A DNA stretch of 32,000 nt, taken from positions 123,890-155,889 of the forward strand of contig JBCCHT010000001.1 of assembly GCA_039028615.1 (NCBI GenBank), given 5' to 3'. The notes under the pieces were generated by a model. It had not been told where the DNA came from and did no database searches. It saw nothing but the letters and a program-made list of their open reading frames with translations. Of the stretch, positions 1 through 32,000 are shown in pieces (the first letter of the stretch is position 1; the number at the start of each line of letters is the position of its first letter). The DNA is from Myxococcota bacterium (GTDB taxonomy: Bacteria; Myxococcota_A; Polyangia; Nannocystales; Nannocystaceae). The position numbers and the translations under genes were made by a program.

Positions 1-392
1 CGGTCGGGCTCCCCGTCGCCGTGGTCCTCGGGACCGCGGGATGGGCGTTGGCGTGCACTACGGGCGCATGGCCCCCGGCGACCGCGGTCCGGGTCGGGTT
101 CTTCGCCGGCCTGGCGTTCATGGGCGTCGTGGGCATTCGCTGGGCCCTGCGCCCCGCCTTGCTCGGAGCCACCATCGCCAGCGGCATCGCCCTGTGCACG
201 ATGCCGCTGTGGGCGCTGTTGGCCAACGGCGGTCCGTCGGCGGTGATGCGAGCAGAGACGGGCACCATGCTCGTCGACGTGGCGTGGTGGATCGCGGGGC
301 TCGGCATGGTCGCGTGCGCCGGGCGGGCTATGGCTCGCCGACGAGCGAGAGCAGCAACGCATCGCGGGCCTCGACCAGCTTCTTCGACGTGA
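1..392 (+). CDS. hypothetical multi-pass membrane protein, 5'-truncated by the window edge
   Basis: The frame is open from base 3 to TGA at 390-392. The translation is mostly hydrophobic helices (GFFAGLAFMGVVGI, ATIASGIALCTMPLWALL, VDVAWWIAGLGMVA). Third codon positions are nearly all G/C until the last ~60 nt, which overlap the 3' end of the convergent gene. No family recognised. Confidence 0.4.
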   Translation, partial: VGLPVAVVLGTAGWALACTTGAWPPATAVRVGFFAGLAFMGVVGIRWALRPALLGATIASGIALCTMPLWALLANGGPSAVMRAETGTMLVDVAWWIAGLGMVACAGRAMARRRARAATHRGPRPASST

Positions 393-1839
393 TCGCCCGG
401 CGCACGATCGCCGCCGCCTGCTCCCGAGCCACGGCGGGCCGACCCCGCAGCCGCGGCATCCACTGCGACTCGACGGCTGCCAGCCGCTCCCGCTGCGTGC
501 CCTCGAGCCCCTCCAGCCACGCCGAGAACTCGGCCACCTCGGCATCGACGGGAGTCGCCTCCGGCTTCGCCGACTCGACCACCGCGTCGGGCCCCAGGGT
601 CACGACACGAACGAGCCGGCTCCACATGCGTCGCGCCGACAGCTCCATGCTCCCCGTGTCCCGATGCCGCAGGTCATGGGCCAGCGTGAGCACATGGGCC
701 ACGCGGGCGGTATCCGGTCGGGTCAGCGCCCACGCGGCCGCACGCGCGAGCATGGAATCCGAGGACGAGGGCACCGCCTCCGGCCCATCCCATCCGAGCT
801 CGGCACAGCGTCGCACGACGCGTCGCCGATGCTCTTCGTCCACTGCGGCAGGCTCGATCGCCACGCGGAGCAGCGCCAGCGCCTCGACCACGGGCGGCGG
901 CGGATCGTCACTGCAGCGCTCGATCGCCCATCGCATCAGGTCCCGTCGACCCCACGGACCATGCTCGGGCAGCCGCGCCACCAGGTCCACCGGTCCGGGC
1001 ATGCCCGTGGTCCAGTGACCGCTCTTCGCATCGAGCGACAGGCCGGGGACGACCTTGCGCCCCTTCTTGCCGTCGAGGTCGGCCTGCACCTGCGCGACGA
1101 TGGCCTCGATGACCGCCATGTCGTCGGTGGCGCGCAGCACCCCGCGGTAGGTCGCCCACTCGTTGTAGGTCCACGGATGGCCTCGGCCCTGCAGCGCGGC
1201 CCAGTGCTCGGACCACGAGGCTTCGCGTCGGGTGGCGCCGCGAGCCGACTGCAGCGAGTCGATGCGACGGCTGACCTTGCGCGGCTCGATGCTCTCGAGC
1301 CCTTGCTGCACCGCGGCGAAGAACGACTCGAGCCAGCGACCGAAGCTGGGCTCGGCATCCCATAGCGGCTCGCCGTCGGCGCGCGGCTCGTGGCACACGC
1401 TGTCCTGGTGGTAGGTGCCGACGCCGAGCTCACCTGCGTCGCGAAACCGACGGTCGAGCGCGTACGCGCCGTCGAGGTCCCCGCGCATGGTGGCGAAGAC
1501 CAGCCACCGCCCGCCCTGGGCCACACCCGCGCTCTCCTCGGACAACGCGTGTAGATGGTTGTCGAAGAGCCCCGCTGCATCCTCCATGAGCAGCCCGCTC
1601 GTCGAGCGCCCCCAGCCGGGGAATTCGCCCCAGAAGTCGGGATAGTGCACCAAGCCGTGGCTGGACAGCAGCTGTCGGAGGCTCGGCGGGAGCACGAAAC
1701 CGGCGGCCCATAGCGTCTCCTCGTACTCGCCGACGTCGATGGGCACGATCTGGACGAGCTCGGCCAGCCGCGGGTTGAACGACCGTTGCAGCCAATCCAG
1801 GTGCGCAACGAGAGGGTCCGACACCCAACCAGAGTACAC
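328..1839 (-). CDS. SMI1/KNR4 (SUKH-1)-like domain protein with a ~300 aa uncharacterised C-terminal region
   Basis: 503 aa ORF with ordinary amino-acid composition. The N-terminal ~190 aa carry SMI1/KNR4-like signatures (LPPSLRQLLSSHGLVHYPDFWGEF, GRWLVFATMRGDLDGAYALD, FGRWLESFF). The C-terminal part has no motif I recognise. Confidence 0.75.
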   Translation of the reverse strand: MYSGWVSDPLVAHLDWLQRSFNPRLAELVQIVPIDVGEYEETLWAAGFVLPPSLRQLLSSHGLVHYPDFWGEFPGWGRSTSGLLMEDAAGLFDNHLHALSEESAGVAQGGRWLVFATMRGDLDGAYALDRRFRDAGELGVGTYHQDSVCHEPRADGEPLWDAEPSFGRWLESFFAAVQQGLESIEPRKVSRRIDSLQSARGATRREASWSEHWAALQGRGHPWTYNEWATYRGVLRATDDMAVIEAIVAQVQADLDGKKGRKVVPGLSLDAKSGHWTTGMPGPVDLVARLPEHGPWGRRDLMRWAIERCSDDPPPPVVEALALLRVAIEPAAVDEEHRRRVVRRCAELGWDGPEAVPSSSDSMLARAAAWALTRPDTARVAHVLTLAHDLRHRDTGSMELSARRMWSRLVRVVTLGPDAVVESAKPEATPVDAEVAEFSAWLEGLEGTQRERLAAVESQWMPRLRGRPAVAREQAAAIVRRAITSKKLVEARDALLLSLVGEP

Positions 1840-2043
1840 GTGTCATCGGCGGCCCGGCTGCGGACAATGAGAGAGCCGACGGGGCCACGCCGTGGGCCCG
1901 AAACGCGATTTTCGTTCGGCTCACCGCGATGCCCACCAATTTCTCCTCCTCGGCCTCGGACTCGAGGGCCCATGATTCCGCGCCCGCACACGAGTCGTCG
2001 GCAGGCTGGCATCGCGCGCCATGCGCTGCGCGGGTTCGACCGA

Positions 2044-2069
2044 GAATTCGCGATCGGTTTCCCAGCGTC
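2044..2069 (+). promoter_or_regulatory. candidate ECF-type promoter (GAAT-N18-CGTC) upstream of the first ECF sigma gene
   Basis: GAAT at 2044-2047 and CGTC at 2066-2069 are separated by 18 nt, about 55-75 nt upstream of the plausible GTG starts at 2124/2145. This resembles autoregulated ECF promoters of the GGAAT-N18-GTT type. Weak match by eye only. Confidence 0.2.
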
Positions 2070-2123
2070 CCCGTGGCCCTGCGTCGTCGCTGGGACGCCG
2101 GTCGGCGTGGTACCACCAAGGCG

Positions 2124-2759
2124 GTGGCAAAGGGCCGCAACGACGTGGCGCTGGTGGAGGCCGCGCTGCAAGGGCAGCCGGGTGCACGCCGTCGTCTCGC
2201 CAACCGCCTGCTCGATGCGATTCACCGCGAGATCGCGATCTCGGTGCTGCGCTGGGCCGGCCGTAGCGGCCACGACCATCACCAAGAGATCAACGATCTG
2301 GTCCAGGAAGTCCTCGTGGCACTGTTCGAGCACGACGCCCGAGAGCTCCGCCGTTGGGACCCGAAGCGGGGCCGAAGCCTGGAGAGCTTCGTCGCGTTGG
2401 TCGCCCGTCGCCGCGCCTCGAGGGTGCTCGGCCGCGGTTACCGAGACCCGGTCGATCTACCGAGCGAGGAGCCCCCGGAGACTCCGGACGATGCGTCGCT
2501 GGTCGATCGCCTCGAGCAACGCGCGGAGCTGGGGGCCGTGCTGCGCATGCTCTACGCCCAGATGAACCCGCGGGACATGGAGCTGTTCGACCTGCTCTTC
2601 GTACAGGGACTCGACCCGGCGGAGGTCGCCTCGCGCCTCGACATCTCGCGGGGCGCGGTCAATGCCTGGTCGTACCGCACGCGCAAGCTCGCCCGGACGC
2701 TCGTGCGCGCACGCCTCGATTCCGACTCGAACACGAACGTGGAGGCCCGCCATGGGTGA
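2124..2759 (+). CDS. ECF-family RNA polymerase sigma factor
   Basis: Region 2 motif DLVQEVLVALFEH...RWDPKRGRSLESFVALVARRRASRVL. Region 4 HTH MNPRDMELFDLLFVQGLDPAEVASRLDISRGAVNAWSYRTRKLAR. The ORF is open from 1929, but the first ~65 aa are Arg/Ser-rich junk, so GTG 2124 or GTG 2145 is the likely start. Stop is TGA at 2757-2759. Confidence 0.85.
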   Translation: MAKGRNDVALVEAALQGQPGARRRLANRLLDAIHREIAISVLRWAGRSGHDHHQEINDLVQEVLVALFEHDARELRRWDPKRGRSLESFVALVARRRASRVLGRGYRDPVDLPSEEPPETPDDASLVDRLEQRAELGAVLRMLYAQMNPRDMELFDLLFVQGLDPAEVASRLDISRGAVNAWSYRTRKLARTLVRARLDSDSNTNVEARHG

Positions 2760-3474
2760 CGAGCTACTCCGTGCCCTGGGTGCACACGAGCGCGACGATG
2801 GGCCCGCCGAGGCGCTCGAGGACCTCGCGCCCCTGAGCGACGACGATCGGACCTCGATCCTCGAGGGGGCGTTCGGCCAGCTCGAAGACGAGCCCAGTGT
2901 CGACGAAGCACCCGCGGCCGCGCCGATTTCCTTGGAGCAGCGCCGTCGACCCAACATCGCCATCGCGATCGTGGGCGCGGTGCTGGCCGTCGCGGCTGCC
3001 GTCGTGCTGTGGCGCGCGAGCGGCCCGAGCACACCGACGGCGGCGCCACTGGTCGCCGCCCTACCCTCGTACTCCATTCGTCAGCTGCACGCGGGCGCCA
3101 AGGAGCTCCGCGCCGAGGCCGACCGCGTCCCCAGCACGATCACCACGACGGCCGACGGACCCCTCGACCTGGTCATCGCCCCGCAGGCCCCCGCGTCGGG
3201 GGAGGTCGCCATCGCCATCATCGCGCGTCAGCCGAGCGGCGAGGTGGTCGCGCAACGACTCACGAACGGCGTACAGGTCTCCGAGGACGGCTCGATTCGA
3301 TTGAAGGGTCGATGGAGCGATTTCATCACGCTGTCCGCCGGCTCCTGGTCGGTGCAGCTGGTGGTGGGACGACCCATGTCATTGCCCACCGATCCCGAGG
3401 CGCTCGCCCGAGCCGCCCCCAAAGAGGACTGGCGAACCATGGCCGTGCAGGTGAACATCGTGTCCACCCGCTGA
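2752..3474 (+). CDS. single-pass membrane protein, positional candidate anti-sigma factor
   Basis: ATG 2752 overlaps the sigma stop (ATGGGTGA, 2752-2759), suggesting translational coupling. It has an acidic ~70 aa N-terminus, one TM helix (IAIAIVGAVLAVAAAVVLW) and a ~150 aa extracytoplasmic domain. There is no HxxxCxxC zinc anti-sigma motif, so the function is inferred from position only. Confidence 0.6.
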   Translation: MGDELLRALGAHERDDGPAEALEDLAPLSDDDRTSILEGAFGQLEDEPSVDEAPAAAPISLEQRRRPNIAIAIVGAVLAVAAAVVLWRASGPSTPTAAPLVAALPSYSIRQLHAGAKELRAEADRVPSTITTTADGPLDLVIAPQAPASGEVAIAIIARQPSGEVVAQRLTNGVQVSEDGSIRLKGRWSDFITLSAGSWSVQLVVGRPMSLPTDPEALARAAPKEDWRTMAVQVNIVSTR

Positions 3475-3475
3475 T

Positions 3476-6208
3476 GTGAAGCTCCTCGGTCTGATCCTCG
3501 CCGCGCTGCTGGTCGGAAGCTGCTCGCCCCCCAACGACCCCCCGGCGACAGCGAATCGCCCGAGCGCGGCTGCGACCGAGCTGCCCGAGATCGTGGTGGG
3601 AGGCTGCGACGACCGCGAGCAGGACCTGTGCTGGATCACCAGCCAGCTGACGGGCGGGCAGCTGACGATCTGGGTCGATGTCGAAGCCTCCGCCACGCTG
3701 CAGGTGCGCATCGACGGGACCCCCTCCAGCGTCGAGCCCTGGCCGGTCGACGGTGGTCAACGACTGCAGGTCAAGGTTCCACTGGGTGCCGCGCGGCTCG
3801 AGCTCCAGTCGGTGCAGCCCGCGTGGGCGGAGCCCTTTCGGCTGCCGCTGCGATGGCGGGCGCCTCCCCTGGCCGCCGCGGTCGCGCGCTACTACATCCG
3901 CCAGAATCGATCGAAAGCGGAGATCGTCGCCCTGCTCGAGCACGCAGCGGAGTCGAGCGAAGGCCTCGATCGCCTGGCCACGCTCCAGCTGCTGCGACGC
4001 GTTCACGGTCTGTCGAACACCCCACAGTCGCTAGCGCGAGCAGAGGAGATCGTGCGGCTCGCCGAGGCGCTAGAGCAGGAGGTCGCGCTCGCCGACATCG
4101 CGGCGGTGCAGGCGTTTCGCCACATCACGGCCAAGGACCTACCCAAGGCTCGCCCCTGGCTCGAGCGACTCGAGCGGCTCGCCCCCGACGTCCCCAAGGC
4201 CAGAGCCTGGGCGGCGTACTACCGCGGTATGGCGGCCACTGCCGAGGGGGACCTCACCGCCGCGGTGCGCTCGATGGCGCAGTCGCAGCGGGCTGCGAAG
4301 CGGCTCGGGCAAGTCGCCGACGTCAGCTCGGCGCTGGAGCAGCACGCGGTCTTACTGGGTGAACTCGGCCAGACCTCCGAGGCGCTGGCGCTGATTCGGG
4401 AAGGCCTCGACTCGCTCGACGACCCCCGCTTGCTGTGCAAGACGCAAGCCCGCGCCCTGGGCAACCTGGGCTGGGCCCAGCTGCGGCTCGTGCAAAACGA
4501 CCTCGACGACGACGTGCCGTGGTCGGCCCTCGAGCGCGCGTTGGCGTTGGTCGAAGGCCCTTGTCCGAACACCTTCGAGCAGGCCAATCAGCGACTCAAC
4601 CTCACGCTCGCCGGCTTGGTGAGCGCCGAGTACGGTCGAGCTCAGGGGTACATCGACGACCTGCGCGCAGACGGAGTCCCCGCGGGCCTCGAGCCGTGGA
4701 CGGCCGAGTTCGAAGCCCGGCTCGACCGCGTGGCGGGGCGCTGGGACCGGATGCCGCCGCTCGTGCTCGAGCCCGAGCGCAGCGGCGAGGTGGGTCTCGA
4801 CTGGAGCGTGACGCTGCGACGGGCCCAGGCGCTGGCGGAGCTCGGGCTCCACGAGGCCGCAGCCGATGCTTTCATGCAGACCGAGGCGATGCTCGACGAC
4901 GCTCTGATCACGATCGGAGCAGACATCGGCAAGGAGATGTTCCTCGCCTCGCGCTCGGTCAGCGCCCGCGGCCTGGTGCAGCAGCTGCTCGTGCTCGGGC
5001 GCGCGAAGGATGCCGCCTGTCGAGCGCGGCTGGCTCGCGGACGAGCGCTGCGTACGATCGACCGCTCGACTCGCATCGCGGGCCTGAACCCGAAGCAGCG
5101 CCGCGAGTGGAACACCAAGGCCTTGGACTTTCTCGCCAAGCGCCGCCGCTTGCAGCAAGAGGGCGAAGGCGACTGGAAATTCTCGGACACGAAGGTCCAG
5201 CGCCGAAAGACTCGCCGCGCGCAGCGGGACGCGGAGGCCCTGGCCGAGTTCGACGACGCCCTGCGCCAGCTGCTCACCGACAAGGCCCCCAAAGACTGTA
5301 CGGCCCTCGCTCCCGCGACCGACGGGGAGGCGCTGCTGCTGGTCTCGGACACCGAACACGGCACGCTCGTGATGTTGGTCGATGCGCAGGGCGTCGCCAG
5401 CGTGCAGGCCCCGAGGGCCGATCCCCAGACCCCGGAGCACTGGGCCGAGGCCGCCCTGAGCGACCTGAGCGAGCGCCTCTCCCGGGCCACCCGTATCCGT
5501 CTCGCCATCGACGGCAGCGCTCGCGCCCTCCCCTGGCCGCGCCTGCTGGTCGGCGAAGGCACCCTGCTCGACCTCGCTCCGCTCGTGCACACGCTCGACC
5601 TGCCGCTTCGGGATTCGGCGCCCGCGCGAGCCTCCCAGGCGCTGGTCATCGGGGACCCCCTGCAGGACCTGCCCAACGCGCGACGGGAGGCCGTGGCGGC
5701 ACACGAGTCCCTCGCGGACGCCCCCTGGTCGCCACGACGCAACCTGCTGCTCGGGACCGAAGCCAGCCGCTCGACCATCACCGAGGCCCTCGGTACCGCG
5801 ACCGTGGTGCACTACGCGGGGCATGGTGTGCATCGGGGGAGCGACGGCTGGAACGCCGCCCTGCTGCTGGCCGATGGCGAGCTGACCGTGGCCGACCTCC
5901 TCGCACTGCCCGCGGTGCCTTCCACCGTGATCCTGGCCGGCTGCGACACGGGGACGGGCAACGACCAGGCGCTGGCGGGCGGGCTGAACATCGGGCGGGC
6001 GTTCGTGCTGGCCGGCGCCGAGCAAGTCTTGGTCGCCGACGGCCCGATCCACGACGAACTCGCCCAAGCGATCGGCGAAGCGGTGGCCGCCCGGCTCGCG
6101 ACCCAAGCCCGCCCCGACCTGGCTAAAGCGCTCCAGACCGTGCAGCGCCAGCTCGCCCAGCAGCGGCCGGACGAGCCGTGGTGGCGGCTGCACGTCTTGG
6201 TGCCCTGA
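3476..6208 (+). CDS. TPR-like repeat / CHAT (caspase-like) domain lipoprotein
   Basis: GTG 3476 lies 1 nt after the upstream stop. Signal peptide plus lipobox: KLLGLILAALLVGSC. The long helical-repeat middle is TPR-like. The C-terminal CHAT signature has a His/Cys dyad context: ALVIGDP...VVHYAGHGVH...STVILAGCDTGTG. Confidence 0.9.
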   Translation: MKLLGLILAALLVGSCSPPNDPPATANRPSAAATELPEIVVGGCDDREQDLCWITSQLTGGQLTIWVDVEASATLQVRIDGTPSSVEPWPVDGGQRLQVKVPLGAARLELQSVQPAWAEPFRLPLRWRAPPLAAAVARYYIRQNRSKAEIVALLEHAAESSEGLDRLATLQLLRRVHGLSNTPQSLARAEEIVRLAEALEQEVALADIAAVQAFRHITAKDLPKARPWLERLERLAPDVPKARAWAAYYRGMAATAEGDLTAAVRSMAQSQRAAKRLGQVADVSSALEQHAVLLGELGQTSEALALIREGLDSLDDPRLLCKTQARALGNLGWAQLRLVQNDLDDDVPWSALERALALVEGPCPNTFEQANQRLNLTLAGLVSAEYGRAQGYIDDLRADGVPAGLEPWTAEFEARLDRVAGRWDRMPPLVLEPERSGEVGLDWSVTLRRAQALAELGLHEAAADAFMQTEAMLDDALITIGADIGKEMFLASRSVSARGLVQQLLVLGRAKDAACRARLARGRALRTIDRSTRIAGLNPKQRREWNTKALDFLAKRRRLQQEGEGDWKFSDTKVQRRKTRRAQRDAEALAEFDDALRQLLTDKAPKDCTALAPATDGEALLLVSDTEHGTLVMLVDAQGVASVQAPRADPQTPEHWAEAALSDLSERLSRATRIRLAIDGSARALPWPRLLVGEGTLLDLAPLVHTLDLPLRDSAPARASQALVIGDPLQDLPNARREAVAAHESLADAPWSPRRNLLLGTEASRSTITEALGTATVVHYAGHGVHRGSDGWNAALLLADGELTVADLLALPAVPSTVILAGCDTGTGNDQALAGGLNIGRAFVLAGAEQVLVADGPIHDELAQAIGEAVAARLATQARPDLAKALQTVQRQLAQQRPDEPWWRLHVLVP

Positions 6209-6210
6209 GC

Positions 6211-8208
6211 TCAGCGCCAGACCAGCTCGTCTTCGATCGGGCGATAGAAGCCGTCGAAGGAGATCGAGATCCGAGCCGAGTCGAAGCTCGTGGGCATGCG
6301 CTGCGAGTCGAGCTGCAAGCCAGTGATCGAGTCGTGGTCGAGCGGCACGGCACCGAAGTCGAACTGCGTCTCCTCGCCCTGGTCGCTCAGGATCACCACC
6401 ACCCGATCCACGACGCGTCCGTCGTGGGTGTCGTCGAGCGAGGCCTGCACCTTGTCGCCCTGGAGCGTGCAGTTGTTGCAACCGGGGGACGAGGGCTGCG
6501 GTGCCACGTACGCGATGTCGTCGAGCGGCGTGGTGGTCACGCAGGCATCCGACCCCATCGCGCTCACCACGTCGACGTCCTCACCACACACGGTCTGGCA
6601 GGTATCCACCTGGTCGAAGGCCACCGTCGTCGAGGTCGACGGCGCCAGATCGACCAGCTCGATCGCGTCCTTCAGGTCGACGGGGCTGGGCGGCAGGCAC
6701 TCGAGCGCGAGGTCGCAGTTTGCATGCTGCTCACAGGCCAGCTTCAGCGCGCCGCAGGCGTTGATCTTGCGCGTGGGAGCGATGGCCGCCCCACCCAGGC
6801 CGAAGTCTGCGTCGCTACCGAGCGCGATGCCTCCTTCGTAAACGACCTGCATGACCTCGTCCGGCGTCAGCGAAGGATTGTAGGACCACACCAGCGCCGC
6901 GGTACCGCTGGCGACCGCGGCCGCGACCGAGGTCCCGGTGAGCCCCGCGGTCATCACGTTCTCACCCGCCACCGCGTGGGTCGCCGTGGCCATCAACCGC
7001 GGCTGCGCGTCCAGGCGCGAGCCGGGCATCAAGGAGTCGTCGTGGGCGAGGCCACCGACGGCGTGCACGAGCGGCCGATAGCCCGCGCCAGGCGGATCGA
7101 TGTTCACGCTGAACTCGCTGCAGCGGCTGACCCCGGGCGCGTTGAGCTGCTCCCAGGTGGCGGGCGCGAGCGGTGTCTCGTGGCACATGAGCCCCTCGTT
7201 GCCCGCCGCCGCGATGATGAGCGCCCCGTGACACGACGCGTACTGCAACGCCCGGCGCACCGCCGCCGCAGCCGCGGGCATGCCCGGCCCGTCACCACCG
7301 AACTCCGCCGCTTCCCAACCCACGCTGAGATTGATGATGAGCGGTGGCTTGGGCTCCATCCCGTCGTAGGTCTGCTCCCACTCGCGCACCGACTCGATCA
7401 CCGCCGCGGCCAGGTCCCCCTGCGACCCCACGTAGCCGCCACGCTGAGCGTCGATGCCCGTCGGGATCCGCGGCAAGCCGAGCACCCGATGCACCCGATC
7501 ACGGCAGCTGCCCCCCTGCGAACCTCCCGGTGGGACCGGACATGCGATGTCGGTGATGATGCGTGCCATCGCCTCGCCATGCTCGGTGCGAGGGTCGTTG
7601 GGCTCCGAGCGAGGCATGGTGTCGATGACCGCCACCGCGACCGGAGTGCGGAGCGACTCGGTGGGCTCGCCGCTCGAGTCGTTCAGTTGATGAGCCTCGA
7701 CCCGACCGACCTGATCGCGGAACACGTCGCGCAACGCCGGGCCGATGATCGCGTCGGTCGCCGAGTCGCGCTGCGGGTTCACGACCTCGCAGTCTGGGCC
7801 CATGGAACGAACCAGAGGCTGGACCGACAGGTCGTCGAGGTCGCCCGCGGTGGGTTCCGACGTCGGTCCGATCCAGCGATAGCGACACCAATGCCCCTCC
7901 GTGTCATTGACCGGAGTGCCATTGACCGCCAACCACGGCGAGCCGGCCTCGAACAACGAGGTCGCTTCCCAATCGGTATAGACGGGGCAATGATCCTCTG
8001 GTTGCACGTGGACGATTTGTCGCGAATTCGGGCACGCAGCGGCCACTAGCGTGTCGAGTGGCGAGGGCGTGTCCTTGTCTTCTTCCGCCCCCCGCGGGGT
8101 GGGTTCGGGTAGGGCGGAGATGTCGTCGAACTCCGTTTGCAGGCAAGCGGTCGAGCAAAGAGCGAAGAGAACCAAAGTTCCGAGATGGGCGGACGTTTTT
8201 TCAATCAT
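6211..8208 (-). CDS. secreted subtilisin-like serine peptidase (family S8) with a Cys-rich C-terminal extension
   Basis: Catalytic triad contexts are VAVAVIDT (Asp), RTEHGEAMARI (His) and LTGTSVAAAVASGTAALVWS (Ser), with the oxyanion Asn in IINLSVGW. The ORF is open to 8322, but ATG 8208 gives a proper signal peptide (MIEKTSAHLGTLVLFALCSTAC). Confidence 0.9.
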   Translation of the reverse strand: MIEKTSAHLGTLVLFALCSTACLQTEFDDISALPEPTPRGAEEDKDTPSPLDTLVAAACPNSRQIVHVQPEDHCPVYTDWEATSLFEAGSPWLAVNGTPVNDTEGHWCRYRWIGPTSEPTAGDLDDLSVQPLVRSMGPDCEVVNPQRDSATDAIIGPALRDVFRDQVGRVEAHQLNDSSGEPTESLRTPVAVAVIDTMPRSEPNDPRTEHGEAMARIITDIACPVPPGGSQGGSCRDRVHRVLGLPRIPTGIDAQRGGYVGSQGDLAAAVIESVREWEQTYDGMEPKPPLIINLSVGWEAAEFGGDGPGMPAAAAAVRRALQYASCHGALIIAAAGNEGLMCHETPLAPATWEQLNAPGVSRCSEFSVNIDPPGAGYRPLVHAVGGLAHDDSLMPGSRLDAQPRLMATATHAVAGENVMTAGLTGTSVAAAVASGTAALVWSYNPSLTPDEVMQVVYEGGIALGSDADFGLGGAAIAPTRKINACGALKLACEQHANCDLALECLPPSPVDLKDAIELVDLAPSTSTTVAFDQVDTCQTVCGEDVDVVSAMGSDACVTTTPLDDIAYVAPQPSSPGCNNCTLQGDKVQASLDDTHDGRVVDRVVVILSDQGEETQFDFGAVPLDHDSITGLQLDSQRMPTSFDSARISISFDGFYRPIEDELVWR

Positions 8209-8552
8209 TTCCAAGCTCGCGTGCCCCGACGGCAACGGTGTCGGGGCTCGCGGTCTCATTGTTCCACGAGGCATCACCGATGACATGAATCCGTCGATTC
8301 TCTGCAGAAAATTCACCGTCATCGACGGGCTCTCGTCTCATGCCTCGTGCATGCGAAGATCGCGCTGAAGTCGAGTCGGTGGTTACCGTCGTTCGCTCAC
8401 GATTCGTCGACGTCGCCACCCCGCGGGAAACTCCATCGCGCGAAAAAGTTTCGATCGTCGACTCGTCATCGCGATCGATGGCCACGGCAATGAGCCCGAC
8501 AGCGACGGAGAGGGTCACCGACCCGAAGCCCCCGCCGCAGCAGAGCATTGTC

Positions 8553-9404
8553 ATGAACATCAGGAAACTTCATCTCGCTTCGACGATCACCGCCCTCACC
8601 CTCGGCCTCGGCGCGCTGGCCTGTGATCCCGAAGGCTCCCCCGACGACTCCGACGCACGCGACGGGCTGCTCTTCGGCCTGCACGACAGCGACGTCGTCG
8701 CGCTGCACGATCGCTACCTGCCCGACGAAGACCTCGGCCTGACCTTCGACCGACTCACCGCGCCCTTCGACTGCTCGCTCTACGGGGACCTGTGTGCGCA
8801 GGTCGGCGAGGACCAGGCCATCGAGATCACCGAGGAGCTGGTCGAGCTGGGCCTCGACGGCGCCTCGCCCGAGCAGATCGATGCGTTCCTCGATCAGCGT
8901 ACCGACGAGGCGATGGACCTCCGAGCCGAGAGCGAAGAGCTCTCCGACGACTTCACGTTTCGCAGCTCCACCGGGTGGTTCAGCCGCACCGTGGGCAACG
9001 TTCGCATGCTGACCCGCAACGGCATCACCACACCGGTCATCGGCTCACGACAGGCGTGGACGGAGGCCAAGACCCAGCGACGCAATGGGCTCGGCACCTG
9101 GTTCAACCGCAAGGCGACCGAGATCTGCGTGAACGCGGGCACCAACACCCAGGTGCAGACCGTGTGTGGCGGGGGGATTCCGTGCGCCGACACGACCCTG
9201 GAGTCCTTCAACCCCTCCAATACCTGCGTGGCCAACAAGGTCTCCCACAAGAGCACGACCTTCCATGCCCGCAACAACGGCGCGGAGCCGGGGGGCGGCT
9301 TCTCGCTCACCTACAAGCTGACCGCGCGCGGCTGCTCCGACGCGGAGATCAACGGGGTCAACCTCTCGCTCGCCTGCGCCCCCGCTCACCTTCGCTTCTA
9401 TTAG
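8553..9404 (+). CDS. hypothetical lipoprotein, Cys-rich C-terminal domain
   Basis: ATG 8553 gives the signal/lipobox MNIRKLHLASTITALTLGLGALAC. The mature protein has an acidic helical N-half and a C-half with 8 Cys (FDCSLYGDLC, EICVN, TVCGGGIPC, NTCV, RGCS, LAC). No family recognised. Confidence 0.7.
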   Translation: MNIRKLHLASTITALTLGLGALACDPEGSPDDSDARDGLLFGLHDSDVVALHDRYLPDEDLGLTFDRLTAPFDCSLYGDLCAQVGEDQAIEITEELVELGLDGASPEQIDAFLDQRTDEAMDLRAESEELSDDFTFRSSTGWFSRTVGNVRMLTRNGITTPVIGSRQAWTEAKTQRRNGLGTWFNRKATEICVNAGTNTQVQTVCGGGIPCADTTLESFNPSNTCVANKVSHKSTTFHARNNGAEPGGGFSLTYKLTARGCSDAEINGVNLSLACAPAHLRFY

Positions 9405-9427
9405 CGGGCGCGGCCGCTGCCACCCAC

Positions 9428-9459
9428 GAGCCCCGCCCGGCACTCGCTCGGCGGGGCTC
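9428..9459 (+). terminator. GC-rich stem-loop, probable intrinsic terminator after the lipoprotein gene
   Basis: GAGCCCCGCC (9428-9437) pairs perfectly with GGCGGGGCTC (9450-9459) across a 12-nt loop. It is followed by CGGCGTTTCG and starts 24 nt after the stop at 9404. Confidence 0.5.
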
Positions 9460-9472
9460 CGGCGTTTCGAAG

Positions 9473-10324
9473 ATGGCCAAGCGCCGCGGCTTGATGCACG
9501 CTGTGAGCCCTGCGATGAAGCGCTCCGCCTCCGACTCCATCCCCTGCATCGGCATCTCCCACAACTTCCTGCACGCCGATCCCCAGCGTGCCCTGTTCAA
9601 GGGCATGACCCTGCAGTTTCTCGAGGAGCGCATGGCGCTGGCCGTGGGGCGCACGGGCGCGATTCCGCTGGGTCTACCCGATCTCAAGCACGCCGCAGGC
9701 GCCGACGCGGTGCTGTCACGCGTCGATGGATTGCTGCTCGCCGGGGGGGCCGACCTCAGCCCGCGAAGCTACGGCGAGGAACCGCTGAAGCCCAACTGGT
9801 CGGGGGATCCCGTGCGCGACGAGTACGAAATTCGCCTGGTCGAGCGGGCGCGACGCCGTGGCATCCCCGTGCTGGGCGTATGCCGCGGCATTCAGCTGCT
9901 CAACGTGGCCCTCGGCGGACGGCTCTACCAAGACATCACGACTCAGCGTGAAGGTTCGCTCGTTCATCGCGATTGGCACCAGTACGACGCGCTCGGGCAC
10001 GACATCCGAATGGAGCCCGAGAGCTGGATCTCACGGGTGTACGAGGGGGCCACCGATGTGGCCGTCAATAGCGTCCACCACCAGGCCATCCGCGAGCTGG
10101 CGTCTCCGTTGCGCGCCACGGCGTGGGCCCCCGACGGAATCATCGAGGCCGTGCAAATGAGCGACATGTCGGAGTGGCTGGCGGGAGTGCAGTGGCACCC
10201 CGAGTGGCTCGAGCCCGAGGAGGGCGAGCAGGACATCCGCACCGCATCGGGCGGCCGCGCCAGCGGCGATGCAATCTTCGCCGCCTTCGCGGAAGAGTGC
10301 CGCGAGCGCATGGGCCAGGTATAA
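9473..10324 (+). CDS. class I glutamine amidotransferase / gamma-glutamyl-gamma-aminobutyrate hydrolase-like (peptidase C26)
   Basis: Nucleophile elbow PVLGVCRGIQLLNVALGG, NSVHHQAI, and the His/Glu context GVQWHPEW. The upstream part of the 8792 ORF is a shadow of the previous gene. ATG 9473 is the first start after the terminator. Confidence 0.9.
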   Translation: MAKRRGLMHAVSPAMKRSASDSIPCIGISHNFLHADPQRALFKGMTLQFLEERMALAVGRTGAIPLGLPDLKHAAGADAVLSRVDGLLLAGGADLSPRSYGEEPLKPNWSGDPVRDEYEIRLVERARRRGIPVLGVCRGIQLLNVALGGRLYQDITTQREGSLVHRDWHQYDALGHDIRMEPESWISRVYEGATDVAVNSVHHQAIRELASPLRATAWAPDGIIEAVQMSDMSEWLAGVQWHPEWLEPEEGEQDIRTASGGRASGDAIFAAFAEECRERMGQV

Positions 10325-10331
10325 CTGCCGG

Positions 10332-11537
10332 GTGTTGGATTATTCCTCGAGGCTGAGCTGCGCCGCGCTCGCGGGCGGGCTCGTCCTGGCGTGCAACGGC
10401 AACGATCCCGCGACGAGCGACGGCGCCAATACCCTCGGCTCACTCGACGGCACCACCACCAGCGTCGATCCGAGCACCAGCGTCGCGACCACCGAGCAGG
10501 GCACGGCCGACGGCGAGGGCACCAGCGACACCACGGCCGGCACGACCGACCCCGTCGCCGACGACACCAGCTCGGACGAGACCACGCGGGGGCCCATTAC
10601 CTGCGATCCGGTCCCCCTGTGCTTCGACGTCCCGCCCCCTTCGGCCGGCCCCACGCTCGACTGGGAGAACTTCGAGTCGAACCTGATCGAGGCCTCGGGC
10701 TCCCCGCGGCACCGCGGCCGCGACATGTTCTACAACCCCGACGACGACCACTGGGTCATGGCCAAGTTCGCCTACGGGGCCACCGACTGGGACCTCGAGG
10801 GCGAGCGCGTCGACATGTTCTTGCTGCGCAACTGCGAGGGCGACTGGGAATCGCTGGGCTCGGTGTTCACCACCTTCGAGGACAACCATCCCACCATCGA
10901 AGGCGTCGAGGACACGGGCGGGCGGCTGTACTTCCAGACGCCCACGCCCCTTCCGCTGGGGCGCCACCGCATCCACATGGTCGTGCGCGGCGACGATAGC
11001 CGAGCCGATACCTATATCGAGGTCGTCGAGCCCGGCACGCCGATGTTCCTGTCGGACATCGACGGCACCCTCACCACCGCGGAGTGGGAGCGCCTGATCG
11101 ACTTCCTGCTCGACAGCATCCCCGACGTGAACCCGGGCGCGCCCGAGGCCCTGCAGATGCTGGCCGACCTCGGCTACCGGCCGATGTACCTCACCGCACG
11201 CCCCGAGTTCTTGGGCAACCGCACCTACGACTTCATCGAGATGCGGGGCCTGCCCCCCGGCATCATCCACACCACGCTGTCCGCCACCGGGGCCATGGGC
11301 TCTGCCGCCGTCGACTACAAGACGGCCGAGTTCGAGGTCCTCGCCAGCCGAGGGCTCGTCCCCGCGTACGTCTTCGGCAACACCGACTCCGACGCCGAGG
11401 CCTACGACAACGCCGGGATCATGCCGCTGCCCAACCGCGTGTTCTTCCAGTACGAAGACGAGTTCGGCGGGCGCACCATCGACAGCTACACCGAGCTGTG
11501 GGACGAGTTCTCGGGCCTCGACCCCGTCTGCGAGTGA
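10332..11537 (+). CDS. HAD-superfamily phosphatase lipoprotein, LNS2/lipin-like DxDGT type
   Basis: GTG 10332 (or TTG 10335) gives the signal/lipobox LSCAALAGGLVLAC, followed by a Thr/Ser/Asp-rich linker. HAD motifs: I LSDIDGTLTT, II MYLTARP, III DYKTAEF, IV VFGNTDSDAEAYD. Confidence 0.8.
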   Translation: MLDYSSRLSCAALAGGLVLACNGNDPATSDGANTLGSLDGTTTSVDPSTSVATTEQGTADGEGTSDTTAGTTDPVADDTSSDETTRGPITCDPVPLCFDVPPPSAGPTLDWENFESNLIEASGSPRHRGRDMFYNPDDDHWVMAKFAYGATDWDLEGERVDMFLLRNCEGDWESLGSVFTTFEDNHPTIEGVEDTGGRLYFQTPTPLPLGRHRIHMVVRGDDSRADTYIEVVEPGTPMFLSDIDGTLTTAEWERLIDFLLDSIPDVNPGAPEALQMLADLGYRPMYLTARPEFLGNRTYDFIEMRGLPPGIIHTTLSATGAMGSAAVDYKTAEFEVLASRGLVPAYVFGNTDSDAEAYDNAGIMPLPNRVFFQYEDEFGGRTIDSYTELWDEFSGLDPVCE

Positions 11538-11541
11538 ACGC

Positions 11542-12288
11542 TCAGTCGTACTCGTTCGGCAGCCGCACCACCACCGACTCCGGGCGCGACGCCGGGTCGA
11601 ACGCGATCGACAGCAGCTTGTCCGCGACGAACTTCGGCGTGTTGTAGGCCTCGCGCCGCTTGAGATCGCGAAACTTCTCGATCGCGGGGAACTGCGATGC
11701 GTCGAGTGATCGGATGGTGCTCTGCATCGCGGTATCGATCACCCCGGGCGCCACCGAGTACGCCCGCAGGCCGTGCTCCGCCTCCTCGAGCTGCACGCAC
11801 TCGGTGAGCCGATCGACCGCGGCCTTGCCCGCGCAGTAGGCCGTCCAGGCCGCGTAGCCCTTGAGCGCCGCCCCGGACGAGATGTTGACGAGCACACCCG
11901 AGCGCTCGGCGTCCCGCAGGTGTCGGACGAACGCCTTGCTCCCCGACAGCACCCCGCCGACGTTGATGGCCAGGTGCTCCATCAGTGCCGCCGAGCTCAG
12001 ATCCCGCGCGAACGCGACCGGCTCGAGCACCCCTGCGTTGTTGACCCACAGATCGACAGGCCCCAGCTGCTCCGCCACCTGCTCGGCAAAGTTCTGCACT
12101 GCGGCCTCGTCTCGGACATCGAGCTGCGCCGCATGGACCCCGGGCCGGCCCGCCAGGGGACAGGCTCCGCGGGCACACAGCCCCACGGAGAGCCCCTGCT
12201 CCAACAATCGCTCGGCAATGCCGGCCCCCAGGCCTCGGCTCGCTCCGGTGATCACGGCAACCCGACCTCGATACGCGGATTCGTTCAT
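11542..12288 (-). CDS. short-chain dehydrogenase/reductase (SDR)
   Basis: ATG 12288. Motifs: Rossmann VAVITGASRGLGAGIA, NNAG, and catalytic S...YCAGKAA (YxxxK). The ORF upstream of 12288 is Arg-rich shadow sequence. Confidence 0.9.
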   Translation of the reverse strand: MNESAYRGRVAVITGASRGLGAGIAERLLEQGLSVGLCARGACPLAGRPGVHAAQLDVRDEAAVQNFAEQVAEQLGPVDLWVNNAGVLEPVAFARDLSSAALMEHLAINVGGVLSGSKAFVRHLRDAERSGVLVNISSGAALKGYAAWTAYCAGKAAVDRLTECVQLEEAEHGLRAYSVAPGVIDTAMQSTIRSLDASQFPAIEKFRDLKRREAYNTPKFVADKLLSIAFDPASRPESVVVRLPNEYD

Positions 12289-12355
12289 CGCGAGCAGGAG
12301 TGTAGGCGATTGCGGTGCTGGTCCGCCCCGCCCTCGCGACGTATGCTGCCCGCCC

Positions 12356-13150
12356 GTGGAGGTCCAGCTCGCCCTGCTGGGGGCCGTCCCCGCGCTCATC
12401 GCCATGGCGATCGTCGATCGCCTGGACGCCAAGCGCCCGGAGCCGCGCGCCACCCTGCGCCGGGTCGCGCTGCTCGGAGCGTTCTCTGCCCTCCCCGTCA
12501 TCCTCGTCAGCGAGGTTCTCAAGCTCGTCGGTCCGACCAGCGGCTACGTCTCCGTGCTGTACACCTCGCTCGTCATCGCGGCCCTGCCCGAGGAAGCCGC
12601 CAAGGTCGGCAGCATGTACCTCATGGCCTGGCGCCGCCCCGAGTTCGACGAGCGCATGGACGGCATCGTCTACGGTGCGCGCGCGGGCCTCGGCTTCGCG
12701 CTGGTCGAGAACGTCGCCTACCTCCTGCTGCTGCCCCACGGCATCGGGGAGTACCTCGCCATGTTCCTCGGCCGAGCCGTCCTCGCCGTCCCCGGCCACG
12801 CCATCTGGGGAGGCGTCGCCGGGTACTTCGCCGCCCGCCGCCGCTTCGACGGTCGCGGCCCCGGCTGGTGGGGCGGCCTACTCATCGCCGTGCTCATGCA
12901 CGGCCTCTACGACATCTGGATCTTCGGCGCCCCCTTTGCCATCCGCGATGGCCAGACCTGGCTGCAGACCGAGCTGTTCGGCGTCCCCGTGGGCTTTTAC
13001 TGCGGCCCCGTCGTCATGATCATGGCCGGCGCCCTGTTCCTACGCGCGCTGGCCCGCAAAGCCGTCGCCGACGACGACGCCGACCATGCCCTGATGCGCA
13101 CTTGGTCGCCGCCCGAGCGCTACGACCCCAATCACCCCCGCGGGTACTGA
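12356..13150 (+). CDS. PrsW-family intramembrane metalloprotease
   Basis: GTG 12356. Multi-pass membrane protein with PrsW signatures: ALPEEAAKVG (EExxK), GLGFALVENVAY (FAxxEN), VPGHAIWGG and LMHGLYD. Confidence 0.85.
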   Translation: MEVQLALLGAVPALIAMAIVDRLDAKRPEPRATLRRVALLGAFSALPVILVSEVLKLVGPTSGYVSVLYTSLVIAALPEEAAKVGSMYLMAWRRPEFDERMDGIVYGARAGLGFALVENVAYLLLLPHGIGEYLAMFLGRAVLAVPGHAIWGGVAGYFAARRRFDGRGPGWWGGLLIAVLMHGLYDIWIFGAPFAIRDGQTWLQTELFGVPVGFYCGPVVMIMAGALFLRALARKAVADDDADHALMRTWSPPERYDPNHPRGY

Positions 13151-13154
13151 GGCC

Positions 13155-13811
13155 TCAGCTCGGGCGGTCGCCTTCGACGAGGCGGTCGCGGAGGGACTGG
13201 GCCCAGTTCTCGATGTCGCCAGCCGTGGTCTCGCGGAGGGCGGCGGGGAACTCTTCGGCCTTCAGGATCCACTCGCGCACCATCTTGCGGGCGCGGCTGA
13301 GGCGGCTCTTGACGGTACCGGGGGGTACGCCGATGACGACGGCGATGTCGTCGATGCGCATCTCTTCCCAGTAGTGCAGCTCGACGGCGATCTGGAGGTC
13401 GATGGGGATGTGCCGAAGCGCGGTGAGGACCAGCTTCTGCTCGTCCTTGCCCGCGACGGCGAGGGAGGGCGAGCCCATGACGTCGGCGATGGAGGTCTCG
13501 AGCTGATCGACCTTCTTGCCCTTGCGCGCATACTTGCGCAGGTGCATGAGCAGCTGGGTCCGCGCGATGGCCAGCAGGTAGGTCTTGAAGCTCGAGTCGC
13601 CGCGAAAGCGGTGGGCGCTCTCGGAGCAGGCGAGCATGGTCTGCTGCACCAGGTCCTCGGCGCCGTGGCTCACCTTGCTGCGAAAGAACCGAAAGAGCGT
13701 CCGAAAATGACGGCGGAGTAGGCGGGAGCCGGCGGTGTTGTCCCCCGCCCGCCACGCCTCCAGAAGCTCGAGATCTTCGTCCTTGGCCACGGTTGTACGG
13801 CACCGTAGCAA
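13155..13811 (-). CDS. ECF-family sigma factor, kinase-linked type with a C-terminal tail (sigma A)
   Basis: Region 2 AEDLVQQTMLACSESAHRFRGDSSFKTYLLAIAR. Region 4 AVELHYWEEMRIDDIAVVIGVPPGTVKSRLSRARKMV. A further ~36 aa tail follows. Start is TTG 13811 or GTG 13790. It lies 36 nt downstream of the kinase gene on the same strand. Confidence 0.9.
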   Translation of the reverse strand: MLRCRTTVAKDEDLELLEAWRAGDNTAGSRLLRRHFRTLFRFFRSKVSHGAEDLVQQTMLACSESAHRFRGDSSFKTYLLAIARTQLLMHLRKYARKGKKVDQLETSIADVMGSPSLAVAGKDEQKLVLTALRHIPIDLQIAVELHYWEEMRIDDIAVVIGVPPGTVKSRLSRARKMVREWILKAEEFPAALRETTAGDIENWAQSLRDRLVEGDRPS

Positions 13812-13847
13812 GGGACGGCCGCGCGCCGCAAAGGCGCGGTGACGCCC

Positions 13848-16800
13848 TCAGCCCGGCCCGGGGCGGTGATCGAGGCACAGCAGGCTGCGATCATGGCCGG
13901 CGACGAAGACCTCGAGCTGGCCGTCACCGTCGACATCGGCCACCGCGGGCGAGGCTTCGACCTCCTCGCGCCCGGTGCTGAAGCGCCACACCAGCGCTCC
14001 GGTGCGAGCGTCGACCACATGCACCGAGCCATCGTCGAAGCCGGCGAGAAACTCGAGCCCGCCGTCCCCCTCGAGGTCGGCGAGCACGGGCGAACCCGAG
14101 GCGCCCGGCTGGAGCCCGTCGCCGTCGGCGAACCGGTACTGCCACCGCAGGCGACCGTCGCCCGAAAGCCCGACCAGCCCGTTGTGGCCCGTGCTCGCGA
14201 ACACCTCGGGCACCCCGTCGCCGTCCACGTCGGCGGCGAGAGGCCGGGCCCGACGCGACGCCATCCCCGGCCAGCGCGCGACTTCGTGGCCATCGACTCC
14301 GGACAGCACCACCAAGGGGTGATCGTCCTGGTGGGGGGAGACCAGGATCTCGAGGTGCCCGTCGCCATCGAGATCGGCGGAGGTCGGCTCGAAATTGAGC
14401 CGGCCCCCGGTCTGCGTCTCCCAGCGCCGGACCCCGTCGTGGGTGAGCGCCACGACGTGACCGTCGAGCAACGCCACGACGATCTCGTTGGCGCCGTCTC
14501 CATCGAGGTCACGCACATGGGCCGCGCCGAACGAGCCGAAGCGTCCGAGTTCATGGGTCCACCGCAGCTCGAGTGACTCCGCATCGAGCACGTGCACCAT
14601 CCCCGGGTCCTCCCAGGTGACCATGATGACCTCGTGGTGTCCGTCCCCGTCGAGGTCGGCGATGGTCGGGCTCGCATAGGCCGAGGTCGTCCGATACTCG
14701 CCGGTCAAGCTCGCGTCCCGACCGTGGAAGCGGGAGAGCCCGCGACCGACGACATAGAGCTGAGGACCGTCGGAGCCGGACAGCATCACGGGTGGCCGGA
14801 TCACGTTGGGCGTGTCGTCGGCCAGGCTCTCCGCCTCCACCGATCCGGTACGGGCATCGAGTAGCTCGATCCGGGTGCGGTCCCCTAGCGGCCCGACCAC
14901 AGCGACCTCGAGCCGACCGTCTTCGTCGAAGTCCCCCGTCAACGGCGTCGCCCGGATCGAGTCGAGCGGTCGACGCTCCCAGCGAACCTTGGGTCCCACC
15001 ATCACCGCGGGTCCTCGCGCCCGGAGCAGCAAGTCTTCGAAACCGTCGTGGTTGGCGTCTCGGCTCGCTTCAATGGACCTCGCCGGCACCCCGATGGGCA
15101 CGGTGCCCATCGACTTCAAGCTCGGATCGAAGACTCGCACGAGGCCGTCTTCGGTGCCGACCATCAGGTCATCCCGAGCGTCACCATCCCAGTCGGTGAC
15201 CTCCAGCGCCGAGACGACTCGCGAGGGGAGCGTCACCCGAGCGGACTCTCGCCCGGTGGCCGCATCCAGCAACATGAGCGTCTCTTCGCGCCGATGCGCC
15301 ACCGCGGGACGGGCCAGGCTCCCCAACAGCTGCGCATGGGTCCCCACTCTCGCGGGCTCCTTCCACAGCGCCTTGCCGCTGCGCCCGGAGATCAGGTTGA
15401 GCCCCGGCTCGCCTTCGAGCCCCGACACCAGCACATCGACCGTGCCGTCACCGTCGACATCCCCCAGGTCCCGATCTCGCTTGAGCGCGACGTCACTGCC
15501 GATCTTCGCCTGCCACTGCACCTCGCCGGAGCGCCCCGACAACGCGACGAGGCTCGCGCCCTCGCCATCCGTCCTCAGCAACAAGTCCTGCCCCGGTTGG
15601 TCGTCGAGCTCCAGCGCGGCCAGCCGGGAGATGCGACTGTCTCGATTGCGCTGCGTCTGCACGATCCACTCTGGATCGACGCCGCCATCGGGGGTCCGTG
15701 CCGCGACCGCCAGCGGCCGAGTCCACCGCGTCGACCCATCGTCGGTGTCGAAACTCGTGACATGGTCGACCGACACGACCGCCACCGCGGGCGAAGACTC
15801 CGGGTCGGACGTCACGACGAGCACGACGGGGTCTTCAGGCAAGACCTGGGACCAATGGCGCGCGCCCGTTTGGCCATCGAAACGCGCGAGCTGCCGGGGC
15901 GCCAGGCCTCCCACCACCAGATCCTGGCCCCCTTCCGCGTCGACGCACGCCAGCTCGAACGCAAAGGGCCGCTCGACCTCGGCATCGACCGGCACGTCCA
16001 CCGTCCAGCGCGGCTTCGGCCGACGCGAGCTCGTGGTGGAATCGAACGCACGAAACTCGAGCACCTCTTCCCGAGGTTTCGCGGTCACGACATCGGGCAC
16101 ACCGTCGCCCTCGAGATCACAGAGCCGAAAGTAGGGGCTCGGGCCCAGCTCAATCCGCCAGTTTTCTTCATCGGACCACGGGTCGTACGCGGTCAAGACG
16201 GTGAAGCGCCGCTGAAGCAGGTCGTCGAGTCCGTCGCCGTTCACATCGCCCAGCCACCATGAACCCAAAAACGCCCCGGTCGCCGGCCGTGACCACGAAA
16301 GCGCCTTGCGCAGGGCGACGAAGCCCCGCTGGGTCTGCCCCGCCGTCGCGGTCCATTGCAACCGCTGGTCGACATACCCCTCGTGCCGCAGCAACAGCTC
16401 GTGCGGCCCGGTGTCGATCTTCAGTCCTCGTAGGCGTGATCCGTAGTCGGTGCCGTCGATGAACACGTGGCCGCCGCTGGGCTCGAGCTCCAGCTCGAAG
16501 GTGCCTTGCTGGTGATCGAGCTCGACCGCGACCTCGTGCATCCCACCGCGACGCACGTCGACCACCGTCTCCGCCGTGTCGTAGTCGGGCGCGCTCACCC
16601 GAACCCGATGCAGACCCGCCGCGACCTCGCCCTGCGCTCCCGGCAGCGGCTGTTCGTCGATCTCCACCTGCACCCCGGGCACGGGCTGCCCCTGCGCACT
16701 GGCGACCACCCGGACCTGCCCCGGCCGCGTGCCCACGTACCCGGCGTAGGCGATCGCAGCCACGCCCAACCCCACCGCGGCCCGGCTGCTCCAGCGCTTC

Positions 16801-17912
16801 ACTCGGCGGACCGGATCCGCCCGCAGCGCTTGCAGCAACGCCGCCATATTGGCGAAGCGTTGGCGCGGATCGGGCTCCAGCCCTCGCAACACGACGCGGT
16901 GGACCCACGCGGGAACCCGCACCTTCTCCGGCGGCGTACGGATCTGGCCCCGCGTCTTGCTGACGAAGAGCGTCTCGATGCTCCGTCCCTCGAAGGCGTG
17001 CACGCCGTACAGCGCTCGATAGAGCGAGGCACAAAACGCGAACTGATCCGCCTCTTGGTCGGCCGGATCGCCGCGGTGCTGCTCGGGAGCCATGTACGCG
17101 GGCGTCCCCAAGATCACGCCCGTACGGGTGAGCTTGTCCAGCGCGACCGACTTGACGGAGGGCTCCGGCTCGCTTCCTTCGTCGACGGGCATCGGCGTTC
17201 CCTCCCCCGTCCGCGACCCGGTGATCGAGCCGCCGTAGGTCAGCGCCAGACCGAAGTCGACGACCTTGACCCGACCGTCGTCACCGAGCAGCACGTTGGC
17301 GGGCTTGAAGTCGCGGTGGATGAGGCCCGCCCGGTGAGCCGCGTCGAGCCCCTCACCCGCCTCGAGAAAGACCTCGACCACCTCCCGCCACGACCGCGGA
17401 CCACGGCCGAGCCACGACGCCAGGTCGCTGCCCTCGACCAGCTCCATGACGATGAACACGCCGGTCTCGTCCGAGTCCTCGGGCGGAGCCATGGGCTCGA
17501 GAGGCCCGGACAGCTCGCTCGCCGAATAGGTCCCCACGTCGTAGACCCCGATGACGTTGGCGTGCGAAAGCCGGGCGATCGACTGGGCCTCGCGCACGAA
17601 ACGAGCGCGTGCCCGCGCCACCGCGTCGACGTCCTTGCTGCCCGAGCGCAGCACCTTGACCGCCACCCGACGCGCCAGCTCCGGGTCGTAGCCGTCGTAG
17701 ACCACCCCGGTGCCACCCGAGCCCAAGGGGCGCAGCAGCAGGTAGCGCGAAATTTTCAGGGGCTCGCGTGCGCGCGCGAACATGTTGCGCTCGATTCGAC
17801 CGAGCGCGCGCTCCTCTTCGACCGCATCCCAGCCCAGCGCCCCGTCGATGGCGTGGCCCAGCGTATCGACTGTCTGGATGGTCCCGTCGGGATCCGGCGT
17901 CGGCGTCTCCAA
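13848..17912 (-). CDS. membrane Ser/Thr protein kinase with PEGA-like domains and ~14 FG-GAP/VCBS repeats
   Basis: Hanks kinase motifs: LGSGGTGVVY, VAVKVL, HRDFKPANVLL, DFGLA, GTPAYMAPE. TM helix AAVGLGVAAIAYAGYVG. Two PEGA-like modules. About 14 DxDGDG-type repeats (GDVNGDGLDDLL, ADLDGDGHHEVIMV, ADVDGDGQLEVFV and others). Confidence 0.95.
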   Translation of the reverse strand: METPTPDPDGTIQTVDTLGHAIDGALGWDAVEEERALGRIERNMFARAREPLKISRYLLLRPLGSGGTGVVYDGYDPELARRVAVKVLRSGSKDVDAVARARARFVREAQSIARLSHANVIGVYDVGTYSASELSGPLEPMAPPEDSDETGVFIVMELVEGSDLASWLGRGPRSWREVVEVFLEAGEGLDAAHRAGLIHRDFKPANVLLGDDGRVKVVDFGLALTYGGSITGSRTGEGTPMPVDEGSEPEPSVKSVALDKLTRTGVILGTPAYMAPEQHRGDPADQEADQFAFCASLYRALYGVHAFEGRSIETLFVSKTRGQIRTPPEKVRVPAWVHRVVLRGLEPDPRQRFANMAALLQALRADPVRRVKRWSSRAAVGLGVAAIAYAGYVGTRPGQVRVVASAQGQPVPGVQVEIDEQPLPGAQGEVAAGLHRVRVSAPDYDTAETVVDVRRGGMHEVAVELDHQQGTFELELEPSGGHVFIDGTDYGSRLRGLKIDTGPHELLLRHEGYVDQRLQWTATAGQTQRGFVALRKALSWSRPATGAFLGSWWLGDVNGDGLDDLLQRRFTVLTAYDPWSDEENWRIELGPSPYFRLCDLEGDGVPDVVTAKPREEVLEFRAFDSTTSSRRPKPRWTVDVPVDAEVERPFAFELACVDAEGGQDLVVGGLAPRQLARFDGQTGARHWSQVLPEDPVVLVVTSDPESSPAVAVVSVDHVTSFDTDDGSTRWTRPLAVAARTPDGGVDPEWIVQTQRNRDSRISRLAALELDDQPGQDLLLRTDGEGASLVALSGRSGEVQWQAKIGSDVALKRDRDLGDVDGDGTVDVLVSGLEGEPGLNLISGRSGKALWKEPARVGTHAQLLGSLARPAVAHRREETLMLLDAATGRESARVTLPSRVVSALEVTDWDGDARDDLMVGTEDGLVRVFDPSLKSMGTVPIGVPARSIEASRDANHDGFEDLLLRARGPAVMVGPKVRWERRPLDSIRATPLTGDFDEDGRLEVAVVGPLGDRTRIELLDARTGSVEAESLADDTPNVIRPPVMLSGSDGPQLYVVGRGLSRFHGRDASLTGEYRTTSAYASPTIADLDGDGHHEVIMVTWEDPGMVHVLDAESLELRWTHELGRFGSFGAAHVRDLDGDGANEIVVALLDGHVVALTHDGVRRWETQTGGRLNFEPTSADLDGDGHLEILVSPHQDDHPLVVLSGVDGHEVARWPGMASRRARPLAADVDGDGVPEVFASTGHNGLVGLSGDGRLRWQYRFADGDGLQPGASGSPVLADLEGDGGLEFLAGFDDGSVHVVDARTGALVWRFSTGREEVEASPAVADVDGDGQLEVFVAGHDRSLLCLDHRPGPG

Positions 17913-17965
17913 CCGCGATTGACCCTCCCCCCGGGTATATCACGCGAATCGCGACGACCCGGCGT

Positions 17966-19087
17966 ATGCTGCAGCAGATGGTCCCAGAGCTGGACGCGGT
18001 CGTGGTGGGGGCCGGAGTGATCGGCCTGGCGATCGCGCGCGCCCTGGCCTGCGCGGGTCGGGAGGTGGTCGTCATCGAGCGCGAGCGGGCGATCGCCCAG
18101 CATGCCTCGTCTCGCAACAGCGAGGTGCTCCACGCCGGGATCTACTACCCGCCGTCGAGTCTCAAAGCGCGGCTTTGCGTGCAGGGACGGCGTGCCCTCG
18201 TGCAGTACTGCCGCGAGCGCGACGTGGACTTCCGCCTGCTCGGCAAGCTCATCGTCGCGGCCCGACCCGACCAGCGAGCCACGCTCGAGCAGCTCCACCA
18301 ACGAGCCCAGAACAACGGCGTCCACGACCTGCGCATGCTCAGCGGGCCCGAAGTCGTCGCCATGGAACCGGCGCTGCGCGTCGATGCCGGGTTGTGGTCG
18401 CCGGGGACGGGGATCATCGACAGCCATCGATTGATGCAAGCGCTGTGGGCCGACGCCGAGGAGCGCGGGGCCTCGCTGGCGCTCGATACCGAGGTGGTCT
18501 CCGTACGACCTCGCGACGGGCACCTCGAGCTCCGAGCCGGCGACCTCGACACGACCTGTGCGACGCTGGTCAATGCGGCGGGCTTGGGGGCCCGGGCTCT
18601 AGCCTCCCGCATCGAAGGATTGGCCGCCGACCACGTGCCCCCGTTGCATCTGCTCAAGGGCAACTACTTCAGCCTCGACCGACCCGCTCCCTTTTCGCAC
18701 CTCGTCTACCCCGTGCCCGATGCCGCGACGCTCGGGGTCCACGTGACGCTCGACCTCGGGGGCGGGGTGCGCTTCGGGCCCGACCAGCAGTGGATCGATC
18801 GCATCGACTACGAAGTCGACCCCGCGCGCGCCGAGGGTTTCGCGACCGCCATCGCGGCCTACTACCCCGAGATTCGGGTCGAGGATCTGGCGCCCGCCTA
18901 CGCGGGGATTCGGGCCAAGATCCAGGGACCCGGCGAACCTCCGACCGACTTCGTGATCCAAGGACCGCAAGTCCACGGGATCGATGGGGTCTGCAATCTG
19001 TTCGGCATCGAGAGCCCGGGACTCACCGCCTCGCTCGCCATCGCGGACGAAGTCCTCGCCCACCTCGGGATTCCCGCCGCTGCCTGA
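17966..19087 (+). CDS. FAD-dependent oxidoreductase (DAO / L-2-hydroxyglutarate oxidase-like family)
   Basis: ATG 17966. Dinucleotide fold DAVVVGAGVIGLAIARALACAGREVVVIE, SRNSEVLHAGIYY, and the C-terminal motif NLFGIESPGLTASLAIA. Confidence 0.9.
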   Translation: MLQQMVPELDAVVVGAGVIGLAIARALACAGREVVVIERERAIAQHASSRNSEVLHAGIYYPPSSLKARLCVQGRRALVQYCRERDVDFRLLGKLIVAARPDQRATLEQLHQRAQNNGVHDLRMLSGPEVVAMEPALRVDAGLWSPGTGIIDSHRLMQALWADAEERGASLALDTEVVSVRPRDGHLELRAGDLDTTCATLVNAAGLGARALASRIEGLAADHVPPLHLLKGNYFSLDRPAPFSHLVYPVPDAATLGVHVTLDLGGGVRFGPDQQWIDRIDYEVDPARAEGFATAIAAYYPEIRVEDLAPAYAGIRAKIQGPGEPPTDFVIQGPQVHGIDGVCNLFGIESPGLTASLAIADEVLAHLGIPAAA

Positions 19088-19490
19088 GCCTCGACCGAAG
19101 ACACAATGAGAGGCCAAGAACACCGTTACTGACGTGAAATATTTGACACGTCGTACTAAAACGAAACGGCGTATCAGAGCGACGAACCTCGTCTTCCCGA
19201 ACTCGAATCGTCACCACCGCCCAGCGTCTGGCGTGGACATCCGGTGTCGCGCCCAAGACGTGGTCTGGCTCTGTGAAACCCCATCGTCAGACCAACCCGA
19301 TGAGCGTCGTGCACCTCCGCCTTCCGCCGCCGCGCCGGCCCGCCCCCGAGCGCGGGCACCTCGATCCCGAGACCGCCATGGCCGCGCTGTGCCGCGGTTC
19401 CGCCATGAACACCAACACCTCCGAGCATTGGGACTCCTGGAAGGCCATCGCCATCGCCCCCCGCACGTGGGCCCTGGTAGAACGGTTTCG

Positions 19491-19970
19491 ATGCCGCTCT
19501 ACGCCGTCGCGATCGCGCTGACCATCGTCGCCAACATCGGCTACCACCTGTGCCAAAAGGGTATCCGCCCCGAGGCCAGCCCCATCGCCACCGTGATGGC
19601 CACGTATATGGTCGCGCTCGCTCTGTCGGCCCTGATGTGGCCATGGCTCGGGCACTCCGATGGCCTCGTCGCCTCGTTCCGTCGCCTGGGCCCGGCCAGC
19701 TATGCGCTGGGTGGCTGCGTGGTCCTGCTCGAGATCGGCTTCCTCCTCGCCTACCGCAGCGGCTGGGACCTCGGCGTCGCGGCGCTGTACTCCAACGCCG
19801 CGACCGCGATCGTGCTGCTTCCGATCGGCTTGCTCGCCTTCTCCGAGGGCATCGACGGCCGCAAGGCGCTGGGCTTGGTGTTCGCGTTCGTGGGCCTGGT
19901 GTTGCTCAGCGGGGGCGGCGGGGAAAAGCCGAAGGATAGCGACGCACCCGCGGCCGAATCTTCGAGCTAG
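19491..19970 (+). CDS. small EamA/DMT-like membrane transporter (single-domain, ~5 TM)
   Basis: ATG 19491 starts directly in a TM helix (MPLYAVAIALTIVANIGYHL). There are four more hydrophobic helices and a hydrophilic tail. The in-frame upstream extension to 19134 is basic junk. Confidence 0.75.
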   Translation: MPLYAVAIALTIVANIGYHLCQKGIRPEASPIATVMATYMVALALSALMWPWLGHSDGLVASFRRLGPASYALGGCVVLLEIGFLLAYRSGWDLGVAALYSNAATAIVLLPIGLLAFSEGIDGRKALGLVFAFVGLVLLSGGGGEKPKDSDAPAAESSS

Positions 19971-22831
19971 CCCCGCGCCTGACGGTGCGCCGCGACGGTA
20001 TTCATGCGGCGGACCTCGCCCGCGTCCCAGGCCGAGATCGCGGCGCGGCCGAACGTCGACTCGCTCCCACGCAAGTACTCGAGCGCGGGCTCGGCCCGGA
20101 CCCGGGCGTCGTCGTGGCGACCGACGGCCCGTAGCGCATGCGCGTGCGTGAGTTCGAGAACCCGGCGCACGAGCTCGCCGTGGCGCTGGGAGTCGGCGAA
20201 TGTCGATGCGTCCGCCAGCACCTCCAGCGCCTGCTCGGGCTCCCCCTTCGCCAGCCAGACCCGGGCCTCGAAGTCCAAAAAGAGCATGACCATGAAGTGC
20301 TCGGGCGCGTAGCTGCGCTGGATCTCGGTGGCCGCCGACGCGCGGTCGAGGGCGTCGTCCAACCGCCCCTCGATCAGCGCGAGCTCTCCCTCGAACCGGG
20401 TGACCGCGGCCAGATCGGGCGTTCCGTCGGGGTGAAGCGCTTGCATGATCCGACGCGCATCGGCCAGGTTGTCGCGCGCTCCGTCGAGGTTGCCCGTGTA
20501 CAGATCGAGCTGGGCGAGCAGCGCCTTGGCATTGCCCACGGGCACGCTCACCATTCCCCGAGAGTCCCGCCACGCTGCGATTGCACGCCGCACCAAGCCC
20601 TGCGCGGTCTCGAAGTCACCGTCCCCTTTTTCGAGGGTGGCGAGGTTGTAGTAGCGCGGCGCCAGCTCGGGGTGCGACTCGCCGAGGATCTCGGCCGACA
20701 GCGCGATGCTCTGGCGCAGCAGCGGCTTGGCGCGCCCTCGCTCGCCGTCGTTGATGTAGGTGACGGCCAAGTCGTTGAGGATGACCGCGAGGCGCACGCG
20801 GGACCGAGTGTCGTCGCCCGAGAGCCGCTCGCGGGCCTGCTCGAGAGCAGCGAGCGCTTCGTCGTAGCGACCTTGTCGGTGGAAGATGCCCGCCCGAGTC
20901 TGGAGAACCGAGACCTCGAGCTCGATATCGTCGGGAGCCCGGCCCAGGGCTCCGGTTGCGACCCGAGCCCATACTTCACCCGCTTCGTAGCGATCGAGAT
21001 GGTACCCGAAGACATCGGCGAGCGCGTTGGCGACCGTCCCGGCGAGCGCCACGTCATCGACCAACGTGGCCCGTTCGTAGGCATCGTGCAGGTGCCGTTG
21101 GGCGTCCTCGAAGCGGCCAAGTCGAACCTCGGCCCGCGCCAGCTCGTAGGCAACCTCGGCCACGAACGCATCGGGAGCCCCCGACGCGTCGACGAGCAGC
21201 TGCTCCAGCCGAACGCGCGCCCGCTCGTAGTTCCCGATCTCGATCGCGGTCGTGGCCCGCGCCAGCGCCTCCGTCAACGCTTCGTTCGCCGCTGGCGGGA
21301 CCTCGAGTTCGGTGCCCGTACCGTAGTGCATGCACTCGACCAACGGAGGCAACGAAACGGCCGCCTTGGTTGCCGACTCCACCGTGGCCCGGTCGGCGTT
21401 CTCCAGCGTATCCACCAACGACTCGAGGCTGGCGAGCCCTCGCTGCAAGCAGGCGACGCGTCGGTGTTCCTCGCGGTCGTCGATCTCTTCGCGAACCCGG
21501 CACAACAACGAGGCCCCCTGCTCCCAGCGCGTAGCGTAGTCGCTGAGCACCGCCCCCGTTCGCGAAGCGGCCGAATGCGCGAAGCCCAGTCCGCTGTCGT
21601 CGAAGGCGCGGGTCATCGTTTCGAGGCGACCCGAGTTCCACACCGACTGGACTTGCTGGGCTCGGATCTCGCAGGGTTCCTCCGTCTGGGACCCGGCCAT
21701 CAGCGCCACCGCCAGTCCCATCGCTCCGAAGCCGCTGGGGATCCAGCGCTGCCATCGTCGGCTCGACTTGGGCTCGAACGCGGCCACCACCTCTGCCATC
21801 GACTCCGGCCGCGCGTGAGGATCGGGGGCAACGCCGCGCGCGAGCACGCGACGCAGCCGGCTGGGGGCCGAGCGCAGCAGCCCGGCGATTTCGGCCTCGA
21901 AGCGAGCGGAGCCTCGCCGGTCGTTGTCGCGAGTGAAGACGCGCTCGCCCGAGATGATCTCGATGGCAGTCACACAAAACGCATGGATGTCGCTGCGAAC
22001 CGACGCGGGACTCCCCTCGAGCTGCTCGGGCGCCATATACGAGGGCGTGCCCGCGACCGTGGGCGCCTGGGAGTTCGAGCAATCGTCCATCGGTGCCGCC
22101 AGCCCGAAGTCGGCCAAGCGAGCCTGGTTTCCACGGTCGACGAGGATGTTGCCCGGCTTGATGTCGCCGTGGATGATCCCGACCTCGTGGGCGGCTTCGA
22201 GCCCCAACGCCGCCCCATGCAACAGCTGCAGCTTGGTCGGCAGCGGCGCGGCGCGATGGCGGGCCATCCAGTCGTGCAGGTTGGCGCCGTCCACCTGCTC
22301 CATGACGATGAAGACCTCGTCGTCGTGCTCGCCGATCTCGAACACCCGGACGATGTTGGGGTGGGAGATCCGAGCCAAGGTGCGCGCCTCGGACTGCAGC
22401 GCCGCCGCCCCGCCCCGGATGAGCGTGCTCCGACAACCCACCGCAGAGCCGATGGAGAGCACTTTGAGCGCCACCGTCCGCCCGAGCTTGGGGTCCTTGG
22501 CCTCGTAGACCGCTCCCACCCCGCCCTGCCCGAGCTTCCGCTCGAGCACGAAGCGCCCCACCGTCGTACGCTCGCCGTCGCCGAGACCGAGTCGGGCGCT
22601 GATCCGTTGGGACAGCAGGCGATCGGCGCGGTCCTGCTGGGGCGGGCGACCGACGACCAGCAGCTGGGACAAGGGCAGGCCGAAGAGCGCGCTTTCCTGC
22701 GCTCGTTCGCTGCCCTGGAAGGTATCGAGCTGGATCGGCGCGGACAGTTCCCGCGTGGACGCCTCGTCGTCGCCATCGCGCAGCGACAAGGGGGCGAAGG
22801 GCGTCGCCGCCCTCGGCGTACAACTCGACAC
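19967..22831 (-). CDS. membrane Ser/Thr protein kinase (non-RD, HGD) with a TPR-repeat sensor region
   Basis: GTG 22831. Kinase motifs: LGQGGVGAVY, VALKVL, IIHGDIKPGNILV (Gly replaces the usual Arg of HRD), DFGLA, GTPSYMAPE. TM helix GFGAMGLAVALMAG. The rest is ~550 aa of TPR-like helical repeats. Confidence 0.9.
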   Translation of the reverse strand: MSSCTPRAATPFAPLSLRDGDDEASTRELSAPIQLDTFQGSERAQESALFGLPLSQLLVVGRPPQQDRADRLLSQRISARLGLGDGERTTVGRFVLERKLGQGGVGAVYEAKDPKLGRTVALKVLSIGSAVGCRSTLIRGGAAALQSEARTLARISHPNIVRVFEIGEHDDEVFIVMEQVDGANLHDWMARHRAAPLPTKLQLLHGAALGLEAAHEVGIIHGDIKPGNILVDRGNQARLADFGLAAPMDDCSNSQAPTVAGTPSYMAPEQLEGSPASVRSDIHAFCVTAIEIISGERVFTRDNDRRGSARFEAEIAGLLRSAPSRLRRVLARGVAPDPHARPESMAEVVAAFEPKSSRRWQRWIPSGFGAMGLAVALMAGSQTEEPCEIRAQQVQSVWNSGRLETMTRAFDDSGLGFAHSAASRTGAVLSDYATRWEQGASLLCRVREEIDDREEHRRVACLQRGLASLESLVDTLENADRATVESATKAAVSLPPLVECMHYGTGTELEVPPAANEALTEALARATTAIEIGNYERARVRLEQLLVDASGAPDAFVAEVAYELARAEVRLGRFEDAQRHLHDAYERATLVDDVALAGTVANALADVFGYHLDRYEAGEVWARVATGALGRAPDDIELEVSVLQTRAGIFHRQGRYDEALAALEQARERLSGDDTRSRVRLAVILNDLAVTYINDGERGRAKPLLRQSIALSAEILGESHPELAPRYYNLATLEKGDGDFETAQGLVRRAIAAWRDSRGMVSVPVGNAKALLAQLDLYTGNLDGARDNLADARRIMQALHPDGTPDLAAVTRFEGELALIEGRLDDALDRASAATEIQRSYAPEHFMVMLFLDFEARVWLAKGEPEQALEVLADASTFADSQRHGELVRRVLELTHAHALRAVGRHDDARVRAEPALEYLRGSESTFGRAAISAWDAGEVRRMNTVAAHRQARG

Positions 22832-23076
22832 GTCGGGCGTACGCCGGCGACGCCGAGTCGATTACAAAGAAAATCGTGTCGGGCGACCGAGTGCCGCATT
22901 GACCAACGCCCGGCACCGATGACTGCGTGCGGCACCCGCCCGCCGTCGTGAGCACGCCGCGACCCGGCCCACGGCAGCGCGGCGTCGCCCCGGCGGTGCC
23001 CTAGCCCGGCGCTGAGCGCCAAACAGGGTCTAACGCTTGAATTTGCCACGCAGAGGCATTGAACTCGGCCACCGTG

Positions 23077-24018
23077 ATGTCTCGCTCCACGCCGCAACGA
23101 CTCGGCCTCTCGCTCTTCGCTCTCGCCCTCGGTGTGCTCACACCGGCCGCGTGCAACAAGCCGCAGCCCACGACGACGCCGGAGGTGGAACCGAGCACGT
23201 CCGGTTCGACCGAGTCGAAGAAGCCCGCGCCGACCGATGCCGGTCATGGCGGGCGGCTGTACGACAAGTGGTACGCCGAGATCGGGGGTGAACCCGGCTT
23301 CGCACCCGGCGAGCGCGGAGGTCCCCACGGCGACGGCACGCTCGACGATGGCAACGGCCAGCCCATGGCGCACGACGGCCACTCGTACCGACTGAAGAAC
23401 CTCTTCGGCTGGGACCTGCGCGGAGCCGAGGGGATCTACGGGCCCGAGTACCAGAACAAGAGCTACGTCTTGCCGGTCAACCTCATGACCGACGAGCGCA
23501 CGCCCGACGAGCTGATGGCGTGGATTCGGGACGGCGGCGACGGAATGCCCGCCTACGGGGCCGTGCTCGACGAGACGCAGCTGCGCGAGCTGGTGACCTT
23601 CATCGACGACATGCGAAGTGGTCGCGTTCCTCGAGCCGACCAGGTCTGGGCCCTGTCGAAGGATGCGCCGAAGAACTACACCCTGCTCGAGGGGGGTGAT
23701 GCCGCGCGGGGTACCGAGCTGGTGAAGAGCTCGTGCGCGTCCTGTCATGGCCCGGATGGACGCTGGATCCCCATCGACGACAAGTACAGCCTGGGGGCCT
23801 ACTCCCGCGCCAAGGCCTACGAGTCGTGGATCAAGATCGTCAGCGGTCAGCCCAACACCCCCATGCACCGCGAGATCGAGTTCACCGACGGTGCGGACGG
23901 GGCTCAGCAGGTGCTCGACATCCTGGCGGCGCTGTGCGACCGAGGCACCTTCCCCGGCCTCGACGGTCAGGAGGACGTGCCCAACGGCGATCCTCGCTGT
24001 GGCGCCTACCTGAAGTAA
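23077..24018 (+). CDS. c-type cytochrome, probable lipoprotein
   Basis: Signal sequence LGLSLFALALGVLTPAAC. A single heme-binding CXXCH (SSCASCHGPDG) sits in the C-terminal half. Start could be TTG 23059, GTG 23074 or ATG 23077. Confidence 0.8.
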   Translation: MSRSTPQRLGLSLFALALGVLTPAACNKPQPTTTPEVEPSTSGSTESKKPAPTDAGHGGRLYDKWYAEIGGEPGFAPGERGGPHGDGTLDDGNGQPMAHDGHSYRLKNLFGWDLRGAEGIYGPEYQNKSYVLPVNLMTDERTPDELMAWIRDGGDGMPAYGAVLDETQLRELVTFIDDMRSGRVPRADQVWALSKDAPKNYTLLEGGDAARGTELVKSSCASCHGPDGRWIPIDDKYSLGAYSRAKAYESWIKIVSGQPNTPMHREIEFTDGADGAQQVLDILAALCDRGTFPGLDGQEDVPNGDPRCGAYLK

Positions 24019-24039
24019 GGCCGGCGCGCAGCGGCCCCA

Positions 24040-24645
24040 CTACCCGCGGGTGAGTTCGGCGTGAAGCTCGAGCACCTCGCCCGCGCGCATGGGCGGCCAG
24101 CGACGACCGCCCAGCACGATGTCCCACGCCAGCCGCATCTGCGTGGCGCAGCGCTCGGGGCTCATGCGACCGATGGCCGTGGCGAGCCCGGGACACAGCA
24201 CTCGCTCGATCTTCGATTGGCTCCGAGCGTTGTGCTCGACCACCGCGATCAGTGCCGCCCGAAACGCGAGGTAGGCATTGACGGTGTGGGGCACGGGCAT
24301 CGGCACCCGCATGGTGGGCGCGCTGACCAGCCACGGCATTCGCGAGTCCACCGTCTCCACGATCACCGCCTGACCGATCGCCAGCTCGCCGTAGTGATGC
24401 TCTCGTAGGTGCGTCTGCAGCCGATGCTGGAGCCCTGCACCGAAGCGATCGAGGTAGACGGCATCGATGCCGCCATCCATGTAGCCGAAGCTGTTCGCCG
24501 GGCTGACGATCGCGTCCGCCTCGACGTCGAAGATGTCGCCCCGACCGATCTCGACCTCGTCCAGCGAGCCGAAGTGGCGGGTCCACGCGTCCACGATTGC
24601 CTGGTTGCGATCGCGAAGCACGACGGTGATGCGAGAGTCGGCCAT
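24040..24645 (-). CDS. macro-domain protein (ADP-ribose binding / hydrolase fold)
   Basis: ATG 24645. Diagnostic macro-domain stretch DAIVSPANSFGYMDGGIDAVY plus the later VLCPGLATAIG. It lies 47 nt downstream of the ECF sigma gene on the same strand. Confidence 0.85.
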   Translation of the reverse strand: MADSRITVVLRDRNQAIVDAWTRHFGSLDEVEIGRGDIFDVEADAIVSPANSFGYMDGGIDAVYLDRFGAGLQHRLQTHLREHHYGELAIGQAVIVETVDSRMPWLVSAPTMRVPMPVPHTVNAYLAFRAALIAVVEHNARSQSKIERVLCPGLATAIGRMSPERCATQMRLAWDIVLGGRRWPPMRAGEVLELHAELTRG

Positions 24646-24692
24646 CCCGCGCCTTTATCACGCGACCCGCAATGGCGACAAACGGCAGTGGT

Positions 24693-25346
24693 TCAGCGCC
24701 CCGGCTCCGCCTCGACCGCACCGATGTGCTCGCGAAGGGCCCGGGCCCAGCCTTCGAGGTTCGACAGCGTGGACTCGAGGACCCGGTGGTCGGCCGCGAT
24801 GGAGCCCAGCGCCTTGGCCAGCGCCTTGCGCCCGCGAAGCAGCCAGGTCTTGGCCGTCCCGAGCGGAATGTCGAGGACCTGCGCGATGTCGGACCCGCGC
24901 ATGCCTTCCCAGTAGTGCAGCTCGAGCACGACCTGCTGATTGAGCGGCAGCCGACGCAGCCCTTCGAGGATGAGCCGCTGCTCCCGGCGACGCGCCACCA
25001 CGCGGCTGGGCGATGGATCGAGGTCGAGCGCGGTGACCTCGTCGAAGTCGACCTGAGGCGGCGTGCGACGGAGGCTGCGGTAGTGACGACACAGGAGCCG
25101 ATAGGCGACGCCAAAGAGGTAGCGACGAAAATCCTCGGGCCGCTGCAGACGCTCGATGCCCTCGAGGCAGGCGAGGAAGGTCTTCTGGACGAGATCGTCG
25201 GCGGCTTCGCCCGCCTTGTTGCAGAAAAAACGCGCAACCGGCTCGTAGTAGCGCTCGAACAGCTGGTCGGCTGCCGCCCGGTCGCCAGCCTTCCAGGCCA
25301 GCGCCAAAGCGTGGTCTGCGGTCTCACCCATCAGCCCCTTCAGCAT
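24693..25346 (-). CDS. ECF-family sigma factor, kinase-linked type with a C-terminal tail (sigma B, paralogue of 13155-13811)
   Basis: Region 2 ADDLVQKTFLACLEGIERLQRPEDFRRYLFGVAYR. Region 4 VLELHYWEGMRGSDIAQVLDIPLGTAKTWLLRGRKAL. A ~37 aa tail follows. It is divergent from the WD40 kinase gene with a 62 nt spacer. Confidence 0.9.
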   Translation of the reverse strand: MLKGLMGETADHALALAWKAGDRAAADQLFERYYEPVARFFCNKAGEAADDLVQKTFLACLEGIERLQRPEDFRRYLFGVAYRLLCRHYRSLRRTPPQVDFDEVTALDLDPSPSRVVARRREQRLILEGLRRLPLNQQVVLELHYWEGMRGSDIAQVLDIPLGTAKTWLLRGRKALAKALGSIAADHRVLESTLSNLEGWARALREHIGAVEAEPGR

Positions 25347-25408
25347 AGCGGAGCAAAAAGCCGACCCAAGGGTGAATCCCGGATCGGGGCGTCGGGAACC
25401 ACCGAGAT

Positions 25409-28400
25409 ATGCACCCCTCGCCCCCCGACTCGTCTTCCCACGGCCCGATCGGAGCCGGTCTGCACGTGACGTATGCTGTTCCGGCGTCGATGTCCGCCGA
25501 AACCGACCCGACCGTGGCTGCCAAGGACTTCGTGGTCCCTCGGTTGCTCGATGATGCGGACGGAAAACTGCGTAAGCACGCGATCAAGGCCGCGCTCATC
25601 GGCGACGACGGCCCGAGCCAGCAGATCGGCCGCTACCAGGTGCAGCGGCGCCTGGGCCAGGGCGGCATGGCCGTCGTCTATGCCGCCCGCGACGAGACGC
25701 TCGAGCGCACGGTCGCGCTCAAGCTCCTGACCCGTGGCACCGATCTGGACGAGTCGACCGAGCGACGACGACTGCTGCGAGAGGCCACCGCGCTGGCGCG
25801 GCTGCAGCATCGCGCGGTCGCGACCGTGCACGAGGTCGATGTCCACGATGGGCACACCTACCTCGCCATGGAGTACGTGGACGGGCAGACCCTGGGTCAG
25901 TGGCTCGAAGAGCGCCCCCGCCCGTGGCGAGAGGTCGTGGGCGCATTCATCGAGGCCGGCGAGGGCCTGGCGGCGGCCCACGCCTCCGACATCATTCATC
26001 GCGACTTCAAGCCCGCGAACGTCATGGTGGCGAAGGACGGGCGCATCGTGGTGCTCGACTTCGGGCTCGCTCGCTCCGCCCGGGTCGACGCGGTGGAGGA
26101 CCCCGAGGCGCTCGAGGCCCTCATCGCCCCCGCCCAGGACTCGTCGGAGCTGTCGTTCGACCTCACCATGACCGGGACCCTGCTCGGCACGCCCGGCTAC
26201 ATGTCGCCCGAGCAGTTCCTGGGGGTCGAGACCACCGCCGCGAGCGACCAGTTCAGCTTCTGCGTGGCGCTGTTCGAGGCCTTGCACGGCGAGCGCCCCT
26301 TCCCCGCCCGGTCGATCGCCGAGCTGGCCCGCGCGGTGACCTTGGACCCCCGCCCTTCGCTGCGCAGCGGGGTCCCGCGACGGCTGCGACGAGCCGTACG
26401 GCGTGGCCTGGCTGCCTCGCCCGAAGAGCGCTGGCCCTCGATGCCCGCGCTGCTCGACGAGCTACGCCGCGTGATTCGACCCCGACGACCGCTGGTGATG
26501 GTCGCGGGCGGAGCCTTGGTCGCCGCCGCGAGCCTGGGTGCCGCGGCGTGGTACGCCGACCATGTCGACGCGCAGGCCGAGGAGCAGTTCGCTGCCCAAG
26601 ACCGTGAGGTTCGAGACGCCACGCGCATGCAGGCCGTCTCGTCGCTCGCGGATTCCGACCCCACCGCGGCCTTGGCCTTGGTGCGCGAGGTCGAAGATCC
26701 CGCGGGCACCAAGCAGTGGTCCGAGACCGCGCTGGGGCTGCTGCAGCGCCCGTACTGCCAGGTCGTGCGTCGAGACCACGGCGAGGCCTGGCCCTGGACG
26801 ACGAGCGTATCCCCGAGCGGTACCCATGTCCTCACCGGGTCCAGAGACGGCAGCGTGCACCTGTCGCGCATGGACGGTCACGGCAAGGCCTGGGCCGCCC
26901 ACGACGTCGACGCGGTGGCGGCGGCTTTTTCTCCCGACGGGCGCATGATTGCCAGCGCGGGCACGGCCGTGCGGGCGTGGACCTTCGACGGGTCCCCCGA
27001 TCCCGCCGAGGCAGTCACGTTCCGCTCGCTGTCCGCCCTGATGACCAGCGGCTCGACGCCGGGCATCGCCGTCTCCAACGACGGACTCATCGTCAACGGC
27101 TCCAACGACGGCACCGTCTATCTGTGGCGGGTCCCCGACTCCGATCGAGAGCCGGGACCGCCCCAGATCCTCGCCGCCCACGACAAGGCCGCCTGGAGCG
27201 TGAGCCTCAGCCCCGACCGACGGACCCTGGCCACCGCCTCGATCGACGGTACCGCCAAGATCTGGTCGCTCGACTCGGCCGAGCCCACCGAGCTGGCCAC
27301 GCTCCGCCACGACGGGCCGATCTGGACGATCCGCTTCAGCCCCGACGGTGAGCAGCTGCTCACCGCAACCAGCGATCACCACGCCACGCTGTGGTCGGCG
27401 AGCACGGGCGAGCCGCTCGCCGAGTGGAGCCACGACGGACCTCTGCTCAACGCCGATTTCTCCCCCGACGGCCGACGCGTGGCCACGGGCGGCGAGCAAG
27501 GCACCGTGCAGCTGTGGTCGACCGAGCGCCCGGACGAGCCCGCCGTGGTGCTGCGCGGGCACGCGGCCAACGTCAACGACGTCGAGTTCTCGCCCGACGG
27601 TGGGCGACTGCTCAGCACCTCGCAGGACGCCACCGCGCGGGTCTGGGCCGTGCCCGACCGCGGCGCTTCGGTGGACGCCCCCGTCGTGTTCCAGATCGGT
27701 GAGCCCGTGTTCTTCGGTCGCTTCTCCCCCGATGGCGAACGCATCGTGCTCTCGTCGGAAAACAGCGTGACCCGGGTCTGCCACGTGCAGCGGCCCGCGT
27801 CTCGCACCACCGTCGAGCTTCCCAACACCCTGCGGTCGATGGCGGCGAGCGCCGACGGCTCGATGCTCGTGGGCACCACCTCGCGTGGCCTCGTGCAGCT
27901 GTCCGGCTCGAACATCTCGACCATCGATGCCGAGACGCCGTGGGAGCACCACACCATCGACCTGACCCCTGATGGCACCTGGGCCGCCGCGCGGGAGCCT
28001 TCCGGCCCCATCCGCGTGTGGCAAACGCGGGGCACCCGGGTGCACCGGGCCCCGACCGAGCTCGAGCGCGTGCGAGCCATCGCCCTGGCGCCCGACGCCA
28101 CGCTGCTGGCCGCGGCCGACGACCGGGGCGAGCTCCAGGTCTGGTCCATCAGTGCTTCGGGCCTCGAGCCACGAGCGCGACTGTCGGGGCGCGGGGCCAG
28201 CATCGAGACGCTGACCTTCACCAAGCGGGGCGCGCTGGTGGCCGGCGACCGCGAAGGGCGACTGCTGCACTGGTCCGACCTGGACGACGACCCGGCGCTG
28301 CTCGACACGGGGCGCGACGCGCTGCTGTTGGTCGTCGCCGATCTCGTCCGCAACCGGGTCGCCGCCCTCGACGAAGCGGGCACGACTCGCGTCTGGGAGG

Positions 28401-28822
28401 TCACCGACGACGGCCGCTTCACCGCCACCGCCAATCTGAAGGCCGACCCGGCCCGGCCCCGGACCCTCGCCTTCGTCGACGGCGGTGAAGCCCTGCTGGG
28501 CGCGGCCGCCGATGGCCGAGTCCTGCGATGGCGCGACCACAGCCCCGAAGCATGGCAGCCCGTGGCCTCGCTCCCCGCCGGCGGCGACCTCGGCTCGATG
28601 GTCATCGTCGCGAACGGCCAGCGCGTCGTGGGAGGCGGGGTCGCCAATCGCCTCGTGCATCGCTGGGAGACGGCGGACTTCGAGACCGACCCACAGACGC
28701 TCCAGCGGCGGCTGTGGGCCGCGACCACCGAATGCCTGTCCGTGGCTCACCGCCGCGAGCTGCTGGGCCAAGACGAAGACACGGCCCAGGCCGCGCTCGA
28801 GGCGTGTCGCGCCGAGTACTAG
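25409..28822 (+). CDS. membrane Ser/Thr protein kinase with ~14 WD40 repeats
   Basis: Kinase motifs: LGQGGMAVVY, VALKLL, HRDFKPANVMV, DFGLA, GTPGYMSPE. TM helix LVMVAGGALVAAASLGAAAWY. Repeated FSPDG...(S/T)xDxTxxxW units (for example FSPDGRRVATGGEQGTVQLW and FSPDGGRLLSTSQDATARVW). ATG 25490 is an alternative start. Confidence 0.95.
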   Translation: MHPSPPDSSSHGPIGAGLHVTYAVPASMSAETDPTVAAKDFVVPRLLDDADGKLRKHAIKAALIGDDGPSQQIGRYQVQRRLGQGGMAVVYAARDETLERTVALKLLTRGTDLDESTERRRLLREATALARLQHRAVATVHEVDVHDGHTYLAMEYVDGQTLGQWLEERPRPWREVVGAFIEAGEGLAAAHASDIIHRDFKPANVMVAKDGRIVVLDFGLARSARVDAVEDPEALEALIAPAQDSSELSFDLTMTGTLLGTPGYMSPEQFLGVETTAASDQFSFCVALFEALHGERPFPARSIAELARAVTLDPRPSLRSGVPRRLRRAVRRGLAASPEERWPSMPALLDELRRVIRPRRPLVMVAGGALVAAASLGAAAWYADHVDAQAEEQFAAQDREVRDATRMQAVSSLADSDPTAALALVREVEDPAGTKQWSETALGLLQRPYCQVVRRDHGEAWPWTTSVSPSGTHVLTGSRDGSVHLSRMDGHGKAWAAHDVDAVAAAFSPDGRMIASAGTAVRAWTFDGSPDPAEAVTFRSLSALMTSGSTPGIAVSNDGLIVNGSNDGTVYLWRVPDSDREPGPPQILAAHDKAAWSVSLSPDRRTLATASIDGTAKIWSLDSAEPTELATLRHDGPIWTIRFSPDGEQLLTATSDHHATLWSASTGEPLAEWSHDGPLLNADFSPDGRRVATGGEQGTVQLWSTERPDEPAVVLRGHAANVNDVEFSPDGGRLLSTSQDATARVWAVPDRGASVDAPVVFQIGEPVFFGRFSPDGERIVLSSENSVTRVCHVQRPASRTTVELPNTLRSMAASADGSMLVGTTSRGLVQLSGSNISTIDAETPWEHHTIDLTPDGTWAAAREPSGPIRVWQTRGTRVHRAPTELERVRAIALAPDATLLAAADDRGELQVWSISASGLEPRARLSGRGASIETLTFTKRGALVAGDREGRLLHWSDLDDDPALLDTGRDALLLVVADLVRNRVAALDEAGTTRVWEVTDDGRFTATANLKADPARPRTLAFVDGGEALLGAAADGRVLRWRDHSPEAWQPVASLPAGGDLGSMVIVANGQRVVGGGVANRLVHRWETADFETDPQTLQRRLWAATTECLSVAHRRELLGQDEDTAQAALEACRAEY

Positions 28823-28851
28823 GCCGAGGCGCACCACCACCGCACAAAAAA

Positions 28852-28876
28852 AGACGGCCCTTCAAAAGGGCCGTCT
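28852..28876 (-). terminator. intrinsic terminator (hairpin plus T-tract on the minus strand) following the tRNA 3' end
   Basis: AGACGGCCCTT (28852-28862) pairs perfectly with AAGGGCCGTCT (28866-28876). On the minus strand the hairpin is followed by a run of 7 T (A-run 28846-28852). It may also stop the plus-strand kinase transcript, which ends at 28822. Confidence 0.7.
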
Positions 28877-28880
28877 CGGG

Positions 28881-28925
28881 TGGAGGATGACGGGATCGAA
28901 CCGACGACATTCGGCTTGCAAAGCC
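28881..28925 (-). pseudogene. truncated tRNA-Ala(UGC) gene, 3' portion only (anticodon loop to discriminator); putative att site
   Basis: The minus strand reads GGC-TTTGCAA-GCCGA-ATGTC-GTCGG-TTCGATC-CCGTC-ATCCTCC-A. That gives anticodon loop UUUGCAA (UGC), a canonical T-loop, an acceptor 3' strand with U at position 70 (G3:U70 Ala identity) and discriminator A73. No D-arm or 5' acceptor strand (GGGGGAT or similar) exists upstream, and tRNA similarity stops around tRNA position 28-29. Confidence 0.55.
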
Positions 28926-29053
28926 TTGGGCGGCCACTTTGCGGGCCTTTGTATTGCCTTGTTGATTCTTGCGAAATCATGGAGCTAATGACCTCTAGAG
29001 GGCCAACGACGCCACGCGGCATCGCTCCCACGTTTGCGGCATTTTGCGTGCGG

Positions 29054-29074
29054 CTGTGCCCACCCTGTGCCCAC
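29054..29074 (+). repeat. direct repeat CTGTGCCCAC x2 with 11-bp phasing, 30 nt upstream of the integrase start
   Basis: CTGTGCCCAC occurs at 29054-29063 and again at 29065-29074, a perfect match with a 1-nt spacer. Read directly from the sequence. Confidence 0.6.
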
Positions 29075-29103
29075 GGCTGGCCCGCAGTAGCTAGGCTGAG
29101 AAG

Positions 29104-30462
29104 GTGGGGCTAAGCAACCGAAGCATCCAATCGGCGACTCGCAGCGGGCGACGTGTCGAACTTCAGGACGATGCCGTGCCGGGGCTGCATGTGGTCGTGA
29201 CGAAGGCGGGCTCGGCCTCGTTCGCCGTCCGTTACCGCATCCCAGGCGTGGGCCAGCGCCGCCTTCGGATCGGACGATACGGAATCCTGACCGTTGACCA
29301 GGCCCGCAAACTGGCTCGCAGCAAGCTCGCCGAGGTGGCGGCAGGGAAAGACCCGGCCAGGCCCGCCCCCACACCTCAAGTTCAGCCCCTCACCCAAGCG
29401 ACGAGCGGCTACCTCGAGCAGGCCGAGCATCGCCTTCGACCCAAAACGATGCAGACCTATCGGTCTGCCCTGGGGCGCATGCTCACCTGGGCAAGCCGCA
29501 GCGGCATCCGGAGCACCGCCGATCTAGACCGACCACAGCTAGCGGCGCTACGCGCCTGGCTCATCGCCTTACCCAAGCAGCGGGCCAAGACCGGAGGCAA
29601 ACGAGGGCAACAGGCCGCCACCCGCTCCCGCCGGAGCCCCGTGGCCGTCAACCGAGAGCTGCGGGCCATCAAGACCTTCCTCCACGAACTTCGGCGATCA
29701 GACCGACTGCCTCACCTGGATCGCGATGCGGTGGCCGACACCCTGCGAGCGCTTCCGGTGCCGCGCGAGCAGCCCTTCTTCCTCAGCCCGCCGCAGATCA
29801 AGAAGCTCCTCAAGGCTTGCCTGGCACATGACCAAGCGACCTTCGTGCTCACGCGGCGTGAGCGAGAGGGACTCGATCCAAAGGGCAGCACCCTGCGCCA
29901 CCGACCCATCGCCCCCTTCGCAGCCCTTCTGCTGCTGTCGGGCATGCGCCGTGGTGAAGCCTTGGCGCTGCGCTGGCGAGATGTAGATCTGGACGCCACG
30001 GACGTCAGCGGCCACCCCGTCGGTGAGATCCGCTTGCGCGCTGCGGCGACCAAGACCCACCAAGCCCGCACCGTAGGGCTTGAGGTCTCCCCTCGCCTGC
30101 GCTTGCTCCTTCAGGTGATGCAGCGCTGCGCGCAAGGGAGCACTGTCTTCGAGGGGTACAGCGCTCAGTCGGTGAGCAGCGCTCGTGCACGCCTGGTTCG
30201 AGATTTCGGGGCACCGCACTTCGATTGGCAGGGTCTGCGCTCCACCTGTGGCACCTACCTGACCAACGCCCCGTCCATCTTCGGGGCCGCCGCCCCCTTC
30301 ATGAGCGCCCGCCAACTGGGTCACTCGGTGGTCGTGGCCGAAAAACACTACGCCGGGCTTCTGCGGGGCATCTCCCCGAAGGCCCGCAGCCTCGATGCAG
30401 CTATGGGGATCGAGGACCTGCTCGAGGCCCTGGTTCAGGCCACGCGAAACGACGAGCGTTGA
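29104..30462 (+). CDS. tyrosine recombinase / phage-type integrase (P4-like, N-terminal arm-binding domain)
   Basis: The N-terminus resembles the P4-integrase arm-binding domain (VELQDDAVPGLHVVVTKAGSASFAVRYRIPGVGQRRLRIGRYGILTVDQARKLA). Catalytic region: LLLSGMRRGEALALRWRDVDL (Arg), GLRSTCGTYL (Arg), QLGHSVVVAEKHYAG (His...Tyr). GTG start at 29104. Confidence 0.9.
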   Translation: MGLSNRSIQSATRSGRRVELQDDAVPGLHVVVTKAGSASFAVRYRIPGVGQRRLRIGRYGILTVDQARKLARSKLAEVAAGKDPARPAPTPQVQPLTQATSGYLEQAEHRLRPKTMQTYRSALGRMLTWASRSGIRSTADLDRPQLAALRAWLIALPKQRAKTGGKRGQQAATRSRRSPVAVNRELRAIKTFLHELRRSDRLPHLDRDAVADTLRALPVPREQPFFLSPPQIKKLLKACLAHDQATFVLTRREREGLDPKGSTLRHRPIAPFAALLLLSGMRRGEALALRWRDVDLDATDVSGHPVGEIRLRAAATKTHQARTVGLEVSPRLRLLLQVMQRCAQGSTVFEGYSAQSVSSARARLVRDFGAPHFDWQGLRSTCGTYLTNAPSIFGAAAPFMSARQLGHSVVVAEKHYAGLLRGISPKARSLDAAMGIEDLLEALVQATRNDER

Positions 30463-30494
30463 CCGTCGGCGCTCCCGCGAAGCGGAAAGAAGGA

Positions 30495-30800
30495 CTACGC
30501 CGCCGTGTTGGTCCGCAGCCGGGCGTCTCGCCAGGCGCGAAGATCCGCCGCTCGATAGAACACCCGCCGCCCCAGCTTCAAGTACGGCGGACCGCCGCCT
30601 CGAGATCGGAGCGTGTTGAGCGTGGCCGGAGCGAGCCCCACGATGAAGCTCGCCCCGTGGACGTCGACCACTTCGGGCAGCAGTGCGAAGCCGCGCGTAA
30701 CTGCCTGCGGCGCAGCTTTTGATGTCGAAGGCACCGCAAGGCTCGTCGGTGTTTCGGGGAGGTGGGTGGCAGGACGCAGGCGGGCCGTCTTGTCGTTCAT
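30495..30800 (-). CDS. excisionase/AlpA-family helix-turn-helix DNA-binding protein
   Basis: ATG 30800. The C-terminal FIVGLAPATLNTLRSRGGGPPYLKLGRRVFYRAADLRAWRDA matches the Xis/AlpA (MerR-superfamily HTH) pattern. It is convergent with the integrase. Confidence 0.7.
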   Translation of the reverse strand: MNDKTARLRPATHLPETPTSLAVPSTSKAAPQAVTRGFALLPEVVDVHGASFIVGLAPATLNTLRSRGGGPPYLKLGRRVFYRAADLRAWRDARLRTNTAA

Positions 30801-30984
30801 CAAAGTTGTCCTTGTTGGCGACTGGGTCTGCCGCGTTTTCCGTCGCTGGCTACAGGCTGGCCTAGATGCAAAGAAGGCGCTGGAGTGGATGCTCCAAGCG
30901 CCTCGCACCAGGTGGTGCGGCTCATGACCATGCGAAGTTAGGTTCCTTGATGATTCCCTCCGGTGGAAGCATCACAAGCAAGTC

Positions 30985-31326
30985 CTAGCTCGCCTTGGCC
31001 TGGGTCTGGCCCCCCGTTCGTGGAAGAAGCGGGATCTGGGCACCGACCGGGCACCGTTTGGAGCGCACTTGGGTGGCTTTGCCATCCTCCTGCGGAATCC
31101 CGTACAGGTAACCGTCCTCGCGAGTGAGCCCGCGGACCTCTTTGATGGGGACCGCCAGTTGCTGCGAGACCTGGGCAATCGCCGCCTCGGGGGAGACGGT
31201 ACAAAGTCCCAGGAAGCGGAAGGGGGGTTTCTCCGCCCGTCCGATTCGTGCCTCGACCACGGTCAGCACCAGCCCCGTAGGGGGCAAGGCTTGCCGCATT
31301 GAGGTGTTTTTGTTGGCTTGATTCAT
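30985..31326 (-). CDS. hypothetical protein (element ORFan)
   Basis: 113 aa ORF with balanced composition, the best of three overlapping candidates in this stretch. No motif recognised. Confidence 0.4.
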   Translation of the reverse strand: MNQANKNTSMRQALPPTGLVLTVVEARIGRAEKPPFRFLGLCTVSPEAAIAQVSQQLAVPIKEVRGLTREDGYLYGIPQEDGKATQVRSKRCPVGAQIPLLPRTGGQTQAKAS

Positions 31327-31344
31327 GACATAGGGGGTTAGGAT

Positions 31345-31662
31345 CTAAGGGTTGTGGTCCTTCTCCGGAGTGCGGACCACTCGATCATCGTGGCGCGCAA
31401 CGTTGAGGGTGCAAGTGTCCCTTTTCTGCCTGGGCGTTTGGGTGGGGGCCACCTGGTCGATCGGTATCTTCGCCTTGCAACCCGCCTGCTGCCTGGTGGT
31501 GTCAAACCAATATCGACGCGCCGCCCCCTTGCAGGGCACGTGGAGACAAACGGAGCGATGAAGTGCACGTTCGGCTCCTGGCCGGCAGCGTTTGGCGGCC
31601 GCGCTTGCGACCTCCCCCTTCTCGATGAAGACCCCCATGACCCACCGCCAGAGCCCCACCAA
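31345..31662 (-). CDS. hypothetical Cys-containing small protein (element ORFan), start uncertain
   Basis: Its composition is more protein-like than the same-phase plus-strand ORF 31354-31785, and the GC skew across codon positions slightly favours the minus strand. It overlaps the start of the next plus-strand gene, so a later start is likely. Confidence 0.25.
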   Translation of the reverse strand: MVGLWRWVMGVFIEKGEVASAAAKRCRPGAERALHRSVCLHVPCKGAARRYWFDTTRQQAGCKAKIPIDQVAPTQTPRQKRDTCTLNVARHDDRVVRTPEKDHNP

Positions 31663-32000
31663 GAGCGAGGCATCGCTCTCGGCAGGCGAGGTGCTGGGAG
31701 CGGCCCTGGTTCTCGCCCTCGTGGGATGGGGGGTGACCCGGGCGGCAACGTGGATGAGCGGCCAAGCGCTGCCTCTATGGGCTAGCTTGAAGTTGGCGGC
31801 CGCATACGCGGGCTTGGGGCTGCTCGGTTTGCTGCTGGCGGCCTTTTTCCTCGATGGCCTGCGGCTGGGTTGGCTGCATCTGCTTCGGGGCGCCCGGATT
31901 CGGCGCGCCTGGAGTCGTTGCCCGGTCCCCAGCCACCAGAGCCTTCGCCCGGGTCAGACCTTGTCGGTCATCGAGCATTGGGCGGCGGAGACCTTCATCG
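31625..32000 (+). CDS. hypothetical membrane protein, 3'-truncated by the window edge
   Basis: This frame is not in the supplied track because it has no stop. It is open from 31562 to 32000, with ATG at 31625 and 31637. Third codon positions are G/C-rich. Two clear TM helices: VLGAALVLALVGWGV and LAAAYAGLGLLGLLLAAFFL. Confidence 0.5.
   Translation, partial: MKTPMTHRQSPTKSEASLSAGEVLGAALVLALVGWGVTRAATWMSGQALPLWASLKLAAAYAGLGLLGLLLAAFFLDGLRLGWLHLLRGARIRRAWSRCPVPSHQSLRPGQTLSVIEHWAAETFI

Follow-up and report, generated by a model that had tools for sequence, protein, structure and literature searches.

Four genes at the locus

The window, a 32,000-nt stretch of a metagenome-assembled Myxococcota genome, carries a compact locus in which three plus-strand genes encode an ECF σ factor, a single-pass membrane protein and a TPR-CHAT lipoprotein, and a fourth, on the minus strand, encodes an S8 subtilase lipoprotein. 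An earlier reading of the sequence alone had described these genes as nearly fused, and each junction reads as it claimed: (i) the σ and membrane protein genes overlap by 8 nt (ATGGGTGA, 2752-2759), with the σ stop codon inside the start of the next gene; (ii) the membrane protein gene ends at TGA (3472-3474) and, after a single T, the CHAT gene opens with GTG at 3476; and (iii) the CHAT and S8 genes converge from opposite strands, their stop codons 2 nt apart (TGAGCTCA, 6206-6213). Translational coupling among the module genes is found in the window and at the loci of its relatives.

The σ factor (2124..2759, plus strand; 211 aa) is a member of the ECF (group IV) σ70 factors: it contains Pfam Sigma70_r2 and r4_2, scores 62.4 bits against TIGR02937 (NCBIfam cut-off 42.9), and its profile matches solved ECF σ factors; none of the specific σ subfamilies of NCBIfam exceeds its cut-off. 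CHAT is not mentioned in the main text of the ECF reclassification paper. The GTG start at 2124 is consistent with the N-termini of σ homologs; gene callers chose longer starts. The region upstream of the σ operon (1840..2123) is shared with a divergent gene for a 503-aa protein; aligned with two related loci, L007 and L008, it breaks up into conserved blocks and large indels, a pattern that rules out coding upstream of ~1929. A promoter proposed earlier at 2044-2069 could not be confirmed, and no ECF-type promoter is shared by the loci compared. The motif TGTCATCG lies at 1841.

The second gene (2752..3474, plus strand) encodes a 240-aa putative anti-σ factor, which would bind σ via its N-terminus. 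As the sequence-only reading held, the protein crosses the membrane once and has no zinc motif. Its one hydrophobic segment, IAIAIVGAVLAVAAAVVLW (aa 69-87; 2956..3012; modeled helix, aa 71-88), follows an RRR triplet that places the N-terminus inside. Residues 1-68 contain no Cys/His motif of the CHCC zinc-bound three-helix domain; the H-x3-C-x2-C signature is missing from this protein and from 151 of its 152 relatives, and the window protein lacks the entire helix that bears the zinc ligands in relatives, although an equivalent of this zinc-binding anti-σ helix is found in ~90% of them. What remains of its N-terminus is modeled with low pLDDT. Could it still be an anti-σ factor? Profile comparisons hint at a reduced, zinc-free anti-σ domain: the profile of its family (2,266 representative clusters) matches L004, a homolog that retains H-x3-C-x2-C (zf-HC2), at 99.3% probability and, weakly (E 0.13-0.7), the anti-σ domains of RslA and ChrR. 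Pfam assigns no family to the window protein or to 36 relatives. Beyond the membrane, a Pro/Ala-rich linker (aa 89-103) leads to a near-invariant LPxY motif, where a periplasmic Ig-like β-sandwich begins (aa 104-240; 3061..3471; AlphaFold model, pLDDT ~90). Conserved columns of this domain include P105, Y107, G180, and G186, and Foldseek searches with its model return generic Ig-fold matches only.

The third gene (3476..6208, plus strand) encodes a 910-aa protein modeled (pLDDT 81) as a β-sandwich (aa 39-128), helical repeats (aa 132-600) and a CHAT caspase-fold domain (aa 618-910). The TPR-like repeats, the lipobox and the His/Cys motifs that the earlier reading had picked out are all present. 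The protein is predicted to be a CHAT peptidase on the strength of its HMM match (Pfam PF12770 in 3476-6205: E 1.4e-23, 84.2 bits with the cut-off at 24, aa 662-899) and its catalytic residues, His783 in HYAGHG (aa 779-784; 5810..5827) and Cys823 in ILAGCDTG (aa 819-826; 5930..5953); both motifs are kept in 72/72 complete family members. The lipobox LLVGSC (aa 11-16; 3506..3523) ends in Cys16, which is predicted to be lipidated and is invariant in an alignment of 7 homologs; a lipobox-type Cys likewise accompanies the signal peptide in most of 67 relatives. Two invariant Cys pairs, C44/C52 and C321/C363, are consistent with an oxidizing compartment.

The S8 gene (6211..8208, minus strand) encodes a 665-aa protein composed of a Cys-containing N-terminal domain, a catalytic domain, and a C-terminal domain. 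It is classed as a subtilase by its Peptidase_S8 match (Pfam, 53 bits; cut-off 21.8), its predicted catalytic triad, Asp196 (7615-7635), His210 (7567-7587) and Ser427 (6922-6942), and its oxyanion residue, Asn337 (7192-7212); all four residues, spread over 6922..7635, are kept in 49/49 S8 homologs of the module. The nearest NCBIfam model, mycosin, stays below its cut-off. The protein had been taken for a secreted peptidase: the export signal stands, but its signal peptide ends at FALCSTAC (8143..8166), with a Cys aligned to the lipobox cysteines of homologs, and simple secretion gives way to a predicted lipid anchor. Both proteases, CHAT (LLVGSC) and S8 (CSTAC), are thus predicted lipoproteins, and most homologs of either one carry a lipobox or signal peptide. 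Translation starts at ATG 8208, the coordinate at which the sequence-only reading had ended the region; a longer ORF from 8322 is rejected because an indel relative to L007 breaks its frame. The conserved intergenic region that follows (8209..8552) houses two promoters, one for S8 and one for a lipoprotein gene that diverges from it; the region is 87% identical to its counterpart in L007, with indels that break the frame. YGTCATCG occurs three times in this region, one copy inside the palindrome CCGTCGATGACGG (8316-8328).

Conservation of the module

A census recovered 74 non-duplicate loci of the family, 49 of them with enough flanking DNA. All four genes lie within 7 kb in 48 of the 74; among the 49 flank-complete loci, 44 have the σ and membrane protein genes, 41 an S8-like gene and 39 the complete set, while five have no S8 gene nearby. 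A few CHAT genes are solitary. Chance does not account for such linkage, and that of σ and CHAT, whose absence from related genomes would have counted against the earlier reading, is clearly present. The module is spread over Myxococcota, Acidobacteriota, and Bradymonadia, often in multiple copies per genome, and comes in at least five gene orders: σ-membrane protein-CHAT-S8 on one strand, the same set with S8 convergent, CHAT-S8-σ-membrane protein, σ-membrane protein-S8-CHAT, and a divergent form. In 29 loci S8 immediately follows CHAT in the same orientation; the tail-to-tail abutment is confined to the window's clade (8 loci). The four proteins co-diverge: their distance matrices correlate with Mantel r of 0.68-0.78 across 38 loci, whereas permutations reach 0.30 at most. 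In six loci the S8 protein is reduced to its N-terminal domain, a small lipoprotein encoded beside an intact CHAT gene; S8 catalysis is therefore not universally required.

The membrane protein and TPR-CHAT are fused into a single polypeptide in at least seven lineages. In L048, L055, and L009 the two form one ORF with differing linkers and without a lipobox, and five fusions with a C-terminal CHAT domain (1156-1193 aa) are found among the best 150 representative clusters. No gene family besides these four is conserved across the loci, and no conserved target gene was found. The window module is surrounded by genes for a GATase, a PITM-like phosphatase, a dehydrogenase, PrsW, ECF σ factors, and kinases.

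Relation to known systems

To our knowledge, DdvA is the sole characterized anti-σ factor with a TPR-CHAT domain. The Myxococcus xanthus DdvS/DdvA pair (MXAN_7289/7288; PDB 8ROT, 8RW5, 8RLZ) consists of an ECF σ and a single-pass anti-σ factor; control is proposed to run through regulated intramembrane proteolysis, in which CHAT may be the site-1 protease (PMC11506125). In this pair and in the window module alike, an ECF σ is translationally coupled to a single-pass (in the window, putative) anti-σ factor, and a periplasmic TPR-CHAT with a His-Cys dyad is encoded together with the σ. DdvA is the best PDB match to the CHAT model (8rw5/8rot_A, E ~4e-14, 852-963 columns), ahead of Csx29 and separase; the stretch from His to Cys and the one beyond Cys are of similar length, 40 and 87 residues in the window protein and 45 and 84 in DdvA (published numbering).

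In sequence, the two systems are too dissimilar for HMMs to link them. Unlike in DdvA, TPR-CHAT in the window is the product of a separate lipoprotein gene, the putative anti-σ factor has an Ig-like periplasmic domain of its own and does without a CHCC zinc site on the cytoplasmic side, and the module adds a conserved S8 subtilase lipoprotein. DdvA has a helical juxtamembrane scaffold, whereas the window CHAT protein starts with a β-sandwich, giving the module two such domains near the membrane; the two assemblies may thus differ. Only a subset of DdvA-like pairs lies near defense systems (PMC11506125); the window module has no adjoining CBASS or CRISPR island, with weak, domain-level PADLOC matches only. 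The published search for DdvA-like proteins demanded the anti-σ domain (ASD) and TPR-CHAT in one polypeptide (PMC11506125), so split modules fall outside its coverage.

A second parallel is the type III-E craspase, in which the TPR-CHAT protein Csx29, the second-best structural match to the window CHAT, cleaves Csx30 and so frees the ECF-like CASP-σ from inhibition by it; this is the one known case in which caspase-fold control of an ECF-like σ has been demonstrated biochemically (PMC10028731). Craspase differs in being cytoplasmic and RNA-guided through Cas7-11, with no membrane protein, lipoproteins or S8 partner. The sequence-only reading proposed that CHAT, perhaps with S8, releases σ as a dedicated site-1 protease or sensor, a caspase-fold trigger that it believed uncharacterized for an ECF switch. 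The proposal is supported in part: the four genes make up a genuine functional unit that is conserved, and the export signals of both proteases direct them beyond the cytoplasmic membrane. The claim of novelty is outdated, preceded by DdvA (2018, 2024) and by Csx29-Csx30-CASP-σ (2022). S8, offered as a possible extra, proves to be an integral, conserved member of the module.

The module also resembles the RseA/DegS/RseP system with RseB, and RsiW/PrsW/RasP, in which the anti-σ factor is single-pass and removal of its periplasmic domain licenses a site-2 protease; as in canonical intramembrane proteolysis, accessory periplasmic partners are encoded in the same operon. The canonical site-1 enzymes are DegS, PrsW or Prc; the candidates here, a cysteine protease of the caspase fold and a subtilase, differ in that both are predicted to be lipid-anchored and dedicated to one σ. 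A trigger that employs two proteases has a precedent in the pro-σK checkpoint of Bacillus subtilis, where two extracytoplasmic serine proteases, SpoIVB and CtpB, act on SpoIVFA/BofA/SpoIVFB to release σ activity; this checkpoint shares neither σ class nor protein families nor compartment logic with the window module.

A model of activation and its alternatives

The recurrent fusion of TPR-CHAT to the membrane protein, together with DdvA as the closest structure, leads us to read the locus as a split DdvA/DdvS-type anti-σ module with an added S8 protease, a self-contained, four-component transmembrane system; we give this reading an even chance. Regulated proteolysis of the anti-σ factor is the likely trigger. 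In the scheme that we infer, from complex formation through the signal, the cutting protease and order of cuts, and the site-2 protease to the regulon, the ECF σ would be kept at the membrane by the short cytoplasmic N-terminus of the small single-pass protein. On the periplasmic side, the Ig-like domain would cooperate with the TPR-CHAT lipoprotein (in some relatives, as in DdvA, anti-σ factor and TPR-CHAT form one covalent chain), and the S8 lipoprotein would be the third partner. Some signal in the periplasm, probably a protein that binds to the TPRs, would switch on proteolysis by CHAT and/or S8, and the periplasmic part of the anti-σ factor would be removed or exposed, the obvious target being the 15-residue linker that follows the membrane helix. 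An RseP-type site-2 protease would next cut in the membrane to free σ. More tentatively, and at somewhat unfavorable chances, the module may represent a new mode of ECF activation, a two-protease periplasmic cascade in which lipid-anchored CHAT and the subtilase carry out site-1 cleavage of a separate anti-σ factor in trans. If so, the CHAT protein would be the first trans-acting periplasmic caspase-like site-1 protease, and cleavage in trans here would suggest that DdvA-type systems work the same way.

But do both enzymes cut the anti-σ factor? We consider it unlikely that only one does, the other partner being regulatory. TPR-CHAT could be a non-cutting sensor and steric shield, with S8 as the true site-1 protease; alternatively, CHAT could do the cutting while the N-terminal domain of S8 is bound to it as inhibitor or bait, much like securin with separase. 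In DdvA, dyad mutants behave like the wild type, autoproteolysis is not seen, and TPR-CHAT blocks RseP sterically (PMC11506125), which leaves even the DdvA precedent for CHAT cleavage unproven, and the six loci that keep the S8 N-terminal domain alone imply a role for it without catalysis; yet the invariance of the CHAT dyad and S8 triad would be puzzling if either activity were expendable where the protein is full-length. A comparably low probability attaches to a reversal of roles, in which σ and anti-σ sense some other cue and switch on the CHAT and S8 lipoproteins as output, aimed at other envelope or prey proteins, e.g., in predation, envelope remodeling or defense. Genes in an operon with a σ are co-expressed with it, S8 in the window's clade is preceded by a conserved region of its own, both active sites are kept, and no regulon other than the four genes is visible nearby. 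Set against this, the recurrent fusion argues for a regulatory partner rather than cargo, the DdvA structure has TPR-CHAT as part of the anti-σ factor (PMC11506125), and tight translational coupling points to a stoichiometric complex. Output and regulatory roles could coexist via feedback.

The remaining alternative, that S8 is an unrelated neighbor and its abutment a coincidence, has a negligible chance of being right. In the window, S8 is read from the other strand and has a promoter region to itself, and in L007 two other genes intervene between CHAT and S8; the census refutes coincidence nonetheless, since a gene of the same S8-like family recurs beside the module in several orders, is found in all of three phyla-level groups, and encodes a protein that co-diverges with its three partners.

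Significance of the split architecture

The novelty lies in the division of the system over four genes, in the S8 partner and in the breadth of distribution. The trigger of DdvA and the activity of its CHAT domain are open partly because sensor, protease, and substrate share one polypeptide; the split module offers separate proteins to express, mutate, and mix, so that periplasmic caspase-like cleavage of an anti-σ factor becomes directly testable. A conserved subtilase partner is missing from the models of TPR-CHAT anti-σ systems known to us. The wide taxonomic span and several copies per genome suggest a diversified family of envelope sensors, and cultured hosts of the module include Sorangium cellulosum So ce26, Polyangium fumosum DSM 14668, and Enhygromyxa salina SWB005.

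Gene organization and the two proteases

The module takes up four genes of the window, which has a G+C content of 69%. Genes for an ECF σ factor (2124-2759), a 240-aa membrane protein (2752-3474) and a 910-aa TPR-CHAT protein (3476-6208) follow one another head to tail on the plus strand, and a gene for an S8 peptidase (6211-8208, minus strand) converges on them. At each junction the sequence-only reading proves exact: the σ and membrane-protein genes meet in ATGGGTGA (2752-2759), where stop and start codons overlap; the membrane-protein and CHAT genes are joined by TGA-T-GTG (3472-3478); and the CHAT and S8 genes face each other across TGA-GC-TCA (6206-6213). Pfam recognizes Sigma70_r2/r4_2 in the σ factor, CHAT (E 1.4e-23) and Peptidase_S8; in NCBIfam the σ factor matches the general ECF superfamily model only. 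The CHAT protein is 100% identical to an annotated protein of a metagenome-assembled Myxococcota genome. Scans of the window gave no Rfam match and no tRNA gene.

The lipobox and His/Cys motifs noticed earlier in the CHAT protein are present: its N-terminus reads MKLLGLILAALLVGSC, and HYAGHG (His783) and ILAGCDTG (Cys823) follow. A lipobox-type cysteine is likewise present in the signal peptide of the S8 protein, whose true start is ATG 8208 because an indel relative to L007, the 77%-related locus closest to the window, breaks the longer ORF. The CHAT His and Cys are kept in 72 of 72 complete family members, and the S8 Asp, His, Asn and Ser in 49 of 49. The CHAT lipobox cysteine is invariant in the close set, as are the cysteine pairs C44/C52 and C321/C363; a signal peptide ending in a lipobox is found in most of 67 relatives, a few having an ordinary signal peptide or a membrane anchor. 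Judged by these residues, both proteases look active and exported.

Conservation of the module

All six full-length CHAT homologs (26-44% identity) adjoin a σ gene and a gene for a 240-290 aa membrane protein, and five of these six loci also have an S8 gene, on the same strand in some. A query built from four sequences and scanned against one genome per species found 79 further loci, among them some in Enhygromyxa salina, Sorangium cellulosum So ce26, Polyangium fumosum, Labilithrix, Haliangium, Byssovorax and Nannocystaceae, and also in Thermoanaerobaculia and Holophagales (Acidobacteriota) and in Bradymonadia. Three of the carriers are cultured: S. cellulosum So ce26 (module at about 10.10-10.12 Mb of NZ_CP012673.1), P. 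fumosum DSM 14668 and E. salina SWB005. When profiles of the four proteins were searched against six-frame ORFs of all loci, the four genes lay within 7 kb at 48 of 74 non-duplicate family loci. Among 49 loci with complete flanks (at least 3.5 kb upstream and 3 kb downstream), an S8-like gene is present at 41 (34 full length) and all four genes at 39. The σ/CHAT linkage, proposed earlier as a check, is conserved in relatives: σ and membrane-protein genes accompany CHAT at 44 of the 49. The linkage is conserved far beyond chance.

Gene order varies. The four genes lie on one strand as σ-membrane protein-CHAT-S8 at 29 loci; S8 is convergent at eight, the clade of the window; the membrane-protein and σ genes diverge from CHAT at six, which keep the S8 N-terminal domain alone, as a small lipoprotein; CHAT-S8-σ-membrane protein is found at two loci in the census, with two more in the profile search of six-frame ORFs; and σ-membrane protein-S8-CHAT at one. 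Across 38 loci, the distance matrices of the four proteins correlate with r of 0.68-0.78 (maximum of 500 permutations, 0.30), most strongly for the membrane protein and CHAT. The correlation shows that the four are inherited as a unit; contact is not implied by it alone. Several assembled genomes carry two or three paralogous modules.

An all-against-all ORF comparison revealed no other gene family common to the loci. Alpha-2-macroglobulin genes occur near the module at two loci only (L002, 1-4381; L005, 768-5339) and therefore do not represent a conserved partner; PrsW is near the module at one locus and a dehydrogenase at four, and both were rejected as extra partners.

Individual loci have peculiarities of their own. 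Loci with the divergent arrangement have, in place of the S8 gene, one for a 220-300 aa lipoprotein that resembles the S8 N-terminal domain only, accompanied by a second, Cys-rich lipoprotein (L003, 6301-6981 and 7061-7849; also L029, L030, L033, L041 and L054). In L007, the CHAT gene (6618-9373) is called as two ORFs of 484 and 444 aa, a frameshift or an assembly error, and two extra genes separate CHAT from S8. In L010, from the cultured E. salina SWB005, the membrane-protein and CHAT genes are separated by an insertion of about 2 kb (4932-6950) that contains an ORF for a 251-aa lipoprotein.

The membrane protein as a putative anti-σ factor

As proposed from the sequence, the middle protein is single-pass and lacks a zinc motif: its single hydrophobic segment spans aa 69-87 and comes directly after RRR. 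The AlphaFold model, built on five sequences, consists of short, poorly supported N-terminal helices, the membrane helix, a 15-residue Pro/Ala-rich linker and a confident Ig-like β-sandwich (aa 105-240; pLDDT about 90), for which Foldseek finds generic Ig-fold matches only. The protein has no Pfam match, and Pfam has no model for its family. The breadth of this family is visible only by exhaustive HMMER search: 2,266 representative clusters are recovered with E-values of 0.001 or lower, and 1,351 with 1e-10 or lower. Repeating the word-indexed search with a profile of 37 sequences had brought back the same five proteins as before.

Several observations argue for an anti-σ identity: the gene directly follows the σ gene, and its start overlaps the σ stop; the homolog at the related locus L004 contains HLAGCEAC, a weak zf-HC2 match; and sub-threshold profile matches connect the family to the anti-σ domains of RslA and ChrR. 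The family profile matches the L004 homolog with 99.3% probability across the N-terminal helix and the periplasmic domain. A helix of the RWDxLAxGxLSxxE type, which corresponds to the zinc helix, is present in about 90% of relatives; the clade of the window has lost it, the first helix and a PL...R..I segment alone remaining. The membrane protein is a putative anti-σ factor, which in this clade would have to bind σ through this short form of the N-terminal domain.

The membrane protein and CHAT share a single open reading frame at three loci, L048, L055 (Haliangium) and L009, in the order N-terminal domain, membrane helix, Ig-like domain, short linker, β-sandwich, TPR and CHAT. The linker differs between these loci, the CHAT part has no lipobox, and σ is still upstream and S8 still downstream. 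Of the 150 top-ranking representative clusters in the membrane-protein family, five are 1156-1193 aa long, and all five have a C-terminal CHAT domain. Recurrent gene fusion is a classical sign of proteins that act together. The fusions also locate CHAT to the periplasmic side of the membrane.

Relation to DdvA and the roles of the proteases

The CHAT model (pLDDT 81, pTM 0.72) comprises a β-sandwich (aa 39-128), a superhelix of helical repeats (aa 132-600) and the CHAT domain (aa 618-910). Its best PDB matches are the DdvA entries 8RW5 and 8ROT (E about 4e-14, 852-963 columns, 16-17% identity), followed by the Csx29 craspase proteases and separases. DdvA was recovered by fold comparison alone: searches of PDB sequences returned no CHAT protein, whether the query was the window's CHAT protein, a profile of seven sequences or a fused relative. 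DdvA, the Myxococcus xanthus anti-σ factor of DdvS, combines a cytoplasmic domain that binds zinc with a single membrane helix and, in the periplasm, a TPR-CHAT domain; DdvA with a truncated TPR-CHAT domain becomes an RseP substrate. Cleavage of the linker by CHAT in trans is what its authors propose; dyad mutants have no phenotype (PMC11506125, PMC6061681). Csx29 cleaves Csx30, an inhibitor of the ECF-like CASP-σ (PMC10028731). The published search for DdvA relatives required both domains in one protein (PMC11506125, PMC6061681). Unlike DdvA, the window module divides anti-σ factor and TPR-CHAT between two separate genes and adds an S8 subtilase. The literature searched contains no description of the split module or of the S8 partner, and PADLOC does not list the module.

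What, then, do the two proteases do? The four genes very probably form one periplasm-facing signaling unit. Site-1 cleavage of the membrane protein by CHAT, the S8 enzyme or both is a serious possibility, an even bet or slightly less. The main alternative, in which the switch has the proteases as its output, gains from the fact that the loci have no other conserved neighbor; it sits poorly with the fusions of the membrane protein to CHAT and with the structure of DdvA. A second alternative has one enzyme alone do the cutting and the other play a regulatory part, and it fits the six loci at which the S8 protein is reduced to its N-terminal domain; these same loci show that this domain has a function apart from catalysis. 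The preferred explanation as a whole, a split DdvA-type anti-σ system with an added subtilase, stands at even chances.

The observation of the sequence-only reading is thus confirmed, and its interpretation is upheld in part, as to a conserved gene unit; its claim to the first caspase-type trigger of an ECF switch is out of date, given DdvA (PMC11506125, PMC6061681) and Csx29/Csx30/CASP-σ (PMC10028731). The architecture is new as a variant; DdvA-type systems are already known. The split module is of practical value for the DdvA-type question because it divides such a system into separable parts.

Upstream regions

No shared ECF-type promoter was found across the σ upstream regions by dyad enumeration, pattern searches or consensus scan: enumeration of gapped dyads in 59 regions gave GC-rich noise only, an AAC-N15-18-CGT pattern occurs in 10 of the 59 at scattered positions, the DdvS pattern GTAA-N16-CGT does not fit, and the consensus scan yielded no promoter and no meaningful terminator. 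The promoter proposed earlier at 2044-2069 is conserved only in part in L007. By eye, a TAnnnT hexamer (e.g., TAGAGT, TATAAT) lies 8-25 nt before the σ start codon at about 25 loci, L003, L029, L033, L036, L047 and L065 among them; these hexamers hint less at ECF autoregulation than at housekeeping-type promoters whose leaders are very short or missing.

The motif YGTCATCG is 2.8-fold enriched upstream of σ genes overall, in mixed orientation, and is partly palindromic. The window has nine copies (4.7 expected), with sites at 1841, 8278, 8317 and 8464, and the motif is also found in the upstream regions of L001, L007 and L010-L013. In the clade of the window it occupies both intergenic regions flanking the module, upstream of the σ operon and of the S8 gene; one partly palindromic copy is CCGTCGATGACGG (8316-8328). 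YGTCATCG may be an operator or a promoter element. The intergenic region that separates S8 from a divergent lipoprotein gene (8209-8552) is 87% identical to L007, the proteins being only about 77% identical; it contains indels that break the reading frame and matches nothing in Rfam, and may therefore be densely packed with regulatory elements.

Other genes of the window

About 4 kb from the first switch, a gene for a PrsW-family intramembrane protease (12356-13150, plus strand) and a second ECF σ gene (13155-13811, minus strand) meet tail to tail. This σ gene follows one for a Ser/Thr kinase of 1354 aa that has PQQ and FG-GAP propellers (13848-17912, minus strand). PrsW is the site-1 protease of the σW system; the PrsW and σ genes may therefore be another protease-linked ECF switch. 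A third ECF σ gene (24693-25346, minus strand) diverges from a gene for a 1137-aa kinase with WD40 repeats (25409-28822, plus strand), and a further kinase, with TPR repeats, is encoded nearby (19967-22831, minus strand); the window thus totals three ECF σ factors and three giant Ser/Thr kinases. A phage-type integrase gene with Arm DNA-binding and Phage_integrase domains lies at 29104-30462 on the plus strand.

Follow-up and report, generated by a model that had tools for sequence, protein, structure and literature searches.

A conserved WD40 kinase–ECF sigma factor pair and an adjacent macro-domain gene in a Myxococcota genome

Genes and intergenic features of the locus

The analyzed window, a 32-kb stretch of DNA from a Myxococcota bacterium, contains a Hanks-type Ser/Thr kinase gene (kinase B, 25493–28822, plus strand), a divergent ECF sigma factor gene (sigma B, 24693–25331, minus strand) and a macro-domain gene (24040–24645, minus strand). 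Kinase B and the macro gene are the immediate neighbours of sigma B, and all three ORFs lie where the original prediction had placed them, with the WD40 kinase, ECF sigma and macro domains it had named. In total, three kinases and three ECF-like sigma factors are encoded in the window.

The full ORF of kinase B (25409–28822) encodes 1137 aa, with a Pkinase domain at residues 76–305 (119 bits) in which the catalytic motifs VALK, HRDFKPAN, DFGLA and GYMSPE are all present. A single hydrophobic segment at approximately residues 362–384 is followed by a region matched by WD40/beta-propeller models (about 468–915 and beyond), where some 14–15 WD-like blades, forming two propellers, were counted by eye in the translation. 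The kinase domain is predicted to be cytoplasmic and the propellers periplasmic. Single-TM kinases bearing WD40 or TPR arrays in the periplasm are characteristic of Myxobacteria and Planctomycetota, and kinase B, with its Pkinase domain, one TM helix and long C-terminal WD40 array, matches this class as a typical member. Compared with the closest relative, codons 1–28 of the ORF carry one synonymous and nine non-synonymous changes, while codons 29–66 carry 14 and nine, respectively; the relative's gene is itself called from the downstream ATG. This pattern and the relative's gene call indicate that translation of kinase B probably starts at position 25493.

The ORF of sigma B could begin at 25346, and the database copy starts at Met6 (MGETADH..., position 25331), giving a protein of 212 aa. 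It scored 81.9 bits with TIGR02937 (sigma70-ECF; cut-off 42.9), and it consists of the sigma2 and sigma4 domains only, as in group 4 sigma factors (Sigma70_r2, 38.5 bits; Sigma70_r4_2, 51 bits). Its region 2.2 reads AADD followed by LVQKT. Column statistics for the sigma family showed Asp51 in 117 of 121 members and D or E at position 47 in 77 of them; the consensus further along is Q-(R/K)-T rather than Q-E, so that across the 121 homologues the charge is partially lost at that spot only. The linker between the two domains bears conserved Ser/Thr residues at positions 105, 112 and 114, and the conserved C-terminal tail of about 35 aa includes the invariant T193, L197, W200 and R205. No anti-sigma Pfam family was detected among the window ORFs scanned, a search that a small unannotated gene could escape.

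With the two probable start codons, the kinase and sigma genes are separated by about 161 nt instead of the 62 nt originally described. This intergenic region contains the element GTTCCC-N16-ATTCAC (25372–25399, minus strand), its sole exact match in the window. With a spacing of 15–17 nt, the same element is found once at each of the 12 close sigma-orthologue loci, always in one orientation, and at none of 88 other loci; it may serve as an (auto)regulated promoter of sigma B. A −10-like hexamer, TATGCT, lies 10 nt before the Met6 start codon (25342–25347, minus strand); comparison of the upstream regions of the window and four relatives (L008, L011, L097, L099) placed TATACT at the matching position, which suggests a second sigma promoter giving a near-leaderless transcript.

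The sigma and macro genes share one strand and, as had been reported, are 47 nt apart (24646–24692, minus strand). Neither a terminator-like hairpin nor, by consensus scan, a sigma-70-like promoter match was detected in this gap. Given the short distance and the lack of a visible terminator, the macro gene may be transcribed in this genome by read-through from the sigma promoter or promoters. At its other end, the macro gene stops 21 nt from the stop codon of a convergent cytochrome c gene, and its GC3 of 0.86 is in line with its neighbours.

The kinase–sigma pair in relatives and known systems

Relatives of sigma B were compared in six independent contexts at 59–92% identity. The original prediction that the sigma factor is paired with a divergent WD40 kinase held up well: a divergent Pkinase gene stands beside the sigma gene in L008 (sigma identity 92%, kinase-WD40 protein of 1106 aa), L010 (76%), L097 (63%, kinase-WD40 protein of 1245 aa), L011 (60%, kinase truncated at IS66) and L099 (59%, kinase truncated at an integrase). 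In the remaining context (L093–L096, 74%), the contig ends within the divergent upstream gene. The association extends further: of 63 more distant relatives with enough flanking sequence, 38 have a kinase within 5 kb of the sigma gene.

Kinase-linked ECF groups without anti-sigma factors are an established class, which includes the kinase-activated ECF43 (EcfP/PknT of Vibrio parahaemolyticus, EcfK/PknS of Xanthomonas citri) and the further kinase-linked groups ECF59–62, ECF217, ECF267 and ECF283. As in the kinase-activated systems, sigma B sits beside a transmembrane Hanks-type kinase, has no adjacent anti-sigma gene and keeps this pairing in relatives; in addition, the Ser/Thr residues of its linker recall the EcfK phosphosites T104–S110. 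By sequence, the pair fits this known kind, the kinase-associated ECF sigma factors. ECF43 sigma factors depend for their activity on direct phosphorylation by the cognate kinase. In their region 2.2, the acidic DAED is lost and S/QTTA, which contains a phospho-acceptor Thr, stands in its place (PMC8999054, PMC13147305). Sigma B, unlike these, keeps AADD with the invariant Asp51, shows Q-(R/K)-T in place of Q-E across its family and possesses the conserved C-terminal tail. The region 2.2 signature of ECF43 is missing from sigma B.

We hypothesize that the conserved unit at this locus comprises two genes, a membrane Ser/Thr kinase and a divergent ECF sigma factor with no adjacent anti-sigma gene. 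The periplasmic double WD40 propeller would act as the sensor of kinase B, which most likely activates sigma B by phosphorylation. The retention of part of the acidic patch in region 2.2 makes such phosphorylation less certain.

The slot downstream of the sigma gene

The position 3′ of the sigma gene follows a different pattern. It is occupied by a gene for a 303-aa protein of unknown function in L008, a 188-aa protein of unknown function in L094, a GNAT protein in L011 and a hemerythrin in L099, and by a convergent gene in L010 and L097. A macro gene was present in none of the six sigma-orthologue contexts, nor within 5 kb of the sigma gene in any of 80 further, more distant sigma loci from metagenomes. 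In L008, the closest relative, blastn aligned positions 4426–8621 with window positions 28925–24711, and 9794–10812 with 24026–23005, so that the sigma and cytochrome c genes are otherwise collinear. The 684-nt segment unique to the window (24027–24710) comprises the whole macro gene with short flanks; L008 has 1.17 kb in its place, encoding the 303-aa protein, which does not resemble the macro protein in sequence and has no Pfam match. In this genome alone, the macro gene fills the slot between the sigma and cytochrome c genes, whose content varies.

Within this one genome, the macro gene could have been recruited into the transcription unit of sigma B, with processing of ADP-ribose or ADP-ribose-1''-phosphate as the output of the pathway and the slot serving interchangeable small effectors. 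The gap, the shared strand and the missing terminator or independent promoter match would allow sigma control here, the gene is tightly packed against the cytochrome c gene, and its GC3 resembles that of the neighbours. Small co-directional genes follow the sigma gene in four of the six relative contexts and may represent interchangeable sigma-driven outputs, and a young lineage-specific operon would also lack conservation; these points count against regarding the macro gene as a bystander. However, no second genome shows the arrangement, whether searched from the sigma side (0/6 and 0/80) or among 83 loci of macro homologues, the genes 3′ of the sigma gene have no common theme, and no GTTCCC-N16-ATTCAC element precedes the macro gene. 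In relatives, moreover, 125–254 nt separate the sigma gene from the next gene, stretches that resemble independent promoter regions. We consider such a capture possible, though unlikely. A related reading, in which a periplasmic signal sensed by the WD40 kinase switches on a captured Macro2-type enzyme that processes an ADP-ribose-derived metabolite or modification, and in which the post-sigma position is a swap-in effector slot (macro, GNAT, hemerythrin, unknown proteins), is doubtful.

The macro protein, its family and the reading of the locus

The 201-aa macro protein matched Pfam Macro (33.5 bits, cut-off 22) and, over residues 42–104 only, Macro_2 (PF14519; 24.8 bits, below the cut-off of 27); PF14519 is listed in precomputed annotations for this protein and most of its homologues. 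The motif SPANSFGYMDGGID is present and near-invariant within the family. In sequence searches of the PDB, the Saccharomyces cerevisiae protein YMR087W (1njr) was the top match (phmmer E 1.7e-5; next 7e-3), and it also came first with the family profile (E 9.2e-13; next 1e-5). An AF2 model (pLDDT 91.7, pTM 0.90), together with the Pfam Macro match, showed the predicted three-layer alpha/beta/alpha fold with a mixed beta-sheet. Foldseek again ranked 1njr best ('ADP-ribose-1''-monophosphatase', E 8.6e-11; next 2.8e-6); the model had 114 PDB matches at E ≤ 0.001, and the best 50 of these 114 were all macrodomains or macrodomain-derived designs. Since 1njr leads the sequence, profile and fold searches, the protein is assigned to the Macro2 type; judged by its sequence and predicted model, it resembles YMR087W more than it does the MacroD, ALC1/DarG, macroH2A, PARG and viral clades.

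The alignment with YMR087W (1njr/1txz/1ty8) runs the full length of the protein and takes in the N-terminal strand-helix as well as the loop (S/G)NS(F/Y)GY.(D/G)GG.D. The two proteins differ in length (201 versus 284 aa), their identity is about 21%, and there is no tRNA-splicing context in the window. YMR087W and the Macro2 type are described as ADP-ribose-1''-phosphate phosphatases without de-MARylating activity (PMC6397177), a phosphatase-only description that rests on this one yeast protein at about 21% identity to the macro protein of the window. The latter probably binds or processes an ADP-ribose metabolite; dephosphorylation of ADP-ribose-1''-phosphate would be one example.

In total, 3316 homologues of the macro protein were found, in at least 569 species. 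The family is widespread in organisms that do not have this sigma/kinase pair, such as Bradyrhizobium, Deinococcus, cyanobacteria and an Asgard archaeon. None of 83 homologue loci had an ECF sigma gene within 2.6 kb, even at E ≤ 10, no neighbour family recurred in more than 7 of the 83, and no conserved toxin neighbour was seen across them. The three nearest homologues (69–74% identity) lie beside a guanylate cyclase, beside Rieske/cytochrome b and after a non-coding leader. The bacterial YMR087W-like macro proteins are therefore a very large stand-alone family without a conserved partner, a pattern that points to a housekeeping role in metabolite handling rather than to one in signalling or defence. 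Sigma–macro adjacency occurs in one of the 84 macro loci examined, namely in this window with its three ECF-like sigma genes and three kinases in 32 kb, and is no more frequent than expected by chance.

These distributions bear on the idea that ADP-ribosyl groups on sigma B, kinase B or RNA polymerase are read or removed by the macro protein, so that the sigma factor would be controlled by phosphorylation and ADP-ribosylation together. It draws on the adjacency of the genes and on an intact predicted macro fold with conserved motifs resembling an ADP-ribose site, and on these only. The adjacency is conserved neither from the macro side nor from the sigma side, the family is widespread where this sigma/kinase pair is missing, and its assignment to a subtype reported to lack de-MARylation (PMC6397177) weakens the notion of two interacting protein modifications. 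As originally noted, no ADP-ribosyltransferase or sirtuin, and likewise no DarT-like protein, was found among the window ORFs scanned. Crosstalk of this kind is very improbable.

Even less probable is a defence or toxin–antitoxin element, either with the macro protein as a DarG-like antitoxin or as an anti-phage kinase system. PADLOC returned a weak DarG match (18.1 bits, E 3.5e-4), but it covers only the generic macro core, aligning residues 31–111 with positions 2–76 of a 329-position model. The kinase domain strongly matched kinase-containing defence models; these matches reflect the generic Pkinase domain only and were equally strong for the neighbouring TPR kinase. An integrative element lies 100 nt past the kinase gene, but the kinase–sigma pair is outside it and aligns collinearly with a relative that has no such element. 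The macro protein would share with the DarTG and SirTM-macro systems a predicted fold able to bind ADP-ribose; unlike their macrodomains, it is not accompanied by a transferase in the window or by any conserved partner in the 83 loci, and it is of the Macro2 type rather than the ALC1/DarG or MacroD/SAV0325 type. A DarTG, ART-macro or SirTM-macro operon was rejected, as no DarT, other ART or sirtuin gene was detected among the window ORFs scanned.

Together, our results favour, at a probability of roughly three in four, a conserved kinase–sigma pair with the macro gene beside it as an accident of gene order. The macro gene would lie outside the unit and encode a stand-alone Macro2-type enzyme for an ADP-ribose metabolite, and its read-through would be a side effect of gene order in this lineage rather than a conserved link between phosphorylation and ADP-ribosylation. 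The sigma/macro/kinase triad of the original prediction was not recovered in any of the sets of loci compared. The functional coupling it proposed between the sigma/kinase pair and an ADP-ribose reader or eraser failed by a refuting condition named there, since the macro gene is not syntenic with the sigma gene in relatives.

A conserved triad, if true, would have tied Ser/Thr phosphorylation of a sigma factor to ADP-ribose turnover in bacteria and provided the first physiological context for bacterial Macro2-type proteins; as the sigma–macro link is confined to one genome, it offers no handle on either question. Of some remaining use is a well-defined set of orthologous WD40-kinase/ECF pairs with the sharply conserved intergenic element GTTCCC-N16-ATTCAC. 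Considering that their region 2.2 differs from that of ECF43, these pairs could serve to test the need for phosphorylation in kinase-linked ECF sigma factors outside ECF43.

Gene content and start codons of the sigma B locus

The window has a G+C content of about 69%, and its macro and sigma B proteins are 100% identical to proteins encoded on a 758-kb contig of a Myxococcota metagenome-assembled genome. The sigma B ORF (24693–25346, minus strand) encodes an ECF sigma factor with matches to Sigma70_r2, Sigma70_r4_2 and TIGR02937. The divergent kinase B ORF (25409–28822, plus strand) carries a Pkinase domain at residues 76–305 with intact VALK, HRD and DFG motifs, followed by a single hydrophobic helix (residues ~362–384) and WD40 propeller matches, in which 14–15 blades were counted by eye. 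The macro gene (24040–24645, minus strand), separated from sigma B by 47 nt, encodes a 201-aa protein that matches the Pfam Macro model with 33.5 bits (threshold 22) and the Macro_2 model with 24.8 bits, slightly under the threshold of 27. An Rfam search over 23900–25600 gave no meaningful match.

These genes and domains agree with the original prediction; the start codons assigned to the sigma and the kinase, and the resulting 62-nt spacer, were revised. The database copy of sigma B begins at Met6 (25331). When kinase B was compared with its counterpart in L008, the closest relative, codons 1–28 (25409–25492) showed 1 synonymous and 9 non-synonymous changes, while the next 38 codons showed 14 and 9, respectively; the first 28 codons thus evolve like non-coding DNA. 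The L008 kinase gene call also uses the second ATG. Because of this codon-change pattern and the L008 call, kinase B probably starts at 25493, leaving a divergent spacer of ~161 nt. Both earlier start codons, which added 25332–25346 to the sigma and 25409–25492 to the kinase, were probably placed too far upstream.

The kinase–sigma pair and its intergenic element

Kinase-linked ECF sigma factors without an anti-sigma factor are an established class, represented by ECF43, ECF59–62, ECF217, ECF267 and ECF283 (PMC7826278). Direct activating phosphorylation has been demonstrated in ECF43, for the pairs EcfP/PknT and EcfK/PknS, and the hallmark of this group is the loss of the acidic DAED motif of region 2.2, with S/QTTA in its place (PMC8999054, PMC13147305). 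Region 2.2 of sigma B reads A-A-D-D-L-V-Q-K-T, unlike the ECF43 motif, which rules out membership of that group. Of 121 homologues, 117 keep Asp51, 115 have Q-(R/K) where Q-E is usual, and 119 retain the Thr that comes next. The Ser/Thr residues at positions 105, 112 and 114 of the sigma2–sigma4 linker are conserved at 87–97% and recall the linker phosphosites of EcfK. Region 4 is followed by a conserved C-terminal tail of ~35 aa (window 24693–24800) with invariant T193, L197, W200 and R205. The charge-reversed Q-(R/K)-T motif and the tail may define a separate subgroup of kinase-linked ECF sigmas. Sigma A (13155–13811, minus strand), which is paralogous to sigma B (HMM E 1e-71), has these features too, as VQQT and, in the tail, W..LR; it follows, on the same strand, kinase A (13848–17912), which contains PEGA, PQQ and FG-GAP domains.

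The architecture predicted for kinase B, a cytoplasmic kinase domain joined through one transmembrane helix to a WD40 array in the periplasm, is one typical of Myxobacteria and Planctomycetota (PMC11032199). Judged by its motifs and its partner, sigma B is classed as a kinase-associated ECF sigma factor outside ECF43, and its predicted activation by phosphorylation is plausible.

To assess the genomic context, the contigs of the closest sigma B homologues were inspected, yielding six orthologous contexts. The sigma in L008 (92% identity) is divergent from a 1106-aa kinase-WD40 gene and followed by a gene for a 303-aa protein; this gene was considered as a degenerate macro gene and rejected, as its product has no similarity to the macro protein and no Pfam match. 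A divergent kinase/WD40 gene is also present in L010 (76%) and, encoding 1245 aa, in L097 (63%), with a convergent gene after the sigma in both. In L093–L096 (74%), the divergent gene is interrupted by the contig end and the sigma is followed by a gene for a 188-aa unknown protein. In L011 (60%), the divergent kinase is truncated beside IS66 and a GNAT acetyltransferase gene follows the sigma; in L099 (59%), the kinase is truncated by an integrase and a hemerythrin gene follows. The kinase–sigma pairing is therefore constant in every context with a readable upstream gene, whereas the gene 3' of the sigma differs across contexts and is a macro gene in none of the six.

DNA comparison with L008 delimits the difference precisely. 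L008 4426–8621 aligns to window 28925–24711, comprising the kinase and the sigma, and L008 9794–10812 aligns to window 24026–23005, the cytochrome c gene. The intervening 684 nt of the window (24027–24710), which include the entire macro gene, are replaced in L008 by 1.17 kb of unrelated DNA. A metagenome scan with the sigma-family alignment added 80 further loci (43–74% identity); none of the 80 had a macro homologue within 5 kb of the sigma, and 38 of the 63 with enough upstream sequence had a kinase within that distance. Of the proposed sigma, macro and kinase triad, only the kinase pairing was retained.

The kinase/sigma intergenic region contains, in sigma-sense orientation, the element GTTCCC-N15-17-ATTCAC, found once in each of the 12 loci that hold a close sigma orthologue, against 0 of 88 other loci; it was not found in the 80 more distant sigma loci. 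The window holds a single exact copy (N16; 25372–25399, minus strand), and counterparts lie at L008 7933–7960, L010 5343–5370, L011 7892–7919, L093 1204–1230, L097 5873–5900 and L099 5820–5847. A T-run follows the element. In the window and four relatives, a -10-like TATGCT/TATACT precedes the sigma start codon by 6–19 nt. We regard the element as a good candidate for an autoregulated promoter of the kinase/sigma pair or for another regulatory site. A terminator-like hairpin at 25361–25387 overlaps it, at chance level (1 found, 0.7 expected). Elsewhere in the window, allowing up to two mismatches, 3 matches were found versus 1.24 expected, which is not beyond chance.

Two of the relatives show further variation on the kinase side. 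In L099 (4012–5795) and L011 (2217–7868), the kinase partner is shortened to 167–216 aa and the sigma gene is intact; an Arm-DNA-bind_3 integrase, distantly related to that of the window (29% identity over the arm domain), lies 9 nt from the truncated kinase in L099, and IS66 is nearby in L011. These sigmas may be natural orphans, in which the dependence of the sigma on its kinase could be probed. In L010, an 841-aa ORF without a Pfam match (5465–7990, plus strand) separates the intergenic element from the sigma gene and ends, on the same strand, 10 nt before the sigma; sequence similarity places it also in L101 (1–212), within the lineage of 74–76%-identical sigmas.

Identity and neighbourhoods of the macro gene

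The closest solved relative of the macro protein is yeast YMR087W (1njr, PDB title 'ADP-ribose-1''-monophosphatase'), by sequence, profile and fold. It was the top match in a single-sequence search (E 1.7e-5; next match 7e-3), in a family-profile search (E 9.2e-13; next match 1e-5) and in a fold search with the AlphaFold2 model (pLDDT 91.7), where it aligned over 199 columns with E 8.6e-11 (next match 2.8e-6). In a published classification, YMR087W is the one protein of the Macro2-type clade that has been studied, and the clade is described as converting ADP-ribose-1''-phosphate to ADP-ribose with no de-MARylating activity (PMC6397177). PADLOC gave a weak DarG match of 18 bits that covered only the core shared by macro domains, and a defence-system reading was rejected, the PADLOC matches being to generic domains only. 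Given the YMR087W match and the confinement of the DarG match, the macro protein most likely handles ADP-ribose metabolites rather than erasing protein marks, a role predicted from a relative of ~21% identity. As noted originally, the window lacks an evident partner: no ADP-ribosyltransferase, sirtuin or DarT was detected among the scanned ORFs.

The macro family (3316 homologues at E ≤ 0.001) consists of stand-alone, tightly conserved proteins of ~200 aa with invariant stretches that include S-P-A-N-S-F-G, G-G-I-D, A-P-T-M-R and P-G-L. With one genome per species scanned, relatives were found in at least 569 species, among them Myxococcota, Bradyrhizobium, Deinococcus, Acidobacteriota, Planctomycetota, cyanobacteria and one Asgard archaeon. 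The three closest homologues (69–74% identity) occupy unrelated contexts: one adjoins a guanylate cyclase gene, one lies directly 3' of Rieske/cytochrome b genes, and the closest, L005, lies at a contig end with 278 nt of non-coding-looking upstream sequence devoid of sigma-like coding. The second of these, in L004 (72% identical), has Rieske/cytochrome b-c genes before it, and the macro gene of the window has a cytochrome c gene opposite; a synteny remnant was dismissed, since the cytochromes are unrelated (best E 0.098).

The neighbourhood survey covered 80 fetched loci and the three closest homologues (n = 83). The sigma-family HMM found no sigma within 2.6 kb in any of the 83, even at E ≤ 10, and a significant match (E ≤ 1e-4) within 6 kb in only two, both ~3 kb away. 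When the ORFs within 4 kb were clustered all against all, the most widespread neighbour family reached 7 of the 83 loci, and all larger clusters were artefacts of alternative reading frames on the macro gene. At L045 (4589–6582), from Myxococcota, a co-directional ORF with a Pkinase domain immediately precedes a macro homologue of 55% identity, 39 nt separating the two. This sole macro–kinase adjacency among the 83 loci is compatible with chance, the phylum being rich in kinases, and kinases occur near macro genes at about the rate we would expect in such phyla. With no adjacent sigma in the 83 macro loci and no macro gene in the other sigma loci, sigma–macro adjacency amounts to 1/84 on the macro side and 1/87 on the sigma side, which is what chance placement beside one of many myxobacterial ECF genes would give.

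Rearrangements around the locus and overall reading

The region around the macro gene shows other recent rearrangements. The cytochrome c gene (dihaem type; 23059–24018, plus strand) and the macro gene are convergent, their stop codons separated by 21 nt; in L008, the cytochrome c gene directly abuts the homologue of window 19471–19973. The TPR-repeat Ser/Thr kinase gene (19967–22831, minus strand), the third kinase of the window, is missing from L008, which is collinear otherwise; window 19974–23004 is thus a 3-kb indel in a stretch crowded with kinase and sigma genes. A third, weak ECF-like sigma (1929–2759, plus strand) lies beside genes for a 910-aa CHAT-domain protein (3476–6208, plus strand) and an S8 subtilase (6211–8322, minus strand).

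About 60 nt past the kinase B stop lies a partial tRNA-Ala(UGC) gene, of which the 3' part of ~48 nt is present (28881–28925, minus strand). The tRNA-Ala of L008 is intact (4398–4473), and homology between the two sequences stops within this gene, at window 28925. Past this point the G+C content drops to 0.65–0.67, and a tyrosine integrase with Arm-DNA-bind_3 and Phage_integrase domains (29104–30462, plus strand) and an HTH_17 excisionase-like gene (30495–30908, minus strand) are encoded. Together, the partial tRNA, the integrase, the HTH_17 gene and the lower G+C indicate an integrative element inserted in tRNA-Ala just past kinase B, within which the window ends.

The 47-nt gap between sigma B and the macro gene contains neither a terminator-like hairpin nor a sigma-70-type promoter match. 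No copy of the intergenic element lies upstream of the macro gene, so sigma-dependent macro expression would need read-through. A read-through operon of sigma B and the macro gene specific to this lineage is unlikely and, if true, would be of modest interest. The proposed three-gene module, coupling phosphorylation to an ADP-ribose reader or eraser, fails as sigma–macro synteny is absent in the relatives examined. Instead, gene order points to the WD40 kinase and its ECF sigma factor as the conserved unit, one of a known kind, and to the macro gene as an unrelated, housekeeping-type Macro2 gene that occupies a variable slot beside the pair in this genome only.
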